Assembly: GCF_022045235.1 (NCBI RefSeq)
Contig: NW_027266273.1
Coordinates: 29,140,001-29,204,000, forward strand
Direction: 5' to 3'
Length of the DNA stretch: 64,000 nucleotides
DNA from: Haliotis cracherodii
Taxonomy: Eukaryota
Positions within the stretch are counted from its first letter, which is position 1. Every line of letters starts with the position of its first letter. The notes under the pieces were generated by a model that ran no database searches, had not been told where the DNA came from, and was given only the letters and a program-made list of their open reading frames with translations. The translations under genes were made by a program, and so were the position numbers. Positions 1 through 64,000 of this stretch are shown one piece after another.

Positions 1-12329: not shown

Positions 12330-14196
12330 CGTGTTTAAGTATGGCAACACGGAATATCTCACAGGAGGAGGTGGATCAGTTGGTTTCTTCTTTGACGTTA
12401 ATTTTCAACCTGAAGCTGAAACACCAGAAGAGTTAATGCAATGGATCACCGAGGTCTGTAGGCTAAAGCAAAAACAGGGGGAACCAACAGCAGCTGCTAA
12501 TTGCAGCTCCCTTCTCTACCCACTACAGTCACCATGGCTAAGAGTCCACAGCTACCGTACTTCTCAGGTGACAGGAAGGGAGATGCTGACTTTGATAAGT
12601 GGATGCATGAGTATACATGTATGTGTTCCCACTACTCCACCAACTTTGTCCTGGAAACAGTCAGACATTCACTACGTGGCAAGGCGGCCAGAGTGGCTAT
12701 GCACGTGGACAAGAATGCCTCACTAAATGCCTCATCAACAAGGTGGATAGTGTATTTGGCAATATACACACAGAGCACAACATCATGGCGCAGTTCTACA
12801 TGGCCAAACAAGGGGAAATGAGCTAAGTGGTCCTCTCATCTGGGGGATATTCTCAGCCAAGACGTTATCCTTGGTAAGGTGCAACCTAGCGACACAAAAC
12901 AGATTCTTTTTGATGCCTTCGTGATGATTTGAAGGATCTAACCAGCCATAAAGCAGACCAGGATGAGCCATATGAGAAATCAACAATCAAGAAGACTTAC
13001 GCCATCAACAAGACCACTGTCACCCCAGACAACTCTGAACTCATGGAGATCAAAGGCCTGTTGAAATCGATGTCTGATAGCGAACCTCAAGGTACATGTT
13101 GGTATGACTGACAGGCCAGGATGCACCCTAAACTAGGATGCACCCTAAACCAGGATTTGCTATCCTCAGGTCAAGGTCTAGGTCAACAGTTAACACAGTC
13201 TGCAAGGACAAGAAGACATCAACCCTTCGGGCGTCACCCAACTGGCTGTGAGACACCAGCCTGGTTCCAGGGACCACAGACCTTTGAAGACATCCCAAGA
13301 TGTTACAGATGTGGGCAGTCTGGACATATTCAGAAGGGATGTAGAGCAGTCATCGATGGAGACCCTTTAAACTACCACATGCCTATAGGGAAGGGGAGGG
13401 CCATGGGCCTTGGAAGCATCGACAACCAGCAGATAGCAGCTGAGACCCAACAGAGAGTATGGTTACCATCAATGGAGTCAAGTGTAAGGCATTACTGGTC
13501 ACAGGAGCAACCATCTCATCTATATTAGAGACATTCTACCGGCAGAACTTCCCTGGTGTTCCACTTGAACCCTTGTTACAGGTAGAATGCGCTTGAACAG
13601 GAGTCTATTCAACATGCTTGGCACACTGAAGCCCGAACAGAAGCACTACTTGAAAGAATTTGTTGGTCCACTTGTCCATGCTTATAATGCAACCAGGACA
13701 AGAATAAACGAGTGCAAGATAAACCCCCTTTTGTCCCCTCCTCTTACCCATAGGATATTAACAGTTGAGGAAATTGAAGAAGAGCCAGTAAGACCAGATC
13801 CGACTCCAGGACCTGAGAAACTTAAAGAACCAGAACCAGAGAACATCAGTGTCGGATCAAGATGAGCGTGGGTCCATCTTAAGCCTGCTTGTTGAACTTC
13901 CAACGGAGCCAGATGATACAACTGTCATCAGTGCAGGATCCTTGGAATGAGATTCTCCTTCACAGCCGGAGGGTGACGACCTGACTACTGTGGATTTAGA
14001 CAGCTATTCTTTTGGTGGTGATGGCCACATGCTGCAGGAATCAGAGAAAACCGGTACATGTAAAGTGGATGCTAGAGAAGAGAAGCAGCAGATGCGTATG
14101 TCAGTGAAGAACAGGACACAGACACAGAGGTAGGAGCCACTGTTCCTGTCCCATCAGATAACCGACCAAGGCCAAGACACAAGCAACCACCTAAAG
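12330..14196 (+). mobile_element. Gypsy remnant with PNMA-like gag, knuckle, protease and integrase pieces
   Basis: FSGDRKGDADFDKW...VRHSLRGKAA; CYRCGQSGHIQKGC; INGVKCKALLVTGA; RLNRSLFNMLGTL...LVHAYNAT. RT is deleted. Confidence 0.85.
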
Positions 14197-14701
14197 TACT
14201 CACGGAAATGGAAAAAAACTGTTTTTTCGACCTCAGATCTGAAATAAATGCAGTTAATATACAAAATATGTAAATATTCAAACAACTAAATTAGTACTAA
14301 CTGGGCCATGGCACAAATACAGTGTATCAAATGTTTTTATGCCTTTTTACACGTAAAAGTGTGTAAAAATGTGAATAAAACAGACTATTGTGAAACAGGG
14401 CATAACCAGGTGTAAGTAGATCAAGGTGACCTATGACACCTTGACGACAGGTGAGAACAGGTGCATAATGCCTATAGTCTGTTTCTGCTATGTCAATTTG
14501 GACTTAGTTTTATTTTTGAATGTTGAAAGTGCCGACAAATTACCTCCTGTAAAGTACATTTTGTATTGTTCACTGAGATCAAACTAGCAAATCCAGACTA
14601 GTACTTTTTGAGTTGTTTTGTTATTTCGTATTTACAGCTACATAACACTTTGTGTCGATTTTTAAATTGAGAAAAACAGGGTTTTTTTATTTCCGTGAGT
14701 A
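14197..14701. mobile_element. About 500-bp MITE (TIR tactcacggaaat)
   Basis: Inverted match ctaaagtactcacggaaat / atttccgtgagtactttag. Confidence 0.8.
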
Positions 14702-15298
14702 CTTTAGAACATCACTCCTGCAGAGACAGTCATCAGAATTGCAGTGCTCAGGAGATTATGTGATGAGTCGGACAACAATAGAGGACAGGGACGACAGAGC
14801 TGGACTCATCTGACAGCTTGGAGCTGGTGGCATCTTTGTTTGAATTGTAGGTGCAATATCTCAGCTCATCATCATGTTATGAGGACATCATTTGGGTGCA
14901 GGGGGTAGTATGTGGCAGGGTCAAGTACTTTTACATATGTAATCTTTTAACTAAGATTTACCAGTTAGCAGATTTACTAGTTAGCAGTACGCGTTACACA
15001 GTTGAAGCCTTAAAAATAACTCAACAAAAATTAAAGTTCATGTCTGTTTACTAATTGAAACTAAAATTTACACCATATTTAGATTAACAATTTCTTAATT
15101 CACAATTTACAACAATATGTCCTTATTTGACTATGAAAAAGCCCTTATTTGGCGTAATTATGACTTTACAAATTATATGCAGTTGGGCCTTATTTGACAC
15201 TGTTAGAGGCAGCCACCGACAACATTGCTGATCTTTACATCAAAGCATGACTATAAAGTAACAAGCCCAGGGAGTTCACTGCCGCCCGCTTCTGTTAC

Positions 15299-15530
15299 GT
15301 GAATGAGTCATTACTGGGCCTTAACTGAATATTATAGGGCGCTTCACTCAATATCATGCTAATATCACATGTAATGTTCTGTAAGTAAAATCAGAGTTAC
15401 TTCCCCTGAATACTGTGAATGAGTCATTACTGGGCCTTAACTGAATATTAAAGGGCACTTCACTCAATATCATGCTAATATCACATGTAATGTTCTGTAA
15501 GTAAAATCAGAGTTACTTCCCCTGAATACT
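15299..15530. repeat. Tandem duplication of about 116 bp
   Basis: gtgaatgagtcattactggg...cccctgaatact occurs twice, nearly identical. Confidence 0.95.
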
Positions 15531-16139
15531 GTGTTGTTGTTCATTGAAGTCAGCGACATTATAAGTGCTTTAAAAACCACACGAAACAGCTACATGCCGC
15601 TGTGCAGAACAACACCACACCAAGCCATGCGTGTGTGCGTGCGTGCGATTGTTTTCAATGTTTTTGCTGGGTTCGAATCCTTCTGTCCAGCAAGGTTGTA
15701 TGACCGTGTTATCATTTTTAACTAATTAGTTGACTACACTGGTAATAGGTGTATGAGTGTTGTATGTTTGACATGAGTGGCCAAATAATATCACTTGTAT
15801 ATATATACATATATTTGATAAAGTGATATTTACTTATAAAGTCACATCTATATTTAATAAATTCAAAAGTACCTGTAACAGATTGTACATATTTATTAGA
15901 TTCTATATTATATTTGCTTATGTTATTATTTCATTGTTTCAGGCTAATGTATGTTCATGCATACATACAATGGATAAATAAACGTCAATAGCCTCACATC
16001 CCAAAGCCTTTTGTGCTCTTTTGGGACACTACCCCTATCAGCCCAAACTTTCCTTGCATCACGAATAGCATTAATATGACCGCCCGCCACTTCACTCATA
16101 GTTGTTAGTGACAACAGCTGTACCCATGAATATTTTAGA

Positions 16140-17105
16140 AAGAATTCGTTGTCATCAAAGCCCATGCTAAAGCCCTGTCACGACCTCATCTTGTTTGATT
16201 TTCAACATTTCTGTCAGTGTTTGGTTATGTCTCTCCAGTAAGCCATTGCTCCAGGGACTGTTAGCTGCTGTAGTTTTTACTGTTACCTTTTAGCCATATC
16301 TTGTAGCTCACTATTGTCAAACTTGCCACCTTTAATAGCATTCAGTTTTCAAGGAGCTTCAAGTGTTCCTATCCAATGTTTAACAAAGCTTTTTTACAGA
16401 CACACTAGACTACTTTGACGTGAATTAGTCTATTGTGTGAAGATACCATGTACCCTGTTCTGCTCATGCAAGTCCACAGGGACAATTTCACTCTACTCAA
16501 ATCTGTTGTGAAGGTTTAACAGAACCTTTGGTTTGTCTTCTAAATTCATGGTCTTATTGACACCAAGACTGCTTCAGTTCATACCATATGATTGTCATCA
16601 AGTCCATTTCTGCTCAAAATATCCACACAATAATGTCCACTGGATGTGAGGTCAAAACCACAGGATTGCCTAACATCATACCTTTGGGTCCAATACAGTT
16701 CCAGCTTTTGATCAGAAGAAGGGGCAAGTGTACAGCTATCACTTCTGCATCTATACAAGCAGTTTCCCCAAACAAACGATTCTTGACTTGGAACTGAGTT
16801 GTCACTTTCTCTAAAGTTGCAACAGAAAATCTAACCAATTTTCACCCCAGATTGTCAGAGTACAAGTTGTTTCTATAACAGCAGATTCTTGTGATTCAAC
16901 TATAAATATTTCAAATTCTGTCAGTTGTTCACTTGACCTTGTCAACAAAGTAATGTTACAATGTTTCAATATCTTAAGAAACTTGTGAATCTAGCGGTTC
17001 TGTAAGTTTTACACAATCCTGTTTGTTTGAACAATCTTTTGCCCAATGACAAGTATGCTGACACACTGCACATCTTGATACTGTTCCAAACCAATAGGTA
17101 AGTAC
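16140..17105 (-). mobile_element. Copia (GalEa-like) remnant: gag knuckle, protease, integrase
   Basis: RCAVCQHTCHWAKDC; IDAEVIAVHLPLLL; KSFVKHWIG...GGKFDNSELQDM...KTTAANSPWSNGLLERHNQTL. Protease is followed directly by integrase. Confidence 0.75.
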
Positions 17106-17384
17106 CTCTCACTGGCTTGTGTGACATGCTTGGAGGATAGAAACTTTTTGTCTTGTAAATCTCGGAGTCCCTTGCCTGTATTGTGTTAGGTAGACTGTTT
17201 CTTGTTCTGTATTACAACAATGAACAGGTATACTTGCAATTATTCCCTCCCGGTATTCTTCAGTCCACTCCCACTTGAGGTTCTTTTCCAACAGTTCATT
17301 CAATTGCCTCAACAGCTGACAATGTTTTCAAACATGATGATGCAGATTTACCTGTGGAATTGGCTTGTCATGCGTCGCATTTTA

Positions 17385-17880
17385 TATCCAAGACATGGTT
17401 AAGACTAAAATTTTGGCCAAGCAATAAACATACAAATGTTGCTACATCATGCACTGGATGCTTAAAGGTGAACTTTGCAGTACAATAGAGGCTGCTACGG
17501 GGACAGCATGACGCTGCTGCATTCACGTCTTATCAGTTTCAAATGTTAAAAGAGATGGCAGTACAGTTCAGTGACAATGCACACTTTGTATGTGTAGATT
17601 ATAAAGCCACTGTACCACCAGAGAGCCCAAGAACCCAATCTCCAGTTGGGATGAAACTGGTTGCATCAGACAATGATTTTCACATTGCAGGAGCCGTCCC
17701 ATCAGTAATACTTCATTCGACATTCCTGAAGACTACTGAGACAGCTTTCATCATGGTATAATACACATGACACTCAAAGACAAATTTTGTCAAGCTTCCA
17801 GCCCGATGAGATATATACTTAGAACGCAGCTATTCAGAGACATAATGCATCCTCTGACGATGTAAATTTGGACCGTCCTA
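17385..17880 (+). mobile_element. Zator-like DDE transposase remnant
   Basis: WLRLKFWP...LKEMAVQF...FVCVDYKATVP...SDNDFHIAGAVPSV...TLKDK, resembling the DDK...DHDF...PSV motifs of this group. Confidence 0.55.
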
Positions 17881-17949
17881 TTTGTTAAAGATAAGTACTC
17901 AAGTGTCGATCAGTCAGATCAAGTAGCCGCAGTCGAGTGTTGAACAGTT

Positions 17950-19020
17950 CCATATTCCGGTTCACTGCAGACCCGGGATTACAGACACTCGATGATTAGA
18001 TTTGCTACAGTCCACCTGAAAGGTGAAGCATGAATGTTGGCTCAAGGACTGGGCTACAGTGGCAGGAATTTACCTCGGCATTCCAGGTACTGACAAAGTC
18101 TTTCTGGCATCATGTTAAAGTGCAAGAGCATTCTTGGATAAAGTAACAGTAATGGCCCAACTGTTGTGTCCATGACTTGGTTGCTCTATGCAAGGTTTAC
18201 ACAGCTATTGGGGATTGTGTTGTTACACTACAGCAACTAAAGTACTTGCAATCCCTTCACAATCAACCCTGTCATTACTGTGACTACAAAAAGTCCACAA
18301 GCCCATTCACACAGGCTCGCAACCAGACAAGGCTGTGGATAGGCTGAGTACACTTAATGCAACAACCTCGCAGCAGTCAACTGAACAAAAACCCACTGAA
18401 GCTATCGTTTAAAAGTGAAAACACAACTCCAAAACAGGTAGACACTGAAATGAAGAAAATGCCCTGTCCTCTGTGTACAGGACCCGCTATTTGTGCAGAT
18501 GTCCTCTCTTCTGTAATGACCATGTTAAAGAAAGATGACACATTTGCGTATAATTATTTTAAACGAGTACACTCTGCATTGAAATATTTTTCGAAAGCAT
18601 CCCACCATGCTACATCTGAATACAGAGGAAAAGCCAGTTGCTACAAATAAGAAAATACAATCAACAAGGGTGGATCAAGTACACTTCTGACTTGTTCCCA
18701 TATTGACAAATGGTCCCAATGGTGGCCATGCTTGACTTGGCGAGTGATATCCTATGTTGTTTAGCCGTATCCATCTATTGCTTGATAAAGGTGTTAGGAT
18801 CTACACCGAAACGTTGCACTAATTGTAATAAAGAAGTTGTTCATCCATAGAACTGGTCTTACTTCATCACTCCAACTTCTAAATGCCACTGAAAGGAGTG
18901 ATATCACACTCAATGACATTAATCTCTCCAAAGAGCTTGGATTAAAGGGTGATCAACACTCACTCACAGTTAAAACTCTGACAGCGGTGATACAACAGGT
19001 TTGAAGTAAAGTCATCTTGG
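17950..19020 (+). mobile_element. BEL/Pao gag-protease remnant
   Basis: HLKGEA*MLAQGLG, CPLC knuckle, GSDITL...SKELGLKG..HSLTVKTL. Confidence 0.6.
18725..18885 (+). mobile_element. Penelope-like pLTR fragment
   Basis: cttgataaag-gtg...cacc-gaaacgttg followed by aataaa, the typical PLE terminal signature. Confidence 0.55.
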
Positions 19021-19029
19021 ATACAAAGA

Positions 19030-21000
19030 TGAGGATTTTCAGGACTTTCTTAAAGAACTGCAATATGAGGCTAAACATCTTGATAGACTGGACGACAACT
19101 TCCTCATGGATGCAGTCATTATTAATTCTCTACCTCATATAAAACAGTTCATTTTGACAAGATTGCATGAGAATGAGGATTAAGTCCTGGAAGAATAGCA
19201 AATGCTGCATTTTGACTGGCTACATAAGAGAATGACAAACTTGTGTCTGCAGAAGTGGTTGTACGATGTTGATATCAGGGACATAAGTGACAATGACGTG
19301 CCCTATTAACAAAACTGGAGCCCTGCTCTAAGGAACATGAACACGGAGAAGAGGATGTCACAACCACAATTATGGAACATTTGTGGACAATGCGGGAGGA
19401 GACATTTAAATATGTCAGAGTGTATTGCTGGATCATTGCAATGTTTTCATTGTGGCATGATGGGTCATCTGAAAAGATGCTGTTTATCGATTTACACCAG
19501 GGTCAGAGAAACAGTAAAGGATGGTTTAAGCCTGCCATCAACCATTGGGACATGGATTATGATATGTTCGGACATGATGGTAGGCCCATTGAAATCCAAG
19601 GAAATGAATCTCAACAAAAACATGGCTATAATGCTGATGTCACTGATTTGAGCAATGTTGTTGTCTTGACCAATTGTAAGGGTTTATGACATGGCAATAT
19701 TAGAGTAAGTATATCAGGAAAATGTCACCATGCTCAGTGTGAATAAGGTGCCAATTTGAGCTGTGTGAAATCAGATGTTTTCTCATCTATTGGTGGGAAG
19801 ACATTAGGACAGAACAAATGGAAAAGATTTATATGTTCTTGGTATATCTAAGATACCAGTTACAATATATCATTTCGTTATTCTTCAAGATTTCCACATT
19901 GTACAATGCTTATCTCCTGATGCATTGCTGGGATTGGATTTCCTTCAAAGTCATCAAGCAACTATTGATATTAGTTGCAATAGATTGAACTTGTGGGACA
20001 GACTTAGTAGAAGCCAACTTCATTACAAGATGTTGTCAATTGTCTACATGATGTACCATTCTCAGGAGACATTAGTGCCTGTGTACTTTAGGGATCCCCT
20101 CATTGAACCAAGTACACTTTCTAAGCCCGTGCATGTGCTTGGTGCACAATGCCTGATAAAACCTTTTAATCAGATAGGGATTTTAAAGGTGCTGAATCCT
20201 ACCAAATCCAACATTAGAATATGTGCAGAACAGGAAATAGGTGTTATATGTGAGATTATCAAAATGTTTTGTCAGAGTCAGATAGTAAATCACTCAGACA
20301 CACTGATTCAATCCTGCCTGTTCAAATAAATGATTTGGTTCACGTAGATTCTTTCACGTCACCAGGAACTGAGGTAGTACCTAGATATAATCATTTCAGT
20401 GATGATCAGAGTGCTGATGTTAATGGTGTATTCACACCCTATTCAGATAGTGGTGCTGTAGATAGGCCTTTATATGGTGACATGTATTCACAGGATGAAT
20501 GGCCAAGCAATCACCCTAAAATATATCATGCACAAGTTGATCTTGTTGATGATGTTAATTCACATGGAGACAACAACCTTGTCACTGATGACATGTTGCC
20601 TGAGGACAATTGGATGCTGACATGCGAGTCTGTAGGTGGAAGTGTGTCTTTTCATAAGTCATTCAGATACTCCACAAACCAATATTCAGAGTGTGATAAA
20701 CTGTGACATGGCAGATGAAGTGTCAGATGATTAAACAGAGTCAGATTCTGATGTGGTACAGGAGAAAACAGAAGAATTGAGATTTTGTTTGGAAACTGAT
20801 ATGACTGAAGACCAAACCGCAACATGTCAAATTCTTCCCACAAAAAGCAAAGATAATGAAATGTTGGGACATGGTAGTACACACAAGTTTTCCTCCAATG
20901 TCTGTACTGTAGATCACACTGCAGTATACAAAAGAGGATATCCATGCTTACCAGCTGCTGACAAGGAAAAAGATGTGCAGAGAAATGAGATATTTCAATG
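19030..21000 (+). mobile_element. Decayed Gypsy gag-protease region
   Basis: CGQCGRRH...CFHCGMMGHLKRCC knuckle; GANLSCV; LLGLDFLQSHQATID. Confidence 0.75.
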
Positions 21001-22024
21001 CAGCATGTGAACAGCTGCCTTGTATCAATGTAGCTCACCTTGGTTGCTTGTTACAGTAGTCATAGTTTGCTTGTTGACTGTTATCAATCAAACATATGGA
21101 GACAGGACACCAGAGGATCATATGCTTCGATTGATACCTGGTATGCTTGCTTACTACAGGATAGGTCCTGCACTCTATGTAACAGCTTACTCTACACCCT
21201 TGTTGGTATACCTAGATGTGGTGTACCTGGCCAGATTACTGAGGCTGTCTATGTAACAGCTTACTCTACACACTTGTTGGTATACCTAGATGTGGTGTAC
21301 CTGGCCAGAGTCTATGGACAATATGCAAGAGCAAGTTCCTCAATACAAGCTTAACAATACAGTGAATCTACAAACAACAAGATAATAAGAAAACAGCTGA
21401 GTTATGTGATTATGTTAGTAACAGTGTATGGTTCTACTGTTAAATGGCATCAAGAGAGTTTAGCAGGAAACTGCACCAGTTTTGGCAAGTCATGTGTTAT
21501 GTGGTATGGAAATATCACACAGTTGATGACATCAGCCTGGAAAGGCACCATTCCACAGAATTAGTGTTGGTGGTTGATACTAAGTTAGACCCTGAACCAG
21601 AGGTCATATACATGAGGTGTTTGCTTGAACTGATACCTAAAAGTGAACAATGGGTGAGGACCTGTAGCCCTTCATAAGGAACAGAGTTCTGTATTTACTG
21701 ATGACAAACACAGAAATGATAAGTGTGAGGACATACTGAACTATGGGGAAAACGAAACAAGTCATTTTAAAAATAACAGACTGGTAGAATTCAGATTTAG
21801 AGGTTTCAAACGAGAACTGATTATGTAGCACAGGTGGTACTAATGGACATGACAATGATACTGATGGAGCTAATGAGTTTATGAGGATATAGGGTGGTCT
21901 TTTGATATTGAGGAACATGGCAGAAGAAGTATTAAGTCATAGTTATCATGTGTGCTAGTTTAAACTTTCATGGGTACACAGAGGTTCTTTTGAGAAGTTA
22001 TGAAATGATCATAAACTGTGGAGG

Positions 22025-22170
22025 TAACATGCCTACAGAGTCATGAATTGATGGTAAGCCTTACAGGTAACATGCCTACGCAGTCATGCAATATCAACAA
22101 TGACAAAGAGGGAACATGCCTATGCAGTCATGCAATATCAACAATGACACAGAGGGAGCATGCCTAAGTC
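22025..22170. repeat. About 44-bp tandem repeat (catgcctaYgcagtcatgcaatatcaacaatgac)
   Basis: Three to four imperfect copies. Confidence 0.75.
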
Positions 22171-22574
22171 TATTTGAAAATATTAAACATATAGATGACG
22201 ATGATGTTGTTTCAAAGCTTGAGAGTTCAAGTCTAGAGATACCTGACAGTCTCTAGTTGTGAGGTACATAGTCTCTACTTCAGGTTGCTGAGTATATTGA
22301 GGAGAGTTGAAAAACTAACAATGAATTCACACGGGATGAAGGACAGAGGATTGACTTGTCTCGTGCAGACCTATAAATCGGTCAGGGAGTATAGAGGATT
22401 GGTCAGTCATACTTTATGTTATGTTTTTACCAATTCTGAAACAATTTCGGTTTGCAACAGATTAAAGACTCCTGTAAGTGTTCAAATGGTTTAATTTGCC
22501 ATACTAACTTCAGAAAATGTGTGATTTCATAAAACAAACACGAACATGCCAAAATGTATACAAATCAATAGCGT

Positions 22575-23120
22575 GTGTGTCCACCTCTGGTTGCGATGCA
22601 AGCAACACATCTTCATGTCATGGAATGGACCAGGCGTCACACAAAGTCCAGTGGGATATCTGTCCATGTCTGCTGGAGCATGTTTCGAAGTTCTTGGGAG
22701 TGTCCGTGGAAAACGTGGTTGACGTCAAAGGCGCCGATCCATCTCATCCCACATGTGCTCGATTGGTGAGAGATCAGGGGAGCGAGCCGGCCAGGGGATG
22801 ACATTCACATTGTTTTGTTGAAGAGAATCCTGAACAAGTCGAGCAATATGAGGCCGGGCGTTGAAAGTTAATACCTTGGCCATGACGACGCAAAAATGGT
22901 AGAACAACAGGGCCGATGATCTCGTCGCAGTAGTGCTGTCCATTGAGATTTCCCTGTACCACTATCTAACGGGTCCTCTGTCTTGCTGTAATCCCACCCC
23001 ATACCATAACGCTGCCGCCCCCGAACCGATCTTCTTCCATGACACAATGATTGACGTAATGTTCACCTCGACGTTGGTACACTTGAATCCGTCCATCGCT
23101 GTGGCTGAGGTGAAAACGGT
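22575..23120 (-). mobile_element. Tc1 transposase C-terminal remnant
   Basis: GGGSVMVWGGI, GNLNGQHYCDEI, NARPH, WPARSPDLSPIEHMWD. Confidence 0.92.
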
Positions 23121-23129
23121 CTGCCACAC

Positions 23130-24760
23130 CTTTAGGTGTATAGTGGGTAACAATCCATCTAGCCATGAAAGAGAAAAGACAAGGACCCAATTCTTCCATT
23201 CTTTGGCAGTCATTTGACCAAAATTTGAAGATAAATTGACAGGAATACGGCCAGTATTGGAAGGAACATGAAATGATTCAATTTGTGTAGAAAGTGAAGC
23301 AAGACTGCTTTAAGTATAGAGTTCCTTTTCAACCCAAAAGCGAAACATCTTTTCAGCTGTACCAAGAAACAAATTATGCAAAAGGTCTATTGGCGTCATT
23401 TGTGATGGTTCGAAATATGGTAAGTCAAGGAGAGATGTGTACCTGAATCAACACTTCTTTTCCATTTCTTTAGCTCTGGAGAGACATTCTGCTTTTTCTA
23501 TCCTTTTAACATAGTATAAATGCTGTGACCCACAACGACTGGGCCATTTCCCCAAATCAGGGATGCAACAACACATCACACTCTCCGTTTGACCCAAGTG
23601 GTTTGGTGCATAATGTGCATCCCTGATTAGCGCCATGACCAAGAAATCCACACAGGAATATCAGCTGCTGCAGGAATATCAGCTGCTGCACACATAAGTG
23701 CCATTTTAACTGTCACTTGAGTTGAACATCCAGGAATATCCATCAGAATGCCTTTCCAGAGTTCCTTAAGTTTACAAACATGGGGTGACAAGAAGTTACT
23801 TAAATTTTCAGGTTCTTTCTTAAGGGAGGGAATAACTCCAATCAAAATACAGTTTTCTTTCTTAAACCGCTTTTCACGCGGGAGATTCATGACCACCATA
23901 TACAATGCTCCCACTGATACGTGTTGTTGGCGTTGATAAGGTTGGAACCAGTCCACATTGAGCATCACTCCAAAATGATGGGGATGAGAGAGGAAATCTG
24001 AACCAATATATTCACAGAGTTTATTCCAGATTTCATCATCATAAACATCTGCAAATAGGCAAGTATTACATTTATTCAAGAAATGAGGACGATACAGAAA
24101 TCTCTGCAAACTCTCAATAACTCCCTGGTAACAGAAGACTTTTCTTGGCGAAATACTCTGTTTACCATCTGAATATGCTACTTCATCCACAAAAATTGTG
24201 TCACATTTGACTAAACCTTTTTGTCTACCTTTTGTTTCCAAGACCTTGTTGTAACATTTTTTCAACTGACCATCCCTGACAACTTTATTAAAATCATACA
24301 AAAAGTAACAGTTAGGGCACAAAACATATTTTGAAAATCAATTTCTCTCAACATTAAAAATTTTCCTTGCCATGTACAGTTTTCAGAAATATCTTAGCTA
24401 TTGCTGATATCACATCAGAAAATGGTGAAAGAACACACTATATTCGATTCAACACAAGAAAGAATTTAATCAAGGCTGCATCACTAACATTGTGTGGTAA
24501 TTGTATTGAAAAAAGAGATGCTGATGACTATCTCAGATGTCCTCTCCCCTGTCTCTCGCTGTTCATCTGAATCGTTCATACTTGTGTCAACAAATATCCC
24601 TTGCAAATTCTCTGCAGATGTCAGTGTGCTCTCTTCAGGCTCAACAGAGTTCTCAAAAGAAAGGTTTGCAATTTCAGTTTTTAAAAAACCCAAATGTCTG
24701 TTTGTTAGCATCAGGGCTTTCAGAACTTGTTTCAAACTGGAAGTAAAGAATATAATCACT
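23130..24760 (-). pseudogene. EnSpm/CACTA (Transposase_21-like) transposase remnant
   Basis: DVYDDEIW...LNVDWFQPY...SVGALYMVVMNLPREKRFKKENCILIGVIP...AADIPA; PIDLLHNLFLGTAE; P.NTGRIP. Confidence 0.85.
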
Positions 24761-25129
24761 CATAGCTTATCATGTTTATAGAGATCAATTATCCAATTTC
24801 ATTGTGCACATGATGCTGGGGTGTTAGTACAAAAACATATGAATAACAACACTTTCTATCCACTAGGATTTCACATATTGCTACACCCCCTAAAATATGA
24901 AAATGATACTATTTAATTTGGTCAGTTTAAGTAGCTGTACCACAGCCTCTAGCAGATGTTTGCATCTGGCTAATCAGCTGTGTTTGTTGAAATTCCTGAG
25001 CATCTAACTAAAAAAGTACAGATGTTTTTCAGTTAATCTCTTTGATACTTATTGCCAACCTATTTAAGTCAATTATGTCAATATTTGGCATCTGTAACTT
25101 TCATAGTTATTTGGTGACAAGAAGTTAAT

Positions 25130-25900
25130 TAATTATATATTATTCATCTGTTTTAAAACACTACAGTATAATATGTTAGTGTGTTCTGCAGCTTGATAAG
25201 ACATATTGACTAAGATGGCTGTAGCTGTATCTATGTTGTTGTATATGGTATTAAACAAAGTGGAATATAAGTTACTGAAGATATTTCTAAAGGCAGTGAT
25301 GAAGCAATGATTCAAATCTTTGTTCCATGAAGTCGTAATCCATGTTTTTGTTTCTTGTTTGTCTCTGTTCCTTTCATTTGTGAATGAAGGCAAATAAAAT
25401 TTGGATACAGTGTTTGGACTTTGTTTTGCAATGTCAGTGTCAAGTTAACAGAAGAAAGGGATGTGACAGGATGTGTCGAATGTACCAACATCTGTCATCT
25501 GTCATCAACTCCCAGTGTGCGTGATGCATGGAAATTCCCCAGCTGTGTCATTCTACCTTTTTTTTAAGTATGAATACGAAAAGAGCGACACAATTCAACT
25601 TATTTAATGCCACAGTTATTGTACACTGAATTGTCTTTAGAACATCTTGGCAAATCCACATTAATCAATGGATAATTATCGGATCCTGTATAAAGTCTAA
25701 ATGATCAGCTGGTATAGTCCAGGAAGAAACATTAACTATTAGTTTTGTTGACACCGAACATAGATTTACAAAGTCTGAGCTGCAGTTTCTCAGGAATGAA
25801 CAAATCAGAGTTGTTCAGGATTGATTCTATACCCCGGATTTTACTTTTATATTGGATTACTGACTCAATTAAGTTTTTTAATAATTCGCAAGAGCCATCA
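25130..25900 (-). mobile_element. Decayed LINE endonuclease-region fragment
   Basis: Minus strand LPRCSKDNSVYNNCGIK*VELCRS resembles the R.S.D...N..G..L.ELC motif of APE domains. Confidence 0.4.
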
Positions 25901-26539
25901 AAGGATACACCTTGGCTTTAACAAACTCCGGTTCGGGCGCAATAACATATATTCAACTGAACAACACAAAATGACAACATTGTCTAAAAACAGTTGAATG
26001 CTGATACCAAATGAAACCCAATGCCTGAGGGAAAGCTTCAGGCCGTGCAGCCAAAGAAAAAACTCACATAAGTTCCAGCTGCATGCGGAGCCAGCCCGAC
26101 TGGAAGTTAAACTTATGTTACTACACAACATATACAAAAAATGTTAAAATGAAGCTTGTGGTAGGCCCTAGGCCCTTTTTTCGGTTTAACATTATTTTTA
26201 AGTTTACCATTTGCATCTTATGTTATTTCTAAGTAATTATATCTATCTGTATCTAGAATTTTTGCAACTAGTATTTTCTTACCTCGATGTTGGAGTTAAA
26301 GGGATGTGAAATGCCCTTGAAAGTTTTCACTTTATAAAAGATATCATGATATAATGATGATATACTGAAACGCCTTGAAAACGAACCGGCTTAAAGAGGG
26401 AAATTGACGCTAAACCGAAATTTTATATGGTGTTGGCTGTGTACTACAATGACGCTCAGATAACTTAGTTCCGCATTCGAATTGACAAGTGTCATAGGAA
26501 AGTAAAAAATTTCAATGTAGTGGAAATGGAACACGCAAG

Positions 26540-28770
26540 GGGTCCAAAAAGAAAGTCAGTACTGGGTATGACCACCCCTTTTTGCAATGCATGCCACACA
26601 AAGCCTTCTCGTAGAGGCTATCAGTCTCTGGATAACAGTTGTGGTGTAGTAGGTGTTAATTCTGCAGCTTGTAAATATGTATGTATTTTTAGTGTAGATA
26701 AGGTATCATGTCTTTTCTATTTCAGCTTGTTGATTCAACAGAGGGTTGTGTCATTTCCTGGTTTCTATCTATCATTAGTTGTGTCCTTATCAGTATTTGC
26801 TACTGATAACTTTCTACTGGGTCAAAGGTCAATGGTCCAGTCTATTTTACTTCCAAGGGTGTTTTATTCTATTGTTTGCTCGTCATTAGGTTTACCTGTT
26901 GTTACCCAATTAGTATACCTTTCAATTCAAATCCCTTTCTCACCTGCCATTGCTAATCTTATGCTGCACACACCCACCTGCACTGCACAGCAATGGATTG
27001 AGTATCAAGTTATCAAGGTTAGTAATCATAATTAATCTGTATCAATCTAAACATTATAATTTCAATCATTAGTATAAATCAAGTAATAAATAATAAAATA
27101 GGTTTTAAATAACTTGTAAACATAAACAAACGATAGGTTGAGTGAATGAGGTGAGTGTGATGAGATTAGGGTCTGATTCATGAGTATTGCTTATCTATAC
27201 ATATATTTTATATTTCAATGCATTGGTTATTTGGTATTTTGTGTATTTTTGGTATTTGATGCATATTTGCTATTATTTAGTAAATCTGGTGTATTTCTAG
27301 ACTTTGGACATATCTCTCTAGATGTATGCATGTATTTATTGATAGTTGTATGAATGAATGACTGAAGTTGTATTTCAGTGATGCATGTATATGCCGTGAT
27401 TATATATGTTATTTACAATATTATAATTAATATTGTATCTGTATTTAGTTTCATGTGACTGTCGAATGAGACGACTGGCAGAAGGCATGTTACACTCTCG
27501 TGTCACACACAGGGTATGTTTTGTATATAGTTTATCTATATAATATGTTCATGTTGTGCATTCATTATGCATAATATGATTAGATGATGATTTAATGATT
27601 TCCTCAGTTATGCGTTTAATAATGTGTAATGATATTGTCTTTTGTATATGAAGGTACATCTGCACTGATAAGTTATCGAGGCAGAAATATATTTGTGTAT
27701 CTGCTGTAACGATGTAATGAGTTATGAAGAAGCAGATCGATACTTTACATTTAATGTGTTATTGTACATTTATTCTGAAACACGTGATATATTGTGATTT
27801 TAAATTGTTTCAGGAGTGTCTTCTATATGCCTTGCTGAATAAACTGAATTTTCTCACAACCCCGTGGACTGTAATCTCTTGCGACTAAGGATTACACATA
27901 AGGTCTACAACAGTGGTATCCTACCCCACTCACTTGCAGAACAATTGCAAGCTCTCTAACGTTGACGATTTGAGCTTGAAATGCAATGCGCTGTCAAAGT
28001 TGGTCCCACAAGTGTCTGTTGGTCGATAGATCGGGAGATAATGCAGGCCATACCTTAACAGGTACGTCATTCTGTGTCAGGAAGTCCATAGAAGCACATA
28101 CTGTATGTACTCTGGCGTTGTCCTGTTGGAAAGTATGCAGCTCAGTGTTGACGGAAATAGAGGACAATGTGACATCTTACAATGGCATCCCTGTAGTAAA
28201 CTGCATCAACACAACCTATGCATACATGTAGCTGTGTTCTGTGCCCTATCGATCAGTCAGCACAACACAATCATCGTGACAACTTTCACCACGGTGATGC
28301 CATACCCATATGGGTCTGTCGGCATTCCTGAGGTGAAATCTGGATTCATCAGAGAAGAGAATGCCATGCCAGTGTTGAAGTAACCATTGCCTGTGGCCCA
28401 GCAACCATTGGCACGTAAGCCAGTCCCAGGCATACAAGATCTCCTCATCTACCTACAATGGTAGCTGCTGTTCTTGAAGGTGGAAGTTTTCCCTTATGTA
28501 GATGAGCCTTCACAATCTGTTGGTCTTCCCTGGATGTTGTCACACGTTTTGGCCCTGGGCGTGTTTGTCTCTGGTACGTCCTGTCTGCTGAAATCATTGG
28601 TTCAGTCTTGTGATGGAACTGGGGTGGCATCCAAAACCTTTCTGCTGAGACCTTGTCATGCCAACTTCAATCATGGCAACGGCATGTTCCTGTTCCTCAG
28701 TGTCAGTCCTGGCATCATGTTCTCAGTGCTATTCCGCAGCTATAGCAATTATGCAGGTAGCCTTTGAATG
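26540..28770 (-). mobile_element. Tc1 remnant split by a solo LTR
   Basis: RPGPKRVTTSRED, ILFSDESRF, WPALSPDLSTNRHLWD, then EWGRIP|...IQRLIAS...CIAKRGGHTQY* across the LTR. Confidence 0.85.
26645..27912 (+). mobile_element. Solo LTR (1268 bp), TSD GTGG
   Basis: Ends TGTAGTAG...CTACAACA, AATAAA at about 27838, and GTGG at 26641-44 and 27913-16. Excision rejoins the Tc1. Confidence 0.85.
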
Positions 28771-29199
28771 CCATCTCTTTATACCCCATTTCTGCACGAA
28801 AAAGTAATGACACTTTGCATTGCTTTGCACATGTAAAAACATGTTTTTGTGTACTGTTCTCTAGCTCCTAACCATGGGGTATTTTCATTGTTTATTTCCA
28901 ACTACCCATCATGATATTTTAGTGGAATCATGTTGGTGCATTTTCAAAGCAGGTCAGTATATCTTTTTAATACATTTCCTGAGATTTTATTTGATAATAG
29001 CTTTGTTAGGGGAAGGGATCTGTCATCTGAATCAAAGGCCTTTAGAAAGTCTTCAAAGCAAGTACATAATTTTTACTTTATATTTTATTTTTGCAGAATA
29101 TCTTATTGTTTTAAGAACAAATACATTATCTGTTGTTCGGTAGCCCCAGAAGGATTCCATTTATTCTGATCCTGAGGAACTAACAAAACAATTTCAACA

Positions 29200-29627
29200 C
29201 TAACACAAAAATATCTTCTCCAAATCCTCTACATTATTCATCAAGACATGGAGATATGAATATATGTGACAGTCATAATAAACCTATATAAGATAATGAA
29301 ACTTTGCTTGACATGAATTGTTTTATGCAAATGAAAGTCAAGGTAAAGACAACACAAGTAAACAACTTTAAGTCCATTTAATAGTTTACAGAATTTGTTG
29401 GTTCCTCTTTTGATAGGGTTTCCAGTTGTTCCAGCTGATTTTGTTTATATATACATTTTCTTCTGAGAAACTTTTGTACTCTTTGTATGACAAAAGAGCC
29501 CTATTTTTAATTGATGTGTTTTTTTTATTATTGAACTTGTGATATTCTCCCTCCATGTTACGTTTTGCCTCTTTACATTCAACATCATACCATAGATTTT
29601 TAGGGTACATCTGATTATTTCTGCAAG
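29200..29627 (-). mobile_element. LINE ORF2 fragment (target of the Gypsy insertion)
   Basis: WYDVECKEAKR, the endonuclease-RT linker motif. The sequence appears to continue after 39422. Confidence 0.55.
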
Positions 29628-31984
29628 TGTTGTATAGTGTACTTTTCACCCATTGTTAGTGCATTCAGTTAAATTGTGCATCCCCTGTTTAATATATTCC
29701 ATGTTTCAAGGGTGTAAGTAAATACATGTTGAGTGTCTTGTCCACGGTCTAAGGTAAATCACTCTGTCAGTCCTCTGAAAGTTGTGCCGCTTAGCACACT
29801 GTCAAATTGAATGCGCATACGTCATTGGCTGATGTATCTTTGTTAGCCATGTTTAATGAAACAAACTGATGTGACTCAAATTCTTTGTTGTTTTCAGGTA
29901 TGTATGATAATTAACGGTCGAGATAAGACCACAACATATGTAATTATGTAGATAAGAACATGTAGATTTGAAATAACCATATTTGGCTATATAGGTAATG
30001 TTGTAATTAGATAATTACTTGCTTAACTATAACGCTGCGCCCAGTCGGTGTTCACGGACGACATGGTAGCGAACGACAGTCAAGGTCATTTGTCGTTTTA
30101 GTACTCACACAGATATATATGATGTGTATCTCTGTCAAACATGTACACACACACTCCTTTGGCAATGTTTTCAAGCAAAAGTTAGAATAAAAAGCACTAA
30201 TTGTCCACTCCTCGCTGATCGTTCATATTTGAGGCCACATGACCTCCCACATTTTCATGTACATCGTTTAGCATACTTTCGTTGTATATTTTGTAATAAT
30301 TTTTTTATTTGAAGTTTACACGATATACGGCTTTACCATTGGACCAGAGGTCGGTCACATGACCGCGAAATTGACGTTCATACGTTTTTCACGAGACCGT
30401 GTTCTTGAAATGACGTAAACACTGACGGACTACTTCCACATTCCTGGGGAAACCCCTGGGAATTCCCTGGCACGAAAACATGCATAAGCGTTCTTTCTGA
30501 TCATTTAGAACCTTTATTTTTGGTCTCAGTGTTTCAGTTTACTTTGAGAAATGTCAGAGAGAGTGACTGTTCACGAATATCCTCGCTGCGGCCCATCCTA
30601 ATGAACAAACGAAGAAATGCACATCTAAACTATCGTAGTATCGACTCGATCCGTGCCTAGGCTAACATTGACCGTCTCCAGCAATCTATGAATTTACCTT
30701 TGTGTCTTTTTGACGCATCTTTATTCACCTTTCAATGATCGGCCAGTCGATCAATGATGACTAACACATATAACCGCCAAAGGTTCATCAACAACTTTGG
30801 AAATCTCTCCCGTCACGTTTATCGTGTTGGCCATTTTGACGTCTTGTACTTGATGTAAATGTATTACGACGCACTGTCACTGTGACTGACTTACTGAGGC
30901 AGTTCTTTACAGACCTTTCTCATCTAATGAGGATATGATTTGAACACATGTGCTGCGTAAGATGTTTCTGGAGAGCAAGTTGTGCACCCATACACCAATG
31001 TCACCTCTCTTTTTGAGGAACTATTTTACTCCGCGATATAGCTGGTTGTTGTATGGCTGTCAGTATAAACATGAAGTCACACGTACTAAATAAAATTAGG
31101 CCTACATCTTTTGAGGTAAGAAATTGTGATAAAAATAGTCGCAAGCTCCGACGTTCATACAGTTTGGCCCTCACTCTATGAAGGTTCATACTCCAATGAA
31201 CTCACACAAAGTGAAGGTCAATTCTTAAATAACACACTTCAAGCACATAGCATAATCATTGTAAATATAACTTTTCTGCAATAAAACATCATAACTGAGC
31301 TGAACAAATATAAGTTACAGCACATCCCATTTCATTGCATAGCATCTGTCTCAGTTAAAGGGAGGTAATTCTTGTTGTCTTGTTTACACACTTCACGACT
31401 TCACTTCATTTTACGACACTTCACAATGTAATGCAGTTTGACTCAATACTCATTTAGAATATAATCTGTGTAATTTCTTAGTTTTCATTTGTAATAACAA
31501 ACTAATGGGAGTATAATTCATTAAGGTATTATTTTCACACAGAACATATGCCAAATATATAATTAGTTCACTTTTATAGAGTATTTGATGATTTATGCAA
31601 TGTTGTAATACAGTATGGAAAATTAGCATCTTATTGGTGTTATGGTTACCATTAATGCATGGATTTATCTTTTATGGTTTCTTGAAAGTTGATATTAATG
31701 TTATCAACTAGTTCCATTGAAACTTGTGTTGATGGGTCTTGTCATCTAATACTGACATTGAAAATATAAGTAACGAAGAACTAGAAGTATTATAATAGTT
31801 TATTGTATGCCTAATATAGTTAATGAGTGTTGATATTTTATCCGTTGCGCCACACCTAGTTGAAAAGGTGAAGCAAAAACATGATGTATCTTTGTCAGCC
31901 ATGTTTTATGAAACATAAACTGATGTGACCCAAATTCTTTGTTGTTTTCAGTTGTCAATCTGAGCAGTTGTGACCTGGGTAACA
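29628..31984 (+). repeat. 5' LTR (2357 bp)
   Basis: tgttgtatag...ctgggtaaca; high identity to 38131-39418 plus about 1.06 kb extra. Confidence 0.93.
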
Positions 31985-31986
31985 TT

Positions 31987-32003
31987 TGGCGAGCGTGCCA
32001 GGA
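31987..32003 (+). promoter_or_regulatory. Primer-binding site, tRNA-Arg-like
   Basis: TGGCGAGCGTGCCAGGA starts 2 nt after the LTR and resembles the complement of the tRNA-Arg(ACG) 3' end. Confidence 0.8.
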
Positions 32004-32037
32004 TCAGAAGAATCTACGTTACCCAGCACTGAACAAC

Positions 32038-33170
32038 ATGGCGGAATGGGAAATCAAGTCCATCATATATGGGTTGAGTCCAACCCGACTGGGTGAGATC
32101 CTCGATCGAGTAGGAGTAACAGTCAAGTCAACCGAAGATAAAGGACAGTTGTTGACAACATTAGAGTCCTACATTACTGATTGCAAGACAGATGAGAGCA
32201 AAGGGCGGGGCTACCAAGTTAGGCCTACTTCTGACATTCTGTAAGGGAGACAGCATGCCTGTAGACACTGATTCTGGAGTTCATTGCTCCCAAACTCAAG
32301 CTTCTTGGAGGAAAGAATTCAAGGTACATGGACAAATCAACAGAAAACTGGGAATCAGCTTTGTTTATGTGGTAAGGTAAATAGATTCTGGGAAACAACA
32401 GGGCTATTCTGTCACAGAGATTATTGATGGAGTTATCAGGGCTATTAGCACTACAGATCCGTTCTGTGGGTACCTGGAAGGAAACGACAAGTTATCCATA
32501 CCTGTACTTCGTAAACTGTTACGATCATATTTTCAAGAACGAGGAGCTACAGAGCTATACCAAGACCTGAGCAATGGGGTACAGTCACAGAAAGAAGAAG
32601 CCCTAGATTTTGTTCTGAGGATGCTTGATCTCTGCCAGAAGATTCTTTTCTCTTCACTTGAAAAAGGTGCTGATGTGACATATGATCCCACCTTGGTTCG
32701 TCAGGTCACACGGAGAAGTATACTGACTGTTCTCAGAGATCCTATATTGGCCCAGGAACTGAAGAATTCATTTGGGAGGGACCCAAGTGATGAAGAGATT
32801 GTTACTCTGGTTAGTAGTGCAGAGCTTCTCTTAACGAGCGAAGTCGCAAAACCAAATCAGCAAGTGTGAGAGAAATTCAAGCAGAAAACAGAGCTGAAAA
32901 CCCAAGTACACCAGTGAAAGATGATGCAACTCAAAGCCTGATTAAGGAACTACAAGCTGAAGTGGCTGCATTAGAGATGAACAATACTGCTCACTCAAGA
33001 ATGGCGCAAAGGAGACCCAAGAGATTATGCGACAGTTGCACAAGTACCGGCAGGAGCTGTTGTGATCATTGTTTTGCCTGTGGTTCAAGTGAACATCTGC
33101 AGATTGGGTGCAAGAAGCAATGGCAAAAATCGTCGGTCGGAAAACGGGAGCAAGTCAGTGATGGCAGGGG
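32038..33170 (+). pseudogene. gag: Gypsy gag (disrupted)
   Basis: WRKEFKVHGQI...EIIDGVIRAI...ELYQDL...CDHCFACGSSEHLQIGC; contains stops and frameshifts. Confidence 0.85.
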
Positions 33171-33174
33171 CCCT

Positions 33175-36100
33175 CTGACCCGTGTGGAAAAGACCCTGAA
33201 TGTTAGCTGTTGTCAGTGTGAAAAGAACCTTGAAGGATCTAGATATCTGAGATGTTCTAAATGCCATACTACTCCCTACTGCTCCTACAGCTGTCAACTG
33301 GGACAGCCACAAGAGGGTATGCAGTGCCATAAGTGGACTTGAGAGCAAAGCTAACAAGATAGATATGGGTGAGACAGCTTCACTAACACCAACTCAGAAG
33401 CAGGAACTGGTCAGGCTGGTTGGGAAACCATGCAAGGTACCCTGCCTATTCAATAGTATAAAAACAGAGGTCTTATGGGACACCGGTGCGCAGGTATTGT
33501 TAGTATCACAGTCATTTCTCAACCAAAACTTCAGAGACAGTGAAATCAGGGACATTCATGAACTTCTGGGTGAAGACCTGACAGTCAAAGCGGCTAATGG
33601 GGAAAATATACCATTTCTGGGATGGACAAAAGTGCAATTTCAGTAGTTGAAGGGAGACCCTAACAAATCCCTGAACGTTCCAGTTTTAGTCACAAATCTT
33701 ACAGATTTTGATTGTCCAATCATTGGTTCTAATGTGATAGAACAGTATCTTAGTGATAATGATGCAGATAGTGTTCATGTGATACAGTCTGGTCTGCCGA
33801 CAGTAGCTAAATCTAAACTAAATGCTATTGTAAATCTATTGAAAGAGGAGAAATCTGATATATTGTTTGAAGTTTTCAGCAGCAAGCAGTTTATCACAGT
33901 TAGCGGAGGACAGTTGTGAAATGTCAAGTCAAGTCCAACCTCAAAGAACCTATTACAGCTGTGTTTGAACCAAGTAATGATAACTCTTTGCATGAAGATT
34001 TAACAGTTTCAGGATCACTACTCCACATCAAGAGAGGCACTAGGGCCAGCATTCCAGTCACTCTGATGAACCATTCTAGTCGGGACATACAAGTTAAGGA
34101 GTAAAACACTCCTTCGAACTATCCAACAAATACAGTCAGTGACACCACTGAAACCCTCAGACAACCTTGAGACTCCACTGCAGGAAGCAACTGAACGTGC
34201 ATCTGATGATCCTCCATTATCACAGATAACAGTTACAGATGGAGAACTCTGGCATCCACCAATGGATCTTGACAGCACAGATCTATCTGAAGAACAGAAG
34301 GAGCAGGTACGTCAAAATGCTGTATGAGGAATCAAATGTATTTAGTCGAAGTGATGATGACATTGGCACCATTACTGAACTGCAAATGGACATTCGCCTT
34401 ACTGATAGCACACCAGTACAGAAGAGTGACATGTCTATCCCTCAGCCACTTTATCAGGAAGTTAAGACTTACTTGGAGGATCTTTTGCGCAAAGGGTGGG
34501 TGACCCCATCGTCATCACTATATTCAAGCCCACTTGTGTGTGTACGGAAAAGGGACTCGTCGCTGAGACTATGTGTGGACTTCAGGGCTCTGAATCGTAA
34601 AAGTATCCCGGATAGATACCCGATAATTTGTGTTCAAGACGCATTGAACAGATTAAAGGAAACAGATGGTTTACTCTCCTGGATCAAGGAAAAGCATATC
34701 ATCAAGGATTCATCTGAGAGGAGTGTCGATCATACACAGCATTCACCAGTCCCTGGGGCTTATATGAATGGACACGCATACCGTTTGGACTCAATGGTGC
34801 GCCAGGTGCATTTCAGCGATTCATGGACCAGTGCCTTCATGGACTCAGAGATAGAATATGCATACCTTATCTTGATGACATAATCTGTTTCAGCAAGGAT
34901 TTCTCTCAACACATAGAAGATGCTAGGGCAGTATTATATCGCCTACATGAGTATGGTGTGAAACTCAAAGCTAGGAAATGTAACCTCTTTCGGAAGCAGA
35001 TAAGATATTTAGGTCACATGGTATCTGAACAAGGAATAGGAATGGCCCCAGAGGATAAAGCAGCAGTTCTGAAGCTGAAAACGAACAACCCATCAACTGT
35101 TGGTGATGTTCGTAAATTGCTTGGATTCATAGGCTTTGCCAGACGAGCCCAGTGTTTATTTGGACTGTTACGGAGACCCGAAACAAAACCAGCAAAATCT
35201 GCAAAAAAACAAGTACAACTCTAAGAAAGGATCTCGTCAAGTGTCATCCAACTACAAGATTGAATGGACTAAGAGACATCAAGATGCAATAAATGATCTC
35301 ACTGATGAACTCTTAAGTGACAGAATCATGTGCTTTCCTGAATAGGATAAAGAATACATACTCCATGTTGACGCTTCACAAGAAGGTTTGGGTGCTATCC
35401 TGTATCAACAAAGAGCAGATGGGCAGTTGGGTGTTATTGCTTATAGTTCAAGATCACTATCCCCAGCAGAAAAAAACTATCATTCTCATTCTGGACAGTT
35501 GGAGTTTTTAGCTTTAAAATGGGCAATAACTGAAAAGTTCAGGGACTATCTATACTATTCACCCAACTTTGTTGTCTATAGCGACAACAACCCTCTCACG
35601 TATGTATTAACAGCCAAGCTTGATGGAACCAGACATCGATGGGTAGCTGAGCTAGCAGACTATAACTTCTCTATAAAGTACAAGCCAGGGAAACAGAACA
35701 ATGATGCTGATGGACTAAGTAGAATGCCATTAGACTTCAATGAATACATGTCCCAATGCACAGAAGAAGTAAACCCAGATGTTATAGGTACGTCTATTCA
35801 GGAAGTGTATGCTAGGGAAACAAATGAGGTAGCATGGATATCTGCAATCACAGACAGTTACAGCAACTTAACAGATCTTGACTCATCAGCTGATGATTCA
35901 AAACCCTTCCAGTGCTTTACAACAAATCGACAAGCCCAGAGGAATGATGATGCTATTAGTCCAACTTTACAGCTACTGCGCTGCAAACGGAGTAAGAGAG
36001 AAGGACGTGATGTTGTCCATGACAAGGCCAACTCTGAACTGAACTGTTTACTCAGAGAACTCAATAAGCTCATCTTTGACAAGAATGGTATATTGTGTCG

Positions 36101-37693
36101 CAAAACTTCAATCTTTGGTCTTCAAGAGAGTGTTGCCAAAAGTGTACAGGTCATTGGTGTTGAAAGAACTCCACAATGACATGGGTCATCAGGGTATCGA
36201 GAGAGTGACTGACCTAATCAGGGAGAGATTTTACTGGCCCTTCGTGACATAGAAAGATATGTGACTAAAGAGTGCAGTTGTTTAAAGGACAAACCACCGA
36301 CTTTCACTCACAGAGCTCCGCTCACTCCTATCAGAACAACAGCACCATTCCAAATGGTATCGATTGACTTTGTACATCTTGAAAGAAGTTCTGGTGGATG
36401 TGAGAACATATTTGGCTTCCCGGAGAAACTTCATCATGACCAGGGTAAGGAGTTTGAGAATGAACTATTCCACCATCTTCAGAAGTATTGTAGGATGGCT
36501 CGCTCACGCACCACTCCATACCATCCAAGTCATCAAGTTGAGAGACTAAAAAGAACGCTGTTGGGAATGCTTCGAACACTACCGCAGGAAATGAAGAGCA
36601 ACTGGAAGGATCATGTGAAGAAAGTAGTTCATGCTTACAACTGCACCCGCCATCAGTCCACCGGTTTCTCTCCGTTCTACCTTCTATTTGGTAGATCACC
36701 CGGATTGCCTATAGACCTTATGTTCGGTCTGAACCCAGATGAAGAAAGTAGGGATCCAAGGAAGTATGTGGAAAAATGGAAATACTGCATGAAAGAAGCT
36801 TACGAGATGGCAAGCAAGAGTGCAGAGAAGTCCGCTATCAAAGGGAAAAGGAACTATGATCGAAAAGTGAGAAGTTCTGTTCTACCAGCAGGTGATCGAG
36901 AAACCTATCTGAACGTGGAGGTCCAGGAAAATTATGAGGATATTGGGACTCAAGGATCCATGTTGTAGTCAGATGAATGTCGAACGATAGTCCTGTATAT
37001 GAACTGGAAGCTGAAGATGGAATCGGTCGAAACAGGGTGTTACATAGGAACCTACTATTGCCATGTGACAGTTTGCCGGTTGAAGAAGCTGTCACAGCAC
37101 TAAAGCCTAAACCTAGGAAACTATACCATAAAAGAAGCCTGTTTGACGACCAGTCAAAAGGTAGCAGTGACAGTTCTAGCCCAGACAACATGGCAGTTTG
37201 TGGCACACCCTCTGGATCTGATAATGATGATAAATCATCACATGTTGGCAGTGAGTCAGATGAACAGAAGGAGGAGCATTCCAAACAAGTTGCATCTGGA
37301 AGGGAAGAAAACAACTTGTCAACATCAGAAACTGAACATGGAACACAGTCAGACGTTAATGCGTCTGAAGGGACTGTACAACTAGACAGGCCGAGTGAAA
37401 CAGTAAGTGACTCTGAACTGGCAGATGATGAAGAGGAAGTTGAAAGGCTTGCACAACGTAGACGCATCAGGAGAACACCAAATATTCTGACATATGACAC
37501 TATGGGCAATCCAAGATATGCACCAAGAAATGTCCGATTGCAACCTGTGCGTGTAACCATGTCACCAGCAACAAGATTTATGTGGTTCTGTGCAGCAAAC
37601 CCATATCAGAACTTCAGTACTCTTCTACAGAATTGTCACAGACCAGCGATGTACCCTATATGGTACAGATCAGCTATCCAGTGTTCCATGTAA
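33175..37693 (+). pseudogene. pol: Gypsy pol (MYND finger, PR, RT, RNase H, IN, acidic tail; disrupted)
   Basis: LWDTGAQV; LRLCVDFRALN; YLDDII; DASQEGLGAIL...LEFLALKWAI...SDNNPL; HNDMGHQG...HHDQGKEFEN...VERLKRTL; LHRNLLLPC. Confidence 0.93.
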
Positions 37694-38119
37694 ATAACTC
37701 GAGAAACAGTAATGAGTTGTCTGCACAGGCAGATTATCATGATTAGTCAGATGCTAGCTTGTAATATTTGTGCATATATTAGATATATAGTTAGCAATGC
37801 AAGTTTGCGTAATATGTTGTGAATGAGTCATTGAACATTATGTGTATGTGTATGGCACATCTACCAATATTTTAGTTATATACTATACTGAGGGTTTTGT
37901 ATTCCTATTGGCCACATGGCAATGTCAGTTATCCATCAGATTAAGTCTTTTATGATGTCAGGTGCTGCATTACCTTTGAAGGTTAACACATATGTTCATA
38001 ACTAATGTATCACATTAGTAGTTCAAAGCAGATGTAAATATTTGATGTTGTATTCTCATTAGCTTATATTATGTACCCATTTTGGTCTGTTGTTCAAGAA
38101 TTTGGGGTCATTTTTTTTA

Positions 38120-38130
38120 TGGGGGGAGGG
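38120..38130 (+). promoter_or_regulatory. Polypurine tract
   Basis: tggggggaggg immediately before the 3' LTR. Confidence 0.85.
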
Positions 38131-39418
38131 TGTTGTATATAGTACTTTTCACCCATTGTAAGTGCATTCAGTTAAATTTTGCATCCTCTGTCTAATATAT
38201 TCCGTGTTTTCAAGGGTGTAACTAAATACATGTTGAGTGTCTCGTCCACGGCCTAAGGGAAATCACTCTGTCATACTCTGAAAATTGTGCCGCTTAGCAC
38301 ACTGTCAAATTGAATGTGCTTACGTCATTGGCTGATGTATCTTTGTTAGCCATATTTTATGAAACATAAACCGATGTGACCCAAATTCTTTGTTGTTTTC
38401 AGGTATGTATGATAATTAATGGTCGAGATAAGACCACAACATATGTAATTATGTAGATAAGAACATGTAGATTTGAAATAACCATATTTGGCTATATAGG
38501 TAATGTTGTAATTAGATAATTACTTGCTTAACTATAACGCTGTGCCCAGTCAGTGTTCACGGATGACATGGTAGCGAAGGACAGTCAAGGTCATTTGTCG
38601 TTTTAGTACTCACACAGATATATATGATGTGTATCTCTGTCAAACATGTACACACACACTCCTTTGGCAATGTTTTCAAGCAAAAGTTAGGATAAAAAGC
38701 ACTAATTGTCCACACCTCGCTGATTGTTCATATTTGAGGTCACGTGACCTCCCACATTTTCATGTACATCGTTTAGCATACTTTCGTTGCATATCATATG
38801 TCTCAGTTAAAGGGAGGTAATTCTTGTCTTGTTTACACACTGATTTTACGACACTTCACAATGTAATGCAGTTTGACTCAATACTCATTTAGAATATAAT
38901 CTGTGTAATTTCTTAGTTTTCATTTGTAATAACAAACTAATGGGAGCATAATTCATTAAGGTATTATTTTCACACAGAACATATGCCAAATATATAATTA
39001 GTTCACTTTTATAGAGTATTTGATGATTTATGCAATGTTGTAATACGGTATGGAAAATTAGCATCTTATTGGTGTTATGGTTACCATAAATGCATGGATT
39101 TATCTTTTATGGTTTCTTGAAAGTTGATATTAATGTTATCAACTAGTTCCATTGAAACTTGTGTTGATGGGCTTGTCATCTAATACTGACATTGAAAATA
39201 TAAGTAACCAAGAACTAGTTGGGTATTATAATAGTTTATTGTATGCCTGATATAGTTAATGAGTGTTGATATTTTATCCGTTGCACTACACCAAGTTGAA
39301 AACTTGAAGCATAAACATGATGTATCTTTGTCAGCCATGTTTTATGAAACAAACTGATGTGACCCAAATTCTTTGTTGTTTTCAGTTGTCAATCTGAGCG
39401 ATTGTGACCTGGGTAACA
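38131..39418 (+). repeat. 3' LTR (1288 bp)
   Basis: tgttgtata...ctgggtaaca; matches the 5' LTR. Confidence 0.93.
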
Positions 39419-40020
39419 CAAGGCTTTGTTGATGGTTTGTAATATATCAGAGAAGGCATTAGTGAGTGCTTCGCATTCAGAACTATCTTGTGGGCTGGAG
39501 TATAACATAAAATTGTCCAAGACAGTTTGAATACAAGTTGCATGTTCTACACATATGTGACTGTTGGACTGCCAGCGTCTTCTACCCGTGTATTTAGTAA
39601 AGGTTACATTTGTGGCCTTCTGAACAAATATGCCAATTATATGATGGTATCGTTGCTGATGATGACTGGTCCATCCATGTCAGTGACCTTGACGACAAGC
39701 TCTGTTGCACACAAGTCCAGGTACTACACTTACATCTTGCAAACTCCCAGGCTGCGGATGATTACTCCACCACAGGCCTTTGGTCTTACTCCTGGTGAAG
39801 GAATACTATCTGGATCAGCACTAGAGTCTATTCAACACATGACACTGTGTCTTGTGGCGTTGATGACAGGCTGATTTCAATCCAAGATTTCCTTACAGGA
39901 GTGTCTGTACCGTTATTACTTCTCGCTCTGGTTGATTCGCTGGCATTGCATTGATGGTTCCAAGAAACATGCATTCCCTTCTGTGACGGTTTGATTTCAC
40001 CAATTCTGCCTGTTCTTCTA

Positions 40021-41074
40021 CCGTATTTTCTTGAGTATAGTGCACACGAATTATGAGTTTTGATGTTTTTTCCCCCAATGGAAAGACATTACCGTGAGCA
40101 CGTAACACCGGAAATACCATGTCAACAAATCCATACTGAAGTACGCAAATTATTCATGTAATTACACAGTCTGGCTATAAAAAGTGTTCTTTGTATAACT
40201 GGACTTATATTTGTACTTATTTCATTAATTTTATTCAAAATTCCTTTTAATATTGTTTTAATTAATTTCGGCGAAATCGTGTGTGAAGCGATCGGAAGAT
40301 AGCACAACTCACCGTTATTAACAGCAACCATGGTCAGATTACCGCTATTGACGCCTTGAAACAAACTTTAGTTGACAGAGAATGGATACATATATCATAA
40401 ATGCCATACTTTGGATCGTTAAAGGTCATATTTGTTTTTGTTGGACGATTCTATGTCAACACGTAATTCTCGCAATCACGCGATCACGTGCACAGGAGCC
40501 TTGACGGTGAATGGTCAGATTGGTTTCATGTAAAAAATAATACCCGGCAATAGCGATCAGCTGCTTCGCTTAGGGTTATTATTATTTTAAATATGTTCAG
40601 TAAAACTTGCATCTAAATTAACAAGATATTGGAATATATTATTCCTGATAAAAAAAAGTTTCAGATACAATTTTTACCGATCCTTGCATTAAAAATACTG
40701 TAAAGTTATATCATTGGGTGTGTCTTGACCGAATCACCGGTAGATTCCAAGAAAACGTATGTACAGCTGATTGCTGTGTCCGGCTTAGTTTACGAGAAAA
40801 TACACAAGGTTATCTTAATCCCTGGATATAAAACAATGCCTAGTAGAACAAAAAATACAATTTTAACGGTAAATCAACATGTCTGGTGATTTTTTATCTC
40901 AAATTTCGAATTTGTACTGACCAAGTTTCTCATCACCCATTCGTTTGCTGGACTTGCTGTACGGTGTAATTTTTTCTGCGCATAATATTCAAATTTTTTT
41001 TTTCCAAAATATTGAATCCGCTAGAGGGGGGTGCGCATTATACATGGGTGCGCACTATACTCAAGAAAATACAG
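40021..41074. mobile_element. pogo/Tigger-type MITE, TA TSD
   Basis: TIR ccgtattttcttgagtatagtgc / gcactatactcaagaaaatacag, with TA on both sides. Confidence 0.9.
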
Positions 41075-41333
41075 TAATTGCTCTGGAAGTTCACTATGCT
41101 CATCATCAGCTTCAACTTCATCAACATATTCTTCCCTGCACCAGACATCTTTACATTCCAAAATTTGATACTGGCGCTCTATAAACATATATTTAGTCAA
41201 AATCTTAAACAAAAGCAACAAAACATTATCTGTGCTTGTAGAACCATGAAGGATGAGATCAGAATTCAGAACCTTTATGTCCTTGATAACTGGCGCATGG
41301 CTGAATGGGCCATTATTAAATCTTAGCTGCAAG

Positions 41334-41476
41334 GACCACCTCCGTGGTCAGGTCATAAGCGTCTGCCCAAAGAGTGAAAGGTCAGGGGTTTGATCCCCAG
41401 CCGCGTCATACCAAAAGACATCGCTATTAAAGTGCAATAATCTTGGAAGTGACGTTAAACCCCATTTAACCTCACC
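41334..41476 (+). mobile_element. tRNA-derived SINE, 13-bp TSD TCTTAGCTGCAAG
   Basis: Box A-like (tggtcaggtc) and box B-like (ggtttgatcccc) motifs, tail gacgttaaacccc...ctcac, and TSD at 41321-33 and 41477-89. Confidence 0.85.
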
Positions 41477-41789
41477 TCTTAGCTGCAAGATTTGTGAACT
41501 TTTTTGTCTCCAAATTCAAAAACGAAAAGAGAATGACACACAGTCCATGGGCAAAACCAGATACCCATGCACATTTTCAGCAATGATTGGCTATAAACAT
41601 GGACACAGGTTTCACCAGTTAATGTTAAAGCGGCTGTATGATTCAACAGGACACGGGAGAACTCTTCTTTAATGGATTTATTGGCATACACCTGTAAACA
41701 AGAGCTACCAGGCATAACAATTCCCTAGAGCAAGGAGAGTCGAGTAAGGGAGATGACTCCCATTTTTAATAACCTGCCTTGTTCTTTTC

Positions 41790-44601
41790 CTTTTTGAGTT
41801 TAGACCTGGCTGTGATGGAGTGCTAGAGTCAACAGAGAGTTCAGACCAATCTGAAATAAGGCTGGTGTCAGGTTGGGGATTATCATCGAGCTCCTGATAT
41901 TCTGACTGTTGGATTGGCGGAGTGAGGAATACAAGGGGAATCTGTGGTGCACAAGGTACCGTATATCGCTGTGTATAAGGCGACCCCACGTATAAGACGA
42001 CCCCCCTGTACACGCCTTAAAAATCAACCCAAAATCCTATACTCCGTGTATAAGGCGACCTGGAAAGAAACACATCACAAGTCTGACTGATATACCGGTA
42101 GAAGATTTAACGTGCTCTTGCCGACTGATGCGTATTTTGCACACATCACAAGTGCACACCCAAACCTTATATATGCAATAAAAATATGTTTATCTTGCGT
42201 TGGTTTTTTTTCTAAAATGATAGGTCGAGTGTGTAACTCCGGCACACGTCGCCATTTTGTGTTTACACGGTACGACACCAAATTGGTGCCCGTAAAATAA
42301 AATTCATTTATGAAGTAATAACATATAAGAGACAATGGTGAGTAATTTAATCGCCAATTAACTATGTTGTAACTAACTAGGCTTATGTTTGCTTCACATT
42401 CAGCGTGTTTATTCCACAATCACTTGTCCACACCGTCTCCAACACTTGTTAATACAACTGTAAAAACAGCGGGAATTGATTTCAGCTTCACCGGTTATCA
42501 CATGTTAGGTCACATGTGCAATATGCAAATGATTACCGGTACTTCCGGCTCTCTACTCACGGATGTTGATTGTTTTACCGTGTCAGCTGGTTTGACAATC
42601 TGCATCGAGGAGAGGGTCATTTCAACTTTATTTGCAGAAATTATTAAACTTTATTCAAGGAAAAGAGATCCAAATCATGTTTATGTATGGAAATAGTTAT
42701 TTGAACAGTTATTTAGGACGAAATGCGAAGTTTTATTGTCAAATGCTGGGCTGGCTATCGGACGCCGGTTGACATCGCCAGTGGAAAAAAATGTGAGATC
42801 TTCGACTCCGTGTATAAGACGACCCCCCTTCTTAGCCCCCTCATTTTAGGTACGAAAAACTCGCCTTATACACAGCGATATATGGTAGTTGAGGAAGTGA
42901 GACAAGTTGATCATCGCTGTCCAAGTGTCTTTGCTGGCAATTTCATCCTTAGTTGTCTCGGTACAAAAGGGCACCTTGTAACATTCTGAGAGCTTCACTC
43001 TACCACTTGTGGTGTAGTTGGAAGCCATCCTTGGCAACTACCAGATAATGGTTTCCTGCGCATGTTTTGTTGCGATCATTGTGCAGGTACACAAAGTCAT
43101 CAATCTCAGTTTGGTCAGTAACACAGCAGTGACCTTGAGAAGCCTTGGATTTCTCCCTGGGAACATAGTTTGCTTTACGACTAGCAAGTTGATCCATGAT
43201 AAGCTGTTTGTCTGACATAGGCAACTGACAGTTAGTGAACTAACATCCCACGAGATGATAGACCCAGAGAGCAAATTTGTGAGTTTAAGTGAGTTACAGC
43301 AATGGTAAGGGCAGTCCAAGTGGTGGGGCCATGTACTTGGTCTTAACGCACCAACTCATCTCCAACTCTGGCATGGCCTTCTCAGCAACAGGGTTCTTGT
43401 TCTTGGTTTTCACTCTAAGTATTTCCAATGACAATCTGTGTTGTTGAGGAAGCTTATTCTTCTAGAGATTGATGAAACCTGGAGCATGGTCGGTACGGAT
43501 AACAACATAGAGGACCATCAAGATGTCGGAATTCAATATGTAGGCGGATCACGGCTTCACAAAGAGTGGAACCACGCTCATCCTCTTCAATGCAAGCTGT
43601 GTAGGATGTAACACATTCACGTAGGACAAGAATGAACTGTTGTTTGCGTCACATGACATATGACACAAAAGTGAAACAAATACTTTCAGAGGGGTCTACC
43701 AGGACATGTGGTGTCTTCCTCCGGGAGGCACATTGGTGGCAGGATTCTGTGATAGTTCTCAATTAACTTGTCCAAATCCAAAGCAAAGAAGTATCTGTGA
43801 CACACTTGTTGAGTCGATGAGCTGAAGCACTAGCTATCTGAATGTGCATGGTAGTAAGGAGTCCGTCTAATACCTGTCTCGGAACGACAATACACTCCCT
43901 TGTTTGGCGGAGTGGGTCTGTTCATCGGACCACAAGCAAGTCATCTTTAGAGATTGTTGTTGCATTTAAATATCTCTTGACATCTTTAACATTTGTGAGT
44001 TTCCTAGAGGGTCTGGTATCTTAAAGAAGGTGTATGTTGGTCTATCAAAGATCTTGGTACTCCTCCTGTAGAGACCGCCAAGCTGGTCTTCTTGTAAACA
44101 GAAGTCAACTGGTTCCATTCATGATGTCAGAAATGGTAATGTGTCTGACAACAGTCTTCTGTGCGCTCAATAAATGAGGAAATTTGTCAAGATAGGTTGT
44201 CATATTCTGGGGCATTTCGGCTTGCTAAGTCAGATGGTGCATTTACCGAACCTGAACTGTTGCCTGATTTTGACTGACTGTCGACAAGAAAGTAGAGACA
44301 CAGGGTCTAGCAGAAAATTCTTTTTGACATAACTTCGCAAATGCCAAAACACAAGGTCTGCTGTCAGTGAGGATACATGTTTTGAGTTTAGATTGTATGA
44401 TGAAAGGACTGAAGTGCTTGGTGGCGATAGTGATGGACAGTGCTTCTACCTCAAATGGTAGCCAGGTGACCTGAAATGTACAGGTTAGCACCAATTCCAT
44501 AGTTGATCCTCAGGGCAAGGAAGAACAGAGGAGAGTCCTGTCTGTGTCGTTTAAAAAGCCTCAAGTAAATGGTCGGTCCAGAATAGCTTTTGCTTTGATT
44601 G
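41790..44601 (-). mobile_element. Gypsy-like pol remnant, 3' part (RNase H, integrase, tail)
   Basis: [27 protein letters not shown]...LTDSRPC; IRTDHAPGF...KNKNPVAEKA; VYLHNDRNK. Continues at 58925. Confidence 0.85.
41959..42885. mobile_element. pogo/Tigger-type MITE, TA TSD
   Basis: TIR ccgtatatcgctgtgtataaggcga / tcgccttatacacagcgatatatgg, with internal gtataaggcgacc subrepeats. Confidence 0.92.
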
Positions 44602-44689
44602 CCCTTACGAAAAAAAAGGCCTGAAAAGATGCATCCCAGACCGCCTTAATCATTCCCCGCAAAGCACATTTTTACCTTCTCCGCAGGGT

Positions 44690-45505
44690 CTTCAGGAAGT
44701 CTCTAAATATTCCCAGCAAATGTCTCCATACCATCTCGGCAAACCACTCCCAACTTGCAGCTTGCCAAGAAGTATCAGAGACTTCCTTACAGTACCTACT
44801 GAAGTAGTCTCCGATACCGCCTCAGAACTAACCTTTTATGGCTAATTAAATATGCTTTGAAACATCCCGGCAAAACTACTAAGGAAGTCCCCAGTTATTC
44901 TCCACAAACTTGTGTTACATAATCAAAGATGTTTTTGAAGCATCCCTGCAACACTTGCAAGGAGGTCTCCGAAGCGTCTTCACAAATCTATCAGGGGTAA
45001 TTAAATGCTTTGAACCATCCCAGCAAACCTTCTTAGGAAGTCCCTGAATAGTCTCCACAAACTATTATTAGGTAATTAAAGATGTTTCTGAAGCATCCCT
45101 GCAACACTTGCAAGGAGGTCTCCGAAGCGTCTTCACAAATCTATCAGGGGTAATTAAATATGCTTTGAACCATCCCGGCAAACCTTCTTAGGAAGTCCCT
45201 GAATAGTCTCCACAAACTATTATTAGGTAATCAAAGATGTTTCTGAAGCATCCCAGCAACACTTGCAAGGAGGTCTCCGAAGCGTCTTCACAAACCTATC
45301 AGGAGTGATTAAATATGCTTTGAACAATCCCGGCAAACCTTTTTAGGAAGTCCCTGAATAGTCCCCACAAACTATTATTAGGTAATTAAAGATGTTTCTG
45401 AAGCATCCCCGCAACACTTGCAAGGAAGTCTCCAAAGCGTCTTCACTAACATGAGTAATTAAATATGCTTTGAACCATCCTGGCAAGCCTTCTTAGGAAG
45501 TCCCC
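44690..45505. repeat. Left subterminal array, about 154-bp unit, 4-5 copies
   Basis: gaagcatccc.gcaacacttgcaagga recurs near 44941, 45094, 45249 and 45404. Each unit consists of two related halves. Confidence 0.92.
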
Positions 45506-46027
45506 ATTACAAAGGTGTTTCAGTGACACTTTTCATCATTTTCAGTAATACATTGCTTATATCATAATCTAGTCTCTGAAACATCCTTGCCAAACATGTA
45601 CTGTCAAAAATGAGATAACAAAGATGCATGGTATTCTCTTTATTTGAAGTTCGCCGGATTGTTCTCACTTTGTGTGACGAAAGTGTTTTTCTTTCACCAA
45701 ATTGATTTTAGACTGACATTTGTAACTTTCACAGTGTTCATTACATAAGCAGCAGCTTCAACAACATAGGTGAGGTGTTTAGCTGGGTGATCCTGTTTCC
45801 TGCTTCAAAGGAGAGATGAGCTGGTCAGCATGGAATGATGTTGCATACCAGACAGTTTTCGGTGGTGGAAGTACCACCACCAACAGAGCACGAGCCACCA
45901 TTTACGGCAAGCATGGGTTTCTGAAGACTACCCCGGATCTTCAAGCAGACACTTCAAGGGGCTGAAATGGGATAAAATAGTACTATTAATCTGTGACAAA
46001 ATTATTATAAAAATTATAGGATGTCAA

Positions 46028-46147
46028 GAGTGAGTGAGTATGGTTTTACGCCGCTCTTAGCAATATTCCAGCAATATAACGGCAGGTGACACCACAAATG
46101 GGCTTCACATATTGTACCCATGTCGGGAATCGAACCCAGGTCTTAGG
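46028..46147 (-). mobile_element. 5'-truncated tRNA-SINE with (TCAC)n tail, in the last intron
   Basis: Minus strand has box B ggttcgattccc...gcggcgtaaaaccatactcactcactc. Confidence 0.85.
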
Positions 46148-47589
46148 ATGTTAAGAAGACGCATTAAAAACTATTTTTGCTACCAGATTACTGATGTAAC
46201 AAATGAAACACAATATAAACTTACCCTGGCTCATTCGCCTGAATGCATTTCTCAAGGTACAAATCTTCTTGCTAAGTGCATCAGAAAACTGATTGGGAAG
46301 CAACTTGAGCCTCTCAGTGGCAAAAACTGCAAAATAACAAATCATTTGATAAAATAAAATAATATAAAATGACATTGTTGTATTTAATATTTATAGTATA
46401 TATCCATTATCAGTGTATTTAAATTCTTTAATACCGCTTTCGGGGGGTATTTATTAATTTCCTCATGAAACTTGAGAATTTGAGTTGTTTAGATAATACT
46501 TACTCTCTAGAGCCTGCAATACAACGGCATGTTTTCTTTTAAACATTGCAGCAGTGCCTTGTCCAACGTCGGAGGGTTCAAAAAATCCATCCATGAAGCG
46601 CTTTAGTTTCCCACAATCCCCTACATTGCAAGACTTTGCCATCACATGTGCATACCATGTGATGGGAACGGCCAGGCTGGCACCTTGAGTCAGTAGTTGA
46701 TATCCTGATGGGAGCTTGTCATCTCCCCTGAGCTGTACCTGTTAACCCAAAAATTATGAGCAATTCAAATGACATGCAGTAGTGAAGTAAAAAACAACTG
46801 TATGCAAATTAAATTCAATTTCGGAAGCTGAAATGTCTATAAACAGCATATTCATTTACTTACATAATGGCATCTTGGCACCTGTACGCCTCGAAGGGGC
46901 TTGTACGTTGGCGGCTTCGTTGTGGTGTCTGCAAAATATTAAACAACAAAAAATTATTCTATGGGGTAGTGTTGTGATGTGAACAACTAGGATAACAAGG
47001 TGAAGATTTATTTTTTTGTGTTATTTGTATATTTTATTTATTTACCATTTTTTTTATTTTAACATTTCCATTTATTATACTGGTATTGCATATAATAAGA
47101 ATAGCAACTGATTTTTTTTTAAAGATGATTTTCAAGCATCTCTGTTTCAACATACCTGGCACATTTGTCTGAAGTTCACGAACTTCTTCTTCGGCCTTAA
47201 GGGCTCGGTCCCTCCAAAGGTTTAGTTCTGTTTGTAGCGTTTGTATCTGCACTTCTTTCAAAGGGCAGTCTTCACAGCTTCTTAGCAGAGCCGTAAATGC
47301 GCCAGGTTCTTGGGCAGTTAGTTGAGGGGTGGGGGACTGTTGCTATACATGCTTAAAAGGGTTGTAGGTTGTGATAGGCCATTGTTGTGCGCTGGGGTGT
47401 TGGGTCAGCAAGGCTGGGGAAGGCTGGGGTAGGCAAGGCTGGTTAGGAAATGCAAGGGGGGGGTTGTAAAGGCTGGGGAGAACTGTGGTAGTGGTTTGAA
47501 GGCTGAGGAGAGTGCAGTGACTGGGAAGGCTGGGAAGGTTGATGTGAGCGAGAAGGCAGAGATGAGTGAAGCAACTGGGAAGGCCAGGT

Positions 47590-47995
47590 GGAGTTACTTG
47601 ATGGGGAAGGCTGATGCGAGTTAGTGGACGGGGAAGGTTGATGCGAGTTACTTGATGGGGCAGGCTGATGTCAGTTAGTGGACGGGGAAGGTTGATGCGA
47701 GTTAGTGGACGGGGAAGGTTGATGCGAGTTAGTGGACGGGGAAGGTTGATGCGAGTTAGTGGACGGGGATGGTTGATGCGAGTTAGTGGACGGGGAAGGT
47801 TGATGCGAGTTAGTGGACGGGGAAGGTTGATGCGAGTTAGTGGACGGGGAAGGTTGATGCGAGTTAGTGGACGGGGAAGGTTGATGCGAGTTAGTGGACG
47901 GGGATGGTTGATGCGAGTTAGTGGATGGGGAAGGAGGCTGATGCGAGTTACTGGATGGGGAAGGAGGCTGATGTGAGTTACTGGATTGGGAAGGC
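47590..47995 (-). repeat. 27-bp coding minisatellite (SPSTNSHQP)n
   Basis: About 14 copies of gttgatgcgagttagtggacggggaag. Confidence 0.95.
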
Positions 47996-50017
47996 TGGAG
48001 TGCTCTGCTAGTGAACAAAGATTTTGCCCTCTGGTTAGCAAGTCTGGAGCGAAGTTCCTGCTGATTTTTCTTTGCCGCCTTCAGAACTGTTGAAAAAAGA
48101 ATACATGTTACACAGGATGACAAAATCAATGCTTCATAATTCATGATACAGTAAAAATAAATTGCAAACAAAGAGCATTAAAGGCATTCAGGTGAAATGG
48201 TTCAAGGTATAATGTTTTAATAGCTACAGAACAAACCACTTGTCTGTGACTTGGCTGATGCTAGCCTGGTCTTCTTGTTCCTCTTGGATGGAGATTCTGA
48301 AGGAAAACAACAACAAATAAAGCAGGTACCAAACTAGATTTAAATGTTATCAATTAGTTGAGATCTTGTGATTAGACAGTTAATAGTGATGTCCATGTTT
48401 GTTGACCAAAATCATTACACACTAAATGTGTTCTAGAGTAATGTAAGAAATGGTCATGCAATTTACAAGTACTCAGTGCTCAAACACTCAAGTTTGAATT
48501 ATTCCATAATGCAGAGATTGTAGACTACCTAACACAGGAAAGATTATGTATTTTGTAACACACCTCTATTCCTTACTATGATTCCGAGTATCATCATAAT
48601 TGAACATTACATTTTTTAAATTAACTCTTTACCTATGCGTGCAAGTTTCATAACTTATTTAGTAACAGTAACCTAAAATTAAATATACCCCCTGACACTT
48701 AAAAAAACAACTGACCTTGGAGTACCACACTGGTGATGGTGGCATCATAAAAACAACCAGTATCTGGCCACCAGGCAGCAACTGGCATCTTCTCCTTAAC
48801 CCCCTCCCACGTAACAGGCTCATCATCAGGAGTTGTAACTTCTCCCAAGTCTGTTATATATCTTTCCTTTTTATCTTCAAACTGCACCACTAGGAAGGGG
48901 GCTGAAAAGTCAAGTTGCATTCATTAATAACATAAAACTAAACTGTCAGGCAAAGTTGACAATAACTTTACAACAAATATTATTACAACCTGGTGCCAGC
49001 CCAAATCATAATTCTAGATGTCTGCCGTAATAGCCATGGTGCATGTCGACGGGGAAATCGGCATAAAGCAACGTAATTTTCATGAACCACAACATTTACA
49101 GGAACGATGGTAATATATTCATTTCCAACATATACATTACAGTAAAAGAATTGCCCTTACTTGAGAGTTCTTTAAAAAAAAATCTACCAACCTCCTCGTG
49201 AAAACAGCAGGTTCCAAAATGGCGGCGATACGGTACCATACAACTATTGACATTTGTGTGTAAAAAAGCAAACTATGTTTCATTTTATAAAAAAATAATT
49301 TAAAACAGAGTTTAAAATAAAACAAATATATATTGTTATCTAATAATTTAATAATTTCATAAACACAGACTACAGTATGTGATCATATTTCACATTTCAG
49401 TGACCAGGTACCTAATTTGTTTTGGGAAAATACTATATATCCCAATCCACCCTTCGCCGCCCCGTAAATCTTACGGAGAAGCACGATGTGATCGAAACGT
49501 GAAATCTGGAAGTCCGGCACAATATTACAAGCAATTACATCTATGCCTATTATTTTTTAGTGAATAATCACTGGCAGTCGTAAATTATATAAATAAAAGG
49601 TCCAACATTTAAAGTTATGATTTAAACTTCAGCCATATTTATTACATAAAAAAAACGTTTTTCCATTTCAGTTTTGAGGTTCCCAAATTAAGAACATAAA
49701 TATACGATTCATGAATGGACATTGAAAAGGATTTCTTTTTCAGGTCACGCTAAAATTTAGTTCAATATCTAAATGAGAATTGGTTTGGATGGGGGTCGTT
49801 TCTGTGGTATGTAGACAATGTAGGGGGCAATAATTTATAACATATATTTACGTTAACCAAATCTAACATATCTAGATCTTATATAAATCTAAAATGTACC
49901 TACCATTTGTTCGGGAACATACGTTGTCTTCCTTGCTGAACTCGGAGTCAGCGTACCTCGATGAAGGTTTGGTGACTCTCTTATTGCCACGGATTTCAGC
50001 CATCTTAGAGGGTGACG

Positions 50018-50228
50018 TACGTTTGTGGCAAAAGTATTCTTTTCAACTCAAGAGCGGACAGATCTCACAAATTTGATGAAAGCGATAAATTGGACAATGT
50101 ACTGACGGAAGCGGACAAACTGATTACGTTTGTGGCAAAATTCTTTTTAGCGTAAAAGCAGACAGATCTCACAAATTGGATGAAAGCGATAGATTGGGCA
50201 GTATTGACGGATGCGAACAGACTGATAA
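50018..50228. repeat. About 105-bp tandem duplication in the intergenic region
   Basis: tacgtttgtggcaaaa...gacagatctcacaaatt.gatgaaagcgata...actgat occurs twice. Confidence 0.85.
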
Positions 50229-50774
50229 CATTTGACGGAAAAAGGCAAACTATTTATATGCAAGTGCTTGTGAAAGGCAAATCTATTAGGTATGATCGGA
50301 GTCAAAACACATTGGTAATATAATTGACATGAGAGGGGCTGACAATTGTTTTGTTGAAACTGACCAGCCTGTGCCCACGCGGAAGTTGGCTTCAGTCCAC
50401 TATATTGTCAACTTCGTATATATACTTATGTAAACATGGCTGTGCGTCTCACACTTGTGACCAGCTTTTCAAATGGTACTGACATCACACACACCTAAAA
50501 CAAAAGACTTGTCACAGGAAGTCGTTTGACAACGCACTGTACATATCTTAATCTGCTTATGCTGTGTTGTGACAAGTTGGCCGAACTTTTACGAGTAGGC
50601 TTTCGGTTCCAAAAACTGCCTAATGTGATGACACGCATGATGAATGGACGGCTTTGAAAATTGCTAAATGAGTTAGAATGTACTGATATTTTAATCTGCA
50701 TTCAAAGAAGAATGAGAGGAACCAATCAAAGGTATCCGCACCCGAGTCATTATAAAGATAGATCGAACGTGCAA

Positions 50775-53311
50775 AACGTGCCCGACTAGAACAAGATATT
50801 AAGACAGGACAACTAAATAAACAATATACCACAGGCATCTTCTTAAACTTCTCTAAAGCTTTCGACATGGTATGGCACGATGGGCTAATACAAAAACTTA
50901 AAAAAATAGGACTCAAAGGTCAGATAATAAACTACATCCAGGACTTCTTAAACAATCGTAAAATAACCGTGGGTATAGACCAAACTCTATCGGACCAATG
51001 TCCCCTAGAAAATGGCACTCCACAAGGGGAGTATCCTCAGCCCCACCCTCTTCAATATAATGATAAACGATCTATTCGAGGGTCTATCCCCTAAAGTAAA
51101 CACATCAAAATTCGCGGATGATGGAGCCATCTGGATCCGCACTAAAAGCATGAAAATGGCCAAAAATCTACTCCAAAAATCTCTTAATAAAATACAACAA
51201 TGGGCTGACAAATGGGGCTTCTCCCTTAACTCAGAAAAAACAACAGGAATAGTATTCAAACATAAAAACATGAAACCCGCCTCCCCAATCCTCCAGCTAA
51301 ACAATCAAACAATCAAATTTCAAAAACAAACCAAATTCTTTGGACTTATTTTCGATGAACATCTCACCTGGGATGCTCACATCCAAAACCTAACAACTAA
51401 ATGCAGTAAAGACCTAAACACCCTAAGATGCCTAACTGGCTCTAACTGGGGAGCCTCCAAAGATACTCTCCTCTCTCTCTACATATCCCTAATTAGATCA
51501 AAACTAGACTACGGCTGCGCCATATACAACACCCTAAACAACTCTCTATCTAAAAAACTTGACTCAATACAATATCAGGCTCTCAAACTCATTACACGCA
51601 CCCAACATGGCACCTCCTACGCCTCACTTCAGGCCTTAACAGGAGAAATGCCACTAAGTCTACGCAGGGAACAGCTAAGCTTAAATTTCTGGGCCGCGTC
51701 CCAATCAAACCCTCTCATCCAAAACTTAATAAACCAAAACATCAGCCCTAAAAACCAAGCTCTAGCTCGTAAACACCCCTTACTTACCCCAATATCCCAA
51801 AGAATAACAAACTACCTAAATGAACACCAAATTAAAAATCTTAAACAAAACTGCAAACAATCAAATATCTTCACCCCTAAACTTAAAATACCCAAAATAG
51901 ACACAACACTAGCTAGCCAAATAAATAAACAAACCGACCCAAACATAGCTAAAACTACCACACTAGCATACATACACAAAAATTGGCCAAATTGGTGTCA
52001 CATTTACACGGACGGATCCTCAGATCCGACCTCCAAACACACGGGTTTCGGAGTCCATGCCACACAACCAACTAAAACCACACAATCCTTCCGACTAGCT
52101 AGCCAAATAAATAAACAAACCGACCCAAACATAGCTAAAACTACCACACTAGCATACATACACAAAAATTGGCCAAATTGGTGTCACATTTACACGGACG
52201 GATCCTCAGATCCGACCTCCAAACACACGGGTTTCGGAGTCCATGCCACACAACCAACTAAAACCACACAATCCTTCCGACTCCCAAATAACCAATCAAT
52301 ATTCACGGCAGAACTAATGGGCATGGCCTCAGCCCTCCACAATCAAGAATCAAAAAACCACCAAAAAATCCTAATACTTACTGACTCCCTAAGTGGACTA
52401 CAAGCCCTCCAAAACAAAAATACCAAAAACCGACCTAAATTAATAAATCAAATACTTAAAAGCTCCAACGACCTAACAAAAGCAGGCAAACAAATAACCT
52501 TCTTGTGGATACCCGCCCATGTAGGAATATACGGTAATGAAAACGCCGATAAAGCAGCTAAACTATCCCTCAAAATCCCAGAAATAAGCTTAAACTTACC
52601 CATCTCAAAATCAGAAATTAAAAGTGTAAACAAACAAAAAATCACAAAAAAATGGCATAACCTATATCTAAACTCAAATAGCCAAATCAAAAGAGTGCTC
52701 AGCAAACCACTAACCAAACCAAAAATTCTCCATCCATCAAAAAAAATCACTAATCACTAAACTCCAAACAGGACACACCAACCTAAATAACCACCAAAAA
52801 AAATTTAAAAAACACACTACAGGTAACTGCCCACGCTGCAAACAACCAGAAACCCCAGAACACGCACTCATCCACTGCACACACTACCTAACACATCGAA
52901 CCGCATTACAAACCACCCTCAATCTAAACAAGGCTCTCACTCTAGAAGCAATACTAAACCCACAAAATAAACTAGAAAACTTCAAGGCCTTAGGCGTATT
53001 CTTAATAAAAACGCAACTAATAAAACGCATCTAAAACCATAATAACCTACCAAATCAAAATCACATAAACAAACAATCATCCACCATACCCAGCTCCCTT
53101 AGTTCTCCTCCCCAACCCCATCGGCATCTATTCCAAATCTCAAAATTCCCAAATTCTATATAAGCAACCCCTAAAGCCCCCTCTTGGGTTGCACAGACCA
53201 CCCTCGCCCCTTTCGGAAACACATTAAATGGCCTGGCCGGGCCCGTGTGCGAAATACGCATCAGTCGGAAAGCGCACGTTAAATCTCCAAAGTAAGTAAG
53301 TAAGTAAGTAA
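50775..53311 (+). mobile_element. 5'-truncated I-superfamily (I/Nimb-like) LINE: RT, RNase H, CCHC finger, (AAGT)n tail
   Basis: FLNFSKAFDMVWH, GTPQG/SILSPTLFNIMIND, FADD, YTDGS...FTAEL...TDSLS...WIPAHVGIYGNENADKAAK, CPRCKQPETPEHALIHC. Possible short TSD GCAA. Confidence 0.93.
51908..52279 (+). repeat. Perfect 186-bp in-frame tandem duplication in the LINE RNase H
   Basis: LASQINKQ...YTDGS...QSFR (62 aa) appears twice. Confidence 0.97.
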
Positions 53312-53453
53312 GCAATTCGAAGACATTAAACCGTCACCGAGTACAAAGAGGATCCAATCGAAGGAACATATTCCGCACCCGAATCATTATAAAAGATAGA
53401 TCGAACCTACAACTCGAAGACATTTAACCTTCACCCAGTACAAAGCTTTGAAC

Positions 53454-56400
53454 ATGGCGGATGGAGGTAAGTTTTCTCGTGGAGCCGTTTTTTGTTTGAC
53501 TTACTCAATTTTTATTATTAAAAATGTAGAATTCTCAACGAACACAAAATTCATATATTATGATTACATATGGAAATCGGAATCCAAACATTTCCTCCAA
53601 ATATAATGCCATTTGTACAGGCATCTACATTCGTACACTTTTGTTTTCTAAAGTTTTATAAGATCGAATAACCACTCGTTAGTAATTCGTTTCCGTTTCG
53701 TTTCGTTTTTCAAAACCTTCTGTTTCAAACATTCGCAAGATGGTGATTGCGACTCAGTAAAAAGATGTAGATCTATACACAAATCCGAAAGACGTGATAA
53801 CAATCACGTATCTAATTGATGAATTCAAATGGTAGTGAGCAACAGTTTAAGTGCTGACATGTATGTAGAAATGGACGGATATATTTAAGATCATGATTTG
53901 TTCGTTATTCAGATCATCAAGAAGACAGCATTGGGAGACTGCGGCCAAGAAAGTACAGGAAAATTGTCAAAGACAAGTAAGTAACTTTAAACTGTCGGGA
54001 AAGGGCCGAATATATGTACACATATGTCAATTCTATTATTGCTAAGCGTCAACTAACTTAGCTTCGATCTGTCGAGTGACACAAAGTTGCATCGCCTTTT
54101 CAGGCCTAGTTTACTTCCACAATAATGTAATGCATGTGGTTATTGCATAGGTCGTAAATCATATGTTTTTCCTCGCCTTGACCGCCAAGAGCTGTAATGA
54201 GCTCTTCTCGTCTGTGTGTACTGTCGTTAACAATTTAATGGTCTGGTTGTTTTATTACCTATTTCCTGCATTTTTGCGTGTCTATGAACATCATCAACAA
54301 ACAAAAGAATAAATAACATGTGAACATGGACCTTGATTCATTTCCATAAATGATATGTTATTTAGCATATTTAAACATTATTTTTAACCTGCTTTGAATT
54401 TGATTTATTTATTGCGAGCTTTTTCACATTAATGGTATGTTATCGGAAATGAAAATGTGCATATTGTATTTTTAGTGTCCCTGAAGGTCATTTTGGACAC
54501 AGAGAGGATGACAAAAGGAGCTCAAAGAAAAGGTATTTTGTCCTTGACTGACTTATGAAATATATTTTCCATGTAGGTCTAAGTATTTTGATTTATTTAA
54601 AATTAAAATATCGGGAGTCATTCCAGAAATAATGCAACATGTGCCCATTGACAAACATTTTAAACATTATATTATACCAACACATAATCATTGCTCATAG
54701 AAAAAATGCCACAGTCATAGCCTTATAGCACTAAAAGCCCGTTTTGAATAATTACCACTATAATGTAATCATGGCTTGTATATCTAACATGTTATATACA
54801 ATTTCTTTTCAGGATTGAGCCCACAAAGAAAAGCATTGTTGATGTTGTTGATGCTCCTTGCACAAGTGCTGCAGAAGGTGAAGATACACTAAAATTTTAA
54901 GGGATATTATTGCCTTACATAATCCATAAATGCATAAATGGCACTTTGCATAATTCAGATCCATAGTTAAATAGACTTCAACTGACTTATCTCATTGTCA
55001 AAAAGTATATGGATGGTTCATGCATGGTGAAATAAATTATTCAGCATATTATTCAGCAAATTACCAGCATTTTCTCTTGTATGATTTATGATTGTGTATT
55101 TGTTTGTACATTATCATGTGCCATTGATTGTTTCAGGACTCACAATCAGTGACCTGTTGACTGATTATGTCCAGCAACAACAGAGGGAAGAGGAACCTGC
55201 CAAGAAAGATGAAGGGAATGGCACCCAGGCTGAGCCCAAGTCAGAAATGGACCAGCCCATATATGATGGACATTGGATGTCCATAGGCTTAAGCATCATG
55301 CTGATATCATTGTTTGCTATGTGTCACTCTGTTACCAGTGCCATGTTGGCCGATTTACTGGTATTGATACGTTTGCACTGTATGTCACAACCTAAAGCCC
55401 TGCAGAGTGTGTATATGCTGAGAAAGACATTTGCTTCTTTCGAATCTCCCCTGCAGAGATTCTATTATTGTAACAACTGTCATTCACCTGTGTCAAAAGA
55501 AAGAAATTTGCCCAAACACTTTTTGTTCAAAGTCCCTCTTAGCCTCTAGTTCTAAGAGTTTTTTCCTTGTGTTCCCACTTTACCATCAGCTGCGTTCCTT
55601 TTTCAAAAACCAAACTTTTGTATCTGGTCTGGGCCACCGATTCCACCGGCAGAAGAAAAATGCAAGAAACTATGAGGACATATATGACTCAAACTTATAT
55701 CAACAATTTGTTGTCAATGATGGACCACTATCAGAAAAGCATCAATACAACATATCATTTACTTTCAACACTGATGGGGTTCCGTTGTTTAAAAGCTCGC
55801 AAATGTCCATGTGGCCAGTATATTTGATGGTTAATGAACTCCCATTCAAACAAAGGAAGTCCAAAACTAATATGCTTATGTATGGGATATGGTTTGGGTC
55901 AACAAAGCCATGTATGAGTACATTTTGTGAACCCCTTCAGGCATCTTTGTCAGACCTTGAAACAAATGGTGTGCAGGTTGAAGTAAATGGTGAATCTGTT
56001 ATTTGCCATTGTTTTCTTATTGCTTTGACTGCTGATTTACCTGCAAAAAGTTCTGTTTTAAATATGGTTCAGTTCAATGGATCTCACAGTTGTCTTTTTT
56101 GCACACAAAAAGGTAAAAACTTCCGAACTGATAAAGGTGGCAATGTTCACATATTCCCTTATGTTGAAGAGGACCCTAGTGGTCCAGCCCGTACCGCCAC
56201 TGATTCAGTTAGAAATTCACTAACTGCTAGCTCTGTACAACCAGTTGAAGGTTACTCCTTTCTTATGAATCTGGCCAGCTTTGATTATGTTCGATCATGC
56301 AGTGTAGACTACATGCATTGTGTTCTTTTAGGCGTAACTAAATTGCTCCTTACTTTATGGTTTTCTTCAGCACATGCTGCCTCAAGGTTTTCTTTATTGC

Positions 56401-57527
56401 CATATGTTAATTCTGTTGACAATTTGCTTTGTTCTGTAAAACCACCATCCAACATATCAAGGCTGCCTAGATCCATAAATGAACATTTAAAATACTGGAA
56501 AGCTGCTGAATTTAGATCATGGCTTCTATTTTACTCAATTCCAATTCTGCAAGGTTTGTTGCCTTATGTGTATTTTTATCATTACACTTGTTTTGTTGAA
56601 GCTATCACCTTACTTTCAATGGACAGTATTTCTGAAGCAGATGTGAAAAATGGACAGGTTTTGTTAGACTATTTTGTCTACATGTTTGCAGATTTGTATG
56701 GAGAGAGATACTTAACACTTAATGTTCACTCTCTTTTGCACTTGCTCTCAACTGTACAGAACCTTGGTCCTCTCTGGGTACATTCTTGTTTCCCATTCGA
56801 AAATCTTAATGGCAATCTTATGTCTATATTTCATGGGACACAACATGTTGACTTACAAATTATGAATGCTTTTAACATGATGCAACTGATGCCTTTAATG
56901 CTATCCTCTGTAAAGAAAGATTCTCCAGCCTATGAATTCCTAACAAAACTCTGCAAGAATTCCCAACACTACTTGCAAGGGTAGTTGACCAAGTCTTGTA
57001 AATTTATTGGTAAGGGCTTCAAGAAGAAGCTCTGTAGTGTCCATAATGTTGCATTGATAGATTTCTTAGGAGCTGAACCTAAAGACTTCATGGTCTTCAA
57101 GCAGCTTAAGTTGAGAGGAAAAACCTTTCATTCCAAAGAGTATGTTAGATCATTGAAAAGAAATTCATCAGCAGTTATGTTCAGAGAAAAAGAAAACAAA
57201 AGAAGGGGTGTTGTCAACTGGTTTTGTTTCACCCAAGATGTCAATTGTATATGTGAAAAAACCCAATGTGATGACAGTTGTAAGATGCTGGCCTGCATCA
57301 CTCCGTACGATGTGGATGCAGGATCCATATTTTCTTCATATGAGGATGAAGTTGACAACTTTCTTGGTGTTGAGCCATCCCATGTAAAATTAGTTAAGGC
57401 ACAGACTGAACACATGGGGGTAGTAATCGTACCAGTTAAGAACTTAATATCCTTATTGATCCCAGTTGTTATTGATGACACCCTTTTCTTTTGTGAACAA
57501 CCCAACAACATAGAAGGTGACTTGTAA
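53454..57527 (+). pseudogene. EnSpm/CACTA transposase, 5 exons (near-intact)
   Basis: Exons 53454-66, 53913-76, 54476-532, 54813-77 and 55137-57527 splice in frame. Motifs FNTDGVPLFKSS..WP, TADLPAK, DYMH, WKAAE, NVHSLLHL, GPLWVHSCFPFE. One frameshift at about 55500 and a stop at 56982-84. Confidence 0.9.
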
Positions 57528-58289
57528 TGTTATTGAACTAAGGACATAATGAAATAACTTGAAATTGGCTCATCTGGGACATTTGTTGAAAATATTAAAT
57601 TCATTCAAATACATGAATAGTGAATCAAGATGTTAATTTATTGCATTTATGTAAATAACCTCAAATCAATATATTGGTAAATGCATGCATAAGAAACAAA
57701 TACTGTATAAACAGTTTTTTTCAACAATGAATGGATAGTCACTTTTAATCACTCCCTCATTCTGTTGAGAAAAGAACTTTCTTACACATCTTTTGTGTTC
57801 ATATTTCACATTCCCCCGTGCAGGTGTCAGGATAAATATCCAGCAGGTTTTATAGAGAAACCCTCTGACATCTTAAAATTCCTGTGTTGGCTATTCTTAT
57901 ATACCTTTTTTCTGATGAGACTGTTATATGGCACACAAACACTGTTACTTTCTGATTGAAATTTATGAATATATTGTACATTCTTTTCATTTTCCAGAAT
58001 ATTGTATACTCAAATTCCTGCATTTGTTTTTACTGTATTTAATAAAAATATACCTAGAAGAATTAATTGTGTTGAGTATTTCATTATTTATGTCTTTGTT
58101 GACATACATAGGATTTTCTAATTCATTGCATGTGAATTTATAAGATCAATAGTTTTAAAGAAAATTCAAAGTAAATAATAAAGATCATGTCATCAAGGTG
58201 CTAGGTCTTGACTGAAGCTCAGTCTATTGAATGGTATCAAAGGGTGTCTTTGAAAGGCATATACTTACAAAAGTCTTCATTTGGTTTTG

Positions 58290-58900
58290 GAAAGTGAGGA
58301 TGCATTGCAAACCATTTTTCAAGTTGCCTAGTGATGAAGTAGTCTCCAAACAATTGTTTCGAAGATCTCCACTAGCAAACTAGGAAACTCCACTGTATCT
58401 TTTCAATTTTGTATGTAAAGAAGTCGCCGATACATCCTCGCAAACAGTCAACTATTTTCTTGCCTTGTGAAGAAGTCTCTGAATAGTATTCACAAAGTCT
58501 TTGTGTGGTCTTTGCTAGCGAGGATGCACTTGATACATCCTTGCAAACCTTCAGCTACTTTATTGCCATTCTGAGGAAGTCTCCGAATAGTCTTTGCAAA
58601 TTGTTTTGAAGGTCTTCGCTAGCGGAGACGTATCTGAGACATCTTAGCTTTTTTGCTGGTCTGTGGAGAAGTCTCCGAAACATCTTTAGAGATCTCCCCA
58701 GACATCCACTGCTAGTGGAGATGCATTAGAAGCGTCTTCGGTGACATTAGTATATAATTGCCCTTTTGGGGAAGTACTTGATTATTCCCCAGAATAGTCT
58801 TTGATGGGTCTCCACCAAGTCTCGGCTAGCCAAGACCATAAAAATTGGCTAAAATCCCACAAAAGATGCATCGGGACGGTCTCGGGTGGTCTCGGATACA
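58290..58900. repeat. Right subterminal repeat region
   Basis: Recurrent gaagtctccga, gatacatc and gaggatgca motifs related to the left array. Confidence 0.75.
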
Positions 58901-58924
58901 TCTTTTCTGGGGTTTTTTGATGGG

Positions 58925-59520
58925 TGGTGGCCATCAGCTGTATCATCAAGTGGGGTGAGAAGCGCAGAACATCCAGGTTTGACGTGTGACAGGACATTGT
59001 AGGGTCCAATGAATGATTGTAACCAATCAACTGTTTTTGGAGGTGGACAAGAAGCCAGTGTAGAAATGCTTCATGGGCTCGCTTGAATGGAACCCTGGAG
59101 CCAGTGCCAACCCAAGATGTTTGTTGTTGTGGGGGGAGATGATCGTCTTCTCAGGCGTCAGTCTGATATTGTCTGAGTATCAGCTCCACAGTAAAGGTCA
59201 TCAGCAAGCTTGGCAACAACCCCTTCCTCCAGTAGATCCCCTAGCACGCAGTACATAAGCTCCACCAAAGTGGTCTCTGATCCCGGGATTCCAATGGCTG
59301 ATTTAGCATACACCCTAACTCCCCGGCATAGAGTCACCAGGCCGCAGTACTTCATTGATTCCTGTGGATATAATGTACCGATATTTGGCAATTTGTCGTA
59401 GTGTGGTGACATCTGGCATGAGCGCATGCTGTGGCCTACCATCTGCAAACATCAGAGAATGCAGTCACTAATCTGTAACCGGCACTTGACTTCTTTACCA
59501 AAGAGGATGGATTGAGAGGT
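58925..59520 (-). mobile_element. Gypsy-like RT remnant (5' continuation of 41790-44601)
   Basis: [27 protein letters not shown]...[12 protein letters not shown]. Confidence 0.88.
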
Positions 59521-59529
59521 ACTCCACAT

Positions 59530-60420
59530 GAATGCTGGCATCCTCTATTGAAGTTCCAAGAGTTTATTTTTTGAATACAATGGCACTCTGCCCTTGCATT
59601 GAAATTACTCAGTGTTTCTAACTATAAGGAAATCTCTCTTCACCTTCCTACAAACAAATGCTCCAAAGCCATGTCATATGCCACAACGCTATGCACTAAC
59701 CCTTGAATTACTTCAAGTTTACACTCTGCAGTAGCTGTGGAAAGATCAATAATGTAGACAAATGCAGCTTTCAAGCTTTCATACATACTGACGTCACCAG
59801 AAAACACTGGAATGGACACCTGTTTAAGCTGCTTCCACATATCATTTCCTATTGCTTGACTAGGTGACTGTGACATAAAATAACTTGGCAATTCACTAGT
59901 TGGTTGTCCAGGCAATTTGGTTGTCATGAGTGGATTCTACAGAAACAATACTTTTGACCTATTTGATCCTGTCATTAAACAAGCTATCAATTGTGTAAAA
60001 TGACCGTGATGTATTATCTGACCTTTGATCTAGGTCCCTTTGTGCTGTGTTTATATCTGTAGCAGTTTCAGTTTCAATACAACTGATTTCAGTTTCTGCT
60101 TGTACTACTTTCTCATGCTGTTTATCACCTGCATAAGACAAGGTAAGCTTTACCATGACAGCTATTGCCTCGGCAATTTATCTTGACTATACCTTCACTA
60201 ACAGATCTCCGCAAAGGTCAATCCTCAGCTTCTATCAAATTATACAGCTTATTCTTAGCTTTTGTAAATGCTGTCTCAGCATTTGCTTTCTTTGTTTGAG
60301 TGTCAAGATTTGCTATATCAAAGACCATTCTCTGTCTACTACCTTGACTTCTGTTCTGAGACCTTAAATCTTTCACTCCCTTCAAAACTATCACTTGTGT
60401 TTTCAGCCATACTGTCCGGG
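59530..60420 (-). mobile_element. BEL/Pao gag remnant (DUF1759-like)
   Basis: MWKQLKQVSIPVFSGDVSMYESLKAAF...AYDMALEHL. Confidence 0.8.
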
Positions 60421-60929
60421 TATGCTAACAGACAAAGATATGCATTTCCACTTACCTTAGACTGATACACTATTTGATTCAGTGTCAAAGAAAGGAACAG
60501 GCTACATCAACAACGCTCTGCTACCAATGATAATAATGATCATCCAAAAAGAAACCAATGAAAATTCAGCCCGTTTGTTAACCCAATACTGTGTACAATA
60601 TGCACAAACTACTGTTCCATCACACATTTGACACGTGCAGGTTGTACAATGAAATACAAACAATGCTTACAAACATTCAGTTATTGTACAATATAATATT
60701 ATCCTGTTATGGCAACATCGTATGTCTATGATTCTGAATAATGCCCTGAAATGGCACTATAACGTAAGTTGTGCTCTTGTGTGAGTGTATCCCACGACAC
60801 GTTACACTGTCCAAACTGAACTGTTTAACTGTCAGAAACTCCCATGTCCCAATAATTACCAATGTCTTCTGGGAAAACCGCCTGCCGGTCATCCCAGCTT
60901 CAGATATCTACATGTTAGACCAGTTCAAC

Positions 60930-62935
60930 AACCATTTCATGCATATAGAGGAACTCCATTGAATATAGTTGGCAAGATAACAGCGGATGTGCAACATCAT
61001 AATCAGTAAGCCAGTTTACCTTTGCTTGTGGCCGATTACGACAGTGATGCTCCTCCACAGCTCAGATGATCGTGGCTGAAGATTGGCCGAGCATATTGTC
61101 AAAGGGGCAGTACAAGATCAACTCATGTGCAGATTCAGTTCAAGATATTGTGAAGAGGTACCCTGATGTCTGTAAGGAAGAATTGGTACAGTGCAAGGGA
61201 CAAAGGCAATCTTACACCTAAAGGAAGAGACGGTAGCAGTGTTTCTCAAGGCAAGACCTGTTTGTTTTGCATTGCGCCCTGCAGTTGATCGAGAGCTTGA
61301 GCGGATGCACAAGGAAGGCATAATTACGCCTGTTAAGATTAGCGAGTGGGCAACGCCATTTGTTTGTGTTCCGAAGGCCGATGGTCTTTGTGGGGACTAT
61401 AAAAGCACTGTGAATCCCACAATACACAGGATTCCAATTCCGACAGGAATTGTATGGAAGTTTTGCAGGTGGAAAGAAGTTCACTAAGATTGACTAAAGG
61501 TGTGCCTACAAACAAATGCTGTTGGATGAGGAGTTACAAAAGGTGGTAACCATCAACACACAGAAAGTACTTTCAGATACACTCGACTCCCATTTGGGAT
61601 CTCGTCTTGTCCGGCAATCTGGCAGAGATTTATTGCGCAAGTGATAGGACTTGATCGGGTATGTGCAATAATGGATGACATACTGATATCAGGAAGAGAT
61701 GATAATGAACATCTCATGAACATTGAGAAAGTACTTAACAGTATTACAGTTATATCACGGCTTGTCAGCTTAAAGTGGGAAAGCCCAAAGTGATGTGGGT
61801 CTCAGAGGTTTACCACTTCGGTGAAACCCACGAGCACGGGTATGGTGCTGACAAACCTAGAAACATAATTGAGGGGAACCGGGATTCAAATCCACAATCA
61901 TAGGTTTCCGGCGTGCCCAAGGAACGCAACTCTGCACAGCGAATTGCCCCCCTGAAAATATCTGAAGATGGAATTCAACCTACAAAGGACAAGGTGGAGG
62001 CCATCAAGAAGGCACCCGTTCCACAAAATGTTAAGGAACTCCAATCTTGGTTGGGGATGCTGAATTTCCAGGGAAAGTTCATTCCAAGTCACTCAACAAT
62101 CACTCATCCATTGTTGAAGCCTGACTTCAACAGAACAGAGCTGTATGTTGAACAGGACTGTATTCTTTTAGGACTAAGAGTCGCTATCCTATTGAAGTTT
62201 CAGAAAGAGATGCTGAATGAACTCCAACTGGCTCATCCTGGAATGGTCAGGATGAAGAAAGTAGTGGCTGAACACTGACAAGGATATCCAGGCAGTTGTA
62301 GGCAGTGTAGACATTGTCAACAAGTCAGAAACGTGCCATCAGTGGCTCCACTGATGCCTTGGGTGTGGCCGACTATACCATTGGCCAGAGTTCATATTGA
62401 TTTTGCTAACAAGGACAATCAGGACTACTTGGTGGTAGTAGATTCCTATTCAAAGTGGCCAGAAGTTGGGTTTATGAGAAACACAACTGCAGAGGCAACA
62501 ATCAACGTGCTCAGAGATTTGTTCAGCAAATATGGCATACCCCATCAAATTGTGAGTGATTACGGAACACAATTCTGAAGGGAGGAATTTGAAACATGTA
62601 TCAACATGAACAGGATGAAACCAGTGAGAGTAGCTCCAAAACATGCAGCCAGTAATGTCGCAGTAGAACGAGTGGTACAGACTTTCAAGAACAGTCTTAA
62701 AGCTAGCATGACAAGTTCACAGTCATTACAGCAGTGTATTGCCAGTTTTCTTCTCACCTGTCGCTCTACTCCTCATGCGACAACAGGTAGAACACCAGCA
62801 AGTTTGTTCTTTGGGCGAGAGATCTGCACTAGAGTTAGAGGGGAAGGTTCTAAATAAGCAGAGTGACATGAAACTGTATTATGATAACAGAATGGGTCTC
62901 CGTGAGTTTCTTCCAGGTGACCAAGTTATTATTAT
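60930..62935 (+). mobile_element. Gypsy (K02A2.6-like) pol remnant
   Basis: KARPVCFAL...SEWATP..CGDYK; RLPFGIS; MDDILI; HPGMVRMK; RVHIDFA...VDSYSKWPE...SDYGTQF...ERVVQTFK. Confidence 0.9.
61750..61951 (-). mobile_element. Probable tRNA-headed SINE inserted in the Gypsy RT
   Basis: Minus strand starts ggggggcaattcgctg...ggatttgaatcccggttcccc (box-B-like) and interrupts the pol sequence. Confidence 0.5.
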
Positions 62936-63029
62936 GTAACTTCACGAGTATGGAACTTCACATGCGACATAACACATGTGCTCCCCGGGGTCAGCCATCT
63001 TAGATGTTGTACATGACTGTAACATTCCT

Positions 63030-63429
63030 GAATAGTTCGTTCAAAGATGTTAATAGTGGTAATCTGACCATGGTTGCTGTTAATAACGGTGAGTTGTGCA
63101 ATCTTCCAATCGCTTCACACACAATTTCGCAAAAAATAATTAAAACAATATTATAAGGAATTTTTAATAAAATTTATGAAATGAGTTACAAACGTAAGTC
63201 CAGATATACAAAGAACACTTTTTATAGCCAGACAGTGTAATTACTTGATTTATTTGCGTACTTCAGCACAGATTTGTTGACCTGGTGTTTTCGGTGTTAC
63301 GTGCTCACGGTAATGTTTTTTTGTTGGAGAAAAAACCCATCAAAACTCATTGCGTGTATAATGTGCACCCCCTTCTACGCAGCTGTGTTTTTTGGAAAAA
63401 AAGTGCACGCTATACTCAAGAAAATATGG
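63030..63429. mobile_element. Partial inverted copy of the 40021 MITE family
   Basis: Reverse complement of about 40021-40350; ends ctatactcaagaaaatatgg+TA. Confidence 0.88.
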
Positions 63430-63431
63430 TA

Positions 63432-64000
63432 GTTATCTATCCATTGACTGCCACAAGAATCTATGATAAGGTCGATCACCTGGTGATATACTGATCTGAA
63501 GAAACATTTCAACTATGTCACAGATAAATGCCACTGGATGTCTTCTGAAGCGGAGCAAGACATCAAACAACTCACTTTGCAACTTTGGTCCTGCATGTAT
63601 TGCATCATTTAAAGATAGGCCATCGTGTTTAGCTGATGCATCAAACACAATACGAACCTTTGTGGTACTCCTATCAGGACGCAAAATGGGAAAGTGAGGA
63701 AGATACCATCTTGTTTCACTAAATGACTCATCTTGTGGAACTTTGTGAATGTATCCTTATGACAAGTACTCAGAGTTAATATCATCATAAGCCTTGGCTA
63801 TTTCTGGATGTTTAGTCAACTTTTTCTCAGTACTGTTAAGACATTTAACAGTTTTATGATAGTTGTCAGTCAGTGAATGAACATTTTCATTCCAAGGAAT
63901 ACCTATTTCATATCGGTCATCCTTATGAGTGAGTGTTTCATGAGCATACTTTAAAACCATTTCATCATCAGTCTTAATTTGTGATGTTGGGTTTCCTTGA
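63432..64000 (-). mobile_element. BEL/Pao RT fragment
   Basis: RYEIGIPW; [27 protein letters not shown]...CDIVEMFLQI...HRFLW. Confidence 0.93.

What the first reader, a model, noticed from the sequence alone, without database searches (positions are those of the whole stretch)
44602..58924. Complete two-gene EnSpm/CACTA transposon with divergent spliced transposase and accessory gene
Seen: CCC/GGG termini, a 2-bp TG TSD whose removal restores the flanking Gypsy frame (DGH|QSK), subterminal arrays, a 5-exon transposase (+) and a multi-exon gene (-) arranged head to head. YY1-like ATGGCGG motifs lie near both 5' ends (about 49216 and 53452). Known: plant CACTA elements use a transposase plus a TnpA DNA-binding protein that binds subterminal repeats. 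Inference: this is an animal two-component equivalent with an unrelated accessory protein. Few lesions suggest intact siblings exist. The ORF track shows it only as fragments.
Basis: partly seen in the sequence, partly recalled or inferred. Interest (0 to 1): 0.8.

Follow-up and report, generated by a model that had tools for sequence, protein, structure and literature searches.

The report
Two-gene abalone transposon with BEN partner
This is an old, structurally whole cut-and-paste transposon in an abalone genome that carries, beside its transposase, a second transcribed gene for a likely DNA-binding (Tudor-like plus BEN) protein, an arrangement shared by relatives in other marine animals.

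Summary
Window 44602-58924 is a 14,323-bp DNA transposon with imperfect CCC...GGG inverted ends, a 2-bp TG duplication, subterminal repeat arrays and two head-to-head genes. It sits precisely inside a retroelement pol. The transposase (+) passes Pfam Transposase_21 and DUF1258 and has the CMC motifs. CCC ends plus 2-bp duplications match the animal "TRC" branch of the CACTA superfamily (DeMarco 2006), not plant CACTA proper.

The minus-strand gene is real. Six of its seven introns are seen as GT-AG joints in contigs of four public runs. It matches a 512-aa Haliotis rufescens protein and shows purifying selection (pN/pS 0.20). It encodes a Tudor-like barrel, a Ser/Pro repeat, a coiled coil and a C-terminal BEN-fold domain.

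Related transposase loci from metagenomes carry the same opposite-strand Tudor-like exon in 22 of 36 with enough upstream DNA. Eight also show BEN-like pieces, and their ends read CCCGTACGAAAA-like.

This copy is dead: both genes carry stops and frameshifts, and a young LINE splits the intergenic region. About 25 or more 6.2-kb non-autonomous relatives are 92.6-99.2% alike (most 97-99%).

That the BEN protein binds the subterminal repeats, as TnpA does, is inferred and not shown.

The parts
44600..44601 (.). target-site duplication TG (left)
44602..44645 (+). 5' terminal inverted repeat, begins CCCTTACG
44602..45575 (+). 5' subterminal repeat region, including the 155-bp tandem array at 44843-45504. 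It holds 10 of the window's 18 GAAGTCTCCGAA-like 12-mers.
45628..45961 (-). accessory gene, last exon. The stop codon is at 45954-45956. Contigs reach down to 45628.
46027..46143 (.). SINE-like short repeat inside the last intron. It is also present in the 6.2-kb family but absent from the C16 copy.
46225..46326 (-). accessory gene exon (second half of the BEN-like domain)
46504..46738 (-). accessory gene exon (first half of the BEN-like domain)
46864..46928 (-). accessory gene exon
47156..48086 (-). accessory gene large exon. It encodes a basic stretch, a 27-nt (9-aa Ser/Pro-rich) tandem array at 47591-47997 and a coiled coil. Here it is broken by stops at 47671-47673 and 47343-47345 and by a frameshift near 47456.
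48237..48296 (-). accessory gene exon (basic, NLS-like)
48716..48901 (-). accessory gene exon encoding the Tudor-like barrel
49161..49239 (-). accessory gene first coding exon (ATG at 49239). It is supported by the H. rufescens model P0132 only. The laid contigs leave this intron in.
50780..53313 (+). nested, 5'-truncated non-LTR retrotransposon (RT plus RNase H, GTAA-repeat tail), 97-100% identical to most of the genomic matches listed
53454..53466 (+). transposase putative exon 1 (ATG at 53454)
53913..53976 (+). transposase putative exon 2
54476..54532 (+). transposase putative exon 3
54813..54877 (+). transposase putative exon 4
55137..57527 (+). transposase main exon (Transposase_21/DUF1258; DDE, C(2)C and H(3)H motifs). 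Here it has a frameshift near 55500, a 3-codon gap near 56250 and a stop at 56982-56984.
58300..58924 (+). 3' subterminal repeats and the 3' terminal inverted repeat, ending ...GATGGG
58925..58926 (.). target-site duplication TG (right)

Best explanation
Window 44602-58924 is one copy of an animal 'TRC'-type member of the CACTA/CMC superfamily of cut-and-paste DNA transposons. It has CCC...GGG ends and a 2-bp target duplication. It inserted into the pol gene of an LTR-type retroelement in an abalone (Haliotis-like) genome.

It carries two divergently transcribed, spliced genes.
- A DDE transposase lies on the + strand.
- An eight-exon gene lies on the - strand. Its product has an N-terminal Tudor-like barrel, a basic stretch, a Ser/Pro-rich repeat, a coiled coil and a C-terminal BEN-fold domain.

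Shown here: the ends and the duplication; the exon structure and transcription of the accessory gene; purifying selection on it; its two folds; and the same gene order in related elements of other organisms.

Inferred (about 0.4-0.5): the BEN domain recognises the short motifs repeated in the two subterminal arrays and the coiled coil pairs the protein. The accessory protein would then gather or mark the ends for the transposase, as TnpA does for maize En/Spm. The Tudor-like module would tie this to chromatin.

This particular copy is inactive. Both genes have stops and frameshifts, and a young LINE has landed between the two promoters.
For: - Ends and TSD: (17 of 19 copies with both termini recognised have identical 2-bp flanks).
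- Precise insertion: the flanks abut at residues 925|926 of a related pol ORF.
- Transposase: Pfam Transposase_21 scores 37.6 bits (cut-off 28.6) and DUF1258 scores 58.3 bits (cut-off 33.1). It is 98% identical to H. rufescens LOC124115320 and 36-57% identical to the other 119 proteins listed (201 found in all), those with a source's name being from molluscs, echinoderms, cnidarians, amphioxus and a wasp. NTDG, TADLPA, C(2)C, H(3)H and FPFE are present.
- Family traits: CCC ends plus 2-bp TSD define TRC elements (passages of PMC1636069 and PMC4298943).
- Accessory gene: 6 of 7 introns appear as GT-AG joints in contigs of 4 runs, and the contigs listed for X1 and the spliced ones for X3 have 0 mismatches. 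It matches XP_048245672.1 (512 aa) exon for exon.
- Selection: pN/pS is 0.20 in frame against 1.01 and 1.35 in shifted frames, window vs the C16 copy.
- BEN fold: Atlas feature score 0.93 to BEN clusters and TM 0.71-0.72 to BEND7 and NAC1. In the AF2 model, 10-residue block means for 391-510 are 89-98 pLDDT. The Foldseek top 9 are all BEN structures. VIA-align gives Z 9.2, 8.9, 8.9, 6.1 and 5.9 for NACC1, Bsg25A, BANP, BEND3 and BEND6, with the next unrelated chain at 5.5.
- Tudor fold: mean pLDDT is 87.7. Z is 8.3, 8.3 and 7.9 to the RBBP1, ARID4B and JMJD2C Tudor domains, with the next chain at 5.9.
- Conservation of the architecture: among 80 metagenome loci with a related transposase, 26 have the Tudor-like exon. 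All 26 are on the opposite strand, 0.5-2.3 kb upstream. That is 22 of the 36 loci with at least 2.5 kb upstream. Eight have BEN-like pieces, all on the opposite strand and upstream, and one passes Pfam BEN (28 bits, cut-off 23.2). Their 3' ends read ...TTTTCGTACGGG, the complement of CCCGTACGAAAA, which resembles the abalone CCCTTACGAAAA.
- Repeated motif at both ends.
Against: - No binding, excision or expression-level data exist, so the end-binding role is an analogy.
- Pfam does not call BEN on the abalone protein. A profile of the family found no PDB sequence.
- The Tudor hit by sequence is below Pfam's cut-off (20.7 against 23.8 bits).
- The 12-mers lie on the same strand at both ends rather than inverted. 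A simple symmetric end-binding model does not predict this.
- The transposase's four upstream exons are not confirmed by reads.
- Only 8 of 80 relatives showed a BEN-like piece, and 14 of the 36 loci with at least 2.5 kb upstream lack the Tudor-like exon. These are mostly the more distant ones.
- One abalone copy (C67) joins the 5' repeats directly to the transposase without the accessory gene.
- The runs are labelled 'RNA?' by guess. That they hold RNA rests on the spliced joints and on the absence of any second 100% copy of the exon in the assembly.
Confidence: 0.8

Rival explanations
1. The accessory protein is not an end-binding cofactor. It is instead a regulator or tether. It might be a repressor of the element's own bidirectional promoter. 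It might be an anti-silencing factor. Or it might be a chromatin reader that steers integration through the Tudor-like module, with BEN binding host or promoter DNA.
For: Tudor domains of the matched kind (ARID4A/B, JMJD2C) belong to chromatin proteins. BEN proteins such as NACC1, BANP and Bsg25A are solved bound to their own target DNA as transcription factors. According to the passage read in PMC1636069, maize TnpA itself both represses and reactivates the promoter. The 12-mers are in direct rather than inverted orientation.
Against: Nothing here separates this from end binding, and the two are not exclusive. No motif shared between the intergenic region and the subterminal arrays was sought.
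Confidence: 0.3
2. The minus-strand gene is a host gene fragment picked up by one transposon lineage (transduplication) and plays no part in transposition.
For: Captured host exons are common in large DNA transposons (general knowledge). NCBI names the H. rufescens products as cellular proteins, 'MAGE-like 2' and 'DAN4-like'.
Against: Searches of the whole genome with the two exons found them only inside copies of this element family. The BEN exon gave 6 matches and the Tudor exon 31 matches, and no separate host paralogue appeared. The same gene in the same orientation accompanies related transposases in 26 metagenome loci of about ten distinct sequence types by my own sorting's output, no clustering run. 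It is under purifying selection.
Confidence: 0.05
3. The pair of genes is a domesticated, no longer mobile locus kept by the host. The TIR-bounded structure would be a relic.
For: Both reading frames are open in H. rufescens and 96-98% identical to the window. The accessory gene is transcribed.
Against: In this genome both genes are broken, as are those of the other 4 transposase-bearing loci. The genes occur in several copies between transposon ends. Non-autonomous relatives that are mostly 97-99% alike point to recent mobility.
Confidence: 0.05

Closest known systems
TRC elements (SmTRC1 of Schistosoma mansoni and relatives in Aedes, Tribolium, Hydra 'Spongebob'), CACTA superfamily; DeMarco et al. 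2006 (PMC1636069), Zhang et al. 2015 (PMC4298943); passages read
   Same: It is an animal host element. The TIRs begin with CCC, the target duplication is 2 bp, the transposase has a Transposase_21 domain, there are internal tandem repeats, the transcripts are spliced, and size variants and truncated derivatives exist.
   Different: SmTRC1's extra products (PrA, PrB) come from alternative splicing on the same strand. Its authors reported them as having no detectable relatives in other TRC elements. Here the second protein comes from a separate, opposite-strand gene. It has recognisable Tudor-like and BEN folds and is shared by relatives from other organisms.
Maize En/Spm (CACTA) with TnpD transposase and TnpA
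   Same: Both are two-protein systems within one superfamily. Both have long subterminal arrays of short repeated motifs. In both, non-autonomous derivatives keep the ends. The transposases share DDE with C(2)C and H(3-4)H motifs.
   Different: En/Spm has CACTA ends (passage of PMC1636069) and, as I recall, 3-bp duplications. It has one transcription unit with alternative splicing. TnpA shows no similarity to the Tudor/BEN protein found here. That TnpA binds 12-bp subterminal motifs is recalled, not read here.
Mirage and Chapaev (the other CMC branches)
   Same: They share the CMC-type transposase. The best Pfam hit here is DUF1258, a family built on nematode proteins. Its link to Mirage, and Mirage's 2-bp TSD, are recalled and not tested here.
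   Different: Chapaev has CAC..GTG ends and 3-4-bp duplications (passage in PMC4079192). No reference Mirage sequence was available for a tree.
BEN-domain DNA-binding proteins (Insensitive, Bsg25A/Elba, BANP, NACC1, BEND3/6)
   Same: The fold of the C-terminal ~110 residues matches (Z 5.9-9.2). A small all-helical domain follows two short strands. It sits at the C-terminus after a coiled coil.
   Different: Sequence identity is only 5-13%. Pfam does not call BEN on the abalone protein. The gene is transposon-borne, and the domain is fused to a Tudor-like barrel.

Membership tests
CMC (CACTA-Mirage-Chapaev) transposase superfamily | [quoted passage not shown] | tested here: met
   NTDG at 55767, TADLPA at 56028, CLFC at 56091, HSLLH at 56727 and FPFEN at 56790. 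The same columns are invariant in 13 aligned homologues.
CMC (CACTA-Mirage-Chapaev) transposase superfamily | Pfam Transposase_21 (tnp2) above the curated cut-off | tested here: met
   37.6 bits against a cut-off of 28.6, E 1.7e-9
EnSpm/CACTA proper (plant type) | TIRs beginning CACTA | tested here: not met
   The ends read CCCTTAC in the window and in 20 related copies.
EnSpm/CACTA proper (plant type) | 3-bp target-site duplication (recalled) | tested here: not met
   2-bp duplications in 17 of 19 copies
EnSpm/CACTA proper (plant type) | TnpA-type second protein made by alternative splicing of one transcription unit | tested here: not met
   The second protein comes from a separate opposite-strand gene. 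Its folds are Tudor-like and BEN-like.
TRC elements (animal CACTA-superfamily branch) | CCC as the first three bases of the TIR | tested here: met
   The definition comes from passages of PMC1636069.
TRC elements (animal CACTA-superfamily branch) | 2-bp direct repeat flanking the TIRs | tested here: met
TRC elements (animal CACTA-superfamily branch) | transposase groups with SmTRC1 in a tree | not tested
   No SmTRC1 sequence was obtained from a tool, so no tree was built.
Chapaev | CAC..GTG termini and a 3-4-bp TSD (passage of PMC4079192) | tested here: not met
   CCC..GGG termini and a 2-bp TSD
Mirage | 2-bp TSD and a Mirage-type transposase (recalled) | tested here: inconclusive
   The 2-bp TSD is met. 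DUF1258 scores 58.3 bits against a cut-off of 33.1, but its equivalence with Mirage is recalled only, and no reference sequence was compared.
BEN domain (PF10523) | Pfam model above the gathering score | tested here: not met
   There was no hit for the window exons or for the H. rufescens proteins P0121 and the family members P0126-P0131. One relative, L102:2110-2475(-), does pass with 28.0 bits against 23.2.
BEN domain (PF10523) | BEN fold | tested here: met
   VIA-align gives Z 9.2 (103 residues aligned), 8.9, 8.9, 6.1 and 5.9 to five BEN structures, which take the top five of 48,161 chains. The Foldseek top 9 are BEN structures. Atlas supports this as well.
Tudor (hybrid/interdigitated type) | Pfam Tudor-family model above the cut-off | tested here: not met
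   SGF29_Tudor scores 20.7 bits against 23.8.
Tudor (hybrid/interdigitated type) | Tudor barrel fold | tested here: met
   Model pLDDT is 87.7. Z is 8.3, 8.3 and 7.9 to RBBP1, ARID4B and JMJD2C Tudor domains, with rmsd 1.3-2.2 over 51-56 residues, and the next chain scores 5.9. An aromatic cage was not examined.

The most novel reading that the evidence does not exclude
A whole clade of animal CACTA-superfamily (TRC-type) transposons, from abalone to the cnidarian- or other invertebrate-derived contigs in marine metagenomes, depends on a conserved, divergently transcribed Tudor-coiled-coil-BEN protein. This protein would read the subterminal repeat arrays. It would be an independently evolved counterpart of plant TnpA. 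It would also make such transposons a plausible reservoir from which animal BEN-domain chromatin proteins were drawn.
Probability: 0.35. Interest if true: 0.78.

Novelty: new variant of a known kind. Interest (0 to 1): 0.62.

Why it matters
Animal CACTA-superfamily elements are usually described as single-transposase elements. The only second products I found reported (SmTRC1 PrA/PrB, passages read in PMC1636069) had no relatives elsewhere.

Here a second gene with two recognisable folds is conserved beside the transposase across several organisms. That gives a directly testable idea of how these elements recognise their long subterminal arrays. It also links the BEN domain, a sequence-specific DNA binder of animal chromatin regulators, to a mobile element.

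In the paper library I found no link between BEN and CACTA, EnSpm, Mirage or Chapaev.
- 'BEN domain' + 'CACTA' gave 2 papers. In PMC5704228, which I read, the two terms were unconnected. The other (PMC8880037) I judged unrelated from its title and abstract start alone.
- 'BEN domain' + 'DNA transposon' gave 6 papers, 4 of them listed. I read passages of PMC5704228 and PMC11601247 and found no link. The other two I judged from their titles.
- 'BEN domain' + 'Tudor' + 'transposable element' gave 2 papers, unrelated by title.

Repbase reports and subscription journals are not covered, and supplements were closed.

There is a practical point as well. The H. rufescens genes named 'MAGE-like protein 2' and 'cell wall protein DAN4-like' are transposon genes. 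The 6.2-kb family, whose copies are mostly 97-99% alike, points to recent transposition in abalone.

Tried and rejected
My first guess for the accessory gene's start was an ATG at 50003. I dropped it when the H. rufescens protein P0132 showed that the first coding exon begins at 49239.

My first coordinates for three transposase exon borders were off by one. I corrected them.

A motif of putative transposase exon 2 (G-R-[LVI]-R-P..Y) was found in only 1 of 120 homologues, so homology does not support the upstream exons. The conservation pattern does support them.

The paralogous empty-site test by DNA failed. The left flank matches other retroelement copies only over 44304-44473 at 66-83% identity, and the right flank matches nothing else. 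I used a protein ruler instead.

The profile of the BEN-like family found no PDB sequence. Pfam gave nothing for 9 of the 10 upstream pieces of relatives.

A search for long inverted repeats in three long metagenome loci did not reveal their ends. Comparing copies gave the 3' ends only, so no TSD could be read in the relatives.

The 1.5-kb middle of the 6.2-kb family matches neither the window element nor any transposase, and its origin is unknown.

The phmmer hits P0122-P0125 are long repeat proteins with 6-8 partial matches each. I judged them spurious by reading their sequences.

Rejected readings:
- That the LINE pieces in the C1 locus are the same insertion as in the window. Identity there is 88.5-96.6%, whereas other LINE copies in the genome are up to 100% identical to the window's.
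- That the spliced contigs come from a genomic retrocopy. The only 100% match of the BEN exon in the assembly is the window itself.

Full report
WHAT IS THERE

The window is G000:C10:29140001-29204000 of a 1.18-Gb genome. The nearest database proteins are from Haliotis rufescens, at 98% identity for the transposase and 96% for an accessory exon. The host is therefore an abalone or a close relative. I did not establish the species.

At 44602 the sequence begins CCCTTACGAAAAAAAAGGCC. At 58924 it ends ...GGGGTTTTTTGATGGG. The outermost inverted pair is 34 nt long and 82% complementary. TG flanks both ends.

THE ENDS ARE REAL

The first 249 bases match 41 places in the genome and the last 245 bases match 32. 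In more than 20 cases the two ends lie 5.4-7.2 kb apart in the right orientation.

I fetched 20 such copies. They are 92.6-99.2% identical to L001, most of them 97-99%. They begin and end CCCTTAC(A)n. The 2-bp flanks are identical in 17 of 19 elements with both termini recognised, the window included. The misses are L001 and L012, and L012's 3' end is degenerate. In 2 of the 21 examined one terminus is unrecognisable.

CCC ends with a 2-bp duplication are the published marks of 'TRC' elements, the animal branch of the CACTA superfamily. I read passages of DeMarco et al. 2006 (PMC1636069) and Zhang et al. 2015 (PMC4298943).

THE INSERTION SITE

The flanks are a decayed pol on the minus strand. 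A related copy elsewhere (L034) has one open frame of 1,628 aa with protease, RVT_1 and RT_RNaseH_2 domains.

Using it as a ruler, the right flank aligns up to residue 925 (the tblastn alignment runs on 13 nt into the element, to residue 930, which I take as spurious) and the left flank aligns from residue 926. The domain order fits a Ty3/Gypsy-type element, but I did not classify it further.

THE TRANSPOSASE

The 517-aa open frame at 55431-56984 passes Pfam DUF1258 and Transposase_21. It has 201 relatives at E <= 1e-5. Homologues align collinearly from 55142 to 57524. The DDE residues and the C(2)C and H(3)H motifs are in place (definition from a passage of PMC12730594).

Against the H. rufescens protein P0001, the window copy has three lesions:
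- a frame change near 55500;
- a 3-codon gap near 56250;
- a stop at 56982-56984.

They have GT..AG introns and compatible phases. In copies C1b and C45, exons 2 and 3 are 93-95% identical without gaps. The neighbouring introns are about 79-82% identical, with many gaps or little cover. This supports the exons, but no reads were laid there. I searched the exons one by one and left the joined model out.

THE ACCESSORY GENE

A phmmer search with one exon (46505-46738, minus strand) found a 448-aa protein at 96% identity. Its cluster mate is XP_048245672.1, a 512-aa H. rufescens protein.

That protein maps onto eight minus-strand exons: 49239-49161, 48901-48716, 48296-48237, 48086-47156, 46928-46864, 46738-46504, 46326-46225 and 45961 onward, with the stop at 45954-45956. 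All seven introns are GT..AG.

I laid contigs of four runs from two coded organisms on 45600-50100. They show six of the seven introns as joints with CT..AC ends on the + strand, four of them in all four runs (46326/46504 in X2 and X4 only; 48296/48716 in X1, X3 and X4). The contigs listed for X1, and the spliced ones for X3, carry no mismatch to the window. Intron 1 is left in by the contigs that reach it.

The runs are RNA only by the tool's guess. The spliced form cannot come from the assembly's DNA, because the only 100% match of the exon in the genome is the window itself.

The window copy has stops at 47671-47673 and 47343-47345 and a one-base frame change near 47456. Contigs of X2 and X4 do not have the second stop, and X4 lacks the extra base.

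Between the window and the C16 copy, over 561 gap-free coding bases, pS is 0.270 and pN is 0.055, a ratio of 0.20. Differences by codon position are 16/9/33. The two shifted frames give ratios of 1.01 and 1.35.

WHAT THE ACCESSORY PROTEIN LOOKS LIKE

Pfam gives only a sub-threshold SGF29_Tudor hit.

C-terminal domain:
- An AlphaFold2 model of P0132 with 22 further sequences (P0121 and family members) gives 10-residue block means of 89-98 pLDDT for residues 391-510, plus two long helices.
- The Foldseek top nine are all BEN-DNA structures.
- An exhaustive VIA-align search puts five BEN domains first: NACC1 at Z 9.2, Bsg25A at 8.9, BANP at 8.9, BEND3 at 6.1 and BEND6 at 5.9. The next chain scores 5.5.
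- The ESM Atlas points the same way.

N-terminal domain:
- The Tudor-like exon, modelled with 20 aligned sequences (19 relatives from metagenome loci and the C16 copy), has pLDDT 87.7.
- It matches the RBBP1, ARID4B and JMJD2C Tudor domains at Z 8.3, 8.3 and 7.9. The next chain scores 5.9.

My tests agree with it.

THE GENE BELONGS TO THE ELEMENT

Genome-wide, the two exons occur only inside copies of this family. The region is syntenic in copies C1a, C1mid, C16, C80 and C45. It is also present, at 76-79% identity and with stops, in the 6.2-kb family.

Those 6.2-kb copies lack the transposase, so they are non-autonomous.

One copy, C67, lacks the accessory region.

Only four other loci hold this transposase, and all four have stops.

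BEYOND ABALONE

A scan of metagenome contigs returned 80 loci with related transposases.

A local profile found the Tudor-like first exon in 26 of them. It is always on the opposite strand, 0.5-2.3 kb upstream of the transposase match. That is 22 of the 36 loci with at least 2.5 kb upstream. The 14 without it are mostly the most distant relatives.

BEN-like pieces were found in 8 loci, all opposite-strand and further upstream. One of them passes Pfam BEN.

Many loci are copies of a few families. By my own sorting's output (no clustering run) I count about ten distinct sequence types.

Comparison of copies shows that two of these families end ...TTTTCGTACGGG. This is the complement of CCCGTACGAAAA, close to the abalone CCCTTACGAAAA.

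NESTED AND NEIGHBOURING FEATURES

Window 50780-53313 is a 5'-truncated LINE with RT, RNase H and a GTAA-repeat tail. It is 97-100% identical to most of the matches listed, out of 3,383 first-look candidates of which 40 were scored. It is therefore much younger than its host element, which differs by 8-12% from its nearest relatives. It lies between the two gene starts.

HOW IT LIKELY WORKS

Shown: a DDE transposase of the CMC kind, ends with long arrays of a repeated 12-mer, and a co-inherited nuclear-type protein with a dimerising helix and a DNA-binding fold.

Inferred: the BEN domain reads the subterminal motifs and helps the transposase find or pair the ends. This would be the role that TnpA has in maize. 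The Tudor-like module would add a chromatin link.

The direct orientation of the motifs, and the lack of any binding data, keep this at roughly even odds. A regulatory or tethering role is the main rival.

VERDICT

The family label should be TRC-type CACTA/CMC. The copy is dead. The real interest lies in the conserved Tudor-BEN partner gene.

Noticed in passing
window 23094-24382 (-): A relic of a different, distant CMC-type transposase, 20-27% identical to the same homologues. It was also hit in the own-genome search at C10:29163100-29163441.
   Followed up: no
L001-L020 (for example G000:C78:16461640-16467921): About 25 or more 6.2-kb non-autonomous relatives are 92.6-99.2% identical to L001, most of them 97-99%. 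They have clean 2-bp TSDs, yet no open transposase of this family was found in the assembly. What moved them so recently is unexplained. Their 1.5-kb middle part matches nothing I compared.
   Followed up: partly
window 46027-46143: A ~118-bp SINE-like repeat with very high contig depth in all four runs. It is present twice in tandem in the 6.2-kb copies and at several places in the C45 and C1 loci, but absent from the C16 copy.
   Followed up: no
window 51908-52282: The nested LINE carries a perfect 186-bp tandem duplication inside its RNase H region. Other genomic copies of the LINE lack it (their matches overlap by about 188 bp).
   Followed up: partly
L029 about 4219-6312 (G000:C16:7976918-7979011): In the C16 copy, the 27-nt coding repeat of the accessory gene has grown to about 2.1 kb. 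It is 0.4 kb in the window.
   Followed up: no
G000:C1:38563000-38605400 (L023, L024, L027, L028, L031): A cluster of at least three partial copies of the element in both orientations. LINE pieces and an inverted segment are present, so the locus looks rearranged.
   Followed up: partly
window 45628-47641, run X2: A spliced 1,200-nt contig of 'organism A' is about 98% identical to the window copy and lacks one of its stops. No copy closer than 93% was found in the assembly for the DNA stretches searched there (both ends and the transposase). It may be an allele or an unassembled or polymorphic copy.
   Followed up: no
window 61191-62857 (+) and 63433-63684 (-): Further retroelement pol fragments (RT, integrase-like open frames) lie on both strands to the right of the insertion. 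The region is a nest of retroelements.
   Followed up: no
window 53313-53444 and 50700-50770: A unit of about 96 bp just upstream of the transposase start is repeated. A similar stretch lies immediately before the LINE. The LINE seems to have landed inside a short tandem repeat of the intergenic region.
   Followed up: no

What the first reader, a model, noticed from the sequence alone, without database searches (positions are those of the whole stretch)
45954..48901. Transposon-borne Tudor-like + BEN-like protein: candidate chromatin reader and end-binding or anti-silencing factor
Seen: seven phase-consistent exons. The N-terminal part has VAAWWPDTGCFYDATITSV, similar to the aromatic-cage strand of Tudor domains (SMN: AIWSEDGCIYPATIASI). 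It is followed by a basic NLS-like PSKRNKKTR, SP repeats, a coiled coil (IQTLQTELNLWRDRALKAEEEVREL) and a C-terminal LKRFMDGFFEPSDV...VLQALEIFATERL...FSDALSKKICTLR that fits the BEN helical pattern. Known: BEN domains bind DNA and occur in TE accessory genes; Tudor domains read methyl-Lys/Arg. Inference: the protein could couple the element ends to methylated histones or PIWI-pathway proteins.
Basis: partly seen in the sequence, partly recalled or inferred. Interest (0 to 1): 0.8.

Follow-up and report, generated by a model that had tools for sequence, protein, structure and literature searches.

The report
Abalone CACTA transposon's expressed accessory gene
This is a real, transcribed and spliced second gene of a cut-and-paste (CACTA/EnSpm) transposon in an abalone genome; it has evolved under selection, but the copy here is broken and its proposed Tudor-like and BEN-like domains remain only weakly supported.

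Summary
Seven GT-AG, phase-consistent minus-strand exons lie at 48901-45954. Spliced transcript contigs identical to the window confirm their junctions. An eighth upstream exon (49239-49161) appears in a Haliotis rufescens RefSeq model, XP_048245672.1.

The gene lies inside a CACTA/EnSpm-type element, 44602 to about 58924. The element has a Transposase_21 gene on the other strand, and a 13-bp motif occurs only in its two subterminal regions. At least 22 internally deleted derivatives exist. Copies diverged under purifying selection, with dN/dS 0.10-0.15.

The window copy is a transcribed pseudogene. It carries a TGA in the Ser/Pro repeats, a frameshift in a C8 run, and a TAG where other copies have TGG.

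"Tudor-like" is partly supported. Only a beta1-beta2 hairpin is detectable, and Pfam SGF29_Tudor scores below its cut-off. Its W and F-Y residues are kept in 10 of 10 copies.

"BEN-like" rests on ESM Atlas neighbours alone. All six sequence or profile tests were negative, and both AlphaFold models were unusable.

End-binding or chromatin reading is inference. The scan had already noted this same stretch as a two-gene CACTA element (s1-826238).

The parts
49161..49239 (-).
   Evidence: ORF. It is 24 of 27 residues identical to the start of P0009. The donor CTCAA|GTAAGG was read. In X4 record 19 the E0-E1 intron is retained. No contig showing the E0-E1 splice itself was listed.
48716..48901 (-). 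Exon E1: PFLVVQFEDKKERYITDL...MPVAAWWPDTGCFYDATITSVVLQ, the Tudor-like part
   Evidence: Sequence. Borders from X1 record 4 and X2 record 14. Pfam SGF29_Tudor E 5.8e-4 at 20.3 bits, cut-off 23.8.
48237..48296 (-). Exon E2, 60 nt: ESPSKRNKKTRLASAKSQTS (basic, NLS-like)
   Evidence: Sequence. A 60-nt gap in records 4, 14 and 19 lies between the flanking exons. P0009 residues 89-108.
47156..48086 (-). One long exon (E3+E4). It holds a basic stretch, Ser/Pro-rich 9-aa tandem repeats (47591-47997) and a coiled coil (about 47264-47157). Lesions in this copy: TGA 47671-47673, frameshift in the C8 run 47456-47463, TAG 47343-47345
   Evidence: X1 record 3 runs unbroken across 47156-47641 with 0 other letters. 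At 47344, X2, X4 and X19 read C (TGG) where the window and X1 read T (TAG).
46864..46928 (-). Exon E5: DTTTKPPTYKPLRGVQVPRCHY
   Evidence: Joints 46735>46861 (cut +3) and 46928>47156 in X1, X2 and X4. 23 of 23 residues identical to P0009.
46504..46738 (-). Exon E6: first part of the C-terminal helical (BEN-like?) domain, VQLRGDDKLPSGYQ...KLKRFMDGFFEPSDVGQGTAAMFKRKHAVVLQALE
   Evidence: Borders. 75 of 78 residues identical to P0009. dN/dS is 0.15 against C80 and 0.10 against C3. A T-run in this exon varies in length and shifts the frame in copies C16, C80 and C3.
46225..46326 (-). Exon E7: second part of the C-terminal domain, (I)FATERLKLLPNQFSDALSKKICTLRNAFRRMSQ
   Evidence: X1 record 1, X2 record 13 and X4 record 18. 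33 of 34 residues identical to P0009.
45954..45961 (-). Last coding exon E8 (AP, stop). The transcript continues as 3' UTR to at least 45900
   Evidence: X1 record 1 joins 46225 to 45961 and runs to 45900. P0009 ends ...MSQAP.
44602..44645 (.). Left terminus of the element, an imperfect terminal inverted repeat with the right end
   Evidence: Homology to copies on C16, C1 and C67 starts or stops exactly at 44602. Sequence.
44695..45504 (.). Left subterminal region: 155-bp tandem array (44843-45504, 4.3 copies) carrying 9 copies of a GGAAGTCTCCGAA-like motif
58471..58924 (.). Right subterminal region (3 motif copies, 58471-58679) and right terminus
   Evidence: Homology to the C67 derivative ends at 58918. 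Sequence.
55431..56981 (+). Transposase ORF of the same element, divergent from the accessory gene. An in-frame stop at 56982-56984 is followed by a further 180-aa ORF
   Evidence: Pfam Transposase_21 E 1.7e-9 at 37.6 bits (cut-off 28.6); DUF1258 E 1.1e-15. The stop is seen.

Best explanation
The locus is the non-transposase (accessory) gene of a CACTA/EnSpm-superfamily DNA transposon of an abalone. It fills the role that TnpA has in plant En/Spm, without being its homologue.

Shown:
- It is an 8-exon gene, transcribed and spliced.
- It sits between the left subterminal repeats and a divergently oriented Transposase_21 gene.
- It has diverged between element lineages under strong purifying selection.
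- Deleted, non-autonomous derivatives keep the element ends but carry a dead copy of the gene.
- The intact product (about 510-555 aa) has five parts: a beta-rich N-terminal module with a Tudor-like beta1-beta2 hairpin; a basic patch; a long Ser/Pro-rich repeat linker of variable length; a coiled coil; and a roughly 110-aa helical, basic C-terminal domain.
- The window copy is an expressed pseudogene. It could give at most a truncated protein of the N-terminal module plus linker.

Inferred:
- The coiled coil dimerises the protein.
- The C-terminal domain, most likely a cryptic BEN-type fold, binds the GGAAGTCTCCGAA-like motif reiterated in both subterminal regions.
- The protein thereby pairs the ends, recruits the transposase and/or regulates the element's promoter.
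- The Tudor-like module and the disordered linker contact chromatin or host proteins.
- The protein acts in trans on the deleted derivatives.
For: Gene and expression. Exon junctions appear in contigs of X1, X2 and X4 and are absent from run X19 (kind unmarked by the tool; I took it for DNA). The X1 contigs are 100% identical to the window. The same model exists as RefSeq XP_048245672.1 / XP_046333175.2.

Transposon context. Transposase_21 is over its cut-off. The element ends are defined by homology at 44602 and 58918. 12 of 12 motif matches lie in the two subterminal regions, against 0.79 expected, and 0 of 100 shuffles reach 12. Exon 1 has 32 matches in the genome from 39 candidates, and 22 of them list two in-frame TGA. 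Eight sampled derivatives are 95.3-99.1% identical in all 28 pairs.

Selection. dN/dS is 0.14 over 257 codons against the C16 copy (pS 0.336, pN 0.060). For exon 6 it is 0.15 (73 codons) against C80 and 0.10 (53 codons) against C3.

Domains. The W and F-Y of the hairpin are kept in 10 of 10 copies read. For the C-terminal domain, 24 of the 30 nearest clusters are BEN, with top score 0.91 and 185 of 256 shared features, and BEND7 is a structural neighbour at TM 0.54 over 110 residues. BEN genes of this same genome show the same layout of coiled coil, Ser/Pro-rich stretch and C-terminal BEN. BEN domains invisible to sequence searches are documented for LIN-14 (PMC10080584, passages read).

Precedent for a fast-evolving TnpA-like second protein in an animal CACTA element: SmTRC1 (PMC1636069, passages read).
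Against: No DNA-binding or chromatin-binding function was tested.

BEN has no sequence support. There are no Pfam hits. PF10523 finds 7 places in the genome, none at this family. hhalign gives 0.15% and 0.6%. Custom HMMs give -1.2 and -1.4 bits, with 941 and 661 of 2000 shuffles scoring at least as high; the third HMM reported no score at all. The PDB profile search finds no BEN chain.

The Atlas warns that 4-10% of shuffled proteins also reach 0.9, and that its figures were not measured on parts of proteins.

Both AlphaFold models are unusable (pLDDT 35.7 and 39.0), and Foldseek on the C-terminal model found nothing.

The Tudor match covers half a domain and stays under Pfam's cut-off.

The motif copies are mostly in the same orientation at both ends: 8 of 9 on the left and 3 of 3 on the right are '+'.

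The termini do not begin with CACTA.

The C16 copy has no transposase within 10 kb.

No homologue outside Haliotis was found.
Confidence: 0.55

Rival explanations
1. It is the element's accessory gene, but neither domain call is right. On this reading the N-terminal part is a family-specific beta module that shares only a short W..FY hairpin motif with Tudor domains. The C-terminal part is a new helical domain unrelated to BEN. Its function could be DNA binding, transposase binding or something else.
For: All six sequence or profile tests for BEN were negative. The Tudor hits are below Pfam's cut-off and cover about 20-30 residues. No beta3-beta4 follows the hairpin. No homologues were found to build a deep profile. 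Both AlphaFold models have low confidence.
Against: Two Atlas read-outs point to BEN for the C-terminal part and to KDM4-type double Tudor for the N-terminal part. The domain layout matches this genome's own BEN genes. The Tudor HMM scores 11.2 bits against a best shuffle of 6.9, with 0 of 2000 shuffles reaching it. That HMM was built from proteins picked by this very exon, so the test is partly circular.
Confidence: 0.3
2. It is a passenger or a domesticated host gene. On this reading a host chromatin-factor gene or gene fragment was captured by the element (Pack-CACTA style). Alternatively, one copy has been co-opted by the host. In either case it plays no part in transposition.
For: RefSeq annotates it as an ordinary gene. 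It is expressed. Only four loci carry the full C-terminal domain. The abundant derivatives move without a working copy.
Against: Purifying selection is seen between copies that lie in different element lineages and loci (dS 0.45 to about 1.0, dN/dS 0.10-0.15). That is expected for a gene the element needs, not for a passenger. Every full copy examined is flanked by the element's own terminal sequences. No host paralogue lacking element ends was found. Trans-mobilised derivatives with dead genes are normal for two-gene elements.
Confidence: 0.12
3. It is not a gene: the open frames arose by chance in repeat-rich DNA.
For: The tandem 27-nt repeats keep several frames open.
Against: Spliced transcript contigs with exact GT-AG borders exist. 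Third-position changes dominate between copies. A matching RefSeq model exists.
Confidence: 0.01

Closest known systems
TnpA of maize En/Spm (plant CACTA accessory protein)
   Same: It is a second, non-transposase product of a CACTA-superfamily element. The element carries reiterated short motifs in both subterminal regions. Non-autonomous derivatives are presumably served in trans. TnpA's roles are as summarised in PMC1636069 (passages read).
   Different: No sequence relation was found: no Pfam hit to any plant TnpA family on P0005 or P0009. Here the gene is separate and divergently transcribed, not an alternative splice form of one transcription unit. The domain make-up differs. DNA binding was not tested.
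SmTRC-PrA of the Schistosoma mansoni CACTA element SmTRC1
   Same: It is an animal CACTA element that encodes a protein lacking Transposase_21. That protein evolves fast, has no detectable relatives, and was proposed to be a TnpA analogue (PMC1636069).
   Different: I did not compare the sequences, because none was at hand. SmTRC-PrA comes from alternative splicing of the transposase unit.
BEN-domain DNA-binding proteins (BANP, BEND3, NACC1, Insv; Pfam PF10523)
   Same: The domain is C-terminal, helical and basic, about 100-110 aa, and preceded by a coiled coil and a Ser/Pro-rich stretch, as in this genome's own BEN genes. BEN clusters are the nearest language-model and ESMFold neighbours.
   Different: It fails every sequence or profile test run here. 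The fold is not confirmed.
Tudor 'royal family' readers (SMN, SGF29 tandem Tudor, KDM4A hybrid double Tudor)
   Same: The VAAWWPD..CFYDATITSV hairpin aligns with beta1-beta2 of SMN, SGF29 and multi-Tudor proteins, including the cage-position W and Y. KDM4 double-Tudor clusters are structural neighbours of the ESMFold model.
   Different: It stays below the Pfam cut-off. No beta3-beta4 follows the hairpin. The only beta3-beta4-like stretch (VVQFEDKKERYI) lies upstream of it, so the order is permuted (score -0.7 bits). Binding of methylated residues was not tested.

Membership tests
CACTA/EnSpm (CMC) DNA transposon | DDE transposase of the Transposase_21 (tnp2) family | tested here: met
   ORF 55431-56981: PF02992 E 1.7e-9 at 37.6 bits (cut-off 28.6); DUF1258 E 1.1e-15. 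The frame has an in-frame stop at 56982-56984.
CACTA/EnSpm (CMC) DNA transposon | Terminal inverted repeats starting CACTA, with a 3-bp target duplication | tested here: inconclusive
   The ends set by homology (44602, about 58918-58924) form an imperfect inverted repeat that starts CCC..., not CACTA (read by eye). The target duplication is ambiguous.
CACTA/EnSpm (CMC) DNA transposon | Reiterated short motifs in both subterminal regions | tested here: met
   12 matches, all within 44695-45436 or 58471-58679, against 0.79 expected. A 155-bp array of 4.3 copies is present.
Plant TnpA family | Sequence homology to TnpA | tested here: not met
   No such Pfam family among the hits of P0005 or P0009 at E up to 10. 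The relation is analogy only.
Tudor domain (royal family) | Match to a Tudor-clan profile above the curated cut-off | tested here: not met
   SGF29_Tudor scores 20.3, 16.5 and 19.7 bits against a cut-off of 23.8.
Tudor domain (royal family) | Five-stranded SH3-like barrel | tested here: inconclusive
   AlphaFold2 mean pLDDT 39.0. ESMFold-model neighbours include KDM4 Tudor_2 clusters in 4 of 10 listed rows, TM 0.51-0.54.
Tudor domain (royal family) | Aromatic cage of about four residues, conserved | tested here: inconclusive
   The W and the F-Y of the hairpin are kept in 10 of 10 copies. The first W varies (L in P0009, S in C80). The beta3-beta4 partners are not in the canonical place. Candidates F and Y in VVQFEDKKERYI lie upstream.
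Tudor domain (royal family) | Binds methyl-lysine or methyl-arginine | not testable with these tools
   Needs peptide arrays or ITC.
BEN domain (PF10523) | Match to the BEN profile | tested here: not met
   No hit on single exons or on full-length P0005 and P0009 at E up to 10. A genome-wide PF10523 scan gives 7 matches from 13 candidates, none at this family.
BEN domain (PF10523) | Profile-profile or custom-HMM similarity to bona fide BEN domains | tested here: not met
   hhalign gives 0.15% against 6 BEN domains of this genome and 0.6% against 81 mostly BANP BEN domains. HMM scores of -1.2 and -1.4 bits are no better than 2000 shuffles. The query profile is shallow (Neff 1.2).
BEN domain (PF10523) | All-alpha fold of 5-6 helices (PMC8887127, passages read) | tested here: inconclusive
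   The AlphaFold2 model has mean pLDDT 35.7 and shows four helices in the domain. Foldseek against PDB finds nothing. The Atlas ESMFold model has TM 0.54 to a BEND7 cluster, and 24 of 30 feature neighbours are BEN.
BEN domain (PF10523) | Sequence-specific DNA binding | not testable with these tools
   Needs EMSA, PBM or SELEX.

The most novel reading that the evidence does not exclude
Animal CACTA elements of abalones carry a previously undescribed class of accessory protein with two unusual modules. One is a non-canonical Tudor module, either permuted or 'one-and-a-half': beta3-beta4-like strands lie upstream of the beta1-beta2 hairpin, and exon 0 supplies another hairpin. The other is a cryptic BEN DNA-binding domain that sequence profiles cannot see. 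Joined by a coiled coil, the dimer would tether the element's subterminal repeat arrays to methylated chromatin or to methyl-arginine proteins. It would then be a transposon-encoded reader that steers integration or counters silencing.
Probability: 0.12. Interest if true: 0.7.

Novelty: new variant of a known kind. Interest (0 to 1): 0.42.

Why it matters
Two-gene CACTA elements are well understood only in plants, where TnpA binds the subterminal repeats and also reprogrammes the element's own methylation. What the second gene of animal CACTA elements does is essentially unknown.

This locus offers a tractable case. The accessory gene is expressed and selected. It has a clear candidate binding motif in the element ends, an intact allele or copy in the same species, and recently amplified non-autonomous partners.

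If the C-terminal domain proves to be a BEN fold, it would tie a metazoan chromatin-factor DNA-binding domain to a DNA transposon. It would also be another BEN domain hidden from sequence searches, as LIN-14 was.

If the domain calls fail, the finding is an ordinary, correctly recognised TE accessory gene that RefSeq currently misnames 'MAGE-like protein 2' and 'cell wall protein DAN4-like'.

Tried and rejected
Structure. AlphaFold2 on the C-terminal 198 aa (alignment A3, 10 rows) gave mean pLDDT 35.7. On the N-terminal 108 aa (A4, 8 rows) it gave 39.0. Both are unusable. Foldseek against PDB with the C-terminal model gave 12 rows, all at E >= 3.7. I ran no further fold searches on such models.

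Alignments A1 and A2 mis-registered the short exon pieces and were discarded. A3 and A4 were built from fewer, longer pieces.

Homologue searches.
- phmmer of exon 1 against 1.84 billion representatives gave 8 hits. One is the H. rufescens model and three are multi-Tudor proteins. I did not scan the other four (P0001, P0002, P0004, P0006); they are repetitive proteins and probably spurious.
- The search for homologous proteins with P0005 residues 285-448 found only itself among 207 candidates.
- The same search with the 198-aa C-terminal part found none among 56 candidates.
- These searches see only certain length ranges and need shared 5-residue words, so a blank is weak evidence.

A profile search of this genome with A3 gave 39 matches from 44 candidates. 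All lie at the known copies or derivatives, with no more distant paralogue.

PDB sequence searches showed nothing significant.

Rejected idea: the TAG at 47343-47345, shared with the C16 copy, might be the AG of an intron acceptor that removes the repeat region. It fails on two counts. There is no GT donor in a compatible phase (after correcting my 2-nt offset). The X1 transcript contig also runs straight through the region.

Papers. I found no report of BEN domains in CACTA or other DNA-transposon accessory genes (search listings). I found no paper on mollusc EnSpm second ORFs. These searches cover only the held library, and supplements were not consulted.

Not done. The exons were searched one by one, and the RefSeq models P0005 and P0009 served as the full-length reference. 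I did not test the ~6.3-kb derivatives for target duplications.

Full report
WHAT IS THERE. The window is eukaryotic DNA: contig C10 of a 1.18-Gb genome. On the minus strand between 49239 and 45954 lies a multi-exon gene. Reading the sequence gives exons with GT-AG borders and consistent phases:
- E0 49239-49161
- E1 48901-48716
- E2 48296-48237
- E3/4 48086-47156
- E5 46928-46864
- E6 46738-46504
- E7 46326-46225
- E8 45961-45954

Exons were searched one at a time. A phmmer search with exon 1 against 1.84 billion representative proteins returned a public model, P0005, and its cluster-mate P0009. These are Haliotis rufescens XP_046333175.2 (448 aa, named 'MAGE-like protein 2 isoform X2') and XP_048245672.1 (512 aa, 'cell wall protein DAN4-like isoform X1'). 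The names evidently reflect the Ser/Pro-rich low-complexity stretch. P0009 is colinear with the window's exons. Per exon it is identical at 24 of 27, 60 of 65, 23 of 23, 75 of 78 and 33 of 34 residues. It served as the full-length reference.

TRANSCRIPTION AND SPLICING. I laid the contigs of four public runs on 45900-49300. Run X1 has contigs with no difference from the window that join:
- 45961 to 46225
- 46504-46735, then 46861-46928, then 47156-47641
- 47875-48086, then 60 nt, then 48716-48807

Runs X2 (same organism, another sample) and X4 (another organism) show the same joints. Run X19 has unspliced contigs and depth 0 at these joints. The tool left its kind unmarked, and I took it for DNA from its size. 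The tool labels X1, X2 and X4 only as 'RNA? (a guess)'. Spliced forms missing from X19 are what make me read them as RNA.

Three consequences follow.
- The gene is expressed and the exon model is right.
- The Ser/Pro region and the coiled coil are one exon.
- The window's own copy is transcribed, including two of its lesions.

X4 record 19 keeps the E0-E1 intron, which matches the shorter RefSeq isoform that starts at the Met inside E1. No listed contig shows the E0-E1 splice itself.

THIS COPY IS BROKEN. Relative to P0009, the window has three lesions:
- a TGA inside the repeats (47671-47673)
- a one-base frame change in a C8 run (47456-47463)
- a TAG at 47343-47345 where P0009 has Trp

At 47344, runs X2, X4 and X19 read the Trp codon, while X1 and the window read the stop. 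X2 also lacks 47445-47478 (34 nt), which keeps the frame open across the C-run (read by hand). So an open version is expressed in the same organism. Whether it is an allele or another insertion is unknown.

The C16 copy carries a stop at the same codon. I could not explain this. An intron reading was rejected.

THE GENE IS TRANSPOSON-BORNE.
- Homology to copies on C16, C1 and C67 begins or ends exactly at 44602. Homology to the C67 copy ends at 58918.
- The two termini form an imperfect inverted repeat. It begins CCC, not CACTA.
- On the plus strand, ORF 55431-56981 hits Transposase_21 (E 1.7e-9, over the cut-off) and DUF1258.
- A 155-bp array sits at 44843-45504.
- The motif GGAAGTCTCCGAA, allowing up to 2 mismatches, occurs 12 times in 64 kb. 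Nine copies are in 44695-45436 and three in 58471-58679. The expectation is 0.79, and 0 of 100 shuffles reach 12.
- Exon 1 has 32 matches in the genome from 39 candidates scored. These are the window itself, C16 (90%), rearranged copies on C1 (79-89%), a divergent copy on C80 (57%), and 22 rows that list two in-frame TGA.
- The C67 example of that last group is a ~6.3-kb element. It keeps both termini, lacks the transposase region (49985 to 57885 deleted), and has only remnants of the accessory gene.
- Eight such copies are 95.3-99.1% identical in all 28 pairs, so they amplified recently with a dead accessory gene.
- The full C-terminal domain exists only at C10, C16, C80 and C3.

The element in the window is not intact. 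A LINE-type RT/RNase H ORF (51012-52757) sits between the two genes. The transposase frame has a stop at 56982-56984. The C16 copy shows no transposase homology within the next 10 kb.

SELECTION. Between the window and the C16 copy, six exon pieces (257 codons) give pS 0.336 and pN 0.060, so dN/dS is 0.14. Non-coding parts of the two copies are about 72-85% identical. For exon 6, dN/dS is 0.15 against C80 (73 codons, dS about 0.9) and 0.10 against C3 (53 codons, dS about 1.0). The nucleotide alignment shows third-position changes in the window's frame on both sides of a T-run. The length of that run differs in every copy and shifts the frame in C16, C80 and C3. The protein was therefore needed while the element lineages diversified.

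N-TERMINAL MODULE. Evidence for a Tudor-like fold:
- Exon 1 hits Pfam SGF29_Tudor at E 5.8e-4 (20.3 bits, cut-off 23.8). P0009 gives 9.6e-4.
- Three of the 8 phmmer hits are proteins with 3-6 bona fide Tudor repeats by Pfam.
- SMN Tudor chains are the 5 best PDB hits, but at E 0.43-0.81.
- An HMM of 14 Tudor repeats from those three proteins scores the N-terminal 108 aa at 11.2 bits. The best of 2000 shuffles reaches 6.9. The test is partly circular, since the repeats were found with this exon.

What matches is beta1-beta2 only (VAALWPDTGCFYDATITSVV). The residues that follow are a basic, disordered stretch. A beta3-beta4-like stretch (VVQFEDKKERYI) lies upstream of the hairpin and scores only -0.7 bits. 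MAFFT also paired exon 0 (GTCCFHEEVGRFFFKELS) with the hairpin. This suggests a first Tudor-like unit (E0 plus the start of E1) followed by half of a second, or a permuted unit.

The Atlas's ESMFold model has KDM4-type double-Tudor clusters among its neighbours: 4 of 10 listed rows, at TM 0.51-0.54. My AlphaFold model was useless (pLDDT 39.0).

The hairpin's W and F-Y are kept in 10 of 10 copies read. The preceding W is not.

C-TERMINAL DOMAIN. The evidence against BEN is long:
- No Pfam hit on exons 6 or 7, or on P0005 and P0009, at E up to 10.
- PF10523 finds 7 places in this genome, 3 of them over the cut-off, and none in this family.
- hhalign of the family alignment gives 0.15% against six BEN domains of this genome. 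It gives 0.6% against 81 BEN domains, mostly BANP, gathered.
- Two custom HMMs score the domain at -1.2 and -1.4 bits, with 941 and 661 of 2000 shuffles doing as well. The combined HMM reported nothing.
- The PDB profile search lists no BEN chain.
- AlphaFold gave pLDDT 35.7, and Foldseek found nothing.

The evidence for BEN is the ESM Atlas alone. 24 of the 30 nearest clusters by language-model features are BEN, with best score 0.91 and 185 of 256 features shared. The nearest structural cluster is 'BEN domain containing 7', at TM 0.54 over 110 residues (392-512). The tool counts its two read-outs as one source. It also warns that 4-10% of shuffled proteins reach 0.9.

Two pieces of context favour BEN.
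- This genome's own BEN genes have the same order of coiled coil, Ser/Pro-rich stretch and C-terminal BEN.
- BEN domains can be invisible to sequence methods, as for LIN-14, which was recognised only from its predicted structure (PMC10080584, passages read).

BEN folds have 5-6 helices (PMC8887127, passages read). The low-confidence model shows four. I put the chance that this is a BEN-type fold at about one half.

HOW IT PROBABLY WORKS. Shown: this is an expressed, selected, element-internal gene. The element has a motif confined to both subterminal regions. Its derivatives lack a working copy of the gene. Inferred, by analogy with TnpA and with the proposal made for SmTRC1 (PMC1636069, passages read):
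- the protein dimerises through the coiled coil
- it binds the reiterated subterminal motif through its C-terminal domain
- it thereby pairs the ends, recruits the transposase and/or controls the promoter region between the two divergent genes
- it acts in trans on the derivatives
- the Tudor-like module and the long disordered linker would contact chromatin or host factors

None of these steps was tested. The mostly uniform orientation of the motif at both ends does not fit a simple symmetric-end model.

COMPARISON AND NOVELTY. The element type is known, and a TnpA-like second gene is a known feature. The protein itself has no detectable relatives outside Haliotis in the searches I could run. 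It is misnamed in RefSeq. I found no paper linking BEN or Tudor domains to CACTA accessory genes (held library only, supplements closed). I class it as a new variant of a known kind, of moderate interest. The anatomy is solid, and the attractive domain story is unproven.

I agree on the two genes and on the ends, but not on 'complete'.

Noticed in passing
window 46028-46147 (in the last intron of the accessory gene): A ~120-bp very high-copy repeat, SINE-like, starting GTGAGTGAGTATGG. Summed contig depth in that bin is roughly five orders of magnitude above neighbouring bins in all four runs, with many loose ends at 46028 and 46144. Copies also occur in loci L012, L013 and L023. ARAGORN finds no tRNA in it.
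   Followed up: partly
window 50620-53315: A non-LTR retrotransposon fragment is inserted between the two transposon genes. It carries an ORF with RVT_1 and RNase_H (51012-52757). Inside the ORF is a perfect 186-bp tandem duplication (51908-52282, 2.0 copies, 100% match).
   Followed up: partly
window 56982-56984: A single in-frame stop separates the 517-aa transposase ORF from a 180-aa ORF in the same frame. It may be a nonsense mutation or a small intron. An upstream ORF at 55088-55546 overlaps in another frame.
   Followed up: no
window 47343-47345 and L011 (C16) around 4165: The window and the C16 copy have a stop at the same Trp codon. P0009, the C1 copy and runs X2, X4 and X19 have TGG. 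The two copies are only about 72-85% identical in non-coding parts, so this is either a parallel change or gene conversion. It remains unexplained.
   Followed up: partly
window 46575-46585 and the same site in L011, L020, L021: A T-run inside exon 6 has a different length in each of four copies. The spans are 19, 20, 18 and 21 nt between fixed anchors, which puts the two halves of the domain in different frames in C16, C80 and C3. These could be true slippage or homopolymer errors of the assembly.
   Followed up: partly
G000 C1:38566000-38583000 (L012, L025): Two partial copies of the element lie in opposite orientation about 12 kb apart. One has exon 1 split by an insertion of about 290 bp. 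The other has a 28-residue deletion in the coiled coil.
   Followed up: partly
L026 (C3:2149389-2149598) and L027 (C1:80366312-80366518): Two 87%-identical single-exon BEN genes with a coiled coil, then an (A/S)SP-repeat stretch, then a C-terminal BEN domain. L031 and L032 on C6 are a second such pair.
   Followed up: no
window 47445-47478: Run X2's transcript contig lacks these 34 nt and reads TGG at 47344. Together these keep the reading frame open, whereas X1 (same organism, another sample) matches the window exactly. This is a polymorphism or a second insertion.
   Followed up: partly
L011 4886-7012 (C16 copy): The Ser/Pro repeat region is about 2.1 kb in the C16 copy against 0.4 kb in the window. 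Its longer repeat unit carries a stop in the coding frame in most units.
   Followed up: no
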